64,000 nt of DNA. It comes from Anaerolineae bacterium. GTDB lineage: Bacteria; Chloroflexota; Anaerolineae; Epilineales; JAHCIE01. A model generated the notes under the pieces. That model was given only the letters and a program-made list of their open reading frames with translations. It did not search any database and was not told the origin of the DNA. Positions within the stretch are counted from its first letter, which is position 1, and every line of letters begins with the position of its first letter. Of the stretch, positions 1 to 64,000 are shown piece after piece. Location of the stretch: positions 9,559-73,558 of the forward strand of contig JAXLWL010000004.1 in the NCBI GenBank assembly GCA_046328505.1. Reading direction: 5' to 3'. A program made the position numbers and the translations under genes.

Positions 1-388
1 CCCCACGGGTTCTCGACGATCCCCCATACGTGATCCGACCAGGTGATGAGAATGAACAGAGCATCGATGATCCAGATGCCATAGTTCTTCAGGAACTTGG
101 GCGCGGGCCGCTTGAGGCCGACGTACTTCTGCACCACGTCATTGAGCGTGCCGAACGGGCAGAGAGCGCACCAGAAGCGCCCCATGAACACGAAAATGAT
201 GGGGATGAGCGGCCACCACAGGACCCAGGTCAACGCCGTACCCAGGTTGTCGTGAGCAGCCGACGGACCGGCGACGAGCTGGAACATAATCAGGACAAAC
301 ACAGCCGCCGTCACGGCCTGAAAGACCGAAGGGAATAGACGGCTCTTGAAGATACGCAGAACGAACGGCCTCTCAAGAAGATTGGTGC
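1..388 (-). CDS. NapH/MauN/FixG-type 4Fe-4S ferredoxin-like membrane protein, N-terminal part only (gene continues past window start)
   Basis: Minus-strand ATG at 386-388 preceded by AAGGGAG. Translation MSTNLLERPF...FWCALCPFGTL carries the CxxCPxG motif of NapH/NosR-type membrane ferredoxins plus hydrophobic helices. The reading frame is open to the window edge, so it is absent from the ORF track. Confidence 0.45.
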
Positions 389-1807
389 TCATCGGGCGCT
401 CCCTTTGGCCGCGGCGATAGCTTGATGAGCCGCCTTCACCTGCGATTCCTTAGCCATCGTCCTCTTGAGGAAGAACGCGACCGCAATCACCAGGGCGTTC
501 ACTGACCCAAAACCGCCGAGAACTAACGCCTTCGTTATCGGGTCTGTCCCACTTACCGCGGCGCCGTGCCCGCTCGCTTGCCCTCCCATATCGCCCTGGG
601 CCATCATCGCCGCGTGTCCGCCACCGGCAGCGGCATCAGACATCAGCCACACGCCGTAGAAGTCGTGCGTCACAGCGTGAGAGCCATCGCCCATCGTCTT
701 CGCGACCTGCTGTGCGGCGGCGACATTCTTATCACTGAGGGCTTTGGCCATCGGCTGGAGAGCCGCGCCGATCTTGTACACCGAGGGCGCGAGCGCCTTG
801 GGCCAGACGGTGTGGCCAACGAGGACCTCGATACGCCCTAGCTTCTCCTGGGCGATACCCAGGCTGCTATCGTCGCCCTTCTCCCATGCGGTAATCCGCG
901 TCCGCAGGTCGGTGACATTGCTCGTGAGGTCCAGATAAGCCGATTGCGTACAGGCCGCGTCTTTGACGCCCGCGGTGGTATCCAGCCAGGTGTAGAAGTC
1001 GTGAGTCAGGTCGTGCGAGGCATCGCTGAGGGGCTTCATGGCAGCCTGCGCAGCGGACGCATCCTTCGCCTTGAGAGCGTCACTCACCGGCATGAGCGCC
1101 ATGGCAATCGCTTGCACCGGCTTGGCAACCGCTTGATCCGAGGACATGTGCTGGACGAGGACTGCGATACGGTCGGCTTTCTCCTGAGCCACGCCCAGGC
1201 TGGCCTCATCCCCCTTTTGCCACTGATCCACACGCGTCTTCAAGTCCGCGATGTTCTGAGTGAGATCCAGGTAGTTGGCGTGCGGCGCCATTTCGGTGAA
1301 CTTCGCATCTTTCAGGCTTGGCAGCCACTCCCCGTAGAACGCGTGGGTGAGATCGTGGGAAGCATCTCCCAAGATTATCGCCGCGGCTTGACCACCCGTG
1401 ACATCTTTGTCCATGAGGGCCATATCCATCACCGCGACGCCCCCCTTGGCCTTGCTGATGGCTGCGTTCATGCTCTCCGGCCAGGCGACATGACTGAGCA
1501 TGGTTTGGATACGTTCCACCTTCTCCTGGGCCACGGCCATGCTCGCTTCATCACCCCTTTGCCATTGGTCCACGCGTGTCCGAAGGTCGGCGATATTGCC
1601 GGTCAGGTCGAGATAGGAGGCATGAACAGTCTCCATTGGAGCTGCAGCCGAGGCGCCTCCCACGGTCGTGCCGTGTGCAGCCATATGCCCTGAACTGCCG
1701 CCATCAGCTGAGACGGTGCTCCTAGAGATAAGGCCAAGCGTGAGTAAGAGCAGAATACCTGCTGTGGCAAGACAGAGTGCCTTGTGGTGCAAGTGCGGCG
1801 ATTTCAT
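389..1807 (-). CDS. secreted/membrane-anchored protein made of three ~140-aa repeats (YLDLTxN..DLRTR..W.KGD / SHDLTHDFY motifs), putative metal-binding helical repeat protein
   Basis: Track ORF 389..1885. Start refined to the ATG at 1807 (MKSPHLHH...), which has GGAGGA 7 nt upstream. N-terminal hydrophobic signal, C-terminal hydrophobic anchor, three internal repeats. Confidence 0.6.
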   Translation of the reverse strand: MKSPHLHHKALCLATAGILLLLTLGLISRSTVSADGGSSGHMAAHGTTVGGASAAAPMETVHASYLDLTGNIADLRTRVDQWQRGDEASMAVAQEKVERIQTMLSHVAWPESMNAAISKAKGGVAVMDMALMDKDVTGGQAAAIILGDASHDLTHAFYGEWLPSLKDAKFTEMAPHANYLDLTQNIADLKTRVDQWQKGDEASLGVAQEKADRIAVLVQHMSSDQAVAKPVQAIAMALMPVSDALKAKDASAAQAAMKPLSDASHDLTHDFYTWLDTTAGVKDAACTQSAYLDLTSNVTDLRTRITAWEKGDDSSLGIAQEKLGRIEVLVGHTVWPKALAPSVYKIGAALQPMAKALSDKNVAAAQQVAKTMGDGSHAVTHDFYGVWLMSDAAAGGGHAAMMAQGDMGGQASGHGAAVSGTDPITKALVLGGFGSVNALVIAVAFFLKRTMAKESQVKAAHQAIAAAKGSAR

Positions 1808-2633
1808 CTTGTTTCCTCCTTGATTGAGACCTGATAAGAATTGCCCGGCCGTCGAACCCGGCAGCCTTGCCGACGGTCGCGACAAACTCCTGGTTCAGCG
1901 TGTCGCGCACCTAAAGTTGCGCGATGCAATGCAGCCCGATGAATGCATTTCTCAGCTCGTTATTCAGTTGAGTGGCAAAGGGGAGAAGTCACCCTGAACG
2001 AGTTGTTGTTAGTATGAATGCTTCGGCTCCAGGTGATCAGAATTGGTGTATGTCTCGTATTATCCCGTGAACTACTGAGCGTGGCCTGATGCAAAACTGA
2101 GGGACTGCTGAGGATGTGATCGGCGGGGAATTAACGGCTGCTTGAGGGACGGCACAGCTTTTCCAACGACAGCCATGTTATACCAATTGGTGGTGACAGC
2201 GATGCATGGGGTCACGGCGTGCATCTGCCAACGGATAGGAACGGATAAGCTGTAATAGGCAGTACTTGATATGACGAATGGCAATGTACGACCAGCTCGT
2301 ATCTGCTGGAATAGCACGTTCTTTTTCAACGCGTTAGAGGTCATTTGGAAATTAGGGGAAAAGGCCAAGGCGGTTGAGACAGTGATGAGATATTTCTTGT
2401 GTTGCTGCCATGTCCTGAGGTAAGGGCACGCTCAACAGGATGGCAAACTCTGTCAGAAACTACGGTCCCCGTGGTGCTGCAATAGGAATAGTTCCGGGAC
2501 GCTGGTGTTCATCGAGACCCTCGGCGTGTTCCTCCAGCATCTTGCCGCCTAGCTGCAACTTCACTCATACTGTCTCTACATAGGCTCCAATACCATGAGG
2601 TCTCCGCCAGATGTTGACGCTACTGGGCACCAC

Positions 2634-3848
<1,215 letters not shown>

Positions 3849-4182
3849 TCGCCACTTGGCCGCTGCCGAGCAGCTCAGTGCGGCCAAATCGCTCGCAGGC
3901 GCAACCATGCCCGACGGAAGCAAGAATGAGTGAAGGGCGCCAAATTAACCCCAACGGAAAACCCGCGAGGTGGCTCCGGCTGGCTTCTCATGCGCTTCAA
4001 ACGCAACAGAGCCAACCATTGACGGTCGGCGGGGGCTTACAAACCGTCCTGATCGAGGCTAAGAGTTCCTACGATGCTGCGAGATATAAGAACGGTCGCT
4101 TGCCTATTCACGCGAGCATAGGACTTTGACGTACCCGATAATAGTTGTATACTTGAACTATTATAGAATGAGAGGGGCAGGG

Positions 4183-4635
4183 ATGGAACTCGTAGCGAAC
4201 CAGGATGTTACAGGCTTTGCGCTTCAAGAAGGAATGATCGCTCTGGTGCGGTCTCTTGGATTGCACCGGGGCGATATCACACCATGTGGCGAGCCTGTCT
4301 CAGTGGGAGAGGCCCATGCCCTGCTCGAATTGCGTCGAACCCAGCCCCTTTCACAGAATGATCTGGCTGAGCGTCTCGAGTTGGAGAAGAGCACGATCAG
4401 CCGATTGGTAGTTCAGATGGAGACGCGGGGATGGATCGAGCGGTACCGAGCGGCACCAGATCGGCGCGTGCAACATCTTTGTTTGACTGCGAGTGGGCAG
4501 AGCATCGCGGCCAGGCTAGCCGCGGCGAGACAGGACATGTTCCGACGAATCTTGGAAGCGATTCCCGACTGCCAGCGCGGAGCGGTTATCGAAGCCTTGA
4601 GAACTCTTGTGGAGGCAACGCGTGAAACCCGTTGA
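4183..4635 (+). CDS. MarR-family transcriptional regulator
   Basis: Winged-HTH signature LSQNDLAERLELEKSTISRLVVQMETRGWIER. Start is ambiguous (4126 or 4183). Confidence 0.8.
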   Translation: MELVANQDVTGFALQEGMIALVRSLGLHRGDITPCGEPVSVGEAHALLELRRTQPLSQNDLAERLELEKSTISRLVVQMETRGWIERYRAAPDRRVQHLCLTASGQSIAARLAAARQDMFRRILEAIPDCQRGAVIEALRTLVEATRETR

Positions 4636-4636
4636 G

Positions 4637-5155
4637 ATGAGGAACCCGAAGACAGTGGCAATTGTTGGCTTGGTCGCCCTTGTAGCGGCCGTGATCGCGG
4701 TCGTCACTTTGACACTGGTCAGTCATTATCGAGCAGCTGCTGTACAAGCGAGGCAAGCCGAGATCGAGGCTCGTGGCGCGGACGTCATGCCGTTCGACCA
4801 GAATCAGACACAGCATATCTTCACACCTACAGATGATGGGGGTCTGCAGCAAGTTGTCGCCAAAGACCCATCCAACCAGCAACAGATTGCCTTGATCCAG
4901 GCGCACCTGAGCGAAGAGGCGGACCGTTTCAAGCGCGGTGACTTCGCCGACCCAGCCAGCATTCATGGTCAGGACATGGCCGGCCTCAGCGAGTTGGAGA
5001 CTGGCGCCGCGAGCATCGACATCCAATACGCCCCATTACCGAATGGTGCCGAGATTCGCTACACCGCGAAAGACCCCCAGCTTGTCATGGCGCTCCACCA
5101 CTGGTTCATGGCGCAACTGGCGGACCATGGAGCACACGCCTCGATGCATCCCTAA
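4637..5155 (+). CDS. membrane-anchored hypothetical protein (N-terminal TM helix, His-rich C-terminus)
   Basis: Track ORF 4607..5155. A TM segment VAIVGLVALVAAVIAVVTLTLV follows a basic N-terminus. The gene overlaps the MarR stop, so co-transcription is likely. Confidence 0.5.
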   Translation: MRNPKTVAIVGLVALVAAVIAVVTLTLVSHYRAAAVQARQAEIEARGADVMPFDQNQTQHIFTPTDDGGLQQVVAKDPSNQQQIALIQAHLSEEADRFKRGDFADPASIHGQDMAGLSELETGAASIDIQYAPLPNGAEIRYTAKDPQLVMALHHWFMAQLADHGAHASMHP

Positions 5156-5193
5156 TGTGATGCTCACGGGCATGGTCTCAACGGTAGAGGTTC

Positions 5194-5487
5194 TCATTGG
5201 CTTAGCGCCGCATCATCCTCGACCTGGATGCGCCGAGGTCCGAGCCGCCGCTGTGTCCGTAGCTGGCGGATCCACTGCTCTTGGTCCGCGAAGACCTTCT
5301 GGTTAGGGAAGTGATGCGGGCGACGACGGCGGCTGTGGAGGCCTGAAACACCGTCCGCTTGGTAGCGACGCCACCACTTGCGTAAGGTCGGACGCGAGAT
5401 GCCACAGCGACGACAGACAAAGTCTGCATCCTGCGTTCGTTCGCAGAGCTGCACCCAGGCGAGACGTTGTTTGGTTTCCCGATCCAT
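5194..5487 (-). mobile_element. IS481-family transposase N-terminal (HTH) fragment, truncated remnant
   Basis: 97 aa (...CRRCGISRPTLRKWWRRYQADGVSGLHSRRRRPHHFP...) matches the HTH N-terminus of IS481-type transposases. The DDE catalytic domain is missing. Confidence 0.6.
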
Positions 5488-5727
5488 GCCAGGGTTCTCC
5501 CTACGGATTGAGTCGCTGGGTCTCGTGCTGGTCGGCCTGATGGCGAAGATAAGGATAGCAAGGGGCTCGTCCGTGTCAAGGGGACGCTGACGCGCCCCTG
5601 TGACGCGTCCTGCGCGCCTTGCTCTGCAACGGCTTGTGCCATCAGGCCAACCAGAGTTCCTACTCAGCGACTAGACTTGCTCCTCAGGTTGAAACCATGT
5701 TTGCGTACCCCGCATTATGGTATAGAT

Positions 5728-6051
5728 GTTCCGGTTGCGTGCCAGTTCATCGAGACACATGAACAGCGGACCGGCGAAATCGCGGCGTTTACGGGCTACT
5801 TCGCCTTCTGGCCGGCGCAAGCAGTGGATTAGGACAGGTTGGTACTCTTGGTCGTTGGAGAAATTGTCCGCAAGCCCGCCATCGTGGATGGGCAGATTGA
5901 GCCTCGCGATATGCTTTGCCTGAAAGTGGGGTTCGACCACAACGTCGTAGATGGCGCGCCGGCGGCACGTTTTGTCGAGCGCCTGGTAGAGTTGATCGAG
6001 AGCGGGCATGGGCTCGCGGAGGCGCCCTTTATGCTCGCTACCAGGGCCTAG
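5728..6051 (+). pseudogene. C-terminal fragment of a 2-oxoacid dehydrogenase E2 (dihydrolipoamide acyltransferase) catalytic domain
   Basis: Track ORF 5839..6051. ...RKPAIVDGQIEPRDMLCLKVGFDHNVVDGAPAARFVERLVELIE matches the conserved E2 C-terminus (DHRVVDGA motif). The upstream in-frame sequence is interrupted by TAG at about 5830. The minus-strand ORF 5671..6009 is antisense to it. Confidence 0.55.
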
Positions 6052-6121
6052 ACCTCGGCGCCTCGAATTAGAAGCCAGCTGGGTATAGTTTCGAGAGGGA
6101 ACACCCGAGACCGAACCTCAT

Positions 6122-6610
6122 CTACTGAGGGTTCCGGACGATCGGGTAGCCGGCGTTTTCCCAGGCAACCATGCCACCTGCCAATTGGAAAACGTTAGTG
6201 TAGCCCTGCTTGACAAGCGTTTGAGCCGCTTCTGTACTCATGCGCCCACTGCGGCAGTACAGGACGATCTTGGCATTCTTGTCGGGCGGCAGCTTATCCA
6301 GATGGCTACCGATCTCATTGTACGGAATTGAAACGTCCGTTTGGGCAATATCCCCCTCGTAGGGGATGTGGACATTCACGAAGGCAAAGTCCTTCTGCCC
6401 AAGCATAGCCTGGAGTTCCTTCGGGCTAACGTCGGTATAGGTTCCGCCCTGCGCGGTTACCAGCTTCCCAATGCTTGCCCCCGACTGTGTAGACGTCGTG
6501 GAGCTGGACAATCCTGATTGCGTGCATGATGCAAGAACAACCGCTCCAAGAACCGCGACGAGACAAAGAAGCCACGAGCGCATCATCCTGTCCCCTTTCG
6601 GTAACGGCAA
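6122..6610 (-). CDS. rhodanese-domain sulfurtransferase lipoprotein
   Basis: Signal peptide with lipobox (VLASCTQ). Rhodanese active-site region KIVLYCRSGRMSTEAAQTLVKQGYTNVFQLAGGMVAW. Confidence 0.8.
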   Translation of the reverse strand: MPLPKGDRMMRSWLLCLVAVLGAVVLASCTQSGLSSSTTSTQSGASIGKLVTAQGGTYTDVSPKELQAMLGQKDFAFVNVHIPYEGDIAQTDVSIPYNEIGSHLDKLPPDKNAKIVLYCRSGRMSTEAAQTLVKQGYTNVFQLAGGMVAWENAGYPIVRNPQ

Positions 6611-6670
6611 GTATCCGATCCTCTTGTACTCGCGATGAAAGGCGAAGTGAGTTACTTCGACCTACCTGCA

Positions 6671-6940
6671 TCAGCGTTGGAGTGTTTCGCGCATTTCCTC
6701 ATACTCCGCTTTGGTGATCTCGCCGCGGGCATAGCGGCTCTTCAGAATGTCGAGAGCGCTACTCCCTGCTGCGGATGCCGAACTGGTCGAGCCCGTCGAT
6801 GTATTGGAACCACCACCCGCAAAAGCTCGGACCGCCAGAATGAGCAAGACAATTAGCCCGCCCCAGAAGAGCACCATCATCAAGCCTCCCATCATCATCC
6901 ATCCCCAGCCCCACCCGGTTCCAAATCCCATCATGTTCAA
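6671..6940 (-). CDS. SHOCT-domain small membrane protein (Met/Trp-rich N-terminus)
   Basis: C-terminus LDILKSRYARGEITKAEYEEMRETL is the SHOCT motif. N-terminus MNMMGFGTGWGWGWMMMGGLMMVLF, TM segment. Confidence 0.7.
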   Translation of the reverse strand: MNMMGFGTGWGWGWMMMGGLMMVLFWGGLIVLLILAVRAFAGGGSNTSTGSTSSASAAGSSALDILKSRYARGEITKAEYEEMRETLQR

Positions 6941-7091
6941 TCTCCTTTACGACTAACATCAGATCCAAACCTGAGCGACATGGCGACTTGCCCGCACTGT
7001 CACGTGCCTCATAGGAAGATGTGCCCAGTCTCTCGACTGAAAATACAGCGCCAAGAGACCGGGCTTTTGTCTCCGCCAACCGGTGTAGACG

Positions 7092-7835
7092 TTACTCGAT
7101 ACCGTACCAGGATTTCAGGTACCCGCGCATCTCAGCGATTTCGGCGGTCTGGGCTGCGACGATGCTCTGAGCGAGGCTCTTGATCTCCTGATGCTCTGCC
7201 TTGCCTAGCGCGACGTTCGCCATGTCGATGGCGCCCTCGTGGTGCGGGATCATCATCTGCATGAACATGCGGTCGGCGTCGAAGTTGCCGCCCATCATCT
7301 GGGCCATGTCGTCGTCATCCATCATGCCGTTACCCATCATGCCGCCCATCATCCCACCCATCATGCCCCAGCCTGAAGTGGATGTCTGCGGAGCGTTGGG
7401 GTACCATTGCTTCCGCCAGTCCTGCATTTGAGCAATCTCACGCTGTTGGGCTGTGATGATGCGCTGGGCCAGGTCATCCATCTCGGGACGGGCAGAGTTC
7501 TCGACCATGTGCTGCGTCATGAGCACGCCCATCTGGTGATGCGCAATCATCTGGTCCAGAAACTGGAGGTCATACGGCTGGCTGGACGCTGTGCTGCCCG
7601 AACCTGTACCGAGCCTACCACCCATCATGCCGCCGGTACCACGGTTGCCCATCATCCCCCCGGCGCCCCGGTTCCCCATCATGCCACCGCTGCCCCAATT
7701 GCCCATCATGCCGCCGTTGCCCCAGTTACCCATGGGGCCTTGCGCCAGGGCAACCGTCGTCAGGCCGACGACCAGGGCGAGCACTGTGAGGCCAGCAGCG
7801 AGAATACCCAGTATTCGAAGCTTCATCTCAATCAT
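7092..7835 (-). CDS. DUF305-family secreted protein with Met/Gly-rich repeats (copper-resistance associated)
   Basis: N-terminal signal/TM. Four repeats of GGMMGN[WR]G. Two DUF305 half-domains (DLQFLDQMIAHHQMGVLM and DRMFMQMMIPHHEGAIDMA, each ending ...WY). Confidence 0.8.
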   Translation of the reverse strand: MIEMKLRILGILAAGLTVLALVVGLTTVALAQGPMGNWGNGGMMGNWGSGGMMGNRGAGGMMGNRGTGGMMGGRLGTGSGSTASSQPYDLQFLDQMIAHHQMGVLMTQHMVENSARPEMDDLAQRIITAQQREIAQMQDWRKQWYPNAPQTSTSGWGMMGGMMGGMMGNGMMDDDDMAQMMGGNFDADRMFMQMMIPHHEGAIDMANVALGKAEHQEIKSLAQSIVAAQTAEIAEMRGYLKSWYGIE

Positions 7836-7953
7836 CCTCTCTCGATCATTGACAGGCGCGTGCGCCGTGTGAGCTATCTACTCGCAGTGTAACATAGCAA
7901 CATCAAGAGAAGATGCGCAGAATGCTCAAGATTTGGTCAAGATTGTGGAACTG

Positions 7954-9075
7954 CTACGAGGCTATGGGTAGACTGAAAGAGAAGGTTGCACCCTGTCCGG
8001 GGCCGGCGCTATCTGCCCAAATGCGTCCACCCTGGGCCTCAATAAGCGCTTTGGCAATGGTCAGTCCGATACCGCTGCCGCCGAGCGCGCGCGAGCGGGC
8101 TTTGTCAACGCGGTAGAAACGCTCGAACAGATGGGGGAGATGCTCTGCCGGGATGCCGATACCGGTGTCGGTGATGTGAAACACGACCATGTTAGCACTT
8201 CGCTCTGCGCTGACGCCTACACTGCCGCCGGACGGCGTATAGCGCAAGGCATTGCCAAGCAAGTTGATCGAAACCTGGATGACACGGTCTGCGTCGGCGG
8301 TGACACGCGGTAGGTCTGTCGGAACCGCGCGGGTCACACGGATGCCTTTGTCGCTGAACTGGCTCTCCATCCGCGCCAGGGCATGGGTCACAAGCTCGGC
8401 TGGTGGATGCGGCTGGATATGCAGGGGAAGCTGGCGAGCTTCCGCACGGGATAACTCCTGCAGCTCCTGGACCAGTCGGCGCAGCCGCCCCACCTCGTTA
8501 TGCAGCATCGCCCAGGTCTCGGCGCTCGGCTCGACGACACCATCGAGTAGCCCTTCAGTGTAGCCTTCCAGTGTCGCGAGGGGAGTCCTTAGCTCGTGGG
8601 CGACATCCCCAATCAGAGCGACGCGGCGACGCTCGGTGGCTTCCAATTCCTCCGCCATGATGTTGAACTGCTCGGCCAGTGCCCCCAACTCGTCGTCCGC
8701 GCTCACAGGGACGCGCTCGGTATAATGCCCAGCCGCGATACGCCGGCTGGCCTGAACCAACCTTTGAAGAGGTGTGACGATTCGCGCGGAGACGACAAAG
8801 CTGATCGCTATGGCAGCCACCGTTGCCGCACTTGTACTGATGACGAGGGCCTGGAGCATGGCTGTTTGGAAGGCCTGGGCCGTCGTTTGTTGCGCGCCCG
8901 CCATCATGCCTCCCATCATGTTCATACCAGGCCCCATCATGCGTCCCATCACCCGATCAAAAAGCGTTGGTCCAATGGCTAGCGTCGCCACGACCAGCGT
9001 TACCACTCCCACGGCAATGACCAACAGGTGTGCGAACAACAGACGCGTGTGGAGGGACGAGCCCGTCGCAGCCAT
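7954..9075 (-). CDS. sensor histidine kinase (HAMP-HisKA-HATPase) with Met-rich extracytoplasmic segment
   Basis: H-box HELRTPLATLEGY. G-boxes DTGIGIP and GGSGIGLTIAKAL. Sensor region MGRMMGPGMNMMGGMMAG. Start chosen at the internal ATG (MAATGSS...) adjacent to the regulator stop. Confidence 0.8.
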   Translation of the reverse strand: MAATGSSLHTRLLFAHLLVIAVGVVTLVVATLAIGPTLFDRVMGRMMGPGMNMMGGMMAGAQQTTAQAFQTAMLQALVISTSAATVAAIAISFVVSARIVTPLQRLVQASRRIAAGHYTERVPVSADDELGALAEQFNIMAEELEATERRRVALIGDVAHELRTPLATLEGYTEGLLDGVVEPSAETWAMLHNEVGRLRRLVQELQELSRAEARQLPLHIQPHPPAELVTHALARMESQFSDKGIRVTRAVPTDLPRVTADADRVIQVSINLLGNALRYTPSGGSVGVSAERSANMVVFHITDTGIGIPAEHLPHLFERFYRVDKARSRALGGSGIGLTIAKALIEAQGGRIWADSAGPGQGATFSFSLPIAS

Positions 9076-9079
9076 GTCT

Positions 9080-9790
9080 CTATCCTCCCTGCGCCGCAAA
9101 TCGGTAACCGACACCGCGAATTGTCTGGATGTAGCGAGGTGCACCTGGGTCGTCGCCGAGCTTCTTGCGCAGATTAGCAACATGAACGTCAACCACGTGG
9201 TCATCGCCGAAGTAAGTGGCGCCCCACACCTGCTCCAGGAGCTGATTGCGGGTGAACGCTCGGCCCGGGTACGATGCCAGCGTTGTTAGAAGGTTGAACT
9301 CCAGCGGCGTGAGGGAAACGGGCTGACCCGCGAGGGTTACCTCGCGGCGTATCTGGTCGATCAACAGGTCGCCGAACCGCTGGGGCGACGGAACCTCGGG
9401 CAGGGTGTTCGAGCCGTGGCGCGGCCGTCGGAGCATGGCGCGAACGCGCGCGACCAGCTCGCGCGGCGAGAACGGCTTGGTAAGGTAATCGTCGGCGCCC
9501 ACCTCCAGCCCAATGACGCGGTCATATTCCTCGGACTTGGCTGTGAGCATGATGACGTATGCGTCGGAGAAGGTGCGAAGCCGACGGCAGACCTCCAGCC
9601 CATCTAGGACAGGTAACATCAGGTCGAGGATGACGACCAAAGGCGCGTGCTGACGCGCCAACTCGATGGCCGCCAGACCGTCATTGGCGGTCAGGACGGC
9701 GAAGCCCTCGTGTTCGAGATAGCTTCGCACCAGGTCGCGGAGGGGCGGCTCGTCGTCCACCACCAGGATTGTGGGCTGAGTATTCGTCAT
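9080..9790 (-). CDS. OmpR-family response regulator
   Basis: Receiver domain (ILVVDDEPPLR, D in LVVILDLMLP, ...TAKSEE) followed by a winged-helix C-terminus (RVHVANLRKKL...GVGYRF). Confidence 0.9.
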   Translation of the reverse strand: MTNTQPTILVVDDEPPLRDLVRSYLEHEGFAVLTANDGLAAIELARQHAPLVVILDLMLPVLDGLEVCRRLRTFSDAYVIMLTAKSEEYDRVIGLEVGADDYLTKPFSPRELVARVRAMLRRPRHGSNTLPEVPSPQRFGDLLIDQIRREVTLAGQPVSLTPLEFNLLTTLASYPGRAFTRNQLLEQVWGATYFGDDHVVDVHVANLRKKLGDDPGAPRYIQTIRGVGYRFAAQGG

Positions 9791-9830
9791 GGAATGTAGG
9801 GTCGCGGGAGATTTCGCCATTGACCAGTAT

Positions 9831-9859
9831 CTCCAATTGTTTTATACTCTGTTTTATCA
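9831..9859 (+). promoter_or_regulatory. sigma70-like promoter TTGACC-17-TATACT upstream of the blaI/copY-like gene, with a TGTTTTAT direct repeat overlapping the -10
   Basis: TTGACC at 9831-9836, TATACT at 9854-9859. TGTTTTAT occurs at 9849-9856 and again at 9861-9868. AT-rich island within GC-rich DNA. Confidence 0.4.
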
Positions 9860-9917
9860 TCTGTCAAATAGCCGCCTCAATTCCCGGATGAACTCAGTGA
9901 AAGAAAGTAGGACGAGC

Positions 9918-10343
9918 ATGACCAAGCCCATCCCTGTCCAGGCGTTTCGGCTTGATCAACACGGCTTAATGCGGTTCTTTGGGGAACTGGAAGCGCGTGT
10001 CATGGATGTGATGTGGGATCTGGAGGAGGCCCCGATCCAGGATGTGTGCGACCGGCTTGGCGAATGCAACTATCTCACCGTCACCACGGTCATGAACCGT
10101 CTTGTGTACAAAAATGTCCTGCAACGATGGCGGGTCGGTAAGGTGTACTTCTACGCCCCTGTCCAGACGCGGGAGGAGTTTCTCCAGAGCGTGTCGCATC
10201 AGGTCGTGCAGAGCCTTGTCAAGGATTTCGGGAAGCTGGCGATAAGCCAGTTCTCCGATGTGATTGATGACCTAACCTCCGAAGACCTGGCGGCGTTGGA
10301 ACAGGCCATCCACGAAGCCCGACAGAAAGCAATCCGTCGTTAG
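9918..10343 (+). CDS. BlaI/MecI/CopY-family transcriptional repressor
   Basis: Track ORF 9789..10343. Start refined to MTKPIPVQ.... Winged-helix N-terminus (LMRFFGELEARVMDVMWDLEE...TVTTVMNRLVYKNVLQR). Confidence 0.75.
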   Translation: MTKPIPVQAFRLDQHGLMRFFGELEARVMDVMWDLEEAPIQDVCDRLGECNYLTVTTVMNRLVYKNVLQRWRVGKVYFYAPVQTREEFLQSVSHQVVQSLVKDFGKLAISQFSDVIDDLTSEDLAALEQAIHEARQKAIRR

Positions 10344-10364
10344 GCAGACACGGAGTTAGCATTC

Positions 10365-11285
10365 ATGCGTGTTCAACAAGGCCGGTACCCTTTGTTAACA
10401 TTGGTCAGCCTAGCCACCTTCCTTACGGTGGGACTTAGCATAGCCCTGTTGGCCTACGGTTTTGCCGACTACCACTCAATTCTCGCCATTTGTCGGCTGG
10501 CGTGGAGCGAGGTTGTCGATCACGGCGTGTGGCCGATGGTGACTCCGATACTGGTGTTGCTGCTCATGGGTGGCAGCGCCGTAGTTGCCTTGGTCAGACA
10601 GCTTGTTGCGACGCGTCGTCTTCACCTCCGCCTCGCCCCACTGCTCGTGAACACACCGTCTACTGTGGTCGAGGCGACACAGCGACTTGGAATCGCGGGA
10701 CGAGTGGACGTCGTATATTCCGATGCTCCGTTAGTCTTCTGCTATGGTCTGTTGAAACCGCGCGTTTGCCTGGCAACAGGGCTGCTACGCTTGCTGGATG
10801 ACGAGGAGTTGACTGCCGTTTTGCTGCATGAACGCCACCATCTTCTCAGGCATGACCCGTTAGGTGTTCTCGCCAGTCGATGCCTGGCCGCGGCGCTCGG
10901 CGTGTTACCTGTCGCTCGCCAACTTGCCACGCGTTATCTGCTTGCGAAAGAGCTAGATGCCGATCGCCACGCCGTCGAGAGCTTGGGGGATCCGACGCCG
11001 CTTGCGAGCGCTATTCTCAAGTTGAACCGTGCCCGGCCCCAGTGGCGTCTCGGTCAGGCGGCCATTAGCCCATTGAATGTGACGCATGAACGCGTCGTGC
11101 AGCTGTTGACGGGAACTCCAGGGCCATTACCTCATCCAGGTCTCGGTGCAGCTCTATCGACTCTGGCTATCATTGCCGTGATCTTCACCGCGAGCTTCGC
11201 TCCTCTCCTATTGCTCCGCGAGAGCACGGAGCTTCATACCCATTGCGACCCGGCGGTGGGCGTGACAAGTATCTCTCCGACGTAG
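10365..11285 (+). CDS. BlaR1-type M56-family membrane metalloprotease (signal-transducing partner of the BlaI-like repressor; no extracellular sensor domain)
   Basis: Four TM helices. HExxH motif in LLHERHHLLRHD. Gene order is repressor then peptidase. Confidence 0.7.
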   Translation: MRVQQGRYPLLTLVSLATFLTVGLSIALLAYGFADYHSILAICRLAWSEVVDHGVWPMVTPILVLLLMGGSAVVALVRQLVATRRLHLRLAPLLVNTPSTVVEATQRLGIAGRVDVVYSDAPLVFCYGLLKPRVCLATGLLRLLDDEELTAVLLHERHHLLRHDPLGVLASRCLAAALGVLPVARQLATRYLLAKELDADRHAVESLGDPTPLASAILKLNRARPQWRLGQAAISPLNVTHERVVQLLTGTPGPLPHPGLGAALSTLAIIAVIFTASFAPLLLLRESTELHTHCDPAVGVTSISPT

Positions 11286-11854
11286 CTCCAGTAGTTAGTC
11301 GTTCTCCAACTGCCTCAGGTCCGCAAAGAATAGACTCTGGCATAAAGGTGGCCCAACTGGAGATAGACTTCTTGACGGGGATGATTCCCCACCACCGCAG
11401 TGCCATCATGATGGCGGAAATGGCCGCGATGAAGGCGACGAAGCCCGAGCTGCGTCAACTGGCGCAGAAAGAAATCAGTGAGCAGCGCGGCGAGATCGAG
11501 AAGATGACGGCCTACCTGCGCGACTGGTACGGCATAGAGGCGCCAACGGCGCAAATGATGACACCCGAGATGATGATGAAGATGGACATGCCGATGTTGC
11601 ACGGCATGATGTTCGATGACGCGGCCGCTATGGCCCGTCGTGAGGCGAAAACAGGCACGGACTTCGACATCGAGTTTATGAGCAGCATGACGCAGCACCA
11701 CAGCCAGGCGATCATGATGGCCTCAGCTGTCCTGATGAACGGTTACCACGCCGACCTCTACAAGATGGCGAACAACATCGTCATGTCACAGGGCGAGGAG
11801 ATCCAGCAGATGGATGAGTGGCTTAATGCCTGGTATGGTGTGGCAGATCCGTGA
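11243..11854 (+). CDS. DUF305-family protein, Met-rich
   Basis: Two DUF305 half-domains (DFLTGMIPHHRSAIMMAEMA and DIEFMSSMTQHHSQAIMMASAV, each ending ...WYG). Start uncertain; a GTG near 11349 is possible. No obvious signal peptide. Confidence 0.65.
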   Translation: MRPGGGRDKYLSDVAPVVSRSPTASGPQRIDSGIKVAQLEIDFLTGMIPHHRSAIMMAEMAAMKATKPELRQLAQKEISEQRGEIEKMTAYLRDWYGIEAPTAQMMTPEMMMKMDMPMLHGMMFDDAAAMARREAKTGTDFDIEFMSSMTQHHSQAIMMASAVLMNGYHADLYKMANNIVMSQGEEIQQMDEWLNAWYGVADP

Positions 11855-11939
11855 CTCAGCACATCATCAGAATTGCCTTAGTTTTGCTTCAGCCCGGTGG
11901 GTTACTATAGAGATGTTGTCTCACGTGTTGCGCTGAAGT

Positions 11940-12175
11940 GAGCCAGGACCGCGACTGCCGAGGGACTGAACGATACCGCAGTGGCGCGGCAATTGGACAT
12001 CAGCGTCGATACGACGTACCACTGTGGAAGACGCCGGTTGGGCTTGCAGGCTGTGTCGATGGATGGGTTAAGCGTCGACGAGTGGCTGGAAGATGCGCCG
12101 CGACCGCGCAAACCGCCGCAGATCACGGCGGAGCAGGTGTGCCAGTTGGCGGCCTTGGCGGGCGAGCACCCCTAA
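11940..12175 (+). mobile_element. IS630-family transposase N-terminal HTH fragment (remnant)
   Basis: ...GLNDTAVARQLDISVDTTYHCGRRRLGLQAVSMDGLSVDEWLEDAPRPRKPPQITAEQVCQLAALAGEHP* matches the IS630/Tc1 HTH N-terminus (RPRK...EQ...LA.EHP). No start codon and no catalytic domain. Confidence 0.5.
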
Positions 12176-12220
12176 AGGTGGGAAGCAACCGACCTAATGT
12201 ACTAGAGGGATTGCTGAAGA

Positions 12221-12973
12221 ATGAATGCTGCAAGGCAAGTCGAAAAAGACGGCACAGTTGCCACTTCAAGCGTCTCAACTTCTGAGACTAGCTACGGACA
12301 GACGGACATCGTTGTTAGGACGCTTTCTCAGCACTGGCTGTTGATATTGAACATCATTATGGGTGTTTTTGTTGCCCTGCCGTGGCTCGCGCCCCTCCTT
12401 ATGGCAAATGGTTATGAGATGCCGGCGAAGGCCATCTATCTAGCCTACAGCCTCACCTGCCATCAACTTCCGGAGCGCTCATACTTCTTGTTTGGCCCAA
12501 AGGTTATGTACTCCATGACCGAGATCGCCTCCGTCTGGCCGTCTCAGGACATGCTGATTCGCCGCCAGTTCATTGGCACGCCTGCTATGGGCTACAAGGT
12601 GGCGTGGTCGGACCGCATGGTGTCAATGTATACCGCCATGTTTGTGGGAGGTCTTGTCTTCGCTCTCGTGCGCCACCGTGTACCCCGGTTGAGCTGGCGA
12701 TCATTCCTCCTGATAGGCGTCATGCCCATGTTCCTGGACGGCTTCTCGCACATGATCAATGATCTGTCAGGCTGGGGCTTTCGCGACAACAATGCCTGGC
12801 TCGCGGCTTTGACGGGGCATGTTTTCCCTGCCACATTCTACGGAGGCGACGCGATAGGCTCCCTAAACTGGTGGTTGAGGTTGGTCACAGGACTATTATT
12901 CGGCTTCATGGTGATCTGGCTGGCTTACCCGGTGATCGGTCGCGAGTTGGAGAGAACTTCAATACACAATTGA
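12221..12973 (+). CDS. DUF2085-family integral membrane protein
   Basis: Conserved LTCHQLPERS motif with several TM helices. Confidence 0.6.
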   Translation: MNAARQVEKDGTVATSSVSTSETSYGQTDIVVRTLSQHWLLILNIIMGVFVALPWLAPLLMANGYEMPAKAIYLAYSLTCHQLPERSYFLFGPKVMYSMTEIASVWPSQDMLIRRQFIGTPAMGYKVAWSDRMVSMYTAMFVGGLVFALVRHRVPRLSWRSFLLIGVMPMFLDGFSHMINDLSGWGFRDNNAWLAALTGHVFPATFYGGDAIGSLNWWLRLVTGLLFGFMVIWLAYPVIGRELERTSIHN

Positions 12974-13156
12974 GGCTCCTTCGGGTGCTAAACTCTGCCT
13001 GGTTCTGCTCTTCAGCAGATCCTCAGGTTTGCCTCAGGTTTGCGTCAGCCCATGCTGCTATGATGGAGCTGCTATTGGAACTTATCGCGCCTGCCAGTGA
13101 GCAGAGATCGCGACCATTCGAGAGAAAGGCTAATGATCCAACATGACAATGCGAGG

Positions 13157-13642
13157 ATGCGTATGTGGCTGCGAGTGACCCGTATCCTACTGGGGATCAT
13201 CGGGGTCGCCGCCCTGTTCGTGGTCGCGGCATGTTCCTCTCAGTCTGCTGCGCCGACCACATCCGGTAGTGCTTCCACGACGCAAGGAGGCGCATCGGCG
13301 CCAAAAGCGAGCGGCGCGAGCCTTGTGTTCGACGAGACGTCGGTGGACTTTGGCAAGGTGCCCTTCGACAAGATGGTGGAGAAGAGCTTCGTCTACCGCA
13401 ACGTCGGCACGAAACCTATTAGCATCGTCGAGAAACCGAGAGTCGACACGGTCGCTGGCTGCTGACCGCCTCAGCCCGTCGTCAGTTCGACGACATTGCA
13501 GCCCGGTGAGACCGCTACACTTCGCGTTGCCCTTGTCATGCATGAAGGCATGGGCGGCGAACATGACTTCCGTGTCACGGTCAAGACGAACGATCCGGTC
13601 CAGCCCGAGACCGTTCTGACGGTCAAAGGCGTCTTCGGCCCG
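13157..13642 (+). CDS. DUF1573-like (Ig-fold) lipoprotein with an in-frame TGA at 13463-13465 (pseudogene or candidate selenocysteine site)
   Basis: Lipobox VVAACSS. The frame reads ...FDETSVDFGKVPFDKMVEKSFVYRNVGTKPISIVEKPRVDTVAGC-TGA-PPQPVVSSTTLQPGETATLRVALVMHEGMGGEHDFRVTVKTNDPVQPETVLTVKGVFGP*. The TGA falls where DUF1573 proteins carry the CGCT motif. Both halves are listed separately in the ORF track. Confidence 0.5.
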
Positions 13643-13722
13643 TAAGGCCCTCTCCTCGCGCTTCACCAGGAGCGCGGGGAGGGCCACATTTCATTCGTCA
13701 GAGTCAAGCGCTCGTCCGCACC

Positions 13723-14178
13723 TTGAAGGTTCACATGCTCCCTCGATTCATATTGCCGCTAGTCCTCCTGGCGATTCTCCTGTCAGCCACGCTCAGTGCC
13801 TGCCGTGTCGCTCCTTTACCCGAAGGTGTCACATTCACACAGGTCATGGAAGGCAAGGACCTGTACGAGGCCAATTGTGCAGCCTGTCATGGTCCAGCTG
13901 GTGAAGGGCAAGATTGGCGCACTCCCGTGCCCGCCGGTCTTCTGCCAGCCCCGCCCCACAATAACGAGGGCCACACCTGGCATCATCCGGACCAGCAGCT
14001 TCTCGAGATCGTTCGGGACGGCGGCAAGACGCAAGGCAGCACAATGCCTGCGTTCAAGGATCGCCTGACCGACGCGCAGATGAAGGCGATTCTAGCCTAC
14101 ATCAAGACACTCTGGGGGCCTGAGGAACGAGCACGACAGGCAGAGCTGACACGTCTCAACATGAGCGACCACAAGTAG
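13723..14178 (+). CDS. class I c-type cytochrome (single CxxCH), secreted lipoprotein
   Basis: Signal peptide/lipobox (LSAC). Heme-binding motif NCAACHG. Met ligand region GSTMPAF. Confidence 0.75.
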   Translation: MKVHMLPRFILPLVLLAILLSATLSACRVAPLPEGVTFTQVMEGKDLYEANCAACHGPAGEGQDWRTPVPAGLLPAPPHNNEGHTWHHPDQQLLEIVRDGGKTQGSTMPAFKDRLTDAQMKAILAYIKTLWGPEERARQAELTRLNMSDHK

Positions 14179-14283
14179 CGAGTAATGGTTACCCAGTTCT
14201 TCGTACTCCTGGTTCCGCAGGCGTTAGACCCGCTGGTGCATCTACCAAAGATGTCGAAGCCACTATTTCCCTTAGTACTCTGT

Positions 14284-16371
14284 TCACTTATGGCGAAGCA
14301 AACGGGCCGAATTGCCAAGGATGCCAAGATCGGGTAGAGATTGCGCGGCAGCCGCCAGAATAGGTGGCAGAATACCAATTGCAGCCAGCGATAGCCCCAC
14401 GAGATTGTAGCCAGCGGTGAACCCGATGTTCATCTTCACAACCCGCATTGTCCGTTTGGCAATCTTGAACAGTTCGGGCACCAGCGTCCAATCTTCGCGC
14501 ATCAGAGCAACATGCGCTGCCTCGATCGCCACATCCGTCCCGGCTGCTCCCATAGCGATTCCTACGTCAGCCTGGGCCAAGGCGGGCGCATCATTCACGC
14601 CATCTCCTACCATCACGACGACGTGTCCCTGAGCCTGATACTTCTTCACCACAGCGATCTTCTGTTCTGGCAGCAGGTTGGCGCGGTACGCTACATGGAG
14701 CGCGTCGGCAAGGGCTGCGGCCGTTCGTTCGTTGTCCCCGGTCAGGAGTTCAATGTGCTCAATCCCAAGAGCACGAACGGATGCCAGCGCCTCGGGCACT
14801 TCCGGGCGCAGGGTGTCAGCAGCCGCGAGGATGCCTGCCGGTTCGCCATTTTGGGCCACGAACAAGAGAGTCTTGCCTTGTGCCTGTAGTTCATCGGCGA
14901 TAGAGGGTACTTCAAGCATTGGAAGCATTCGGCGGCTACCGATGGTCACGAGGTTGCCGTTTACCCGTGCCTGCACTCCCATGCCAGGAACAGATTCAAA
15001 GTCCTCCGGCTCGAGCGAAGACAGTCCGCGCTCTCGCGCAGCCGCGCGTGCAGCTTCAGCGAGTGGATGCTCTGAGTAGCGCTCGGCAGATGCAGCAAGC
15101 GTCAAGAGGTCATTCTCGGAGAGGCCGTTGAGAGGGACGACGTTGGTGATCTGCGGACGGCCAAGCGTCAGTGTGCCTGTCTTGTCTACGAGAAGCACAT
15201 CAGCACGGGCAAGCAACTCCAGGTACTTCCCACCTTTGATAAGGAGCCCTCGTTTGGCTCCCGCCCCAATGGAAGCCAGCATAGCAATCGGCGTTGCGAG
15301 AGCAAAGGAGCAGGAGCAAGCCACAACCAACACCGCGGTGGTCGCGAGAGGGTCGCGGCGAACCAGAAAGGTGAGTGTCGCGATGCTTGCGACCACCGGT
15401 AGGTAGTAGGCAGAGAACTTGTCACCGATGCGTTGGATGTCGGCCTTATGCGCTTCGGCTTCCTCTACCAGCTTAATCACGCGACCAAAAGTCGTATCAG
15501 GGCCGATATGGGTCGCACGAATGCGCACACTCCCTAGCCGGGCAATCGTCGCCGCAAACACGCTTGCCCCTGGCCCGACCTCCACGGGCATCGCTTCGCC
15601 GGTGATAGTTGCCTGGTCCACTGTGGCCTGACCGCTGACGACCTCGCCATCCACCGGAATCTTGTCGCCGGGCCGGATCACAACGATCTCACCCACGCGT
15701 ACTTCGCTGGCCGGGACTTCATACTCCTCGCCGTCCCGTTCAACCCGCGCTGTCTGTGGGGCCAGTGCGGTCAGGTCTTTCACAGCACGTCGCGCGCGCT
15801 CCGTGGTGAAGTGCTCCGCGTAGTCACCCACACGCATGAAGAAGACGACGACGGCCGCTGTTGCCCATTGGCCAACGATTAAGGCAGCGACCGCGCCCAC
15901 ACTCATCAACGTGTGGGAAGTGATCTCTCTCTTCAAGGCGGAGCGGATGACGTTGCGAAAGATGGGGTAGCCAAACACGAGGACAATGCCCACACCGACA
16001 AACCAGGGGACACGTGCGGTGAGCGCTTCGAAAAGGCCTAGCCACTCGCCTACAACCACGACAAACAGCACGACGCCAAAGACGATCCCAAACAAAGTCA
16101 GGACCTGTCGGGTCAAGCCAGCCAGGGGAGCGGTAGATCGCTGCTCGTTGTCCGACTGAGGGACCGCGTATCCTGCACCCTCGACCGCCTTGCAGACGGA
16201 CGCCAAGTCCACTTGTGCTGGATCGAGCTGGATCACAGCTTTCTCTGCTGTCAGTGAGACATCTACCGCATGGACACCGGGGAGGGCCGATATGGCGCGC
16301 TGGACGCTCTTGGTGCATTCCACGCAGTCCATGCCGCGAATGGGAACCTCCAAGGTGTTGAGGCTGGCCAT
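14284..16371 (-). CDS. heavy-metal translocating P1B-type ATPase (N-terminal HMA domain; TM6 motif reads CSC instead of CPC)
   Basis: HMA domain GMDCVEC. DKTGTLT phosphorylation motif, GDGVNDAP, TGE motif. TM6 VVACSCSFALATP (15310-15318 encodes CSC). Start at MASLNT (16371), directly after the arsR stop. Confidence 0.85.
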   Translation of the reverse strand: MASLNTLEVPIRGMDCVECTKSVQRAISALPGVHAVDVSLTAEKAVIQLDPAQVDLASVCKAVEGAGYAVPQSDNEQRSTAPLAGLTRQVLTLFGIVFGVVLFVVVVGEWLGLFEALTARVPWFVGVGIVLVFGYPIFRNVIRSALKREITSHTLMSVGAVAALIVGQWATAAVVVFFMRVGDYAEHFTTERARRAVKDLTALAPQTARVERDGEEYEVPASEVRVGEIVVIRPGDKIPVDGEVVSGQATVDQATITGEAMPVEVGPGASVFAATIARLGSVRIRATHIGPDTTFGRVIKLVEEAEAHKADIQRIGDKFSAYYLPVVASIATLTFLVRRDPLATTAVLVVACSCSFALATPIAMLASIGAGAKRGLLIKGGKYLELLARADVLLVDKTGTLTLGRPQITNVVPLNGLSENDLLTLAASAERYSEHPLAEAARAAARERGLSSLEPEDFESVPGMGVQARVNGNLVTIGSRRMLPMLEVPSIADELQAQGKTLLFVAQNGEPAGILAAADTLRPEVPEALASVRALGIEHIELLTGDNERTAAALADALHVAYRANLLPEQKIAVVKKYQAQGHVVVMVGDGVNDAPALAQADVGIAMGAAGTDVAIEAAHVALMREDWTLVPELFKIAKRTMRVVKMNIGFTAGYNLVGLSLAAIGILPPILAAAAQSLPDLGILGNSARLLRHK

Positions 16372-16373
16372 GC

Positions 16374-16718
16374 TCAATCTTCCCTTTCGACGTTGTAGCG
16401 CGTGCATTGGTACACACCTTGCGCTACATCAGCCAACAGTTCTTCGGCCAGGCAGAGCAGTTGGCCGACGCGCTCGTCACTGAGACGATAGTACACATGG
16501 CGCCCCCGCTTCTCGCGCGTGACGAGGCCACAGTCATTCAAGCAAGAGAGATGATTGGAGACATTGGGCTGCGTCAGCCCAGTGACCGCAATGACTTCCG
16601 TGACACTACGCGGCCCATCTCGAAGGGCCTCAAGGACGGCGAGACGGGAGGAATCTGAAAAGCCTCGAAAGAGCTTGGCCTTCAACTGGGTCGCTTGGGC
16701 ATGTGCGGCAATTAGCAT
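16374..16718 (-). CDS. ArsR/SmtB-family metalloregulatory repressor
   Basis: HTH LAVLEALRDGPRSVTEVIAVTGLTQPNVSNHLSCLNDCGLVTREKRGRHVYYRL with candidate metal-site Cys/His. Start at MLIAAHAQ. Immediately upstream of, and co-oriented with, the ATPase. Confidence 0.8.
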   Translation of the reverse strand: MLIAAHAQATQLKAKLFRGFSDSSRLAVLEALRDGPRSVTEVIAVTGLTQPNVSNHLSCLNDCGLVTREKRGRHVYYRLSDERVGQLLCLAEELLADVAQGVYQCTRYNVERED

Positions 16719-16741
16719 AGGCTCGTCCTGGGTATATTTGT

Positions 16742-16788
16742 ATATCACTATGTGCTGATATATTATTGTGATTGCTGCGATTTGTCAA
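16742..16788 (-). promoter_or_regulatory. arsR promoter (TTGACA-17-TAATAT) with an overlapping ATATCA-N8-TGATAT palindrome, a candidate ArsR operator, in the divergent arsR/CDF intergenic region
   Basis: Minus-strand -35 at 16783-16788 and -10 at 16760-16765. The perfect 6-bp-arm inverted repeat at 16742-16761 overlaps the -10 and the predicted transcription start. Confidence 0.5.
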
Positions 16789-16851
16789 GACATGGTAAGC
16801 AAGCACCAGTTGCCAAAGACCGGACCAAGAAGCGGGGAGGAGTAGGGCGAG

Positions 16852-17754
16852 ATGGCGCATACTCACGAGCACGGGCCAGCGAATTACGGCCGAGCGTTTG
16901 CCATTGGCGTGGCTTTGAATCTCGGCTTTGTCATCATAGAGGGCGGCTACGGCTATGTGTCTAACTCGCTCGCCCTCGTCGCGGATGCCGGGCATAACCT
17001 AAGCGATGTTCTTGCCCTTCTATTGGCCTGGGGAGCGAGTGTTCTCGTTTTGCGCCTTCCGACCGTCAAGCATACGTACGGGATGCGGAGCACCTCTATT
17101 CTTGCTGCTCTTGTCAACGCAATGTTACTTCTCATTGCCATTTCGGCAATTGTGTGGGAAGCTCTCCAACGGCTGATGAACCCCGCGCCAGTCGAGGCTG
17201 AGACAGTTATCTGGGTCGCTGTCGTGGGCATTGTCGTCAACACCGTGACCGCGCTGCTGTTCATGTCCGGCCGCCAGCACGACCTTAACATCCGAGGCGC
17301 CTTCATGCACATGGCGGCTGATGCGGCCGTTTCGGCGGGCGTCGTTCTAGCCGGCTTCGCGATTATAGTAACTGGTTGGGAATGGCTTGATCCGGTGGTG
17401 AGTCTGCTCATCGCAGCAGTGATCTTCGTAGGAACCTGGGGGCTGCTCAAAGAGAGCATCAATATGGCGCTTGACGCGGTACCGGAAGGTATTGACCTTA
17501 GTGAGGTCAAGAGTTACCTCGAAGGGCTACCGGGTGTGATCGAAGTTCACGATCTCCATATCTGGCCCATGAGTACAACTGAAACTGCCTTGACAACTCA
17601 TCTTGTTATACCGGACCACAGGGCCGATGATGCGCTATTGAACGAAGTGCTAGAAACACTCCACGACAGGTTTGGCATCGAGCACACCACGATACAGATT
17701 GAAGCAGGCAATACGGCGCATCCGTGTAAACAAGCCCCGGCTCATACTGTTTGA
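16852..17754 (+). CDS. czcD: cation diffusion facilitator (CDF) family divalent metal exporter
   Basis: Six TM helices, conserved HNLSDVLALLLAW, and a C-terminal cytoplasmic domain. Divergent from arsR. Confidence 0.8.
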   Translation: MAHTHEHGPANYGRAFAIGVALNLGFVIIEGGYGYVSNSLALVADAGHNLSDVLALLLAWGASVLVLRLPTVKHTYGMRSTSILAALVNAMLLLIAISAIVWEALQRLMNPAPVEAETVIWVAVVGIVVNTVTALLFMSGRQHDLNIRGAFMHMAADAAVSAGVVLAGFAIIVTGWEWLDPVVSLLIAAVIFVGTWGLLKESINMALDAVPEGIDLSEVKSYLEGLPGVIEVHDLHIWPMSTTETALTTHLVIPDHRADDALLNEVLETLHDRFGIEHTTIQIEAGNTAHPCKQAPAHTV

Positions 17755-17882
17755 GAGACTTCGTGGAGCACAAGAAAGGAACCCGGCAGCGCAGGTACCG
17801 AGTTCCCGTAGTTCTCGTATGCCTTCTCCTCTTTCTCAGCCTCCACACCGCTTAATGTACCGAGTGCAGGTGCATTCTTACC

Positions 17883-18557
17883 TCACCCCGGATACCACTT
17901 GTTGCGCCATTCGCGCATTTGGCTGATTTCCCGTTCCTGCGCGGCGATGATGTCGGCCGCTAGCTGCCTGATCTCGGGCTTCGTCGCCCGTTGCTGAGCG
18001 ATCTTTGCCGCCTCAATAGCGCTCTCGTGATGCGGGATCATCGTATCGATGAAGGCCTTGTCGAAGGGGGACGCTGTTTGGAGCTTCTGGACGTCCTCCG
18101 CCATGTTGCCCATGTCGCTCTTCATTTCGGGTAGCATCGGCATGCTCGCCATGGCCGGCGTCTGGTCCGAACCGTACCATGCCTTACGCCAGGATTTCAT
18201 CTGCTGAACTTCCTTGTCCTGGCTACTGACGATAGCGTCGGCGAGTTGACGGATCTCGGAGTGTTCGGCGCGAGATTGAGCCACCTTAGCCATGGCGACG
18301 GCGCCCTCATGGTGCGGCACCATCATGTCGATGAACTGCTGGTCGAACGGCGCCTTTGGATCGGTTGTTGAATGCCCTGCCAACGCGTGGTTCATCCCCA
18401 TCCCTGTAGAGGATTGAGGTGGGCTTTGCATAGGCTGGCTTTGTTGCTGACCCTGTGTCTGTGGGCTACAGGCGATGACGCTGAAGCCTAGCAGGAGGCC
18501 AGCGACCAGGGCAGGAAAGTGGCGTCGAAGGTTCTGCATTACGGAGAGTCCTTTCAA
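17883..18557 (-). CDS. DUF305-family lipoprotein, Met-rich
   Basis: Lipobox VIACSPQ. DUF305 half-domains DQQFIDMMVPHHEGAVAMA and DKAFIDTMIPHHESAIEAA, each ending ...WYG. Confidence 0.8.
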   Translation of the reverse strand: MKGLSVMQNLRRHFPALVAGLLLGFSVIACSPQTQGQQQSQPMQSPPQSSTGMGMNHALAGHSTTDPKAPFDQQFIDMMVPHHEGAVAMAKVAQSRAEHSEIRQLADAIVSSQDKEVQQMKSWRKAWYGSDQTPAMASMPMLPEMKSDMGNMAEDVQKLQTASPFDKAFIDTMIPHHESAIEAAKIAQQRATKPEIRQLAADIIAAQEREISQMREWRNKWYPG

Positions 18558-18718
18558 GGGTCACGGTAGAGTTGAGGATCTGGTTTGTGCGACTTCGGTT
18601 ACTGCGCATGAACACAATCGGGCAACAAGGCGCGGGTAAGAGCCTCTTGTTTTACATCCTATAAAAGATCGCTGTCCGAATTCTAGCTTAACTCGCCGGT
18701 GTAGGCAAGAATGCGCTT

Positions 18719-21280
18719 TCAGGAAGTGCTTGTGGGAGCTCGCTCAACCGATGGAGAAGCACTCGTCGAAGGCTCGCCGCCAATAGGTTGCGCCAGATCA
18801 CTCTCGACGCGCTTGAGAGACACGGCATTGACGGCGACGATGATGGACGACAGCGACATCAGCAGCGCCGACCACTCCGGCCGCAGCATGATACCATAGG
18901 CGGGGTAAAGAATACCCGCGGCGACGGGAATCGCCAGGATATTGTAAACCGAGGCCCACACAAGGTTCTGCTTCATCTTGCGCACCGTCGCCTTCGACAG
19001 CTTGATGGCGCGGATGACGTCCACCGGATCGCTCTTCATGAGCACGACCTTCGCCGTCTCGATGGCGACGTCTGTACCCGCGCCGATGGCGATGCCGATG
19101 TCGGCCTGGGCCAACGCCGGGGCATCGTTGACACCATCGCCCACCATCGCGACGCGTTTGCCCTCCGACTGGAGCTGCTTGACGTAGCCCGCCTTGTCCG
19201 CGGGTAGCACCTCGGCGAACACCCGCTCGATGCCCAGCTCGTGTGCTACCGCCTGGGCCGTGCGCGTGTTGTCGCCGGTCATCATCACGACCTCGATGCC
19301 CAGGTCTTTCAGGCCCGCGACGGCCACCCCCGCGCTTGGCTTGACGGTATCCGCCACCGCGACGATGCCGGCCGGCTGCCCATCCACCGCCACGAGCATC
19401 GGCGTCTTGCCCGCCTCTGCCAGGCTCGCCATCCGCCCCTCCAACTCTTGCACGTCCAGACTGTTCTCGGCCATCAGCCGCGCGTTTCCGACTAGCACCG
19501 TGCGCCCGCCGACAGTGGCGCGGATGCCGCGGCCCGTGATTGCCTCGAAGCCACTGGCGTCGTCAAGCTGGAGCCCTCGTCCCTGTGCCCCCGCCACAAT
19601 CGCCTCGGCCAACGGGTGCTCCGAGCCGCGCTCGGCTGAGGCGACCAGGCGCAGTAGCCCGTTCTCGTCCAACGATCCTACCGCGACAATATTCGTTAGC
19701 GATGGCTTGCCCTCGGTCAGCGTCCCTGTCTTGTCGAGAACGATGGCGTTGATGTCGGACACCCCTTCGAGCGTGGCGGCGTCCTTGATGAGTATGTTGT
19801 GCCGCGCGCCAATGCCGGTGCCGACGGCGACGGCGGTTGGCGTCGCCAACCCCAGGGCATCGGGGCAGGCGATGACGACGGCCGAGATGGCGAAGGTAAG
19901 GGCCGTGATGAGGGCGGCGTTCAGCCCGAAGTACCACGCCAGGAAAGTAACGATGCCCGCGCCGACGGCGAGAATCACGAGGTACTGCGCCGCCCTATCG
20001 GCCAGGCGCTGGCCGGGCGCCTTGGAGTTCTGCGCCTGCTCGACCAGCTTCACGATCTGGGCCAGCGCCGTCTCCGCGCCAACGGCCGTCGCGCGGAAGC
20101 GCACGCTGCCCGTGCGGTTGATAGAGCCAGCTACCACTTTGTCGCCGGCCCGCTTGGTCACCGGCAGGCTCTCGCCTGTGACCAGGGCCTCGTCAATGGC
20201 GGTCTCGCCCTCGGTCACCTCGCCGTCCACCGGCACCTTGTCGCCAGGCCGCAGGACGACGATGTCGCCGACCTGCACCTCGCTGCTGGGAACGGTCATC
20301 TCCTGGCCGTCGCGGATGACGGTCGCCTGGGGTGGCACAAGATCGAACAAGGCGCGCAGGGCATCGTTCGTCCCCCGCCGCGAGCGCATCTCCATCCAGT
20401 GGCCGAACAGGACGAACGTCACGAGCATGGCCGCCGCTTCGTAGAACGTCTCCCCACCCAGGAAGGTGATCAGAACGCTGAAGACGTAAGCGGCCAGGAC
20501 GCCGGTGGCGATGAGGACGCTCATGTTGAGCATCCCGCGCTTGAGGGAATAGTACGCACCGGCGATGAACAGCCAGCCACAATAGAAGACCACCGGCGTG
20601 GACAGGATGAGCATGATAATGTTGGTGTCCAGGCCGAAGGTCGGCAGGCGCAAGCCGAGAAAGTTCATGCCCAGGGGGGAGTAGAGGACAGTCGGGATGG
20701 TGAGCAGGAGGGCGATGAAGAACTTGTTGCGCATGTCGCGCTCCATCGCCGCCGCCATGCCCGGATCGGACATGTCGTGCCCCATGTGCTCGTGCGCGCT
20801 GCCCTGCGCTGCGTGCTCCATGCCACCATGTGCCTCGTGAGACGTCGGCGGGGTAGTGGGCGCGACATGGTGGGCGCGGGCATGGTCGTGGGCGCGGGTC
20901 GCGGGCATCTCGTACTGCATGCGGTCATGCTTGGTGCCCATCGTGATGGGCTGGGTCTGCACACCGTGGGCGAGGTGCTGCATCTGACGCTGCGGGGAGG
21001 GCGCGACAGTCTCGTGAGGGTGGCCATCCGCCGCCGTGCAATCGCAACCGGTGGACGCGATAATCTGCTCGATCTGCTCGCGGCTAATCATCCCCTCGTG
21101 GTAGCCTACGTGAACGACGTTGTTCGCCCAGTCCAGGTGGACGCTTGTGATGTGCGGATTGACGCGAAGGGCCTTTTCGACCGCGGTGGCGCAGTCGAGG
21201 CAATACAGACCATCCAGCTTGAACGTCGCGTGCTGAGCAGTATGCACCTGGTCCTGGTGAGCTCTCTTGTGATCCATCAT
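18719..21280 (-). CDS. heavy-metal translocating P1B-type ATPase with N-terminal HMA domain and His-rich stretch (TM6 motif CPD)
   Basis: HMA domain LYCLDCATAVEKAL. His-rich HDHARAHH...HEAHGGMEHAAQGSAHEHMGHD. DKTGTLT, GDGVNDAP. TM6 VVIACPDALGLATP. Start at the ATG at 21280, which has GAGAGG upstream. Confidence 0.85.
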   Translation of the reverse strand: MMDHKRAHQDQVHTAQHATFKLDGLYCLDCATAVEKALRVNPHITSVHLDWANNVVHVGYHEGMISREQIEQIIASTGCDCTAADGHPHETVAPSPQRQMQHLAHGVQTQPITMGTKHDRMQYEMPATRAHDHARAHHVAPTTPPTSHEAHGGMEHAAQGSAHEHMGHDMSDPGMAAAMERDMRNKFFIALLLTIPTVLYSPLGMNFLGLRLPTFGLDTNIIMLILSTPVVFYCGWLFIAGAYYSLKRGMLNMSVLIATGVLAAYVFSVLITFLGGETFYEAAAMLVTFVLFGHWMEMRSRRGTNDALRALFDLVPPQATVIRDGQEMTVPSSEVQVGDIVVLRPGDKVPVDGEVTEGETAIDEALVTGESLPVTKRAGDKVVAGSINRTGSVRFRATAVGAETALAQIVKLVEQAQNSKAPGQRLADRAAQYLVILAVGAGIVTFLAWYFGLNAALITALTFAISAVVIACPDALGLATPTAVAVGTGIGARHNILIKDAATLEGVSDINAIVLDKTGTLTEGKPSLTNIVAVGSLDENGLLRLVASAERGSEHPLAEAIVAGAQGRGLQLDDASGFEAITGRGIRATVGGRTVLVGNARLMAENSLDVQELEGRMASLAEAGKTPMLVAVDGQPAGIVAVADTVKPSAGVAVAGLKDLGIEVVMMTGDNTRTAQAVAHELGIERVFAEVLPADKAGYVKQLQSEGKRVAMVGDGVNDAPALAQADIGIAIGAGTDVAIETAKVVLMKSDPVDVIRAIKLSKATVRKMKQNLVWASVYNILAIPVAAGILYPAYGIMLRPEWSALLMSLSSIIVAVNAVSLKRVESDLAQPIGGEPSTSASPSVERAPTSTS

Positions 21281-22040
21281 GACGCCTCTCGTTGCATCAA
21301 ACACACAATACATTCACCTTTCCAAAGTATACGCGATTTGCTTTATGCACGGTAAAAGTTACTGCCGCGCATCGTGATCAACAGCCGTAAATACGTCGGA
21401 TGGCTAGGTTCCGCTTGAGGGCGAACGCATGTTGCCTGACGCATTGCTTTGAACATAGGTGACGATGCAGCAAATCAACAAGCAGGACGATCGGATGGAG
21501 TGACATGCGAGTCCAGTAGAGGTGCGAATCAATACGCTACGTGGAGGGAGCGCCATGTCCGATAGCCTCGCCCTCTCTGCTACTGTCCTTGATCGTGTTC
21601 ATACAATCAACTCTCCCGAAGACCTACACCGCCAGAAGGTTTTCACCTCAATCGTCGTCGGCATACTGTTGGAGCAGACCATCAGCATGCCTCAAGATAG
21701 TAGAGCGGTGAACCGGCGGTCTGCAGGCTCAGACGTTAGCTGATCTCGATGACTGTAACCGTGCTCTTCCCCTCACCACGAAATCCGCCACACTTCAACG
21801 AAATTCCCGTCGACGCGTTACCATTTGCCCCCCTTGTGCGTCTACTTATTGTAACTATATACTGTTTTCGCTACTCCGATCATCCTGCCGACGTTTCGTC
21901 GCGCGCCTCGTCCTCCGGCGATCAGCGCATTCTTACCCTCATCATCGCCTCGCTGATTTGCGCCCTGCTGTTCTCGGCTGACACGCCCAGGCTCTTCCGC
22001 CGTCTCGACCCCCGTCGGGACTGCCCTCCAGGAGGTCACC

Positions 22041-22724
22041 TTGGCTAGCTCGCCTCTTACCCCTAGTCGTGCCCTGCGCCGACCCCGCCGCATTGACATG
22101 CGCATCGTCGTCGGCGTCCTCCTCATGCTTGCCACCACCCTCGGCTCCCTCGCCTTCTGGACGGCCATCTCGGATGCCCGTCCCGTCGTGGTGGCGACCC
22201 ACGACCTGCCGGCCCTCGCCGTGCTCACCCCGTCCGACCTCACCGTCGCCCACGTCCGCATGGACGATACCCTCTACCAGGCTGCCATCCCTGGCGACGA
22301 TCTCAACACTCTCGTGGGTAAGCCCCTGTCCCAGCCGGTCTATGCCCAGGAGGTGCTGGTGCGCCCCCACATCGCGCCGCGTCCGGCCCTCGCCGCCGAC
22401 CAGGTCGCCATGACCATCGCCATCACGCCTGAGACAGGCGTCGGCGGACGGCTGCGGCCCGGCGACCAGGTGCAGGTGCTCGTCACCCTCAACAAGGGCA
22501 AGCCTGACGTGCGCTCGGCGGTCGTCCTCGACCGCGTCACCGTCTACGATGTCGGCTACGAGCAGCGAGTCGGCGCCATCAACACCGACAGCATCACCGG
22601 CAGCGGGGCGCAAGGCACGGCCCGGTGGCTGACACTGGCGGTGACCGCCGAGCAGTCGCGCCAGTTGGCCGAGGCGAAGGGCAGCGGCGACCTGGATGTG
22701 ACGCTGCTCCCGCCTCGGCGATAG
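22041..22724 (+). CDS. cpaB: Flp pilus assembly protein CpaB/RcpC (SAF domain)
   Basis: N-terminal TM helix. SAF-like region (TPSDLTVAHVRMDD...GKPLSQPVYAQEVL). First gene of the tad operon. Confidence 0.75.
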   Translation: MASSPLTPSRALRRPRRIDMRIVVGVLLMLATTLGSLAFWTAISDARPVVVATHDLPALAVLTPSDLTVAHVRMDDTLYQAAIPGDDLNTLVGKPLSQPVYAQEVLVRPHIAPRPALAADQVAMTIAITPETGVGGRLRPGDQVQVLVTLNKGKPDVRSAVVLDRVTVYDVGYEQRVGAINTDSITGSGAQGTARWLTLAVTAEQSRQLAEAKGSGDLDVTLLPPRR

Positions 22725-22734
22725 GGGCGGCGCC

Positions 22735-24162
22735 ATGAGCCAGTCCAATCCTGCGCAGCCTCAGCGGCTGCCCGATCCTCTCGACGCGCGCTGGCGCCTG
22801 GCCGTTGGGCTCGGCGACCCCGACCGTGAGCGCGCCCTGCTGCCGGCCCTCCGCGCCCTCGGCGACTTCGTCGTCGTCGAGCGCTGCCTGGCGGCCGACC
22901 AGCTGCTCGCCTGCCTCCAGGGGCGGCGCGCGGATGCGGCGATCCTGGCCTTCGACCTTCACCGGCTCAGCCAGGGCGTCATCGCCGACCTGCGCCAGAC
23001 GCGTGTCCCCCTCGTGACCCTGGCGCCCGACCCGAACCAGGAGCGGTGGCGCTCGCTCCCCGGCGTCGTCCTTCCCCTGGACGCCGACGCGGCGATGCTG
23101 GAGCGCGCCCTCACGGCAGCGCTGCGCGGCGAACGCCCACCGCCCGCCGAGCAAGACGAGCCGCTCACTCTGTCGCCGACGCAAGAGGCCCGGTCCCAGG
23201 CGCCGCCCGCCCTCTCTCTCATCGCCCTCGCCGGCGGCTACGGCAGTCCAGGGCGCACGACCCTCGCCCTCAACCTGGCGGCCGCCCTCGGCGCGGTCGC
23301 CCCCACGGTCCTGGTGGACGCCGACCTCAACAACCCCAGCCTGGCCATCCACCTCGACGCCGATCCCACTCGTAACCTCTCCATGCTGGCCCACGCGGAG
23401 CCCGACACGCCCCGCGCCTGGCGGCATGCCCTCGACGGGGAAACCCAGCCCCTAGCGGCCCGCAGCCCCCACGCGGTTGTCCTGTGCGGCCTGCCCAAGC
23501 CTGAGCTGCGCAGCCAGCTCACGCTGCCCTTCTTCGAGCGCCTGCTGGAGCATCTCCGCCTCCGCTATCGGTACGTCATTCTCGACGTCGGCGCGGAGGT
23601 ACACGGTTCCGAGTCCGCCCTGCACCGCGCCGCCCTGCAGCTGGCCGACCACACCCTCGTCATCGTCGCCGCCGACCTGGTCGGGCTGCGCCAGGGCCAG
23701 CGCGCCTTGACCTACCTGACCGACACCCTCGGGTTGCCCCACGAGCGTGTCGCCATCATCCTCAACCGCCACGACCGCCACCGCCATCACAGCCGGCCGG
23801 AGATCGAGTGGGCGCTCGACCGGCCAGTGGCCGGCGTCATTCCCTACGACCACGCCGCCGTGCAGCGCGCCCTTGACCGCCAGCAGCCCTTGCTTCTGGC
23901 CGGGAAGAGCCGCGCCGGCCGCGCCATCCTCGACCTGGCCGAACGCCTCCACGCCGGCCAGGTTGTCCTGCCCCCCGAAGCGCCTTCGAAGCGCCGCTTC
24001 CCCTGGCGACTCAACATTAAGAAGTCCAAGACCGGGCAGACGACGCCCGTTGAAGGAGACTTGCATGGCCACGTCCCTATCCCAGATGAGCCCCTGGCCG
24101 AGGGGCAGCTACGATCCAACGGTCGAGCGCGCCCTCCGCGCCGAGGTCCGCGAGGCCGTTAG
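22735..24162 (+). CDS. cpaE: Flp pilus assembly protein CpaE/TadZ (receiver-like N-domain plus ParA/MinD-type ATPase)
   Basis: Deviant Walker A IALAGGYGSPGRTTLALNLAAAL. Followed by the CpaF gene. Confidence 0.8.
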   Translation: MSQSNPAQPQRLPDPLDARWRLAVGLGDPDRERALLPALRALGDFVVVERCLAADQLLACLQGRRADAAILAFDLHRLSQGVIADLRQTRVPLVTLAPDPNQERWRSLPGVVLPLDADAAMLERALTAALRGERPPPAEQDEPLTLSPTQEARSQAPPALSLIALAGGYGSPGRTTLALNLAAALGAVAPTVLVDADLNNPSLAIHLDADPTRNLSMLAHAEPDTPRAWRHALDGETQPLAARSPHAVVLCGLPKPELRSQLTLPFFERLLEHLRLRYRYVILDVGAEVHGSESALHRAALQLADHTLVIVAADLVGLRQGQRALTYLTDTLGLPHERVAIILNRHDRHRHHSRPEIEWALDRPVAGVIPYDHAAVQRALDRQQPLLLAGKSRAGRAILDLAERLHAGQVVLPPEAPSKRRFPWRLNIKKSKTGQTTPVEGDLHGHVPIPDEPLAEGQLRSNGRARPPRRGPRGR

Positions 24163-25393
24163 CCGCCTGCTCAGTGACACGCAGTGGCTGACGCCCAGCG
24201 CCGCCGACGAGGCGCGCATCCGCGCCCTCATCCACGAGCACGTCGTCGCCTACCAGCGCCGCGCCGCTACGGCTAACACCGGCCCTCCTCTTCAACCCCG
24301 AGGCGGTCGAGCAGCATCTCTTCGATGGCCTGCTGCGCATGGGCATCCTCCAGCCGCTCATGGACGCGCCGAGCGTCGAGGAGATCATCTGCAACGGCCC
24401 GCAGCGCATCTTCGTCATCGAGGACGGGCAGAAGCGTCTCATGAGCGACCTGTTCTTCGACGACGACGAGGAGCTGCGGCAGCTCGTCAAGCGCCTGGTC
24501 GGGCCCCTGGGCCGCCGCCTGGACGAGTCCGCTCATGGTGGATGCGAGGCTGCTCAACGGGGCGCGGCTCAACGCCGCCATCCCGCCGGGCGACGACCCG
24601 CTGGTGCTGCCTCACCATCCGCAAGTTCACCTTGCGCGCCCACTCCCTGGAGCAGCTCGTCGAGTTGCGAACGCTGCCCGAGCACGGCGGCGCAGTTCCT
24701 GGACGCCGCGGTGCAGGCGGGCGTCAACATCCTCGTCAGCGGAGCAACCGGCGCCGGCAAAACGACGATGCTCAACGCGCTGGGCGCCTCCATCGCGTCG
24801 CTGGACGAGCGCGTCGTGACGATTGAGGAAGTGGCTGAATTGCAGCTCGACCGCCAGCTCCCCGACTGCGTCTCTCTACAGGCGCGAGCGCGAGCAACGT
24901 CGAAGGCGTGGGCGAGATCCGCATCCGTGACCTGGTCAAGAACGCCCTGCGTATGCGGCCGACGCGGATCATCGTCGGGGGAGTGCGCGGCGCGGAGGCG
25001 CTGGACATGCTGCTGGCCATGAACACCGGCCACGAAGGCTCCCTCGCCACCATCCATGGCAACTCGCCCCGCGACGCCCTGGACCGGCTGGTGACCCTGG
25101 CGATGATGGCTGAGGAGCGGCTGTCCAACGAGGCCCTCACGAAGATGGTGGCGCGCACCATTGAGCTGGTGCTCCAGGTGCGCTTCGAGCCGCGGACGGG
25201 CCAGCGGCGGCTGGTGAGCATCTTCGAGGTGACGGGGCTGGAAGGCGAGGTGATCACCGGCAACGACATCTGGGCGCTGGACGAGAAGAGCGGCCGCCTC
25301 GTCTGGACCGGCATCCAGCCGCGCTGCCTGACCAAGCTGGCCGCGCGGGGTATCCCGTATACCTTCGCGCCGACGCGCGGGCCGTCCGACTGA
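24065..25393 (+). pseudogene. cpaF: cpaF/tadA (Flp pilus assembly ATPase, VirB11/GspE family) disrupted by about five +/-1 frameshifts
   Basis: CpaF-like sequence is readable only by switching frames near 24270, 24530, 24605, 24680 and 24885. Examples: MATSLSQ...EARIRALIHEHVVAYQRRAA / LFNPEAVEQHLFDGLLRMGILQPLMDAPSVEEIICNGPQRIFV / MVDARLLNGARLNAAIPPGDDPLVL / TIRKFTLRAHSLEQLVELRTLPEH / [33 protein letters not shown]...[10 protein letters not shown] / [52 protein letters not shown]. Walker A and the His box are present but lie in different frames. Confidence 0.75.
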
Positions 25394-25730
25394 CACTTTC
25401 CTGCTACTTTCCCGGTTGCGTGTCCAGGAAAGTGGCAGGAAAGTCAGGAAAGCCCGCATTGGAGCCTCACTTTCCCGGCAGCGCGTCCAGGAAAGTGGCG
25501 GGAAAGCCGGAGAAACACACCTTGGAGCATCACTTTCCCGGCAGCGGGTCCGGGAAAGTGATGGGAAAGCAGGAAAAGCACGCGTTGGAGCTCCACTTTC
25601 CCGGCAGCGGGTCCGGGAAAGTGGCAGGAAAGTCGGGGCAGAGCAGTTTGCCGTCGATGCAACCGCCAAGTTCGCTCCACTTTCCCAACTCGTGGTCCGG
25701 GAAAGTGGCAGGAAAGCGCCGGGAAAGTGG
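25394..25730. repeat. five tandem copies (period 63 bp, one of 84) of a unit containing an 11-bp-arm palindrome CACTTTCCCGG-N8-CCGGGAAAGTG
   Basis: Palindromic cores at about 25405-25432 (variant), 25468-25497, 25531-25560, 25594-25623 and 25678-25707, with an extra half-site GGGAAAGTGG at 25721-25730. Each core is followed by a conserved GCAGGAAAG..TTGGAGC segment. Intergenic between cpaF and tadB. Confidence 0.85.
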
Positions 25731-25766
25731 CGTCTGGTACACTAGGGACAGGAGGGTGGGTTCAGC

Positions 25767-26624
25767 ATGATACCAATTCTACTCTCAGTTGGTTTAGGGT
25801 TGGCCGTCTTCTTCGTCTACGACGGGCTGACGCGCCCACCTACGCCCCAGGTGGAGACGCGAGAACGAACGCGGCTCGACGGGTTCCTGCTGCGGGCCGG
25901 TCTGCCGGATGTCAAGCCCCGCGAGTTCGCCTTGTTCTCTCTGGCCTGCAGCTTGGCCACCGCCATCGTCAGCCAGATCCTCCTGGGCTGGGGCATCGTC
26001 AGCCTGCTGGCCCTCCTGTTCGGCCTGGCGGCGCCCCTCGCCTACTACGCCCACCGCCACGATAGCCGCCGCGCTCAGGTCCAGGCCGCCCTGGTCGAGG
26101 CCATCGCCCAGCTCCGCGATGCCATCCGCAGCGGCCTCTCGGTTCAGGAGGCGCTGGTCGGTCTGGCGCGCGTCGGGCCAGAGGCGCTGCGGCCTGAGTT
26201 CGTCACGCTCGTCCGGGATATGCAACTCGACGGTGGTGAAGCGGGGCTGGTCGCCATGCGCGACCGCCTCGCCGACCCGCTGTTCGACATCGTCGCCGCC
26301 ACCCTCATCCTCAACGACCGGCTCGGTGGCCGCAACGTCAGCCAGGTGCTCGACGAGCTGGCCGAGACGACGCGGGCGCAGCTGCGCGTCCAGGATGAGC
26401 TGCGCGCTCACCAGGCTCAGACAGTGCTGTCCGCCCGAGTTGTGGCCGTCATGCCCCTGATCGTGCTGATCATCATTCGCCAGATGAACCCGCGCTACCT
26501 GGCCATCTTCAACGACTGGTCGGGCCAGGTCATCCTAGCGCTGTGCGTCCTGAGCATCGCCATCGGCTACGGGGCCATGCTCTGGATCACGCGCCTGCCG
26601 GCCGAGCGCCGCATCTTGAGGTGA
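25767..26624 (+). CDS. tadB: Flp pilus assembly inner-membrane protein TadB (T2SS-F domain)
   Basis: 285 aa with an N-terminal TM segment, a cytoplasmic helical domain and C-terminal TM segments. Position and architecture fit TadB. Confidence 0.75.
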   Translation: MIPILLSVGLGLAVFFVYDGLTRPPTPQVETRERTRLDGFLLRAGLPDVKPREFALFSLACSLATAIVSQILLGWGIVSLLALLFGLAAPLAYYAHRHDSRRAQVQAALVEAIAQLRDAIRSGLSVQEALVGLARVGPEALRPEFVTLVRDMQLDGGEAGLVAMRDRLADPLFDIVAATLILNDRLGGRNVSQVLDELAETTRAQLRVQDELRAHQAQTVLSARVVAVMPLIVLIIIRQMNPRYLAIFNDWSGQVILALCVLSIAIGYGAMLWITRLPAERRILR

Positions 26625-26628
26625 CGCC

Positions 26629-27603
26629 ATGCCTTTCCATTTCCACCTGTCGAGTCCGCCCGTCGCCGTCATTCTCTTGCCCCTCCTCTTCAGCCTGGGC
26701 GCCTACCTCATCCTCATGGCGCAGCCCATCGGTCGGCCGCGGCCTGACTTGAAAGAACGCCTGCGCCGCCTGGACGTGGACGAGAGGATGCGCGAGCAGA
26801 TGAGCCAGCCCATCCGCCGCCCCATCTTCGCCTCGCGCTGGCTGGAGGCCATCCTGCGACCTATCCTCGACGACGTCGGGCGGCTCGTGCGCTCGGTGCT
26901 GAGCCTATTCGGGCTCGGCGGCGGACGCCGGTTGGAGCGCAAGCTGCACATCGCGCGGCCCGAGGTCGAGATCTCCCAGTTCTTCGGCGAGAAGCTCGCC
27001 GCCGGGCTGATCGGCCTGGCGATCTTCCCGGTCATGAATGCCCTGGGCCTCCAGCCGTTCGGGACGTGGCCGACCTGGCTGTGGGGTGTCGGCTTCCTGG
27101 TCGGCTTTCTCAGCCCCGATTGGGACCTGGAGCGGCGGCTGGCCGAGCGGCGCATCGACGTCCTGATGGAGTTGCCGACCGTGCTGGACATGCTCACCAT
27201 CGCGACATCGGCAGGGCTGGCCCTGGAGCAAGCCCTCATCCTCGTCGCGCGGGAGAGCCAGGGCCTCGTCGCCCAGGAGCTGCAGCACGTAGTGCGCGAG
27301 ATGGCGCTGGGTCAGCGTTCCCTCGACGGCGCCCTGTCCGACATGGCCGAACGCAACGATGTGCCGCAACTGACGACCTTCGCCAACCACGTGCGCGCCG
27401 CCTACCAGCAGGGGACGCCTCTCATCCAGACACTGCGAACCCAGGCGGTGAGCCTGCGGGAGCAGAAGCGACTGCGGATTGTGGAAGAAGGGGGGAAGGC
27501 GAGTGTCAGGATGCTCTTCCCCGTGGCCCTCTTCATATTACCGGTCCTCTTCGTCGTACTCCTGCTGCCGGCGGTCTTCGAGCTGCTCAAGCTCGGGCGA
27601 TAG
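26629..27603 (+). CDS. tadC: Flp pilus assembly inner-membrane protein TadC (T2SS-F domain)
   Basis: 324 aa paralogous architecture immediately after tadB. Confidence 0.75.
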   Translation: MPFHFHLSSPPVAVILLPLLFSLGAYLILMAQPIGRPRPDLKERLRRLDVDERMREQMSQPIRRPIFASRWLEAILRPILDDVGRLVRSVLSLFGLGGGRRLERKLHIARPEVEISQFFGEKLAAGLIGLAIFPVMNALGLQPFGTWPTWLWGVGFLVGFLSPDWDLERRLAERRIDVLMELPTVLDMLTIATSAGLALEQALILVARESQGLVAQELQHVVREMALGQRSLDGALSDMAERNDVPQLTTFANHVRAAYQQGTPLIQTLRTQAVSLREQKRLRIVEEGGKASVRMLFPVALFILPVLFVVLLLPAVFELLKLGR

Positions 27604-27635
27604 GCAGGAGAGGAACTGCACAAGGAGGTGAGGCA

Positions 27636-27857
27636 ATGCTGTTCATTGTGTCGTTGTATCTGAGTTGGCTGCATAGCTATTTTCACAGGCTCGTCCTGCG
27701 CGTCTGGCGCGACGAGGAAGGGGCGTCGCTGGTGGAGTACGCCATCCTGGTGGCGCTCATCGCCATCGTCGCCATTGCTGCCGTCCAGGCCCTCGGCAAC
27801 GGGATCACCGGCGTCTTCCAGAACATCCTGGGGCGCATTCAAGGCCTGGGACGGTAG
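27636..27857 (+). CDS. flp: Flp/Fap-family type IVb pilin precursor
   Basis: ATG at 27636 with AAGGAGG 8 nt upstream. 73 aa MLFIVSLYL...EEGASLVEYAILVALIAIVAIAAVQALGNGI carries the Flp processing/hydrophobic motif (G-x4-EY). Hidden inside the spurious ORF 27066..27857. Confidence 0.75.
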   Translation: MLFIVSLYLSWLHSYFHRLVLRVWRDEEGASLVEYAILVALIAIVAIAAVQALGNGITGVFQNILGRIQGLGR

Positions 27858-27860
27858 GAA

Positions 27861-28289
27861 TTGGAGACTGGAAGCGTGTCGTCCTTGTATGCATCTGTTG
27901 TGGCCGTCGGCATCTTCGCAGCTGCCACGGTCACCGACATCCGCTCGCGTCGCGTGCCGCGCTGGCTCACGCTTGGCGGCATCCTACTCGGCCTGGCAGT
28001 CGCCGCCATGAGCGGGTCGGAGGCCCTACTTGCTAGCCTCGCTGGCCTGGTCGTCGGCGGGGTACTTCTGCTCCCCTTTGTCCTCAAAGGCGGGATGGGT
28101 CTGGCGGATGCGCTCCTGCTAGCAGCCGGTGGGGCGTGGCTGGGCTGGCAGCCCATTCTCCATGTCGCGCTGTGGGGCGCGCTGGCCGGTGGCATCCTGG
28201 CCCTCGTGGCGCTGGCCCGCGGGCAGCGCTCCCTTCCCTACGCGCCGGCCCTGCTCGTCGGCGTCCTACTGGCGTTGGCGGTACGATAG
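27861..28289 (+). CDS. cpaA: prepilin peptidase (A24 family, CpaA/TadV-like)
   Basis: 142 aa polytopic membrane protein with conserved Asp residues (ATVTDIRSRRVP...LGMGLADALLLAAGGAWLG). Confidence 0.7.
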   Translation: METGSVSSLYASVVAVGIFAAATVTDIRSRRVPRWLTLGGILLGLAVAAMSGSEALLASLAGLVVGGVLLLPFVLKGGMGLADALLLAAGGAWLGWQPILHVALWGALAGGILALVALARGQRSLPYAPALLVGVLLALAVR

Positions 28290-28302
28290 GAAGGTCGCCG
28301 TC

Positions 28303-28725
28303 ATGAACAGGCTCGAACGCTGGCTTGAATTTCATCAACGGTTGGAGATCGGCGCGGCGATGGTCGAAACAGCGGTTGCCTTTCCCCTGCTCATTATCGT
28401 CGCGCTGGGTCTCGTTCAGTTCGCCCTGTACGCCCACGCCCAGAACGTGGTTGTCGGCGCAGCCCAGGATGGAGCTCGCGTGGCGGCTGCCGAGGACCGC
28501 CACATCGAGGACGGGCTTGCTCGCGCCCACGACCTGCTACGGGCCGGACTCGGGCCGAGCGCCGAGGGGGTGAGCGTGCGCGGCGTGGACGGCGGGGACG
28601 TCGTGATGGTCGAGACGCAAGGCCGGCTGCGGCTTATCCTCCCGTGGGTGGGTGACGCCTCGCTGCCGCTCCACGCGCAGGCTATGATAAACAAGGAGGC
28701 GTTTCATGCTAGCCCGTCGCGCTAA
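28303..28725 (+). CDS. TadE-like pseudopilin
   Basis: Start refined to MNRLERW.... TadE N-terminal motif ERWLEFHQRLEIGAAMVETAVAFPLLIIVALGLVQF. Confidence 0.6.
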   Translation: MNRLERWLEFHQRLEIGAAMVETAVAFPLLIIVALGLVQFALYAHAQNVVVGAAQDGARVAAAEDRHIEDGLARAHDLLRAGLGPSAEGVSVRGVDGGDVVMVETQGRLRLILPWVGDASLPLHAQAMINKEAFHASPSR

Positions 28726-29155
28726 GTCCGCACGCTCCTGCGAGCGCGCTTCGGCGCTCGTCGAGGTTGCCCTCGTCTTGCCCCTGCTGCTTGTGCTCGC
28801 CTTCGGTGTCGTGGGTGTGAGCCGTGTCGTCCAGGCGCGGATGGGCGTGAGCGCCGTGGTGCGTGAGGCCGCTCGATCGGGCGCACTGGCGCAGGAGCCA
28901 GGCGAAGCCGTCGCCCGAGGGCTTTCGGTGGGACATGCGGTCGCCGAGGGGTATGGTCTGACCAACGGCTCGTTGGCGCTGGGTGTAGACGCAGGAGGTT
29001 TCGGGCCTGGTGGGAGTGTGCGGGCGAGTGCGGGTTACACAATATCGCTGGGCGATCTTCCGCTCCTTAGTTGGGCCAGCGTGAATGTGGCGAGCGAGCA
29101 CGTCGAGCGTGTGGACCTCTACCGCTCGCGGTGGACATCTGGAGGGAGGCCATGA
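28706..29155 (+). CDS. TadE-like pseudopilin
   Basis: RSCERASALVEVALVLPLLLVLAFGVV matches the TadE N-terminal motif. Confidence 0.6.
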   Translation: MLARRAKSARSCERASALVEVALVLPLLLVLAFGVVGVSRVVQARMGVSAVVREAARSGALAQEPGEAVARGLSVGHAVAEGYGLTNGSLALGVDAGGFGPGGSVRASAGYTISLGDLPLLSWASVNVASEHVERVDLYRSRWTSGGRP

Positions 29156-29619
29156 GGCGGTTGACAACGACACCGCTGAGAAGGCTTGACTTCCTGCTGG
29201 CTCGCGATGCCGGCCAGGCAATTGTGTGGGTCGCGGTGATGCTGCCGCTGTTCCTGGCGGTGATTGGCCTATCCATCGACGGCGGGTTGGTCTTCAGCGC
29301 CCGCCGCGAGTTGCAGAATGTCGCCGATGCGGCAGCTCGCGCCGGGGCGATGCAGATTGACGAGCGGGTCTACCGCGAGAGCTTCGGGCAGCGCGTCGTT
29401 CTCGATCCAGGCGCAGCGCAGGCAGCCGCCGTTGATTACATCGGGATGCAGCCAGGTCATCCCTCGGCATCCGTCAGCGCCGGCCCACAAGGGGTGCGGG
29501 TCGACACGGCGCGCGACGTGCCGACGAGCTTCTTGAGGCTCGTCGGGATTGAGACGGCGCGGGTGACGGCCACGGCCATCGCCGAGGTGCGCCACGGCAT
29601 TGAGCGGGGGGAACGGTAG
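29152..29619 (+). CDS. TadG-like (Tad_N domain) pilus assembly protein
   Basis: Start refined to MRRLTTT..., with GGAGGGAGG RBS. ARDAGQAIVWVAVMLPLFLAVIGLSIDGGLVFSARRELQNVADAAARAG matches the TadG N-terminal domain. Confidence 0.55.
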   Translation: MRRLTTTPLRRLDFLLARDAGQAIVWVAVMLPLFLAVIGLSIDGGLVFSARRELQNVADAAARAGAMQIDERVYRESFGQRVVLDPGAAQAAAVDYIGMQPGHPSASVSAGPQGVRVDTARDVPTSFLRLVGIETARVTATAIAEVRHGIERGER

Positions 29620-29628
29620 GAGGTAGGT

Positions 29629-30309
29629 ATGGATGTCAAGGACATGAGACCGGAAACCGAGACGGCGCGGGCGCGCCGGCCGTTCTGGATTGTCGCCGTC
29701 ACCCTGTTCGCCATCGTGCTCGTTGGGCTGCTGGCAGCGTACGGGCTGGACCGGCGATTCCGCGCGCCCGTGGGTGTCGAGCCGGCGCCACCGGGTAGCG
29801 CCTCTAGCCAAGCGCGCGCGCCAGGGACGCCGCCAACGGCTCTGCCCGCCGCGCAGCCTTCAGCCGTCGTCGTTGCACCGACGGTTGCCATCACACCGAC
29901 ACTCCCCGCTGGCTTGCGACTGGCCGACTCGCCCCTGGAGCGCGAGATCGAGGCCGCCTACCTGCACTACTGGCAGGTTCTCGCTGAAGCCAACCTGACG
30001 CTCGACACGTCTCGACTGCCCGAAGTGGCAGCCGATAAGGAGCTTGTCCAGGCGCAGCAGCAGGTCAACGACCTCAAGGCACAAGGCAGGGCCGCCAAGC
30101 TGGATGTTGAACATCGGACGGCCTTCGCGAAGGTCACTCCGACCCAGGCTGTCATCGCCGATGAGTACCTGAACAAGAGTGTGTTTGTGGATCCGGTCAC
30201 AAAGGAGGAGCTGAAGACTTCGTCGCCGCCGACCGTCGAGAAGCTATCGTTCACGATGCGGAAGATCGACGGGCAATGGAAAGTCGTGGAGGCGCTGCGC
30301 TATGATTAA
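29629..30309 (+). CDS. membrane-anchored hypothetical protein (tad-locus accessory)
   Basis: N-terminal TM helix (FWIVAVTLFAIVLVGLLAAYGL) and Pro/Ala-rich linker. Overlaps the next gene. Confidence 0.45.
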   Translation: MDVKDMRPETETARARRPFWIVAVTLFAIVLVGLLAAYGLDRRFRAPVGVEPAPPGSASSQARAPGTPPTALPAAQPSAVVVAPTVAITPTLPAGLRLADSPLEREIEAAYLHYWQVLAEANLTLDTSRLPEVAADKELVQAQQQVNDLKAQGRAAKLDVEHRTAFAKVTPTQAVIADEYLNKSVFVDPVTKEELKTSSPPTVEKLSFTMRKIDGQWKVVEALRYD

Positions 30310-31408
30310 GCATCTCTTTCCATCACTGGTTCTCGCTTTGCTCGTAACCGCTTTTCTTTCTACCTCCGTTCATGCCGACGGGCCAAACCCCGACCGGCCG
30401 CAGCCGCATGTCAATCGCGATCATCTGAACGTTCAGACCCGTGTCGAGAGCCGCCGCGACGGAGTCTATGTTGAGATTTCCGTCCAACAGTCAACGCCAG
30501 GGGAAGACCGGCCGAGTCCGCATGCGCGTGCTACCGATGAACCCTCGAACAACACTGCATCTGCAACGACTGCTACAAGTTCGGCTCAGCCGGTGAGCAC
30601 GGGACCGCAGGAGCGCTACTGGAGCAACAACACCGGGATCTACCGCGAGACGGTAGACGGTCACGTAATCCAGCTCACGCCGCCACCTATTGGCACAGCC
30701 AGCCTGAGCGCCTGGGACACCGCGCGGGCTAACCACCCCGACCAGACGCCGTATCTCCTGTACGTGGACGACCAGTACAACGGCGTCGTCTGGATCCCCC
30801 AGTCGCCCCAGAACGGCAACGTTCGCATCGAGGCGATGCCCTCCGCCCAGCCCTCGCGTCCCTCAGGTGATGACAACAGCACGGACGCGCGCGAAGTCGC
30901 CCTCAGCGCCCTGGGCCACGTGCGCCTCCCCGACATGCACGTCCGCGTGAACCCGTCCCTTGGCCTCGTCAACCTGCCGGGCTGGTTTTGGGTCGACGGC
31001 TACGACGGTCGCCCCTTCGGCGTCAGCCGCACCGTCCATGTCCCGCCCGAGATTGGCGACGATGTCCCCGATACCGTCGTCCCTGCCGACGACCCCCGTC
31101 GGCGCGGCACGAGTTTCACCGTCAGCGTGCGGATCTGGCCGAGCCAGTATGAGTGGAACTTCGGCGACGATCACATCCTGGTGACCGACTCCCTGGGCAA
31201 GCCCCACCCTGCCGAGTCCGACATCCAGCATACCTACGAGACCTCTTCCCTGGGTTTTGCCAACGGCTTCCCCGTTCGGCTGAGCGTCACCTTCCACGCC
31301 GAGTACCGCGTCAACGGTGGCCCGGCTGAGGCGCTGCCCTCGATCACCCAGGTGGTCGAGTACGGCTACCGCGTGCAGGAAGCGCAATCGGTTCTCACCG
31401 GTCATTGA
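30302..31408 (+). CDS. secreted hypothetical protein (tad-locus accessory)
   Basis: Signal peptide [25 protein letters not shown]. No recognisable domain. Confidence 0.45.
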
Positions 31409-31428
31409 GTGGGAGCGAGGAGGAAGTC

Positions 31429-34400
31429 ATGCAGACGACCTACGTAGACATGGACGAGCAGCGGCGCGACCGTGTGAGCCTCCTGGGGCTGATTGTCGGC
31501 CTGGTGGGCGTGGGCGTCTTCCTCTATAAGGTGCCCGGCCCGCCCCACTTGCCCGCGACGTGGCCGACGTGGGCTGGCATCGTCACGACCCTGCAGGGCA
31601 GCTATCTCCCCCTGGATGGCGTCATCTACGTGCTCATGATGCTCGCCTGGCTGCTCTGGGCCTGGCTGGCTTTCTCGCTTGTCCTGGAGCTGATTGTCGT
31701 AACCGTCGAGAAAGTCTCACAGGGCGCGGCGTGGGCGCGAAGCCTACGCGCTGCGGCTGACCATGTCACAGCGCCCATCGTGCGCCGCGTGGTGCAGGGC
31801 GCCGTCGTGGCAACCGTCGTGGTCAACCTCGTGGGCCGGTCGGGGACGCCGGCGAACGCCGCACCTATGGAGACAACCCCGATTGTGCTCCAGCAGCGGG
31901 CGCCAACAGATGCTGCGCCTCCGGTGGTCGAGCAAGAGGCCGAGCACAATCCGCGCGTCGTCGAGTACACGGTGCAGTCGGGCGACAGCCTGTGGGCCAT
32001 CGCCGAGCGCTTCTACGGCGACGGCGACGCCTATCCCCGCGTCGTCGCGGCCAACGTCGGCCGCGCCATGCCGAACAATGGGCGCTTCACGCCGGCCGGC
32101 GTCATCCACCCTGGCTGGGTGCTGGTCATCCCGCTCCCCGACGAGGCGCCGGCCGAGCACAGGCAGCGGACCACCTACGTCGTGGCAAAAGGGGATACAT
32201 TGTGGGGCATTGCCGGGAGGTTCTTGGGCGACCCGACCCGCTGGCCGGAAATCTTCGAGCTGAACCGCGGCGTTGCCCGCCATCCCCAGACGGGCTGGAC
32301 GCTCACGAACCCTAACCTCATCTGGCCGGGCCTGCCCCTCCAGATACCTGTCGAGGCGCCATCTGAGCAGCCCGCGCCCCTGCCCCCGGCTCCTGTTGTC
32401 GAGCATCCAGTGGAGACCTCGCCAGTTCCCGGCCTCCAACCTGGTACGATTACAACGGCAACGCCTCGGCCCGCAGAGCCTAAGCAAGTCGTCGTCGAAA
32501 CGCCCGTGGCAACACCGGTTCCCGTCGCCACGCCCTCGCCGGTCGTGCACGAGCAGGCTCTACCGCCTATAGTGTGGGGGGCAGTGGGGCTGATGGTCGC
32601 CGCCGGCATCGCTGGCCTGGCCTTGCGGCGTCGGGTGCGGCGCAGCGTGGCCGAGTCGCTGGCCCCCGACCCGGCGGAGGTCATGCCGCCCCACGGCGAC
32701 TTCGTCGACGCCGAGTTCGCGCGCCTGCTGCGCCACCGGCTGCAGAATGGCGAGGTCGAGGCGGCCGTTCTGGTTGCCGAGCAGACGCTGCGCTTCCTAC
32801 GCGATGAGGGCATAGAGGGAGTCTCCCTCATCATGGCCGGCCAGGGCGCCAAGTCAGTCAACCTGATTCTGTCCACGAGCTTACAAGACAAGGAGCGTAT
32901 TATCGCCTTGGCGCCTAAGATGGGCGCGCGCCTCGGCGGAACGGTCAAGGCGGAGACGACGTGCGACGACGATATCGCCCTCGAGGTATCGGAGCCCAAG
33001 CTCGCCGATGTCGCGTCTGCCTCTAAGCGCGCCCACGAGTTGCCCCGCCTTGTCGCCGTCGGGCTCTTGCCTCAGCAGACCACAACCTACATCAACTGGC
33101 CGAAGGCGGGTCATGTCCTTATCGCGGGGACCCCAGGCGGCGGGACGGACATAACGCTCACTAGCCTCATGTGCGCGTTGGCGACCCGCTATCACCCGGA
33201 CGCTCTCCGGCTGTACACCGTTGCCAGCCGCCGCGCCCTGCCACACCAGCTGTTCGATCTGCCACACGGGGTTGAGATCGCCGATTCGTCCGACGCAAGA
33301 GGCGTGCAGGGAATCCTGGAGCAGGTGGAGGCCGAGCTTGTTCGACGCATGAAAGCCGCCGCCGAAGGAGAAGCGACCCGGGAGCCAGAGATTGTGATTG
33401 TGCTGGGCGAGCTCGCCGACGTAGAGGACATTGCAGCGGTGGACATGATCGGAACGCACGGCACGGCGCATGGTATCCAGCTTCTTGCCGCCACAAGCCG
33501 CGTGGACGAGATCCCCGACGGGACGTTGGCGCTCTTCTCCACGCCGCTGGTTCTGCGACTACTCGACGACGAGACCAGCATTCGCGTCTTGGACGACAGC
33601 GCTGCCGCCGACCTGGGGCGCGGTGACATGTTCCTGTCCCTGGACAGCCGCTGGCCGATCCAGATGCGCGGCCTGCGCGTCTCACCGGAGCACCTGGATC
33701 AGCTGGTTACAGTGATGCGTGAGGCCTATGGGGAGCCGACACCGGCCCCATCCCTGGCAACCGCCGACGAGAACGACGCCGAGATAGTTGCCGACGGCGA
33801 GGAGCTTTCCGTGCAGTCGCCGAACGGGCACGCGCCAGCGGCTGTACCGGCCAAACCAGTCGAGGCTAAGCCCGACCTTCCGGTGGACGCGAGCGCAGCG
33901 GAAAACGACCTTGTTGAGCCTGTCACACTAGCGCTCCCGGCGCTTAACGGCCACACGCCACCGATACCCCTGCCGAGCGACGCCTCAGACGCGCCGCCTG
34001 AGGTCGACGGGGTTGAGGAGGAGCCGCCGGTGTTCATCCAGTGCTTCGGCAGCCTGGTCGTCCGATACGCGGGGAAGACCCTGCAGGCCAGGGCAGAAGG
34101 GCGCGCCATCCTCAAGTCGTGGGAGGTGATCGCCTACTTGGCGTGCTATCCACCCGAGGGCGTGACCGTGGATCGGCTAATCGCCGATGTCTGGCCCGAC
34201 ACTGACGGCGCTGACAAGAACGTGCTGCACATCGCGATGTACCGAGCACGCAAGGCACTGCAAGAGCAAGTCGAGAGTGTCAGCGACGACGTCATTCGCC
34301 TGGACCGCGATGGGACGTGTCTCCTCGACCGCGCGTTGGCCACGTCGGATGTCCACCAGTTCATGGCGCTCGTCTCGCGGGCACAAAGGCTTCCGTCTGC

Positions 34401-34854
34401 CCAAGCCAGGGCCGCATTGGAAAGAGCGCGGGACCTGTACCAGGGGGACCTGCTCTCCAGCCCTCAGGCGCGAACGTTCCACTGGCTTGACAATCGCGGG
34501 GCGAGCGGGTTGACGCTTCGCGAGACCTACCGCATCGAGTACCAGCGAGCCATGTGCCAGTTGGCGGGGCTCTACCGCGAAGACGGCGAGTTCCAGCGGG
34601 CTCAGGCGCTGCTGAAGGGCATGCTGCAGCAGGAGCCAACGCTCGAAGATGTCGTGCGCGAGCTGTATCGTCTCTACGCGCAGATGGGCGACCTGGCCGG
34701 GTTACGGCGGGAAGACCGTCGCCTGCGTCTGGCGCTGCAGTCCGCCTACTACGACCCGAACAACCCCGACGACGACCCCGGCCTCTACTCGCCCGAAGCC
34801 GAGACCGTCGCGCTATATAATGAGATACACAGGGCCCTGAACCCGATAAGCTAG
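31429..34854 (+). CDS. giant multidomain protein: N-terminal TM helices, two LysM domains, Pro-rich linker, TM helix, FtsK/SpoIIIE-like P-loop domain with degenerate Walker A, C-terminal BTAD (SARP-type transcriptional activator) domain
   Basis: LysM domains [20 protein letters not shown]... and [20 protein letters not shown].... FtsK-like [27 protein letters not shown] (no Walker Lys) and [12 protein letters not shown] (Walker B-like). BTAD-like [25 protein letters not shown]...[10 protein letters not shown]. Start at the ATG at 31429 with GAGGAGGA upstream. Confidence 0.6.
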
Positions 34855-35024
34855 GCCAATCCTGCCGTCCCACAACCTTCTATTCCTGTCCCCGCCCAAG
34901 CGGCTATGCTACTCGTGCATAACCGCTTGGTTGACTGTGTGACGTACCAGCCTATAATCAGCGGGTAGTGAGGGATGACCCGCTGACGGGTCTGTCTGAG
35001 CGTTGAGTGGCGGGGGGAAGGCGT

Positions 35025-38000
35025 ATGGACCTGGAAGGGTGGAAGCAAGCGACGAGAGAGCGGCTGCACGGAATGGCGGAGATCCTCCGGCGCAAGACAC
35101 CGGGCGCGGTGTACGGAGGGCTATCCGCAGCGGCTATACTGCCCATTATCAGCGCGCTAAACCAGGGCGACCTCATGGCGGTCCTGGCGTTTGGAAGTCT
35201 CCTCGGCAGTGTTGGCGCTGGCCTCATCACCAACCAGATTCAAGCGTGGAAGGACAAGAGCGACACGGAGTTGGCCGAGGAGCTGACGCAGAAGGCCGAA
35301 ACCGACGCCAAGTGGCGCGAGGCGCTGGACAAACTGATGCAGGAATTGGAGACACCGCGCCTTGCCCAGGAGACTCTCGCCCCCGGCGGCCGCGCCTGGC
35401 TCGCCGAGGCTCTCAACCAGGAGCTGACGCGTCTGGGTAGCAGCGTTCGCGTCCAAGGCAACGGGAACGTCGTCGCTGCAGGCAACATATCGGATAGCGT
35501 CATCAATTCGGGCCGCGTCGAAGCGCGCGAGGGTAGTGTCGTCATCATAGCGCAGCAGGTCTCGCGCGATATAGTGGCGAGCCTCAAGCCGGAAGGTCTG
35601 TCTGCGAGCGAACTCCAGGCCATCACCGAGCCCTACCTCAAGTACCTCATCACCCGCTACCGCTACCTCGACTTCAAGGGTATGGGCATGGCAGACCGCG
35701 TCCCATTGCGCCTCCCGATTGAAGATATGTACATTCCTCTTCGCGCACGCGTCGAGATACCACGATGGGAGCGGTCAGGTTGGCAGGACTTTGAGGCTTT
35801 GTCGGATCGTGAAGCGCAGTTGCTTGGAAGCCTGGAAACACCGGAGGAATCAAGATACACTACGGAGCGCTTCGGTGGATCCCCATGGCTCCTCGATCTT
35901 CTGGGGCGCCACGACGGTCTAGTCATCGTTGGTGACCCTGGGGCGGGCAAGACGACCTTCCTCAAGCATCTGACACTCTCCTTGGCGCTAGGTCATGGCG
36001 AAAGAGTTGGCTTAGCTAATCGTCTGCCCGTCCTAGTCCCGCTCTCGGCCTACGCTAGGGCTCTCGAGCTAGAGGACGTTGCTCTCCAGGAGTTCCTGGG
36101 GACGTATTACCGTAACCAGGGTACTGACCTATCGATTGACGCCCTCCTTGCGGCAGCGCTGTCCGACGGGCGCGCCCTGGTCATGTTTGATGGCCTCGAC
36201 GAGGTCCAGGAGATTACGCGCCGCGGTCTGGTACTGGAACGAGTGACCGCCTTCTACGCGCTGCACCGCCAACGCGGCAACAAGTTCATCCTCACTAGCC
36301 GAATCGTGGGCTACAAAGACGTGCGCCTGACGGCCGAAGGGCTCGAAGAGTGTACGCTGGTCGACTTCGACGAACGGGACATCCGCGAATTCATCAATAA
36401 GTGGACGTGTGCTGTGGAACAGGCGATCCACGGTCCGAGCGCATTTAGTCTCCGGCAGGCCGAGATCGAGGGGAATGAGCTGCTTGACGCTATTGCGCGC
36501 AATCCAGGTGTCCGCCAACTCGCTGCTAACCCCCTCCTGCTTACCATTCTGGCCCTCATGAAGCGCCAGGGTGTTGCCTTGCCCGAGCGCCGGGTCGAGC
36601 TATACGACAAGTACGTCGAGACGCTACTGCGCCATTGGAACCTGGCGCGGGGGTTGGACCGACGCGCAGCGCGGGACCTGGACGTGGTAGAGACGCTAAG
36701 AGTCATAGCGCCGCTTGCATTGTGGATGCAAGCGACAAGTCCAGGGCGTGGATTGGTTAAGCAAGCCGATCTACAGCGCCAGCTGATTGCCATCTACAGT
36801 GAGCGCGGGGAAGCAGACCCGGAGCGCGCTGCACGTCAGTTTCAGCACGACGTTCGCGACCACGCCGGGCTGCTGCTGGAGCGTGGTCCACGTGAGTACG
36901 GCTTCATCCACCTGACGTTCCAGGAGTATCTGGCTGCGGTGGCTATTGCTCAACATGGGCAGGTGGACGTGGCTCCAGTAGTGCGTACTCTGGCTGCGCA
37001 TATGGATGATGCCAGCTGGCGCGAAGCTGTACTCCTGACTATCGGCTATCTTGGTCTCATACAGCAAAGGGACGAAGCTGCGGGCGATGTGCTGCAGCAG
37101 CTTGTAGCTAGCCCTGAAGCTTCGCCTGCAGCTGTCGTATTAGCAGGTGAGGCGGCAGTTGATGCCGGACCAGGCGGAGTGTCAGTAAGCGGGCGTCAGG
37201 CAGTGGCTGGGGCGCTTCTGGCCGTCATGCGTGATGACGAGCATGCAGACGCTCTAACGCGAGCTGCGGCAGGTGATGCCCTGGCGAAGCTCGGCGATCC
37301 GCGATTCCGTGCCAACGCGTGGTTCCTGCCCGACGAGCCGCTACTGGGCTTCGTCAAGATTCCATCGGGTGGACTCACAATGGTCGAAGGCAGTACCGAG
37401 AACGTTGTCGATGTCCCTACGTTCTTCATTGGCCGCTACCCGGTAACGGTGGCCCAATTTGAGGCATACGTGGACGCGTCCGGCCAAACCCCCGTGAACA
37501 AACAGAGCCTTCGCGATCCCGTTAACCGTCCGGTGCGCTATATCAGCTGGAGCGAGGCGATGAATTACTGCCGCTGGTTGGCGGGAACGTTGCGGGTGTG
37601 GGCCGACACGCCACAGCCACTAGCCGATTGGCTGCGCGGGACCGGCGAGCGACCGCCCGGACGTATCACACTGCCGAGCGAAGCGGAATGGGAGAAGGCA
37701 GCGCGAGGAACGGCTGAACATACGTATCCCTGGGGCGAGCAGCCCAACCCAAATCGAGCTAACTACCGTGACACAAAGATTGGTGACACAAGTTCGGTCG
37801 GCTGTTTTCCTAGTGGTGCCAGTCCATACGGTATTGAGGAGATGGCTGGGAATGTTTGGGAGTGGACGCGCAGTATTCTAAAGAATTACCCTTATGACCC
37901 GAAAGACGGGCGTGAGGACGAAGCGATAGAAGGGAATCGCGTGGTGCGCGGGGGAGCGTTCATTGATAATGCCACCAGCTTGCGCTGCTCATTCCGCGGC

Positions 38001-38063
38001 AGGTATAGTCCCTTCTATGGAGGCAACGATCAGGGGTTTCGGGTCGTATTTTCCAATCTCTGA
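35025..38063 (+). CDS. STAND NTPase: N-terminal ~145-aa helical domain, G/N-rich strand motif, NACHT domain, C-terminal FGE-sulfatase (SUMF1-like) domain
   Basis: Walker A LVIVGDPGAGKTTFLKHL, Walker B LVMFDGLDEV. FGE-sulfatase signature RYPVTVAQFEAYV...LPSEAEWEKAARG...SPYGIEEMAGNVWEWT...VVRGGAF...GFRVV. Shared motif VQGNGNVVAAGNISDSVINSGRVEA at 35448-35531. Confidence 0.85.
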   Translation: MDLEGWKQATRERLHGMAEILRRKTPGAVYGGLSAAAILPIISALNQGDLMAVLAFGSLLGSVGAGLITNQIQAWKDKSDTELAEELTQKAETDAKWREALDKLMQELETPRLAQETLAPGGRAWLAEALNQELTRLGSSVRVQGNGNVVAAGNISDSVINSGRVEAREGSVVIIAQQVSRDIVASLKPEGLSASELQAITEPYLKYLITRYRYLDFKGMGMADRVPLRLPIEDMYIPLRARVEIPRWERSGWQDFEALSDREAQLLGSLETPEESRYTTERFGGSPWLLDLLGRHDGLVIVGDPGAGKTTFLKHLTLSLALGHGERVGLANRLPVLVPLSAYARALELEDVALQEFLGTYYRNQGTDLSIDALLAAALSDGRALVMFDGLDEVQEITRRGLVLERVTAFYALHRQRGNKFILTSRIVGYKDVRLTAEGLEECTLVDFDERDIREFINKWTCAVEQAIHGPSAFSLRQAEIEGNELLDAIARNPGVRQLAANPLLLTILALMKRQGVALPERRVELYDKYVETLLRHWNLARGLDRRAARDLDVVETLRVIAPLALWMQATSPGRGLVKQADLQRQLIAIYSERGEADPERAARQFQHDVRDHAGLLLERGPREYGFIHLTFQEYLAAVAIAQHGQVDVAPVVRTLAAHMDDASWREAVLLTIGYLGLIQQRDEAAGDVLQQLVASPEASPAAVVLAGEAAVDAGPGGVSVSGRQAVAGALLAVMRDDEHADALTRAAAGDALAKLGDPRFRANAWFLPDEPLLGFVKIPSGGLTMVEGSTENVVDVPTFFIGRYPVTVAQFEAYVDASGQTPVNKQSLRDPVNRPVRYISWSEAMNYCRWLAGTLRVWADTPQPLADWLRGTGERPPGRITLPSEAEWEKAARGTAEHTYPWGEQPNPNRANYRDTKIGDTSSVGCFPSGASPYGIEEMAGNVWEWTRSILKNYPYDPKDGREDEAIEGNRVVRGGAFIDNATSLRCSFRGRYSPFYGGNDQGFRVVFSNL

Positions 38064-38256
38064 CTCCTTTGAGGGGTTGAGGGCAGGCAGGTGAAACCCC
38101 CTCCTGCAGAGGGGGCCGGGTGAAGACCCTAACCCACCCAGTAGCAGAAGACCCCCACCCAGCCTCTCCCAGAGGGAGAGGCGCCTGACTTGTTCCCCTC
38201 AAACGCAGATGGCGAGGCCGGCAGAAGTTGACTTGGCCGGCCAAGGATGACAGACG

Positions 38257-41200
38257 ATGGACCTAAACACTTGGAAACAAGCTGCGCGTGACCGCCTTGT
38301 CGCGATCCGTGACGCGTTTCGCGGCCGCGCTCCGGGTACGTTGTACGGCGCTCTCTCAGCAGCTGCAATACTGCCCGTCGTTGCTGCTGTGAACCAGGGT
38401 GACTTTGCCGCGCTAGTGGCGCTCACTGGTGTTGTCGGCGGCGTGGGCGGCAACCTGATTGCGAACCAGATCCAGGCGTGGAAGGACAAGAGCGAGGCGG
38501 AGATTGCCGCGAACCTGACCGAGAAGGCCCAGGCGGACGACCAGTGGCGCGAGGCGCTGGACACGCTCATCGAGAAGCTCGACGTAGTGGCGGCAGTCGA
38601 AGTCGGGCTGAGCCAGGCCGACCAGCAGTGGTTCCAGGAGACGTTGCAGGCCGAAGTCGAGCGCCTGGGCAGCCGCGTCACAGTTAACGTGAAGGGCAAC
38701 CGCAATGTGGCGCCCGCTGGTGATATTCGCGAAAGCACGATTTTCACCGGCGACAATGCGACCTACATCGAGCGGCTCGACATCCGCTCGGCGGTCTTCC
38801 ATACGCCTCCGCAGCCTGGGCATGTCGATCCCAAAGAGCTACTGTGGACATATCTCAACCAGGTCATCAGCGACACTGGAGCCCTTGACTTGTCCGGCGT
38901 CGACAAGCGCACTGCTAGCGACCCTGAAGCAGCCCGCCTCGAGTTAGCTGCCGTGTACACTGCTCTAGATACGCTCCGACTTGAGGAACGACGGAGAACC
39001 CTGTCTTCCCAAACAGTGGAACAGATGGAACTGCCTTTCTTGTCAGAGCGCCAGTCGGTTCTTGCCTTTGTAAATGACGCGAAGTACGCAGCCCTCCTGG
39101 GTGACCCCGGCTCTGGCAAGACGACGTTTGCCAACTTTTTGGCGCTGTGTCTGGCGGGCGAAATTCTTGGCGAGGACCGCGCTAACCTGGCGCGTCTTGG
39201 GGACGCGTGGAAGCAGGACGCCCTCCTGCCCGTTCGCGTCGTTCTACGCCAGTTCGCCGCCCATCTCCCTGCGCCGCCTGACGCGAGCGCCAGCCTGCTG
39301 TGGGACTATATCATCCGCCGCCTAGGTCCGGGCCTGGACGGCTTCGCGCCTTTGCTGCGGAAGCACCTTGTCCAGCACGGCGGCCTGCTCATCCTCGACG
39401 GCCTGGACGAGGTGCCTGAGGCCCACCACCGCCGCGAGATCGTCAAAGGGGCCGTTCTCGACTTCAAGCGCCAGTTCCCGAAGGTTCGCATCCTGCTGAC
39501 CAGCCGCACCTATGCCTACCAGAACCGGCTATGGCGGCTGCCCGGCTTCGACGAGGCCGTCCTGGCGCCGTTCACGCCGGAGCAGGTTGACCTGTTCGTG
39601 AACAACTGGTACGCCCACATGGCCCAGGTGCGGCCCAACCTGTCGTCCGACGAGGCCCAGGGTCGCGCCGAGCGCCTCAAGGAGACCATCCACCGCGAGA
39701 GCCATCTGGCCGAGCTGGCCGAGCGCCCGCTACTGCTCACTCTCATGGCGTCCCTCCACGCCTGGCGTGGCGGCGCCCTGCCGGAGGACCGCGAGCAGCT
39801 CTACGACGAGAGCGTCGAGCTGCTGCTGGACGTGTGGGAGCGGCCCAAGGAGGTGGTGGACAGCGAGGGCAGCACGATCCTCCAGACGGAGAGCCTGGCC
39901 GAGTGGCTACGCGCACCCCAGGCGGACGTGCGTCAGGCGCTGGAGGCGCTGGCCTTCCGCGCCCACCGCGACCAGCCTCAACGAACCGGCGCGGCCGACA
40001 TCGGCGAAGACGCCCTGGCCGGGGCGCTGCTCAAAGTGGCGAAAGGCCGCGACCTCACCCTCGACCGCATCATTGACTATATCCTCGACCGCACCGGGCT
40101 GCTGGTCAATCTCGGCGAGGGCATCTACAGCTTTCCCCACCGCACGTTCCAGGAGTACCTGGCCGCTCGCCACCTGAGCGAGACCGACTTCCCGGGCCGG
40201 CTGGTCGAGCTGGTGCGGGCGGACCCGGAGCGCTGGCGCGAGGTGATGCTGCTGGCCGGGGCCAAGGTCAAGCGGGGGACGCCGTTCGCGGCGTGGGCGC
40301 TTGTGGATGCCCTGTGCTTCGGCGAGTGCGGCGACGGCGCCGGCGACGCCGACTGGTACGCCGCGCTGCTCGCCGGTCAGCTCCTGGTCGAGACCGGCAT
40401 GCACAAGGCGGCGGGGACGCCGGCCACGGCGGCGAAGGTGGCGCGGGTGCGCGGCTGGCTGACGAGGCTGGTGAGGGAGGGGCATCTGCCGCCGGTGGAC
40501 CGCGCTGCCGCAGGGCGCGCGCTGGGCTGGCTCGGGGACGAGCGGCCGGGCGTCAGTATCATTGTCCGCAATGGCGCGCAAATACCCGATATCGATTGGA
40601 TCGCGATTGAGCCGGGGCCGTTCATCATGGGGAACGATCATCCGCTGGCCGACTGGGCCAAACATATGGAAACGCCCCAGTTCACCTGCCAACTCATCAC
40701 ACGGCCCTATCGTATCAGCCGTTATCCGGTGACAGTGATGCAATATCAGGCATTCGTGGACGCTGACGGGTACCAGAACGCGCAGTATTGGTCCCTTGCA
40801 GAAGCAGCAGGTGTCTGGCGAGACAAACACACACTTCGCCGTGTACCATATCTGGTGGAGGATAGGATTGAATGGAAAGAGGAGTGGGCTGACCAGCCCT
40901 TAAGCTATGGTGTGCTATACTCCGCGCCCAATCAACCTCGGGTTGGAGTCACTTGGTACGAGGCGGCTGCGTTCTGCGCCTGGCTGAGTGAGGTTCTCGG
41001 CAAGCAGGTGCGACTGCCCACGGAAGCGGAGTGGGAGCGAGCGGCACGCCACACCGACGGGCGTGCCTATCCTTGGGGGAACGACTTCAACCCGCAACGT
41101 TGCAACATGGGTGATACGGGAATCGGTGCGCCGTCAACAGTGGGGATTTTCCCGAACGGCGCTTCAGCGTGCGGGGTACATGACATGGCCGGCAACGTGT

Positions 41201-41439
41201 GGGAATGGTGCAGCACGAAGTGGCTGGATAGCTATGACAGCTACGAAACGCGGGTCGATGATAGCATGACAGGAAGCGAAGACCGCGTGGTGCGTGGGAG
41301 CGCGTTCGACCTTCGTGGGGAATTCGTGGAATGTGCATTCCGCCTTGGGATTAGTTCAGTCGGTAGGAGCAGCAATCAGGGGTTTCGGGTGGTGTCCCCA
41401 GCCTCTGACTCTCTGGCCTCTGAATCCTCTGACCTCTGA
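38257..41439 (+). CDS. STAND NTPase paralogue: N-terminal ~145-aa domain, G/N-rich strand motif, NACHT domain, C-terminal FGE-sulfatase domain
   Basis: Walker A LLGDPGSGKTTFANFL, Walker B LLILDGLDEV. FGE signature RYPVTVMQYQAFV...LPTEAEWERAARH...GVHDMAGNVWEWCSTKW...VVRGSAF...GFRVV. N-terminus MDLNTWKQAARDRL... is paralogous to MDLEGWKQATRERL... of the preceding gene. Shared motif VKGNRNVAPAGDIRESTIFTGDNATYI at 38692-38766. Confidence 0.85.
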   Translation: MDLNTWKQAARDRLVAIRDAFRGRAPGTLYGALSAAAILPVVAAVNQGDFAALVALTGVVGGVGGNLIANQIQAWKDKSEAEIAANLTEKAQADDQWREALDTLIEKLDVVAAVEVGLSQADQQWFQETLQAEVERLGSRVTVNVKGNRNVAPAGDIRESTIFTGDNATYIERLDIRSAVFHTPPQPGHVDPKELLWTYLNQVISDTGALDLSGVDKRTASDPEAARLELAAVYTALDTLRLEERRRTLSSQTVEQMELPFLSERQSVLAFVNDAKYAALLGDPGSGKTTFANFLALCLAGEILGEDRANLARLGDAWKQDALLPVRVVLRQFAAHLPAPPDASASLLWDYIIRRLGPGLDGFAPLLRKHLVQHGGLLILDGLDEVPEAHHRREIVKGAVLDFKRQFPKVRILLTSRTYAYQNRLWRLPGFDEAVLAPFTPEQVDLFVNNWYAHMAQVRPNLSSDEAQGRAERLKETIHRESHLAELAERPLLLTLMASLHAWRGGALPEDREQLYDESVELLLDVWERPKEVVDSEGSTILQTESLAEWLRAPQADVRQALEALAFRAHRDQPQRTGAADIGEDALAGALLKVAKGRDLTLDRIIDYILDRTGLLVNLGEGIYSFPHRTFQEYLAARHLSETDFPGRLVELVRADPERWREVMLLAGAKVKRGTPFAAWALVDALCFGECGDGAGDADWYAALLAGQLLVETGMHKAAGTPATAAKVARVRGWLTRLVREGHLPPVDRAAAGRALGWLGDERPGVSIIVRNGAQIPDIDWIAIEPGPFIMGNDHPLADWAKHMETPQFTCQLITRPYRISRYPVTVMQYQAFVDADGYQNAQYWSLAEAAGVWRDKHTLRRVPYLVEDRIEWKEEWADQPLSYGVLYSAPNQPRVGVTWYEAAAFCAWLSEVLGKQVRLPTEAEWERAARHTDGRAYPWGNDFNPQRCNMGDTGIGAPSTVGIFPNGASACGVHDMAGNVWEWCSTKWLDSYDSYETRVDDSMTGSEDRVVRGSAFDLRGEFVECAFRLGISSVGRSSNQGFRVVSPASDSLASESSDL

Positions 41440-41464
41440 CTCCCTCTGGGTCTTTGTCCCTTGG

Positions 41465-41499
41465 GGTCTGGGGGCTTTGCCCCCAGACCGGATTTTGGG
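41465..41499 (+). terminator. GC-rich hairpin (11-bp stem GGTCTGGGGGC/GCCCCCAGACC, TTT loop) followed by GGATTTTGGG; terminator- or attenuator-like element 6 nt upstream of the caspase start
   Basis: Perfect inverted repeat at 41465-41489 with a short U-run after it. Lies between NACHT gene 2 and the caspase gene. Confidence 0.3.
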
Positions 41500-41504
41500 A
41501 GAAA

Positions 41505-42494
41505 ATGATGGCCAACACATTTGACCATGGCTACGCACTGCTCATCGGCGTCGGAACGTGCGCCTACACCGCCTGGTCGCTGCCGGTGACGGTCAAGGAC
41601 ATGGGGGCGCTGCGCGGCGTCCTGGCCGACCCAACGCTGTGCGCCTACCCCGACGACGCCGACCACCTGCGCCTGCTCCACGACGCCGGCGCGACCCGCG
41701 CCGACATCCTCGACGGCCTGGCCTGGCTTGCCGAGCGCACTGCGGCCGACCCCGATGCCACCGCCATCGTCTACTACTCGGGCCACGGATTGGTGGACAA
41801 GGCCAGCAGCTGCTACTACCTTATCCCCCACGACGTGCAGCCCTTCGACATTCCCGGCTCGGCCCTGCCCACCGACGACTTCCACGCCGCGCTGCGCAAA
41901 GTCAATGCGCGGCGCCTGCTCGTCGTCATTGATGCCTGCCACGCCGAGGGCATGGCGACAGCGAAGGATCAGCCTGCCTTCGCGCTGCCGAAGGGCTTCG
42001 AGCAGGAAGCGCCATCGAAGGGGCTGGTGGACGCGCTGAAGGAAGGCGAGGGCCGCGCCGTGTTCACCTCGTCGCGGGGAACGCAGAGTTCGTGGATTCG
42101 GCCTGACGGCGCGATGAGCATCTACACGTACCATCTCATCGAAGCGCTGCACGGCGCGGCGGCTCAACTCGGTGACACGACTGTGACGGTGGGCCAGCTC
42201 CAGCACCACCTGGGTCGAACGGTTCCCGAGAGCGCCCGCGCAATGTGGAAGCAAGAGCAGACGCCCTTCTTCGACACGGCGACCGAGGACTTCCCCGTGG
42301 CACTGCTGCGCGGCGGCAAGGGGCTGCCGGCCGGCGGATGGCAGGCGGTGGAACCGTCGACCGCGCCGCGTCCGCGGACATCCATCAAGGCAAAGGGCAA
42401 CCGCAATGTCGTGTCCGGCGGCGACATGCGCGGCAACGTCATCGTCACGGGCGACAACGCCAACATCCGGAGGGGAGATGACCAGGATGAGTGA
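41505..42494 (+). CDS. caspase-like (peptidase C14/CHAT-type) protease with C-terminal G/N-rich motif shared with the upstream NACHT proteins
   Basis: Catalytic dyad context IVYYSGHG and LLVVIDACHAEG. C-terminal tail KAKGNRNVVSGGDMRGNVIVTGDNANIRRGDDQDE (42383-42494). GGGAGA RBS then ATGATG. Confidence 0.8.
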   Translation: MMANTFDHGYALLIGVGTCAYTAWSLPVTVKDMGALRGVLADPTLCAYPDDADHLRLLHDAGATRADILDGLAWLAERTAADPDATAIVYYSGHGLVDKASSCYYLIPHDVQPFDIPGSALPTDDFHAALRKVNARRLLVVIDACHAEGMATAKDQPAFALPKGFEQEAPSKGLVDALKEGEGRAVFTSSRGTQSSWIRPDGAMSIYTYHLIEALHGAAAQLGDTTVTVGQLQHHLGRTVPESARAMWKQEQTPFFDTATEDFPVALLRGGKGLPAGGWQAVEPSTAPRPRTSIKAKGNRNVVSGGDMRGNVIVTGDNANIRRGDDQDE

Positions 42495-42513
42495 GCCGTC
42501 ACTCCAGGAGAGT

Positions 42514-42702
42514 TCAGACAACTCGCAGAAGCACGGCGACGAGTATGATCACGAAGACCAGGAGCAGGCACCCAAGGCCACGGGGTGATTGCGCCTCGGG
42601 CTGCGTTATATAGACGATGGGGGGCGGTGGCTGGCTGGACACGGCCGGTGCAGCCAGTATCAGAATGATGACGATTGTTATCACAAGGACTAAGGCTTCC
42701 AT
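42514..42702 (-). CDS. small two-TM membrane protein with central Pro-rich loop (paralogue of 58211..58405)
   Basis: ATG at 42702 with AAGGAGG 6 nt upstream. MEALVLVITIVIILILAAPAVSSQPPPPIVYITQPEAQSPRGLGCLLLVFVIILVAVLLRVV. Divergent from the STAND gene at 42897. Confidence 0.6.
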   Translation of the reverse strand: MEALVLVITIVIILILAAPAVSSQPPPPIVYITQPEAQSPRGLGCLLLVFVIILVAVLLRVV

Positions 42703-42896
42703 CGGGCGCCTCCTTTGGACAATCTCACCGTCGCAATGACAGTGTAGTCCCACAGACGCCCCAAAAAGCGGACTAAGCTGTCCGAGAACTCGTACAGCGC
42801 GGCCGAAATCTAGGACCGGTAGAGGTGTATTTTGTATGTAGCTCGATGAGGAAGCGGGGACAGAACTGATCGTTTCGAACGGAGGGCCAGCCGCCG

Positions 42897-45186
42897 ATGA
42901 ACGAGCAAAGGCGCGAGTTCGGACTTCTTCTCACGCAAGGGCTGAAGAGTATCGCCGCCCGTCAACACAAGGGTCTGGGCGTCCTGGAGGATGAGCTCGG
43001 CTACGAACTCGGCGTCACCGGCTGGGCGATCCAGGGTTGGCGCCAGGATCGCATCCCGCCCCACCCTGGCCAGGTTTGCTCTTCTAGCCCGCAGATGTGT
43101 ACAGCAGGGAGGCATGGATCGCCAGTGGCTCCTCCGTTTCCTCACGCTGAGCCAGTACCCTGAGAAAGATGGATTGCTGGCTGAGTTATGTCCTGGAGAG
43201 GCTGAGCCGCGAGGGGCTGCGCACCATAACCTCCCCGGCCGTCCATACGAATCCTTCATCGGGCGAGAGAAGGAACTGGCAGACCTTGTGCCTATCCTTG
43301 CCCGCGAGCATCGTATCGGGGTCGTCTGCATTAGTGGGATCGGTGGCGTAGGCAAGACGGCGTTGGCCCAGGAAGTTGCCCACCGCTTCTGCACTGCGAC
43401 CTCGAAACTGCCCTCGGCCGACCGCTTTGAGGCTATCGTCTGGGTCACCGCCAAGCGGACGGAGCTTCTGGCACGAGGTCTCACGCAACGGCAGCCCACG
43501 TTTAGCGACCTCGACGGTGTTTACCGCGCCATCGCCGATGTCCTGGATTTGCCGGCGGTCATGCGCGCCGCGACGCGCGAAGAGCAAGAGCTTCTCGTGA
43601 CTCGCGTGCTCGGCGAACATCGGGTTCTCCTGGTGCTAGATAACCTGGAAGACGTGGATGACCCGGCTCTGATGGTATTCTTGCGCGATCTTCCCACTCC
43701 CAGCAAGGCCGTCGTCACCACCCGCCACCGCATCGACGTCGCAGCGCCGATCCATCTCCGCGCTTTGAACGAAAGCGATGCGCAAAAGCTCATTGCGTCG
43801 GAGTGCCAGCGCCATAATCTACAACTGACGAATGACGAATGCGACAAGCTGCTCCGCCGGACCGGCGGCCTGCCGCTGGCGATTGTGCGCACCATCGGTC
43901 GGATGGCCTGGCGCGGCAGCAGCATCGAGATGGAGCTGCGTCAACTTGGAGCGCCCACCTCCGAAATCTATCAGTTCTGCTTCGATAAGAGCATCGCTCT
44001 CATTCAGGGCAGCGATGCTCATCGTCTATTCATGGCCCTCGCTCTCTTCGCGGCTGACGCCAGTCGAACCGCCATCGGCGAGGTCGCCGGCTTGAATGGA
44101 GATACGTTGAGCCGCGACGAAGGATTGAGTGATCTCGACGTGCTTTCGCTGGTCAACAAGAGTGCTGACCGCTTCAGCCTGGACCCGCTGACAAAGGTCC
44201 GGGCACAGGCAGAACTCAGGGCGAATCCCGCTTTTGAGGAGTCAGCCCGCGAGCGCTTCCAGGATTTCTACACGCAGTTCGCTTTCGACACGTGTGGCGA
44301 AACGTACTGGGGAAGCTATCTTCGGCAGGAGCGCTATGACGAAGTTGAGCGAGAGTTCGAGAACATCCTGGCTGTGTTTTCCTATGCTCGCGAGGCGGAA
44401 GACAACCTGACGATCGTGCGCTTGTTCAGCTCGATTGTTCACTTCATGGCTCGCCGCAACCGGTGGCCGGAGCGTCTGTCCTGGGTCCATCCCGCCATCG
44501 CGGCAGCCCAACGGCTAGAGGATGTTGCGTCGGAGGTCTGGTTTCGAATTGATGCCCTGGGCTGGATGCTACTCCAGCAAGGACGGACTGAAGAAGCCCT
44601 CGAGCAGTTGAATCTCGTGGAGAAGCTTGTCCCCAGGCTTGATGTTGAAACAGCTTACGATGCGACGATCTTCGTCCATTGTTACCGGAGTCGAGCAGCA
44701 CGGCGGCGAGGTGATCTGGACGAAGCGTATCGAGCGCTCCAGCCGGTATTTGACCAACCATGCCATCCTTTTGCGAGCCGTCACCTGCTCACTTACCTGG
44801 GCGAGCTGCTGTACTACCGGGGAGAATACGCGCAGGCGCGCAAGGTTCTTGCCGAAGCCGCGGCGATCTGCGATGAGATCGGCGACGATTCGGGGCGCGC
44901 CATTGTTCTCAACACCCTCGGCCTCACGTTAGTGCAGCAGACGGCGTATGCCGAGGCCGAGCCAGTCCTCGACGAAGTACTCGCATTCGAAACGAGTCTC
45001 GGCCGCGTTCATGGAATCGCGCGCGCACAGCAGGGCCTCGCGATGCTGGCCTGGGCGCGTGGCGATCGCGCGAAGGCTCTTGAGCTGGGCCGCCGGTCCA
45101 GCGCCGGTTTTGCCCGCCTTGGCATGCGACAGGAAGAGGCCGAGGTCGCCAACCTTATAGCCGACTGGGGCAACGAGATCCATTAA
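42897..45186 (+). CDS. STAND NTPase: N-terminal HTH, NB-ARC ATPase, TPR repeats; N-terminal region carries a -1 frameshift near 43074-43078
   Basis: HTH MNEQRREFGLLLTQGLKSIAARQHKGLGVLEDELGYELGVTGWAIQGWRQDRIPPHPGQV (frame 0) continues as LLARRCVQQGGMDRQWLLRFL (frame +1), colinear with the intact paralogue at 58607. Walker A GVVCISGIGGVGKTALAQEV, Walker B VLLVLDNLED. C-terminal TPR-like repeats. Confidence 0.7.
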
Positions 45187-45297
45187 CTCTCTTCCCTAAC
45201 AGCTGCATGTTTCTTGACAGAGCGTAACCGTCTCCCACCCTCAGCGTTCTAATTAGTACACCTTGTGGACAGCAATGCGGCTGGAGGGAGAGAGGGA

Positions 45298-48900
<3,603 letters not shown>

Positions 48901-48982
48901 CAGACTCGATAAACACTTCATCGAATTTCGAAGTAGACAACAGCCAATCCCTATGCGGCTCCGAAGTCCAGGGAACTGTTCG

Positions 48983-49990
48983 CTAAACTCTCGAGCGTGT
49001 AGCGTACCATCTTTGCCACGCTTGAACGAGGGCTGGATTTGTGCAACGCGCAATAATATCTTGTGCCATTTCCGCCCAAGCCCGACGGCGTGCCGCCTCA
49101 GCACACAGTACCAGAAGCAGATTGTGGTACGCGGCCGGAAGGTGGGAATGCCTCGCTAACCCTTCGAGTTCCTGCTGGGTGAGAACTGGCTGTATCATGT
49201 GATCGATGCTCTGAGCCATGGTATCAAGTACTCTCTCGGACTCCCTCTTTGGAAGCATCAACGAGTCAGGATTTTGCTCAGCGTGAACTGAGAGATCGAC
49301 GGATATGGATGGCAGGTCATTTTGGTATAGATGCAAGCTATCACTGAGGTGATGATAGGAGCCGACCTCAATACCTAACCAGCCCGCGACAATCTCATGG
49401 AGCGAGGTAAACTGGACTACGTTGTGTGGCAAACCTCGGAAGATGTCGTTGCTCCTCATAACTTGCAGCCACTCAAGTTTGCCGTTCCTCACCTTAAGCA
49501 TTGACAAAATATTGCAAGGGATATCCGGGTTAACTGGTTCGCCATCAGGGTTGGGAAAGTCAATGGCCGGGTCCCATATCTGCAAAACAACTTGCCGAGT
49601 GCTCGAATTGTTCTGTAAGGCCAGGAATGCGCGTTCTAGTTGATCGACTCCGAAGTGACGCCGCAAACGAAAGCCGTATGCCCCATGGTAGATGTCGCTG
49701 TAACCCGCAAACTTGGGCAGTTGTCGGTTCCAGTAATTTAGGAATTTGGCATCATTGCGACCATTCAGGATCCAGATGACCTCCGCAATGGCAAACGCCG
49801 GGTTGAGCGGCGGGTGGCGTGACACAATCCAACGTTGTCGAGGGTCGCCGATGCAAAAGACAGCGTGCAGAAGTTCAACGGTAGATCCGCCACGACCCGC
49901 ATGCGCATGAGTGCTTTGAGCACCCATCAATTGCTCCATTACCTGTTGCCATACTTCGTCAGCCGTTTGACCTTCATAGACGTGAATCAT
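48983..49990 (-). CDS. thymidylate synthase (ThyA)-fold protein, divergent; candidate pyrimidine dNMP hydroxymethylase/methylase
   Basis: TS hallmarks: AFAIAEVIWILNGRND, YGFRLRRHFG, SSTRQVVLQIWDP, and catalytic-Cys context PDIPCNILSMLKVRNGKLEWLQVMRSNDIFRGLPHNVVQFTSLHEIVA. Not canonical ThyA. Start at MIHVYEG (49990) with GGAGAG upstream. Confidence 0.7.
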   Translation of the reverse strand: MIHVYEGQTADEVWQQVMEQLMGAQSTHAHAGRGGSTVELLHAVFCIGDPRQRWIVSRHPPLNPAFAIAEVIWILNGRNDAKFLNYWNRQLPKFAGYSDIYHGAYGFRLRRHFGVDQLERAFLALQNNSSTRQVVLQIWDPAIDFPNPDGEPVNPDIPCNILSMLKVRNGKLEWLQVMRSNDIFRGLPHNVVQFTSLHEIVAGWLGIEVGSYHHLSDSLHLYQNDLPSISVDLSVHAEQNPDSLMLPKRESERVLDTMAQSIDHMIQPVLTQQELEGLARHSHLPAAYHNLLLVLCAEAARRRAWAEMAQDIIARCTNPALVQAWQRWYATRSRV

Positions 49991-51716
49991 GAACTCTCCG
50001 TCTTGCTGACAGCAGGTCATTCAGCCCCCATTTTGGGGGATACCAATAGGTTAACGGTTGGGACCGCCAGCGATATACCTGTTTGATACGCTTTCTCTCG
50101 CTTCTACCCTTGATATCTGGATGTGCTAGTCTTGCGTACTTATCGACCTCACAGAACAGATTCTGACAATCTATCAACTGAAGGGGCCTACCGAACAGAG
50201 ATTGAAATGGGAGCTCGAGACGAGCAAATTCTTGTTGTTGCCGGTCAGTTACCAGGCGAATCACGTCAACCTCGTTCAGGCCTCCAAGATCGGTAAAACA
50301 CTTCCGAATTCCGTCACGTGCGCCTGGCCCAGGTACAACAAACTCCATCTCACTGAAATTAGTGATCGGGCTGTAGTTGATGTCGATGACGTATTGATAC
50401 GCAAGAAAGTCGCCCAACATCGGATACGAACGAAGGAGTTCAAAAGCATGCCTCATTGAACGTGCCTCGGTCAGGCGCCGTGGAACCCCATCTTCCATCA
50501 TTCTCTCAAGCAACTTTAGATAGCTTCGGTGTTTCACACTGAAACCAAAACTGCTTGCACCCGAAGGCATGATATACGCTGCTGAGAAAATAGGCTCGCC
50601 GGCTTCTCGGGCTTGAGCGAGCACTTGATCGTATTTCTCAAAGGAGTAGTCTCGATAGGCAATTCCACCCAAAGCGCTAAGGAGGAGTTCCCAGGTTTCA
50701 ATCCGGTTGAATATCTTAAAAAGAAGTATTCTGAAGAAGACTTCATCGGCCGTCGGATCACCCTCATAGATGACCCTTTGGACAAGGTATTGACTCACTC
50801 GATCGGAAGCCCGATAAGCATTAGTGAACTTATGTCTGGCGAGAATAGGGTCGTTTGTCCAAGGGGGCGGCTCATTAGCAAACCTCCGAAAGAAGATGGC
50901 TTGTCGTTCAGTGGCAAACCTCCAGTAGGTGTCGTAGACCTCCGTCGGCTTGGCCGGGGAGAGACTGGAGAAGATAGTTAGGCCAGCTGGTCGTGGACCA
51001 GTTTGCGCACCTGGTAGGTCTAAGCTCAATTGCCCCTTTACTTCAGACTGTAGGAAACCAGCGCGCCTTGATGCCTGTCTGCTCCTTCGAGATGTTCCGC
51101 TCTTCTGACGCACTTCCTCAATCGTTGCCACAACGGTTTTCAGGGCGTCATCGACCGCGCCGTCGTTGTCGACAACCCAAGTAGGGTATTTTACCCTTTC
51201 CCGTTCGGCAAGTACGTCGTAGTTCCCTCTAACCATCTTCCAGAAATCGATAGGGTCATCCTCTCTGAGGGGCGAGGACCGTCGGATCAGGAAAGCCGCT
51301 GTCGGTACGACTTTGCCCCAATACTTTATCTCCACATCAAGCATGGCCTCGAGTACTGACCGACTTACTCCACGGGCTATTCCATATACCCAAGTGGACC
51401 ACCAGAAACGATCAAGTACGATAGATTTCCCGTCGCGTAGTGATGGGAGAATTCGCTTCTCAATAGTGTCAACGTGGGCGGCGACATGCAGCATTTGCAG
51501 ACTGGTTGGACTGAGAGACTCAATCCCAAACCTCTCGGTCGCATGATGCAGTTCGTAGACATGAAGTCCTAAAGTTCCAGCCTCACGTCCTGGAAACGCC
51601 AAATAGTCGCATGCGCGTCCCGTTGAGTTCAGATGTTGTGTTAGCGCCTCAGCAAGAGTTGTCTTTCCAACTCCATCTGGCCCCTCGAAGACGTACAGCT
51701 CGCCCCAACCGATCAT
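49974..51716 (-). CDS. fusion protein: N-terminal thymidylate-kinase-like P-loop dNMP kinase domain (~200 aa) plus C-terminal ~370-aa domain of unassigned function
   Basis: N-terminus VFEGPDGVGKTTLAEAL...AFPGREAGT...VLDRFWWSTWVYG parallels Tmk (EGxDGxGKTT / REPGGT / DR...S..AYQ). The C-terminal domain (YDTYWRFATERQAIFFRRF...YRASDRVSQYL...) has no family I can name. Overlaps both neighbouring genes, so the set reads as an operon. Confidence 0.65.
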   Translation of the reverse strand: MIGWGELYVFEGPDGVGKTTLAEALTQHLNSTGRACDYLAFPGREAGTLGLHVYELHHATERFGIESLSPTSLQMLHVAAHVDTIEKRILPSLRDGKSIVLDRFWWSTWVYGIARGVSRSVLEAMLDVEIKYWGKVVPTAAFLIRRSSPLREDDPIDFWKMVRGNYDVLAERERVKYPTWVVDNDGAVDDALKTVVATIEEVRQKSGTSRRSRQASRRAGFLQSEVKGQLSLDLPGAQTGPRPAGLTIFSSLSPAKPTEVYDTYWRFATERQAIFFRRFANEPPPWTNDPILARHKFTNAYRASDRVSQYLVQRVIYEGDPTADEVFFRILLFKIFNRIETWELLLSALGGIAYRDYSFEKYDQVLAQAREAGEPIFSAAYIMPSGASSFGFSVKHRSYLKLLERMMEDGVPRRLTEARSMRHAFELLRSYPMLGDFLAYQYVIDINYSPITNFSEMEFVVPGPGARDGIRKCFTDLGGLNEVDVIRLVTDRQQQEFARLELPFQSLFGRPLQLIDCQNLFCEVDKYARLAHPDIKGRSERKRIKQVYRWRSQPLTYWYPPKWGLNDLLSARRRVHDSRL

Positions 51717-52513
51717 ATCAGACCCCCCAAGCCAATTTGGATGCCGCCCTGATCCAACTTGCTGGAGCAGATGTTAGCCTCAACTTCCTCCTTCAATCCA
51801 CTCAAGGTTCGCTTGCCCACACCTCCTAGTGTCGCGACCCCGGTGATGCAATGCATCTGTGTGAGCTCGAGGCCCAACTCATGGGCCACGAAGCGCCCCA
51901 GGTTGCAGAGGCCCAAGTAATTTCCATAAGCTCGTTCGAAGAGGTACTGAGTAGCGTACACCCCCATAATAGCAAGCTCTTCACTGTTGAGCGGAATGAA
52001 CATTACATGCTGCAGGCAGGGAAAGCCACGCCGACGTTGATTACTGTGATCGAGTACTGGGTCGAAGATCATGGCTTGCAGAGCGCTACGCCGATGATTA
52101 CCGCGCTGATAGGTGGTAATAATGTGGTCAAGCTGATTCATCTTACCGGAACCATAGGCTATCAGGCGCTCAAAATAGACACCGTAATGATTTCGGGAGT
52201 CCTCCTTAAGTTTAGGTAGGACGCGAAGGTAACGCTCAAACAAGACGGCTCGCTCGCCGCCTGGATTCCAAAGAGATTGAGGGAAGATCGTGTTGGCTAC
52301 GGTACGGCATGACTGCTTACTGTGGCAGCTAAGGTGACGGTCGAGTACTTGACGGACGCTATCCATTTCAATGGGTGTACTGTTCGATAGCCCAGTCACG
52401 TCTACCACTAATGGCGTAATCTCTTCTACGCCCCGATCCATCAACTCCAGGAATGCTTGGGACCAGGCGAGCGATATGTTATTGCTGGCAATATGAACTG
52501 GCCTACTCCTCAT
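51713..52513 (-). CDS. second thymidylate synthase-fold protein (266 aa, divergent)
   Basis: YGVYFERL, QRGNHRRSALQAMIFDP and RRRGFPCLQHVMFIPLNSEELAIMGVYATQYLFERAYGNYLGLCNL align with TS motifs (YGFQWRHF / DSRRxIVSAWN / PCHxxFQFYV...). Shares ATGA overlap with the kinase gene. Confidence 0.65.
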   Translation of the reverse strand: MRSRPVHIASNNISLAWSQAFLELMDRGVEEITPLVVDVTGLSNSTPIEMDSVRQVLDRHLSCHSKQSCRTVANTIFPQSLWNPGGERAVLFERYLRVLPKLKEDSRNHYGVYFERLIAYGSGKMNQLDHIITTYQRGNHRRSALQAMIFDPVLDHSNQRRRGFPCLQHVMFIPLNSEELAIMGVYATQYLFERAYGNYLGLCNLGRFVAHELGLELTQMHCITGVATLGGVGKRTLSGLKEEVEANICSSKLDQGGIQIGLGGLI

Positions 52514-53375
52514 AATCAGGGTCCTCCAAGTATCGATACATCGCGCGCCCTACATAGTTCCTTCGTGAGACTCGAACAAAGGCTGACCAACCTGTAGTAG
52601 GATGAGCAAGTCGCCCAAGACCAGGCTTGCGGCCTGAAAGGATTGTCCTTGCCTCATCAGCCTCCTCCACCCGAACGCACATTCCTTCTACGGTTACGCC
52701 GTCTGGCAAGACCACGAAGTCATTGACCTGCAAGTCAATGGGGCGACCTTGCCAGTGAAGATCGACCGGGATCACATGTCCATCGACGTCCTCGCCCAAG
52801 ATATCCGATTGGATTTCTTTCGGCGTTACCCGCTTCAGTTGGTCTGCATGTGATGCTGAGACAAGCTTCAGCATCACGTGCATATGGGTAATGAGTGTGG
52901 TGTAGCCAACACCGAACAGTTCGGCTACCCTATAAACTTCATCCGGGTTACATGATGGGATGGTCCAGCCGCGCTCGGTGAAAGCCCGACCGACAGCCGT
53001 CTTGGGCATGAGGAACAAACCCGCGAAACAGTCAGCCACAAATTCCTCGCTATCAGCTAAGCCTTGCTCATATGGTCTTTCCAAGGCCTGGTCCATGCGC
53101 ATGCCGTGGCCGAACACATGATGCCCAAGTTCATGAGCACACGTAAAGGACTGACGCCCACGCGGTCTGTGCGATGATACCGTGATCAAAGGACCCCGCT
53201 GCCGAACATACATGCCCTCGAGGCTTGGCATATCGGTAAAGCGCACTTCAATGCCGAGATTCTCCACAACGCTATAGATCGAAACCGGATTGTAGATTCC
53301 CAATCCTTGCGCTTGCCTGAGAGCAAGCGCCCGCTCGTTCGCCTCGAGAACCAAACGTTTTTGCGTTCCATTCAT
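52503..53375 (-). CDS. ImmA/IrrE-family (DUF955) Zn-metallopeptidase
   Basis: HEXXH in FTCAHELGHHVFGH. Immediately downstream of, and overlapping, the XRE gene. Confidence 0.8.
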   Translation of the reverse strand: MNGTQKRLVLEANERALALRQAQGLGIYNPVSIYSVVENLGIEVRFTDMPSLEGMYVRQRGPLITVSSHRPRGRQSFTCAHELGHHVFGHGMRMDQALERPYEQGLADSEEFVADCFAGLFLMPKTAVGRAFTERGWTIPSCNPDEVYRVAELFGVGYTTLITHMHVMLKLVSASHADQLKRVTPKEIQSDILGEDVDGHVIPVDLHWQGRPIDLQVNDFVVLPDGVTVEGMCVRVEEADEARTILSGRKPGLGRLAHPTTGWSAFVRVSRRNYVGRAMYRYLEDPDYEE

Positions 53376-53722
53376 CGAGCATCCCCTTCGGATCGCAGAG
53401 CAGCAAGCAATTGAAGTAGACGATCCAGGTCGTCCTTATCGAGCTTCGCCAGTTCACGAGCCGCAAGTTCTATCTTGTCCTGCGCCAAGCCAGTTTCATC
53501 CGCTCCTTCGCCTAGCAACCAGTCTACGGACACGCCGTAAATGCGCGCGAGTTCGACTAATTCTTCGGACGATACACGTCTCCTTCCTGCCTCCGCTTCT
53601 GAAATCGAAGGGCGATGTAGTCCAAGCATCTTGGCTACTTGCCCTTGCGAAAGGCCAGCCATTTCTCGTGCGAGACGAAGTCTTGAGGCAAATGGTTTTC
53701 GCTTCTCATCAGTCCGGCTCAT
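53372..53722 (-). CDS. XRE-family HTH transcriptional regulator
   Basis: Start refined to ATG (MSRTDEK...) with AAAGGAGGG upstream. HTH LRLAREMAGLSQGQVAKMLGLHRPSISEAEAGRRRVSSEELVELARIYGVSVDWLL. Confidence 0.8.
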   Translation of the reverse strand: MSRTDEKRKPFASRLRLAREMAGLSQGQVAKMLGLHRPSISEAEAGRRRVSSEELVELARIYGVSVDWLLGEGADETGLAQDKIELAARELAKLDKDDLDRLLQLLAALRSEGDAR

Positions 53723-54011
53723 TGCCTTGCCCTCCTTTGGGTTCGACAAGCTCGTAGAGTCGCGCTACGATGTCCCTCACCTTTGGCGATTCGCCATTGA
53801 CTGGGGCTAACATAACCTTCATTGGGACCTCACGCCGGAGGGACTCCGATAGCATTACAGAAACTTCCGTTGCATTCAAACTATCAAATCCCTCCAGGTC
53901 ACCTATTGGACGAGTAGCGTCACTGATCCTCGGAACTGCATATCCGCTCCAGCTCTGATTCTCCACGAGAGCTTCAATCAGTGTGTTTCTGATCTCATCA
54001 ATAGTCATTAG
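53709..54011 (-). CDS. small hypothetical protein (100 aa), first gene of the XRE/ImmA operon
   Basis: ATG at 54011 with GAGAGGG 8 nt upstream (MTIDEIRNTLIEALVENQSW...). Overlaps the XRE start. Confidence 0.45.
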   Translation of the reverse strand, partial: LMTIDEIRNTLIEALVENQSWSGYAVPRISDATRPIGDLEGFDSLNATEVSVMLSESLRREVPMKVMLAPVNGESPKVRDIVARLYELVEPKGGQGNEPD

Positions 54012-54038
54012 CAATCCCTCTCTTACCACTGGTAAGAA
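54011..54038. promoter_or_regulatory. operator-like triple half-site TCTTACC-N4-GGTAAGA-N3-TCTTACC at the 5' end of the XRE/ImmA operon
   Basis: Perfect 7-bp inverted repeats at 54011-54017, 54022-54028 and 54032-54038, immediately upstream of the first gene of the minus-strand operon. Confidence 0.45.
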
Positions 54039-54269
54039 AATCTTACCACAACTTCGGGCATTTGTCAAGTGGCAGAACAGTGAATCGGCGGCAAGTTTGA
54101 AATGTTGCTGACACAGGACCGTTTGACTCTTTCTACAGCAGGGTAGAGATACACCAGCTGCGACCATTGTGCTCGGGTCGGTTGTTGGTGGCAGAGCGCA
54201 TCAGTGACATCCTGGACAATATGATAGTCGGGACGTATCATATGGGCGGTAGATGGAGACTTAGAAGCC

Positions 54270-55010
54270 ATGAAACAGACCGTCATTTTCAATGACACGC
54301 GGATGCGCCTGGATGATGCTTTCCAGGTGCGGCACATTGCCACCTTTCCCGTCCAAACATGCAGTTCAAAGGACCAGGTTGACGCGGTACTGGCGGAGTT
54401 CGGGGACTTCGACCAGATACCGGTGGCCAATGGCGACGACGTTGTGGAAGTCATCGAGCGCGAAGGCGCTCGGAAGCGCCCCATCGCATTAACCGATGTT
54501 GTGTCGGCCTACGAGCCGCTGGCTAAGTTCCTCCCGATGCTGGAGCACTCGCCCTACCGCCTCGTCACGGAAGGTGGCAAGGTAACAGGTATCGTCACGC
54601 GCAGCGACACTTTGAAATTGCCGGTGCGCTTGCTCGCCTTCATGATGATCACTCATCTCGAAATGTTGATGGCGGACCTCATCCGAGCCAGATATCCCGA
54701 CAGCACAGGCTGGCGGCGCCGGCTCTCCGAGGAGAGACGAGCCAGAATCGACCAGAAAGAAGAGGAGCTACGCCAGCCAGGCAATAATCCAGAGCCGCTG
54801 GAGCTGACCGATTTTGCGGACAAGCGTGAAATCGTCCGTGTTGAGTACGACCTTCCTAACCGCTTCCAGAAGGACCTCGGCGACATCGAACGTGTGAGGA
54901 ATTCAGTGGCCCACGCCGGCAACTACGCTCAGACCGAGGACAGACTGAGGAAGTTCGTCAAGCGCATTCGGCTGGCGGACAAGTGGATCGAGGAACTGAG
55001 CCGGCTTTGA
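54270..55010 (+). CDS. hypothetical protein with N-terminal CBS-like region and C-terminal Rx4H (HEPN-like) motif
   Basis: KVTGIVTRSDTLKLP resembles a CBS pair element. C-terminal ERVRNSVAHAGNY fits the Rx4-6H HEPN motif. Assignment is weak. Confidence 0.4.
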   Translation: MKQTVIFNDTRMRLDDAFQVRHIATFPVQTCSSKDQVDAVLAEFGDFDQIPVANGDDVVEVIEREGARKRPIALTDVVSAYEPLAKFLPMLEHSPYRLVTEGGKVTGIVTRSDTLKLPVRLLAFMMITHLEMLMADLIRARYPDSTGWRRRLSEERRARIDQKEEELRQPGNNPEPLELTDFADKREIVRVEYDLPNRFQKDLGDIERVRNSVAHAGNYAQTEDRLRKFVKRIRLADKWIEELSRL

Positions 55011-55174
55011 CCTGAGTTGGTGTAAAAACTCTAACCGAGGCTGACTTGCCGACGATGTTGAGTATAATCAGGCCGTGGTGTGCCTGTACGCAGAAAGGCG
55101 CGTGCTGTGTGAACACGCGTGACCGTCTCGACGAGGGCACGCCTCCCCAACCTCCAATCCCTAGAAAGCTGCCC

Positions 55175-58171
55175 ATGTCCGCCTACCGCAAAAAGCTTAT
55201 TGAAGTCGCCCTCCCCCTCGATGCCATCAACAAGGAGTCGGCGCGCGAGAAGTCCATCCGGCACGGCCACCCCTCCACCCTGCACCTGTGGTGGGCGCGC
55301 CGCCCCCTCGCCGCCTGCCGCGCCGTCCTGTTCGCCTCCCTCGTGGACGACCCCTCGGCCCTGCCGGAGCAGTTCCCGACCGAGGAAGCGCAGGAAGCCG
55401 AGCGCCAGCGCCTGTTCCGCATTATCGAGGCGCTCGTCAAGTGGGAGAACTCCAATGACGAGGCGGTGCTAGACGCGGCCCGCCGCGAGATCGCCCGCTG
55501 CGTGGCCCGCGCCCACGACGTCGAGCTGGCGGCGAACGCGGTGCCGGCCCAGGTCGCCGAGGCTTTGCGGGAGTACGCTCCGCCGGTCCTCGACCCGTTC
55601 TGCGGCGGCGGCTCCATCCCCCTCGAAGCGCAGCGCCTCGGGTTGGAGGCCCACGCCAGCGACCTCAACCCGGTGGCCGTGCTCATCACCAAGGCCCTCA
55701 TCGAGATCCCGCCCAAGTTCGCGGGGCAGCCGCCGGTCAATCCTGAGGCGCGCAAGGACTTGTTTGCGTCGGGGAACGTGTCTACCGCAGAGGGCGCAGA
55801 GGGGCGCGGAGCAGAGGGACAGGACAATACAAAATCTCATCCTCTGCGTTCCTCTGCGTCCTCCGCGGTGAATCCTTCTTCGGCGGCGGCGAGTCCTCGC
55901 TGGACCGGGGCCAAAGGGCTGGCCGAGGATGTGCGCTACTACGGCAAGTGGATGCGTGACGAGGCCGAGCGGCGCATCGGCCACCTCTACCCGAAGGTGA
56001 AGCTGCCGCCGGAGCAGGGAGGCGGCGAGGCGACGGGCATTGCCTGGCTGTGGGCGCGCACCGTCAAGTGCCCCAACCCAGCCTGTAGCGCGCAGATGCC
56101 GCTGGTGCGCTCGTTCGCGCTCTCGACCAAGAAGGGCAAGGAGGCGTGGGTTGAGCCGATCGTGAACCGAGAGGCCAAGACGGTGCGCTTTGAAGTACGC
56201 AGTGGCAAGAGGCAGTCGCACGAAGGCACTGTAAACCGAAGAGGCGCAACCTGTATTGTCTGCGGTACCACCGTTCAGTTCGACCACATCCGTAGTGAGG
56301 GCAAGGCCCACTGTATGGGCGCACAACTCATGGCGATTGTGGCCGAAGGCCAGCGCGAGCGAGTGTACGTCGCCCCAAATGCGGAGCACGAAGCGGTAGC
56401 GGCCCAAACCGAGCCTGATTGGGCACCAGAGACGGACTTACCAGAGCAGGCGCTTGGCTTCCGCGTGCAACTCTACGGCATGACAAAGCACCGCGACCTC
56501 TTCACCCCGCGCCAGCTTGTTGCTCTCACGGCTATGAGCGACTTAGTGGGCAAGGTGCGAGAGCGCGTACAGCGGGACGCCTCTGCAGCGGGGCTGACAG
56601 ACGACGTAGTGGCCATAAGTACAGGACAAACGGGGGCACAAGCATACGCCGATGCAGTCGCAACATATCTCGCGTTTGCGTTAGACAAAGCAATAGATCG
56701 CAATACGTCTCTTTGTACCTGGGAACACGGTATGGACAGGATGAGAGGCACGTTCGGACGTCAAACGTTGTCCATGATATGGGATTTCGCGGAAACAAAT
56801 CCCTTTGCTGGGGCGGGTGGCGACCTCGGCGGAAGTGTAGAATCACTATCGGAGGTACTAGAGACGCTGGGTCGAAATTGGCCGGGTGAGACCATACAAC
56901 GGGATGCAGCCTCTGGCACGCATATCCGGGAAGTCATATACTCCACAGACCCACCCTACTACGACAACATAGGATACGCAGACCTTTCGGACTTTTTCTA
57001 CATCTGGCTCCGCCACTCTCTGGTGGGTGTTTATCCCGAGCTATTTACTACTTTGTTGGTTCCGAAGACACAAGAGCTGATTGCAGCTACCTACCGCTTC
57101 AACGGAAGTAAGGAGCGAGCACAACAATTCTTTGAAGAAGGACTCCGGAGCGTATTCACGCAGATGCGCAAAGCGCAATCTTACGAATATCCGGTCACCA
57201 TCTACTATGCATTCCGACAGGCTGAAAGCGAGGAAGACGAGGAGGCGGCTTCGGGAACAAGTGCGAATGGAGCCGAGCTTCGATCGTCCACAGGCTGGGA
57301 AACCATGTTGGAAGGATTGCGCAATGCTGCATTCGCAGTAACCGGCACATGGCCAGTGCGAACAGAGCAGGCAAAGCGTATGCGCGATCAGGAAGCTAAC
57401 GCTCTTGCCTCCTCCATTGTTCTCGTCTGCCGGCCGCGGCCGGAGAATGCGCCTCTCGCCACGCGCCGGGAGTTCCTGACGCAGCTTCGGCGCGAGCTGC
57501 CCACCGCCCTCAAGACCCTGCAGCGCGAGAACATCGCCCCGGTGGACCTGGCCCAGGCCGCCATCGGCCCCGGCATGGCCGTCTTCTCCCGCTACAGCAA
57601 GGTTGTCGAGGCCGATGGCTCGCCTATGCGCGTTCGCACCGCTCTGCAGCTCATCAACCAGACCCTCGACGAGGTCCTGGCCGAGCAGGAGAGCGAGTAC
57701 GACGCCGACACGCGCTGGGCGGTCGCCTGGTTCGACCAGTACGGCATGAACGAGGGGCCGTACGGCGTCGGCGAGACCCTGTCCAAGGCCAAGAACACCG
57801 CCGTCGCTGCCCTGGTCGAGGCGGGTATCCTCCAGGCGCGGGGCGGCAAGGTGCGCCTACTGGCGCGGGATGAGCTCTCCCCCGACTGGTCGCCGACGAC
57901 GGATACCCGCCTCACCGTCTGGGAGGTGACGCAGTACCTGATTCGCGCCCTCCAGAAAGGCGGCGAGGGCGCGGCGGCAGACCTGCAGGCGCAGGTGGGG
58001 AGCGTGGGCGAGGTAGCGCGCGACCTGGCGTACCGCCTGTACACGACGTGCGAGCGCAAGGGCTGGGCGCAGGAGGCGCTGGCGTACAACAGCCTCGTCG
58101 TCGCGTGGCCCGCCATTCAGGCCCAGGCAGCGAGCCGGCCCACAGCTCCCACGCAAGGTACCTTGCTCTAG
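55175..58171 (+). CDS. DUF1156-family N6-adenine/N4-cytosine DNA methyltransferase with internal Zn-ribbon (COG1743-like)
   Basis: N-terminus MSAYRKKLIEVALPLDAINKESAREKSIRHGHPSTLHLWWARRPLAACRAVLFASLVDDP is the DUF1156 hallmark. Zn-ribbon CPNPAC...CIVCG. Catalytic DPPYYDNIGYADLSDFFYIWL. Confidence 0.85.
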   Translation: MSAYRKKLIEVALPLDAINKESAREKSIRHGHPSTLHLWWARRPLAACRAVLFASLVDDPSALPEQFPTEEAQEAERQRLFRIIEALVKWENSNDEAVLDAARREIARCVARAHDVELAANAVPAQVAEALREYAPPVLDPFCGGGSIPLEAQRLGLEAHASDLNPVAVLITKALIEIPPKFAGQPPVNPEARKDLFASGNVSTAEGAEGRGAEGQDNTKSHPLRSSASSAVNPSSAAASPRWTGAKGLAEDVRYYGKWMRDEAERRIGHLYPKVKLPPEQGGGEATGIAWLWARTVKCPNPACSAQMPLVRSFALSTKKGKEAWVEPIVNREAKTVRFEVRSGKRQSHEGTVNRRGATCIVCGTTVQFDHIRSEGKAHCMGAQLMAIVAEGQRERVYVAPNAEHEAVAAQTEPDWAPETDLPEQALGFRVQLYGMTKHRDLFTPRQLVALTAMSDLVGKVRERVQRDASAAGLTDDVVAISTGQTGAQAYADAVATYLAFALDKAIDRNTSLCTWEHGMDRMRGTFGRQTLSMIWDFAETNPFAGAGGDLGGSVESLSEVLETLGRNWPGETIQRDAASGTHIREVIYSTDPPYYDNIGYADLSDFFYIWLRHSLVGVYPELFTTLLVPKTQELIAATYRFNGSKERAQQFFEEGLRSVFTQMRKAQSYEYPVTIYYAFRQAESEEDEEAASGTSANGAELRSSTGWETMLEGLRNAAFAVTGTWPVRTEQAKRMRDQEANALASSIVLVCRPRPENAPLATRREFLTQLRRELPTALKTLQRENIAPVDLAQAAIGPGMAVFSRYSKVVEADGSPMRVRTALQLINQTLDEVLAEQESEYDADTRWAVAWFDQYGMNEGPYGVGETLSKAKNTAVAALVEAGILQARGGKVRLLARDELSPDWSPTTDTRLTVWEVTQYLIRALQKGGEGAAADLQAQVGSVGEVARDLAYRLYTTCERKGWAQEALAYNSLVVAWPAIQAQAASRPTAPTQGTLL

Positions 58172-58210
58172 CCCGTTCCTCGCCGATGGATATCGTGAGT
58201 GTGCGGCGGG

Positions 58211-58405
58211 CTAGATGAAGCGGAGCAGGGCAAGGATGAGGAGCGCGATGAACAGGACCACCAGGCAACCCAGGGCGTTGTTGTTGGGCGGCTGCGCCCC
58301 CGGCACGACAACGACCACCGGCGGCTGCGGCCGCCTCATGCTGAAGATGCCCGCTATTAGCACGATTACGAACACGATCCCTAGCACGACGAGTGGGACT
58401 TCCAT
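58211..58405 (-). CDS. small two-TM membrane protein with central Pro-rich loop (paralogue of 42514..42702)
   Basis: ATG at 58405 with AAGGAGG 8 nt upstream. MEVPLVVLGIVFVIVLIAGIFSMRRPQPPVVVVVPGAQPPNNNALGCLVVLFIALLILALLRFI. Divergent from the STAND gene at 58607. Confidence 0.6.
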   Translation of the reverse strand: MEVPLVVLGIVFVIVLIAGIFSMRRPQPPVVVVVPGAQPPNNNALGCLVVLFIALLILALLRFI

Positions 58406-58510
58406 CGTCAGACCCTCCTTTGCTCGATTGGACACCCTCGGTCACGTTAAGCGTACAACCGACGCGCACTGGAGGATCAGACCGATGCGCTGAGATTTCT
58501 GCGTCGGCAG

Positions 58511-58528
58511 GCTATGAAAATTCATAGC
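58511..58528. promoter_or_regulatory. perfect palindrome GCTATGAA-AA-TTCATAGC nested inside a larger imperfect inverted repeat (GATTTCTGCGT...ACGCAGAATC) in the divergent promoter region of the small-TM/STAND gene pair
   Basis: 8-bp arms at 58511-58528, flanked by about 58494-58505 and 58531-58540. Lies between the two divergent start codons (58405 and 58607). Confidence 0.4.
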
Positions 58529-58606
58529 TAAACGCAGAATCCTCGGAGCGTCCTTGCAGTAGAGTGTGACATGGTGCGGATTCCTACATGCGACAGGGAG
58601 GGCAAC

Positions 58607-60970
58607 ATGTCTCGGTTCGGTGAATTACTGACGGGAGCCATCAACAGCATCGCGGCATATGAGCGCAAGACCGCCTTGAATATCGAAACAGAGCTGGGCG
58701 GGAAGATCGGCCTGACGGCAGCGAGCATCCAGCGCTACAAAGCCGGCCATGTTCCGCCGGACGCGCGCACCATTGAGGTGCTGGCTTCGGAGGCAGTCCG
58801 GCGGGCCTATCTCAATCAGCAATGGCTGGAGCGCTTCCTAAAAGCGGCGCGCTACCCGGCGCCACAACGGTTAGTCGAACAGCTTTTTCCAGTTAGCACT
58901 CAGCCATCTCGCGCGCTCCGGATTCCCCACAATCTGCCCGCGCCATCCTATCCGCAATTCATCATGCGCGAGCGAGAGTATCGGCGCGTCGTCGAAGGCC
59001 TGAAGCAGCGAACACCGACTGTCGTGATATCTGGAATGGGCGGCACAGGGAAGACGAGCCTGGCGCGAGAAGTGGCGGGACATTGCCTCGAGGCCAGAGA
59101 CAACTTCCCCAGCTTCGCCGCTGCTGTATGGGTGAGCGACAAAGGGCGTCCCGGGACGACGACGTTAAGCGGTGTGCTGGACGAGATCGCTCGGACCTTG
59201 GATCACTGGGATCTCACGCAGTTGGCGCACGAGGAGAAGAAATCCCAGATTGAGCAGGTGCTACGTTGGCAGCCCGTGTTGATAGTGATCGACAACTTCG
59301 AGACCATCACCGACGGCAGCCTACTCGGCTGGGTTATGAAGCTGCCGCCGCCCAGCAAGGCATTGATCACGACGCGCGAGAAGCGGGAAGAGTTCCTGGG
59401 TAGTTGGCTAGAGGACCTGGGCGGCATGAATGAGGCAGAGGCGCGGGAACTTGTTGCCCAGCGCCTGCGGCAGCTGCGCATGACGAACCTCGTCACCGAA
59501 CCTAGTCAGCTGGACCCGTTGATTGATGCGACCGGCGCTAACCCCCAGGCCATGCAGATGGCAACCGGCCAGCTCAAGTATCAGCGCTCGCTGCAGCAAG
59601 TCATCGATGACCTGCACGCGGCGCGCGGCCAGGTATTCGACGACATCTTCGCACGATCGTGGAGTCTCATCGACAAGCCGGCGCAGCACGTGCTCCTCGT
59701 CGCGACTTTCTTCCCGACAAGTACCGCGGCCGAAGCCCTGGCCAAAGCCGCCGATGTCTACGACTTTGGCCTCGAGCAAGCCATTGAACTCCTGACCGAC
59801 CTGGCTCTGCTTGACGTTGAGCAAACCGGATTGGACCAGCCGCCTCGCTACGGGCTGCATCCCTTGGTACGCGCGTTCGCAAGCGAGAGATTGCGAGAGG
59901 AGACGACATTCGAATTGGCCGCCCGTCAACGTTGGTGTCGGTACTATGTCGAGTTCGCCGAGCAGCACATTGTCCGCACGGTGCCCCGGACTCGCTACTG
60001 GAATAGCCTGCTAGGCCGAGATCTGACGCTGGCCAATCCCGAGAAATCGAACCTATGTAGCGCCCTAGAGTGGGCTGAAGTGCATCACTGCGACGAACTG
60101 CTTGTCGAGCTAATGATACGATGGGCGCACTACATGGGTCGCCGCAACTTCCGTGAGCGGATCCAGTTCTCAAAGAAAGCAGCCGATGCGGCAGCACGTT
60201 TGGGTCACCAGTGGGATGAAGCGGTGTTGCTGATAGACGCCTACGGTTGGGTTTGCATTGAAGCCGGGTTGTTCGAGGATGCGCACCATGCCATCTCCCG
60301 TGGCTTGGAGTTAGCCTACTGCATCGAGTCGGCTGACCTGATTGCCCTTGGCAATGCGTTTCTCGCCAGACTATGTATCGACACGGGTGGCGACCTGGAT
60401 AGGGCGGGCGCGCTCCTTGACACGGCGCGTCTTGTCGTCCCGAATATCGGTTCAGATCTGGAGGCGGTCATCCGCGTCCGAGTGGACTTGGCGAGCGGTG
60501 ACCTGGCCGCCAAGCGGGGAGACTATCTCAAAGCGATCCAGTGCTATGAAGACGCGCTCGCAGATGGCTGGCATTACGGCGGCGAAGAGCCCGTCGTCGA
60601 GGCGAAATTCAGGCTCGGGCAAGTCTTCCTTGTCGAAGGTGACGTCCAGCGGCGGTTGGGTGAAGCTGCCCTTGCGCAAGGTGAGGCTGCCCATGCTGGC
60701 GGAGAACTCGAACAAGCCGAAATAATGCTGAGGCGCGCCGAGGAGTGTTTTACCCAGATACTCGACGCGCGGCACCAATCGAGCCTGTTGGACCTCACGT
60801 TCGCGCAGTATGGCCTGGCCTGCGTCGCCGTCCGCCGGGGCGACTTCGCGCGGGCGCGCACCTTCGCGTCGGAGGCAGAGGGCACGCTCTCGCAATTGGG
60901 CGTAAGCCACGCCCTGCGCGGCAAGGTGCGCCAGCTACTGGACGATCTGGAACACATGCGCTCGCCTTGA
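58607..60970 (+). CDS. STAND NTPase: N-terminal HTH, NB-ARC ATPase, TPR repeats (intact paralogue of 42897..45186)
   Basis: GGGAGGG RBS. HTH MSRFGELLTGAINSIAAYERKTALNIETELGGKIGLTAASIQRYKAGHVPP. Walker A VVISGMGGTGKTSLAREV, Walker B VLIVIDNFE. C-terminal TPR-like repeats. Confidence 0.8.
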   Translation: MSRFGELLTGAINSIAAYERKTALNIETELGGKIGLTAASIQRYKAGHVPPDARTIEVLASEAVRRAYLNQQWLERFLKAARYPAPQRLVEQLFPVSTQPSRALRIPHNLPAPSYPQFIMREREYRRVVEGLKQRTPTVVISGMGGTGKTSLAREVAGHCLEARDNFPSFAAAVWVSDKGRPGTTTLSGVLDEIARTLDHWDLTQLAHEEKKSQIEQVLRWQPVLIVIDNFETITDGSLLGWVMKLPPPSKALITTREKREEFLGSWLEDLGGMNEAEARELVAQRLRQLRMTNLVTEPSQLDPLIDATGANPQAMQMATGQLKYQRSLQQVIDDLHAARGQVFDDIFARSWSLIDKPAQHVLLVATFFPTSTAAEALAKAADVYDFGLEQAIELLTDLALLDVEQTGLDQPPRYGLHPLVRAFASERLREETTFELAARQRWCRYYVEFAEQHIVRTVPRTRYWNSLLGRDLTLANPEKSNLCSALEWAEVHHCDELLVELMIRWAHYMGRRNFRERIQFSKKAADAAARLGHQWDEAVLLIDAYGWVCIEAGLFEDAHHAISRGLELAYCIESADLIALGNAFLARLCIDTGGDLDRAGALLDTARLVVPNIGSDLEAVIRVRVDLASGDLAAKRGDYLKAIQCYEDALADGWHYGGEEPVVEAKFRLGQVFLVEGDVQRRLGEAALAQGEAAHAGGELEQAEIMLRRAEECFTQILDARHQSSLLDLTFAQYGLACVAVRRGDFARARTFASEAEGTLSQLGVSHALRGKVRQLLDDLEHMRSP

Positions 60971-61036
60971 GCGCGTCAGATGTGGATGAGGGCCCTCTGT
61001 CGAAGGGATGAGAACGTCAATCGGAAAGGGAATTCA

Positions 61037-64000
61037 ATGGCGACGACGAACCACGAGCGCATCGGCAAAGTCATGGAGTTGCTGCGCGCCGGGCTGAAAC
61101 CGTATGTCACGCGCGAGCTCGAAGCGAAGCACGGCAAGTACTGGGTCACGACGGTGACACAGAAGTGGCCCCACGACCTAGACTGGAGCGACAGCGACGA
61201 GCCGAACCTGGATGCCGCCGTTCTCCTGCGCATGATGTGGGACGAGTGGAACGAGGTCTTCCGGAACACCCTGGGCTACGCCGAACGCAGCATCGTCAGC
61301 GAGCTGCGCGACACGCGCAACCGCTGGGCGCACCAGCGCGGCTTCTCCCTGGACGACACCTACCGCGCCCTGGACAGCGCCCAACGCCTCCTCCTCGCCG
61401 TGTCCGCCCCTGAGGCCGAGCAGATCGACCGTATGAAGCAGGAGGTTCTGCGGCTTCGCTACGAAGAGGAGACGAAGCGCGAGGCCAAGAAGGCCGCCGT
61501 CGCCGCCACCGAGGGTCAGCCGAGCGCCGGCCTGCGTCCCTGGCGCGAGATCGTCACACCCCACCCCGACGTCGCGGCCGGCCGCTACCAGCAGGCGGAG
61601 TTCGCCGCCGACCTGGCCCAGGTGCATCGCGGCGAGGGCACCGACGAGTACCGTGACCCGCGGGCCTTCTACCAGCGCACCTATCTGACGGAGGGCCTGC
61701 GCCGCCTGCTCAAGGACGCGCTGCTACGCCTCAGCGGGCAGGGCGGCGAGCCGGACATCGAGCTCCAAACCAACTTCGGCGGCGGCAAGACCCACTCGAT
61801 GCTCGCCCTCTACCACCTGTTCTCGGGCGTCTCGTCGAGCGAGTTGGCCGGCATCGAGGGCGTGATGCGCGAGACCGGCGTGGCGATGTTGCCGCAGGTG
61901 CAGCGCGCCGTCCTGGTCGGCACGGCCCTATCGCCCGGCCAGCCGCGGCGCAAGCCCGACGGCACGCTCGTCAACACACTGTGGGGCGAGCTCGCCTGGC
62001 AGCTCCTCGGCCGCGACGGCTACGACCTGGTCGCCGAAGCCGACCGCAACGGCACGAACCCCGGCGCCGCCCTCAACGAAGTGCTCAGCATCGCCCAGCC
62101 GTGCCTCATCCTCATTGACGAGTGGGTCGCCTACGTCCGCCAGCTATACACCAACCCCAACCTGCCGGCTGGCTCGTTCGAGGCGAACCTGACGTTCGCC
62201 CAGGCGCTCACCGAGGCGGCCCGCGCCGTGCCTCGCGCCATGGTCGTCGCCAGCATCCCGACGTCGGACATCGAGACCGGCGGCGAGGGCGGCAGGGTGG
62301 CCCTTGATCACTTGCGCAACGTCTTCGGCCGCATGGAGTCGCCCTGGCGGCCGGCCAGCGCCGAGGAGGGCTTCGAGATTGTGCGCCGCCGCTTGTTCGA
62401 GCCGGTCACCGATCCCAGCCTCTACGCCGCGCGCGACGCCGTCGTGGACAGCTTCATGAACATGTACCGCACGCAGAAGGCCGAGTTCACCCAGGACACG
62501 CGCTCGGCCGACTACGAGCGGCGCATGAAGGCGGCCTACCCCATCCACCCCGAGCTATTCGACCGGCTCTACAACGACTGGTCGACGCTGGAGAAGTTCC
62601 AGCGCACGCGCGGCGTGCTGCGCCTGATGGCCAAGGTCATCCACGCCCTGTGGGAGCGCGACGACCGCAACCTGCTCATCATGCCCGGCGTCGTGCCCAT
62701 TGACGCGCCTTCGGTGCAGGACGAGCTGACGCGCTACCTGGAAGACCCGTGGATGCCCATCATCGAGAAGGACGTGGACGGGCCGCACTCGCTGCCGCTG
62801 CGCCTCGACCGCGAGAACCCCAACCTGGCGCGCTATTCGGCCACCCGCCGCGTCGCCCGCACCCTCTACCTCGGCTCGGCGCCGACGCTGCACACGGCGC
62901 ACAAGGGCATTGACGACCGCAGCATCAAGCTCGGCGCGGTGCAGCCGGGCGAGTCGGCGGCGACATTCGGCGATGCCCTGCGCCGCCTGGCCGATCAGGC
63001 CACCCACCTCTACCAAGACGGGCAGCGCTACTGGTACTCGACGCAGCCGAGCGTCAACCGCCTAGCCCAGGATCGCGCCGCCCAGCAGACGGAGGACGCC
63101 GTCGAGACTGAGATCATCCGACGGCTGCGCCTGGAGCTGCGGCAGCGGGGCGACTTCGCCGCCGTGTACGCGGCGCTGCCGTCGGGCGACATCCCCGACG
63201 AGATGGAGACGCGGCTGGTCATCCTGGGTCCAGGCCAGTGGCACACCAAGGGCCAGGATAGCCCCGGCCGCAAAGCCGCCAAGGAGACGCTCGATCTGCG
63301 CGGCGGGATTCCCCGTCGCTACAAGAACACCCTCGTCTTCCTCGCCCCCGATAGCGCGCGCCTGGCCGACCTCCAACAGGCGGTGCGGCAGTACCTGGCG
63401 TGGAAGTCCATCGAGGCCGAGAGCGAGACTCTGAACCTCGACGCATTCCAGGCCAACCAGGCGAAGACGAAGAGCGCCGACGCCGACGAGGCTGTGAGGC
63501 GGCGCATCCCCGAAGCCTACGTCTGGCTGCTCGTCCCGACGCAGCCGGATGCGCATGGGCCACTGGAGTGGGAGGACATCCGTGTCCAGGGGACAGACAG
63601 CCTGGCCATGTGTGCCGCCAAGAAGCTCGTCAACCAGGACTTGCTCAAGACGCAGTGGGTGGGCACGCTGCTGCGCGTAGAGATGGACCGTATCCCCCTG
63701 TGGCGCGGTGACCACGTCGCGGTCCGCCAGCTCGCCGACGACTTCGCCCAGTACCTCTACCTGCCGCGCCTCACCGGACCGCGCGTTCTTCACGAGGCGA
63801 TCCAGGATGGCGTGCGCCGCATAACGTGGGAGCAGGAGACGTTCGCCTACGCCGACGCCTTCAACGCGACCACCAGCCGCTACACGGGGCTGGAAGTCGG
63901 CCACATTGTGAGCGTCAGCGCCAGCGCCGACGCCGTCGTCGTCAAGCCCGAGGTCGCCCGCCGCCAGATGGACGCCGACGCCAGCAAGGTCGTCACACCG
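61037..64000 (+). CDS. DUF499-family ATPase with N-terminal Swt1-like HEPN motif; 3' end beyond window
   Basis: Open frame from the ATG at 61037 to the window end, absent from the ORF track because no stop is reached. N-terminal ELRDTRNRWAHQRGF carries the Rx4H HEPN motif. P-loop TNFGGGKTHSMLALYHL, Walker B-like CLILIDEWVAY. Usual partner of DUF1156 methylases. Confidence 0.8.
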   Translation, partial: MATTNHERIGKVMELLRAGLKPYVTRELEAKHGKYWVTTVTQKWPHDLDWSDSDEPNLDAAVLLRMMWDEWNEVFRNTLGYAERSIVSELRDTRNRWAHQRGFSLDDTYRALDSAQRLLLAVSAPEAEQIDRMKQEVLRLRYEEETKREAKKAAVAATEGQPSAGLRPWREIVTPHPDVAAGRYQQAEFAADLAQVHRGEGTDEYRDPRAFYQRTYLTEGLRRLLKDALLRLSGQGGEPDIELQTNFGGGKTHSMLALYHLFSGVSSSELAGIEGVMRETGVAMLPQVQRAVLVGTALSPGQPRRKPDGTLVNTLWGELAWQLLGRDGYDLVAEADRNGTNPGAALNEVLSIAQPCLILIDEWVAYVRQLYTNPNLPAGSFEANLTFAQALTEAARAVPRAMVVASIPTSDIETGGEGGRVALDHLRNVFGRMESPWRPASAEEGFEIVRRRLFEPVTDPSLYAARDAVVDSFMNMYRTQKAEFTQDTRSADYERRMKAAYPIHPELFDRLYNDWSTLEKFQRTRGVLRLMAKVIHALWERDDRNLLIMPGVVPIDAPSVQDELTRYLEDPWMPIIEKDVDGPHSLPLRLDRENPNLARYSATRRVARTLYLGSAPTLHTAHKGIDDRSIKLGAVQPGESAATFGDALRRLADQATHLYQDGQRYWYSTQPSVNRLAQDRAAQQTEDAVETEIIRRLRLELRQRGDFAAVYAALPSGDIPDEMETRLVILGPGQWHTKGQDSPGRKAAKETLDLRGGIPRRYKNTLVFLAPDSARLADLQQAVRQYLAWKSIEAESETLNLDAFQANQAKTKSADADEAVRRRIPEAYVWLLVPTQPDAHGPLEWEDIRVQGTDSLAMCAAKKLVNQDLLKTQWVGTLLRVEMDRIPLWRGDHVAVRQLADDFAQYLYLPRLTGPRVLHEAIQDGVRRITWEQETFAYADAFNATTSRYTGLEVGHIVSVSASADAVVVKPEVARRQMDADASKVVTP

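Follow-up and report, generated by a model that had tools for sequence, protein, structure and literature searches.

The Hma system, as represented in PADLOC (Payne et al., 2021; PMC8565338), comprises three co-directional genes that encode an SNF2 helicase-nuclease (HmaA), a DUF1156 N6-methyltransferase (HmaB), and a HEPN-fused DUF499 ATPase (HmaC). It also bears the name Type-1 DUF499-centered BREX-related (BR) system (PMC12839542), and auxiliary effectors embedded in BREX and BR loci have been described (PMC12839542). Gene insertion into hmaABC has been published as a hotspot, with ~66.5% of systems affected (Liu et al., 2024; PMC11232893). We analyzed a 64,000-nucleotide stretch of an Anaerolineae bacterium contig (hereafter the window), which by sequence is predicted to carry a complete, restriction-modification-like Hma system with full-length PADLOC matches. 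Unlike the canonical arrangement, both of its internal junctions are filled, and the cargo between hmaB and hmaC includes an antisense gene that probably breaks the operon.

The Hma core genes

The three genes lie in the order A-B-C, all on the plus strand, within a co-directional locus of 18.7 kb; Pfam and PADLOC support the Hma identity of each, and the catalytic motifs are intact in all three. The first core gene, hmaA (45265–48900, plus strand), encodes an SNF2 helicase with a C-terminal NOV_C PD-(D/E)XK nuclease. Its product aligns with positions 1–1172 of the 1176 in the PADLOC HmaA model (1691 bits), matches the Pfam families SNF2-rel_dom, Helicase_C, and NOV_C, and bears GAGKT and DEAH motifs. 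Downstream, hmaB (55175–58171, plus strand) encodes a predicted N6-adenine-type DNA methyltransferase identified by Pfam (DUF1156, E 9e-33) and PADLOC (HmaB, 1208 bits). Its ATG at 55175 agrees with the start of NCBI protein P0121 (998 aa, 100% identical), and the protein, which is 60–66% identical to homologues across phyla, retains both motif I (FCGGG, aa 142) and motif IV (DPPY, aa 592). A promoter-like site upstream of hmaB (CTGACT-16-TATAAT, 55041–55068, plus strand) agrees with the consensus at 10/12 positions, a consensus match only.

The third core gene, hmaC, begins at 61037 on the plus strand and runs past the window's end at 64000, leaving approximately its last 100 residues outside. 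DUF499 proteins of this system are STAND/ORC-like ATPases that in the common variant bear an HEPN RNase domain at the N-terminus. The gene here encodes HEPN_Swt1 (E 3.9e-37) and DUF499 (E 1.5e-28) domains, scores 1012 bits against PADLOC HmaC, and contains a GGGKT motif. The original prediction that an Rx4H motif persists in the DUF499 protein's N-terminus was correct: RNRWAH occupies residues 94–99, and the motif is kept in 68/69 HmaC N-termini from other loci. That prediction further treated the DUF1156 and DUF499 genes as a pair; both do belong to Hma, but Hma is a three-gene system, and hmaA and a second insert had been missed.

Third-position GC content (GC3) is 0.91 in hmaA and 0.92 in hmaC. 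In contrast to Hma systems generally, HmaB here is compositionally mosaic and contains a low-complexity insertion of ~60 aa; GC3 along hmaB is 0.92 for aa 1–200 and 750–998, ~0.65–0.75 for aa 300–480, and 0.47–0.58 for aa 450–750.

Cargo at the two internal junctions

That both internal junctions carry cargo is a condition shared with a large share of Hma loci, and the nesting itself is ordinary. Among other loci, the hmaA-hmaB gap is ≤200 bp in 13/62 and ≥500 bp in 44/62, and the hmaB-hmaC gap is ≤200 bp in 36/68. The expectation that hmaB and hmaC are normally adjacent, and that related genomes would reveal the uninterrupted pair, thus holds for those 36 loci, but the two genes are split by at least 500 bp in 28 of the 68 (~40%), at what is a published hotspot (PMC11232893). 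Cargo elsewhere consists mainly of defense or toxin genes, including AAA_21/AAA_15 ATPases, DUF4276, PIN, GmrSD, TIR, Schlafen, and MNT-HEPN. This picture is in line with PMC11232893 and PMC12839542; PMC11232893 likewise reports foreign genes at the A-B and B-C junctions, at frequencies similar to those in our sample, and AAA_21 pairs, GmrSD, and Septu-like genes are common to both data sets. Neither of the two cargo blocks described below is reported as Hma cargo in the available parts of PMC11232893 and PMC12839542.

The hmaA-hmaB insert (48901–55174) spans 6.3 kb, has a GC content of 0.53, and is flanked by a 16-nt direct repeat (48938–48953 and 55148–55163). Matches to Pfam, PADLOC, and NCBIfam identify, all on the minus strand, a thymidylate-synthase-like gene (48983–50020), a dTMP-kinase + 5-hmdU-DNA-kinase fusion (49974–51716), and a second thymidylate-synthase-like gene (51713–52513). 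These are followed, on the same strand, by genes for a CapP-like M78 peptidase (52503–53375; PADLOC capP E 2.9e-19, Pfam Peptidase_M78) and a CapH-like HTH protein (53372–53749; PADLOC capH E 2.4e-14), which overlap by 4 nt as an adjacent XRE HTH/M78 metallopeptidase pair. A 152-aa open reading frame (53709–54167, minus strand) and a plus-strand gene for a CBS protein with a C-terminal Rx4H motif (54270–55010) complete the insert. Compared with hmaA (0.91), GC3 is lower in the insert: 0.73 in the CBS gene and 0.48–0.58 in the genes on the minus strand.

The hmaB-hmaC gap measures 2,865 bp from stop to start (58172–61036) and is occupied, as originally predicted, by a small membrane protein gene and an HTH-STAND gene; the former proved to be on the minus strand, divergent from the latter. 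The GC3 of this cassette (0.72) differs from that of hmaA and hmaC, which argues that it is a secondary insertion. Consistent with this, a STAND homologue or cassette occurs in 0/80 other Hma loci, none of which has the four-gene order seen here, and the closest Chloroflexota relatives (L001, L002, and L005) carry different cargo at the hmaB-hmaC junction. Together with the autonomy of the pair elsewhere and its conserved operator region, both detailed below, these findings support the proposal of an inserted module nested in a defense island. Around the insert we found no target-site duplication, terminal inverted repeat, or recombinase, and only short repeats at chance level.

The insertion bears on how hmaC is expressed. 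The STAND gene ends 66 nt before hmaC, and a scan of this spacer (60971–61036) showed no terminator-like or promoter-like site; hairpins in the spacer and at the junction of hmaB with the small gene fold no better than shuffled sequence. The idea that hmaC retains its own promoter found no backing in the consensus scan, which returned no promoter-like site near the gene. Because the small gene is oriented against the old operon, hmaC is probably read through from the STAND promoter or served by a promoter of its own that escaped detection.

A divergent STAND and membrane protein cassette

The STAND gene (58607–60970, plus strand) encodes a 787-aa HTH-NB-ARC-TPR NTPase with matches to NB-ARC (E 5e-10) and nSTAND1 (E 4.5e-8) and weak matches to TPR repeats. 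The longest open reading frame begins at 58571; translation probably begins at the ATG at 58607, which follows a Shine-Dalgarno sequence (GGGAGGG) and yields a protein 100% identical to NCBI protein P0001. The N-terminal 105 residues are modeled with a pLDDT of 92, and the top fold matches in the PDB are nearly all XRE/Cro-cI HTH proteins, at weak E-values of 0.5–3. A sequence-profile search of the PDB with this domain gave no match, and a Pfam domain search of the protein gave none to LuxR/GerE HTH families. Conserved columns among homologues fall within residues 1–455, and the C-terminal part is variable. Two relatives (L157 and L162) carry an N-terminal membrane helix instead of an HTH, which indicates that a membrane element can take the output position at the N-terminus.

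The divergent partner (58211–58405, minus strand), convergent with hmaB, starts with an ATG preceded by a Shine-Dalgarno sequence (AAGGAGG) and encodes a 64-aa protein with two hydrophobic segments by hydropathy. It belongs to a family of 62–66-aa proteins with the conserved core PQ(I/V)IYV...GxGC(L)P, for which Pfam, PADLOC, and NCBIfam contain no family. An HMM for the small protein matched at 36 locations, almost always in divergent orientation beside a STAND homologue; an exhaustive HMMER run with a profile of two sequences recovered only the query itself, whose shortness and hydrophobicity make it unsuited to so large a library. A 92-aa plus-strand open reading frame at 58215–58493 was rejected as the small gene since it has no hydrophobic segments, ribosome-binding site, or homologues.

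The two genes share a control region (58406–58606). Scanning it for promoters and terminators gave no site, yet it contains the palindrome GAAAATTC (58516–58523, within CTATGAAAATTCATAG), which fits GAAnnTTC, and sites of this type with one mismatch at about 58490 and 58535. An extended dyad at 58484–58552 has a fold z of -4.8 and was also recovered as an inverted repeat in a repeat search. GAAnnTTC is present in 20/23 unique homologous spacers, where random expectation is ~1, and in these 20 it is mostly found ~105–112 nt from the small-gene ATG. Spacers often contain two or three such sites, 22–23 bp apart, which we regard as candidate binding sites. No GAAnnTTC occurs upstream of hmaA, hmaB, or hmaC, leaving the cassette's own as the only site in the Hma region.

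Comparison of homologues indicates that the divergent STAND/small-protein pair is a conserved, autonomous cassette, found as a self-contained unit in dozens of unrelated contexts. It represents a large, paralogue-rich Chloroflexota family combining a STAND protein (predicted XRE HTH, NB-ARC, variable TPR) with a two-helix protein, and the two-gene cassette appears to be undescribed so far. Many copies sit among housekeeping genes, for example those for transketolase, FolD, and an ECF sigma factor; some adjoin BREX genes and transposases. A 62–66-aa two-helix divergent partner accompanies only 24 of the 56 unique STAND homologues (43%), so the STAND protein may act on additional targets.

The same window contains another copy of the cassette, directly upstream of hmaA (42514–45186; GC3 0.70). 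It consists of a 62-aa small membrane protein gene (42514–42702, minus strand; Shine-Dalgarno AAGGAGG) and a STAND gene (42897–45186, plus strand) with a +1 frame break near 43056–43066; its spacer has no GAAnnTTC, and this copy is probably decaying. The two STAND proteins of the window are 31% identical. The window as a whole is a conflict island that also encodes two NACHT-FGE proteins and a caspase.

Candidate mechanisms and significance

Our preferred interpretation, which we hold with moderate confidence, is that the locus is an Hma system carrying a secondarily inserted autonomous cassette, and that the STAND protein is probably a transcription factor controlling the membrane peptide. 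A cue sensed by the TPR region would cause the STAND protein to oligomerize, and its HTH heads would bind the two or three phased palindromes in the shared spacer. Binding would presumably switch on, rather than repress, the small membrane protein, the predicted output and probably a membrane-perturbing effector, should it prove toxic as we suspect. The same HTH binding would autoregulate the STAND gene, and hmaC would be transcribed by one of the two routes given above. Judged by context alone, the cassette may have a role in defense.

Several described systems resemble parts of this arrangement. As in Avs (AVAST) and bNACHT proteins, the architecture is tripartite: an output module at the N-terminus precedes a STAND NTPase, which is followed by a variable repeat sensor. 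As in those families, paralogues are many, and at the present locus the context is a defense island. The STAND protein shares with Avs a STAND core and a C-terminal TPR sensor, but it has neither an N-terminal enzymatic effector nor a match to any Avs profile: PADLOC contains no Avs model that fits it and gave no significant match at all, the best having E-values of at least 0.001. The output module is instead an XRE-like HTH, and the presumed effector is encoded by a gene of its own, whose transcription would be controlled. MalT/LAL activators likewise combine a STAND NTPase, a repeat sensor, and an HTH, and the phasing of several candidate sites would, if these are bound, suggest oligomer-dependent binding. 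In those activators, however, the HTH is C-terminal and LuxR-type, whereas here it is N-terminal and XRE-type; further, the core is NB-ARC-like and the apparent target is not a metabolic operon but a membrane protein of 62–66 aa. Small membrane toxins under repressor control, such as TisB with its repressor LexA, and abortive-infection membrane effectors offer a parallel in that a tiny hydrophobic protein is presumably gated by a DNA-binding protein, but they have no sequence relationship to the present family, which is set apart by its two helices and its conserved core and whose toxicity is presumed. We also considered the NLR-associated amyloid pairs (Bell/BASS; bioRxiv 10.1101/2020.01.06.895854) in which the end of the neighboring effector and the NLR N-terminus have a short motif in common. 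We rejected them, since alignments on inspection revealed no such motif in the small protein and its STAND partner, whose N-terminus is modeled as a folded HTH.

A more ambitious version, which we offer as a tentative possibility, is that the cassette constitutes an undescribed NLR-like immune system: a phage cue would cause the STAND protein to oligomerize on phased GAAnnTTC operators, a membrane-disrupting suicide peptide would be produced, and read-through would couple the HEPN-DUF499 arm to the sensor, linking two layers of defense. It is unlikely, in our view, that the cassette is instead an ordinary signal-responsive regulator of a small membrane protein, for instance in envelope or developmental signaling, that landed by chance in a permissive intergenic site and has no part in immunity. 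MalT-type STAND transcription factors are metabolic regulators, the copies beside transketolase, FolD, and ECF sigma factor genes would suit such a role, the small protein has no database family, and the STAND protein matches no defense model. Yet a wealth of paralogues that join a variable TPR region to a conserved N-terminal half is typical of diversifying receptors, and this reading has to contend as well with the mostly defense and toxin cargo of other Hma junctions, the conflict-island character of the window, and the copies that adjoin BREX genes and transposases.

Other observations bear on whether the cassette has been drawn into Hma function. Its two STAND genes lie on the same strand as, and directly upstream of, hma genes (66 nt before hmaC and 78 nt before hmaA), with no intervening terminator-like site; in one locus (L162), hmaB is preceded at a distance of 4 nt by a TM-NB-ARC-TPR relative; and STAND cassettes precede brxA-brxB in two others (L100 and L101). 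These placements hint at a functional link that our preferred nesting interpretation does not predict. They would fit co-option of the cassette as an Hma sensor or regulator, the second of the alternatives originally proposed, with hmaC expressed only under STAND control and hmaA likewise under the upstream copy, as would the antisense small gene, which blocks simple read-through from hmaB to hmaC. We nevertheless regard co-option as doubtful and quite improbable: the cassette is missing from all other Hma loci sampled, comes with a conserved divergent target of its own, and is also present at a distance from any Hma or BREX genes, no GAAnnTTC other than its own exists in the Hma region, and the upstream copy appears frameshifted and has no operator. 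That the order hmaB, small membrane gene, STAND gene, hmaC is a conserved ancestral variant is extremely improbable, as the one point in its favor, the intact state of all genes, is set against the absence of this order from the other 80 loci, the different cargo of the closest relatives, and the compositional discontinuity at the insert.

Returning to secondary insertion, the nesting is one more example of a published hotspot, and its value lies in the cargo. Since genes at Hma junctions are mostly defense genes, these junctions can serve as a lens for discovery, and here the lens indicates a cassette widespread in Chloroflexota whose NLR-like sensor apparently acts through transcription of a tiny membrane protein, not through a fused enzyme. 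With its antisense gene and read-through geometry, the locus is furthermore a natural setting in which to ask how defense operons accommodate inserted modules or turn them to use. If confirmed, the mechanism would widen the range of outputs known for STAND immune receptors in bacteria and provide a compact, testable sensor-operator-effector unit.

The Hma genes and their split junctions

Three large plus-strand genes lie in the final 19 kb of the window: hmaA (45265-48900), encoding an SNF2 helicase fused at its C-terminus to a NOV_C nuclease; hmaB (55175-58171), encoding a DUF1156 methyltransferase; and hmaC (61037 to the window end), encoding a HEPN_Swt1-DUF499 ATPase. Their products match PADLOC HmaA, HmaB and HmaC over essentially their full length (1691, 1208 and 1012 bits), and therefore the DUF1156 and DUF499 genes originally read as a pair, both of which are present, constitute two-thirds of the three-gene Hma system. 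Catalytic signatures are intact in HmaA (GAGKT, DEAH), HmaB (FCGGG, DPPY) and HmaC (GGGKT, RNRWAH), the last of these being the Rx4H motif already recognized in the N-terminus of the DUF499 protein. The start of hmaB, 55175, is borne out by a 100%-identical NCBI protein. The composition of this gene is mosaic, with GC3 of ~0.92 at codons for aa 1-200, 240-330 and 750-998, ~0.65-0.75 at aa 300-480, and 0.47-0.58 at aa 450-750, the stretch that includes DPPY. This pattern suggests that central hmaB was replaced through recombination, possibly altering the specificity of HmaB. The protein also bears a low-complexity insertion of ~60 aa (aa ~190-250 of 998) that is missing from homologues.

The name Hma comes from Payne et al. 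(2021), who recorded 1,638 instances across 26 phyla, often close to Septu (PMC8565338), and a 2026 survey renames it the Type-1 DUF499-centred BREX-related system (PMC12839542). According to Liu et al. (2024), HmaA alone defends against T4, ~66.5% of hma systems contain gene insertions, and the region is a defence-gene insertion hotspot (PMC11232893). We mapped the three proteins by tblastn in 80 Hma loci from one-genome-per-species contigs. The original prediction held hmaB and hmaC to be normally adjacent; the uninterrupted pair does occur (a gap of ≤200 bp in 36 of 68 loci with that gene order), but 28 have gaps of at least 500 bp, the largest 8.7 kb. At the hmaA-hmaB junction, 13 of 62 loci with that order have gaps of ≤200 bp and 44 of at least 500 bp, reaching 9.5 kb. 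The cargo of these junctions (189 ORFs, 122 singletons) is mostly co-directional and highly diverse, and Pfam scans assign it chiefly to defence or toxin families, including AAA_21/AAA_15 ATPases with DUF4276, PIN, GmrSD, RloB, TIR, Schlafen, MNT-HEPN and ABC-3C; integrases and one transposase are present too. Our independent sample thus reproduces the published hotspot; that foreign genes interrupt Hma is already known, not new.

The hmaA-hmaB insert in the window (48901-55174; 6.3 kb) has a low GC of 0.53, with GC3 of 0.48-0.58 for its minus-strand genes. It encodes two thymidylate-synthase-like proteins, a CapH/CapP regulator pair, and a fusion of dTMP kinase and 5-hmdU-DNA kinase (HMUDK_hel, E 5e-113), and resembles a regulated module dealing with pyrimidines or DNA modification. 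Phages have homologues of the kinase's helical domain, and at the same junction of another Hma locus (L060) a homologous kinase and an HTH gene accompany Nmad2, MazG_C and TIR genes. Bracketing the entire low-GC insert is a 16-nt direct repeat, CAACAGCCAATCCCTA at 48938-48953 and CAACCTCCAATCCCTA at 55148-55163 (14/16 identical), located 38 nt past the hmaA stop and 12 nt ahead of the hmaB start; it may be junction sequence duplicated at insertion, and its length alone is compatible with chance. The CBS-domain protein encoded directly upstream of hmaB (54270-55010) carries at its C-terminus a conserved RNx(V/I)AH motif (Rx4H, HEPN-like). A homologue with 40% identity occupies the same place before hmaB in a Chloroflexia genome (L005, 7077-7874).

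A divergent cassette with a conserved control region

Between hmaB and hmaC we located both predicted genes, a small membrane protein gene and an HTH-NB-ARC-TPR (STAND) gene. The former (58211-58405, minus strand; 64 aa, ATG start, AAGGAGG upstream) encodes two strongly hydrophobic segments, and is convergent with hmaB (39 nt stop to stop) and divergent from the STAND gene. Translation of the latter most likely begins at 58607 on the plus strand, behind the Shine-Dalgarno sequence GGGAGGG and in agreement with the 787-aa NCBI call, to which the protein is 100% identical. In this product, an NB-ARC core is accompanied by weak TPR matches. Residues 1-105 gave a confident structure model (pLDDT 92), whose top fold matches among solved structures are nearly all XRE/Cro-cI HTH proteins, including Stl, C.Esp1396I, P22 c2, DdrO and ClgR, at E-values of only 0.5-3.

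The STAND family is very large in Chloroflexota, with 578 matches among scored candidates, the closest besides self at 47% identity; its N-terminal half is conserved and its C-terminal half variable. The same divergent gene, of 62 aa, was seen in the contexts of two STAND homologues. Searching all stop-to-stop segments with a small-protein HMM, with 79 metagenome loci fetched, yielded 36 matches, nearly all divergent from and adjoining a STAND N-terminus. After removal of duplicates, 56 STAND copies had upstream sequence long enough to judge, and 24 of them have the small partner, whose conserved core is roughly TM1-RPxPPQ(I/V)IYV-x-E-x-GGxGC(L)P-TM2.

The spacer separating the two genes is also conserved, usually at 190-225 bp. 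A GAAnnTTC palindrome is found in 20 of 23 unique spacers (~1 in Markov-shuffled controls), in most of the 20 at ~105-112 nt from the small-gene ATG and often with additional sites 22-23 bp to either side, and 12 of the 23 have a GTAGTnnAC box ~37 nt from that ATG. In the window, the central palindrome GAAAATTC (58516-58523) is flanked by one-mismatch sites at ~58490 and ~58535, all three within an extended dyad (fold z = -4.8). Tandem repeats (AGGAGTC/AGGAGCC and TTGTTCC units) enlarge the spacer to 520-556 bp at two loci (L087, L093), where a GAAACTTC site close to the STAND gene is retained. What seems new here is the cassette itself.

Probable insertion of the cassette and its relation to Hma

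The reading of the hmaB-hmaC cassette as an autonomous, secondarily inserted module, as originally proposed, is best supported. The alternative, that the four-gene order is ancestral, finds no counterpart in related genomes: the cassette appears in none of the 80 other Hma loci, and those from the nearest Chloroflexota carry different cargo at hmaB-hmaC; the small-protein HMM has no match in the 80 either. Insertion is further supported because the cassette elsewhere stands alone amid housekeeping genes or near transposases, carries its own control region, and differs in GC3 (0.72 for the STAND gene and 0.70 for a second copy, versus 0.91 for hmaA and 0.92 for hmaC). A search for an insertion scar at the hmaB-hmaC cassette found none; recombination between conserved flanking genes could have brought it in.

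The second cassette lies directly upstream of hmaA, with its small gene at 42514-42702 (minus strand) and its STAND gene, 31% identical to the first, at 42897-45186. The latter has an apparent +1 frame break in a C-rich run near 43056-43066, which places the HTH part (from ATG 42897) out of frame with the NB-ARC-TPR part (ORF from 42991), and its spacer lacks the GAAnnTTC palindrome. Either this copy is decaying or the break is an indel from assembly.

The cassette may be functionally linked to Hma. Each copy lies just ahead of an hma gene on the same strand (66 nt from hmaC, 78 nt from hmaA), and no terminator-like site was found in the STAND-hmaC interval. Read-through from hmaB into hmaC is unlikely, since the small gene is antisense. 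On a metagenome contig (L162), a related NB-ARC-TPR gene stops 4 nt short of an hmaB start; this gene comes after an Mrr_cat nuclease gene, and the hmaB frame degenerates after ~50 codons. Cassettes also lie ~0.5 kb ahead of BREX brxA-brxB, and point the same way, at L100 (5001-9231) and L101 (1403-6359), which are related yet distinct metagenome contigs. Two points speak against a dedicated link: the one occurrence of the operator motif in the Hma region is in the cassette's own spacer, and the association of cassette with Hma is rare.

Predicted output and defence context

From its layout, the STAND protein would be a receptor that acts through a DNA-binding output module. The phased palindromes between the divergent genes would fit oligomer-dependent binding, through which upstream sites could activate the small gene while overlapping the regulator's own promoter. 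STAND relatives of ~31% identity at L157 (894-2960) and L162 (1110-3582) have an N-terminal membrane helix in place of the HTH, before a conserved NLPP-x4-F(I/V)GRE linker, which suggests membrane action as the output of the family. Ahead of the cassette and Hma come two tandem NACHT/FGE-sulfatase proteins (35007-38063 and 38257-41439), followed by a caspase-like peptidase C14 (41454-42494). The conflict island therefore covers no less than the stretch between 35 kb and the end of the window. Judging from context only, the cassette may have a defence role: it occupies a cargo bay within this island, its paralogues are numerous and its sensor region varies.
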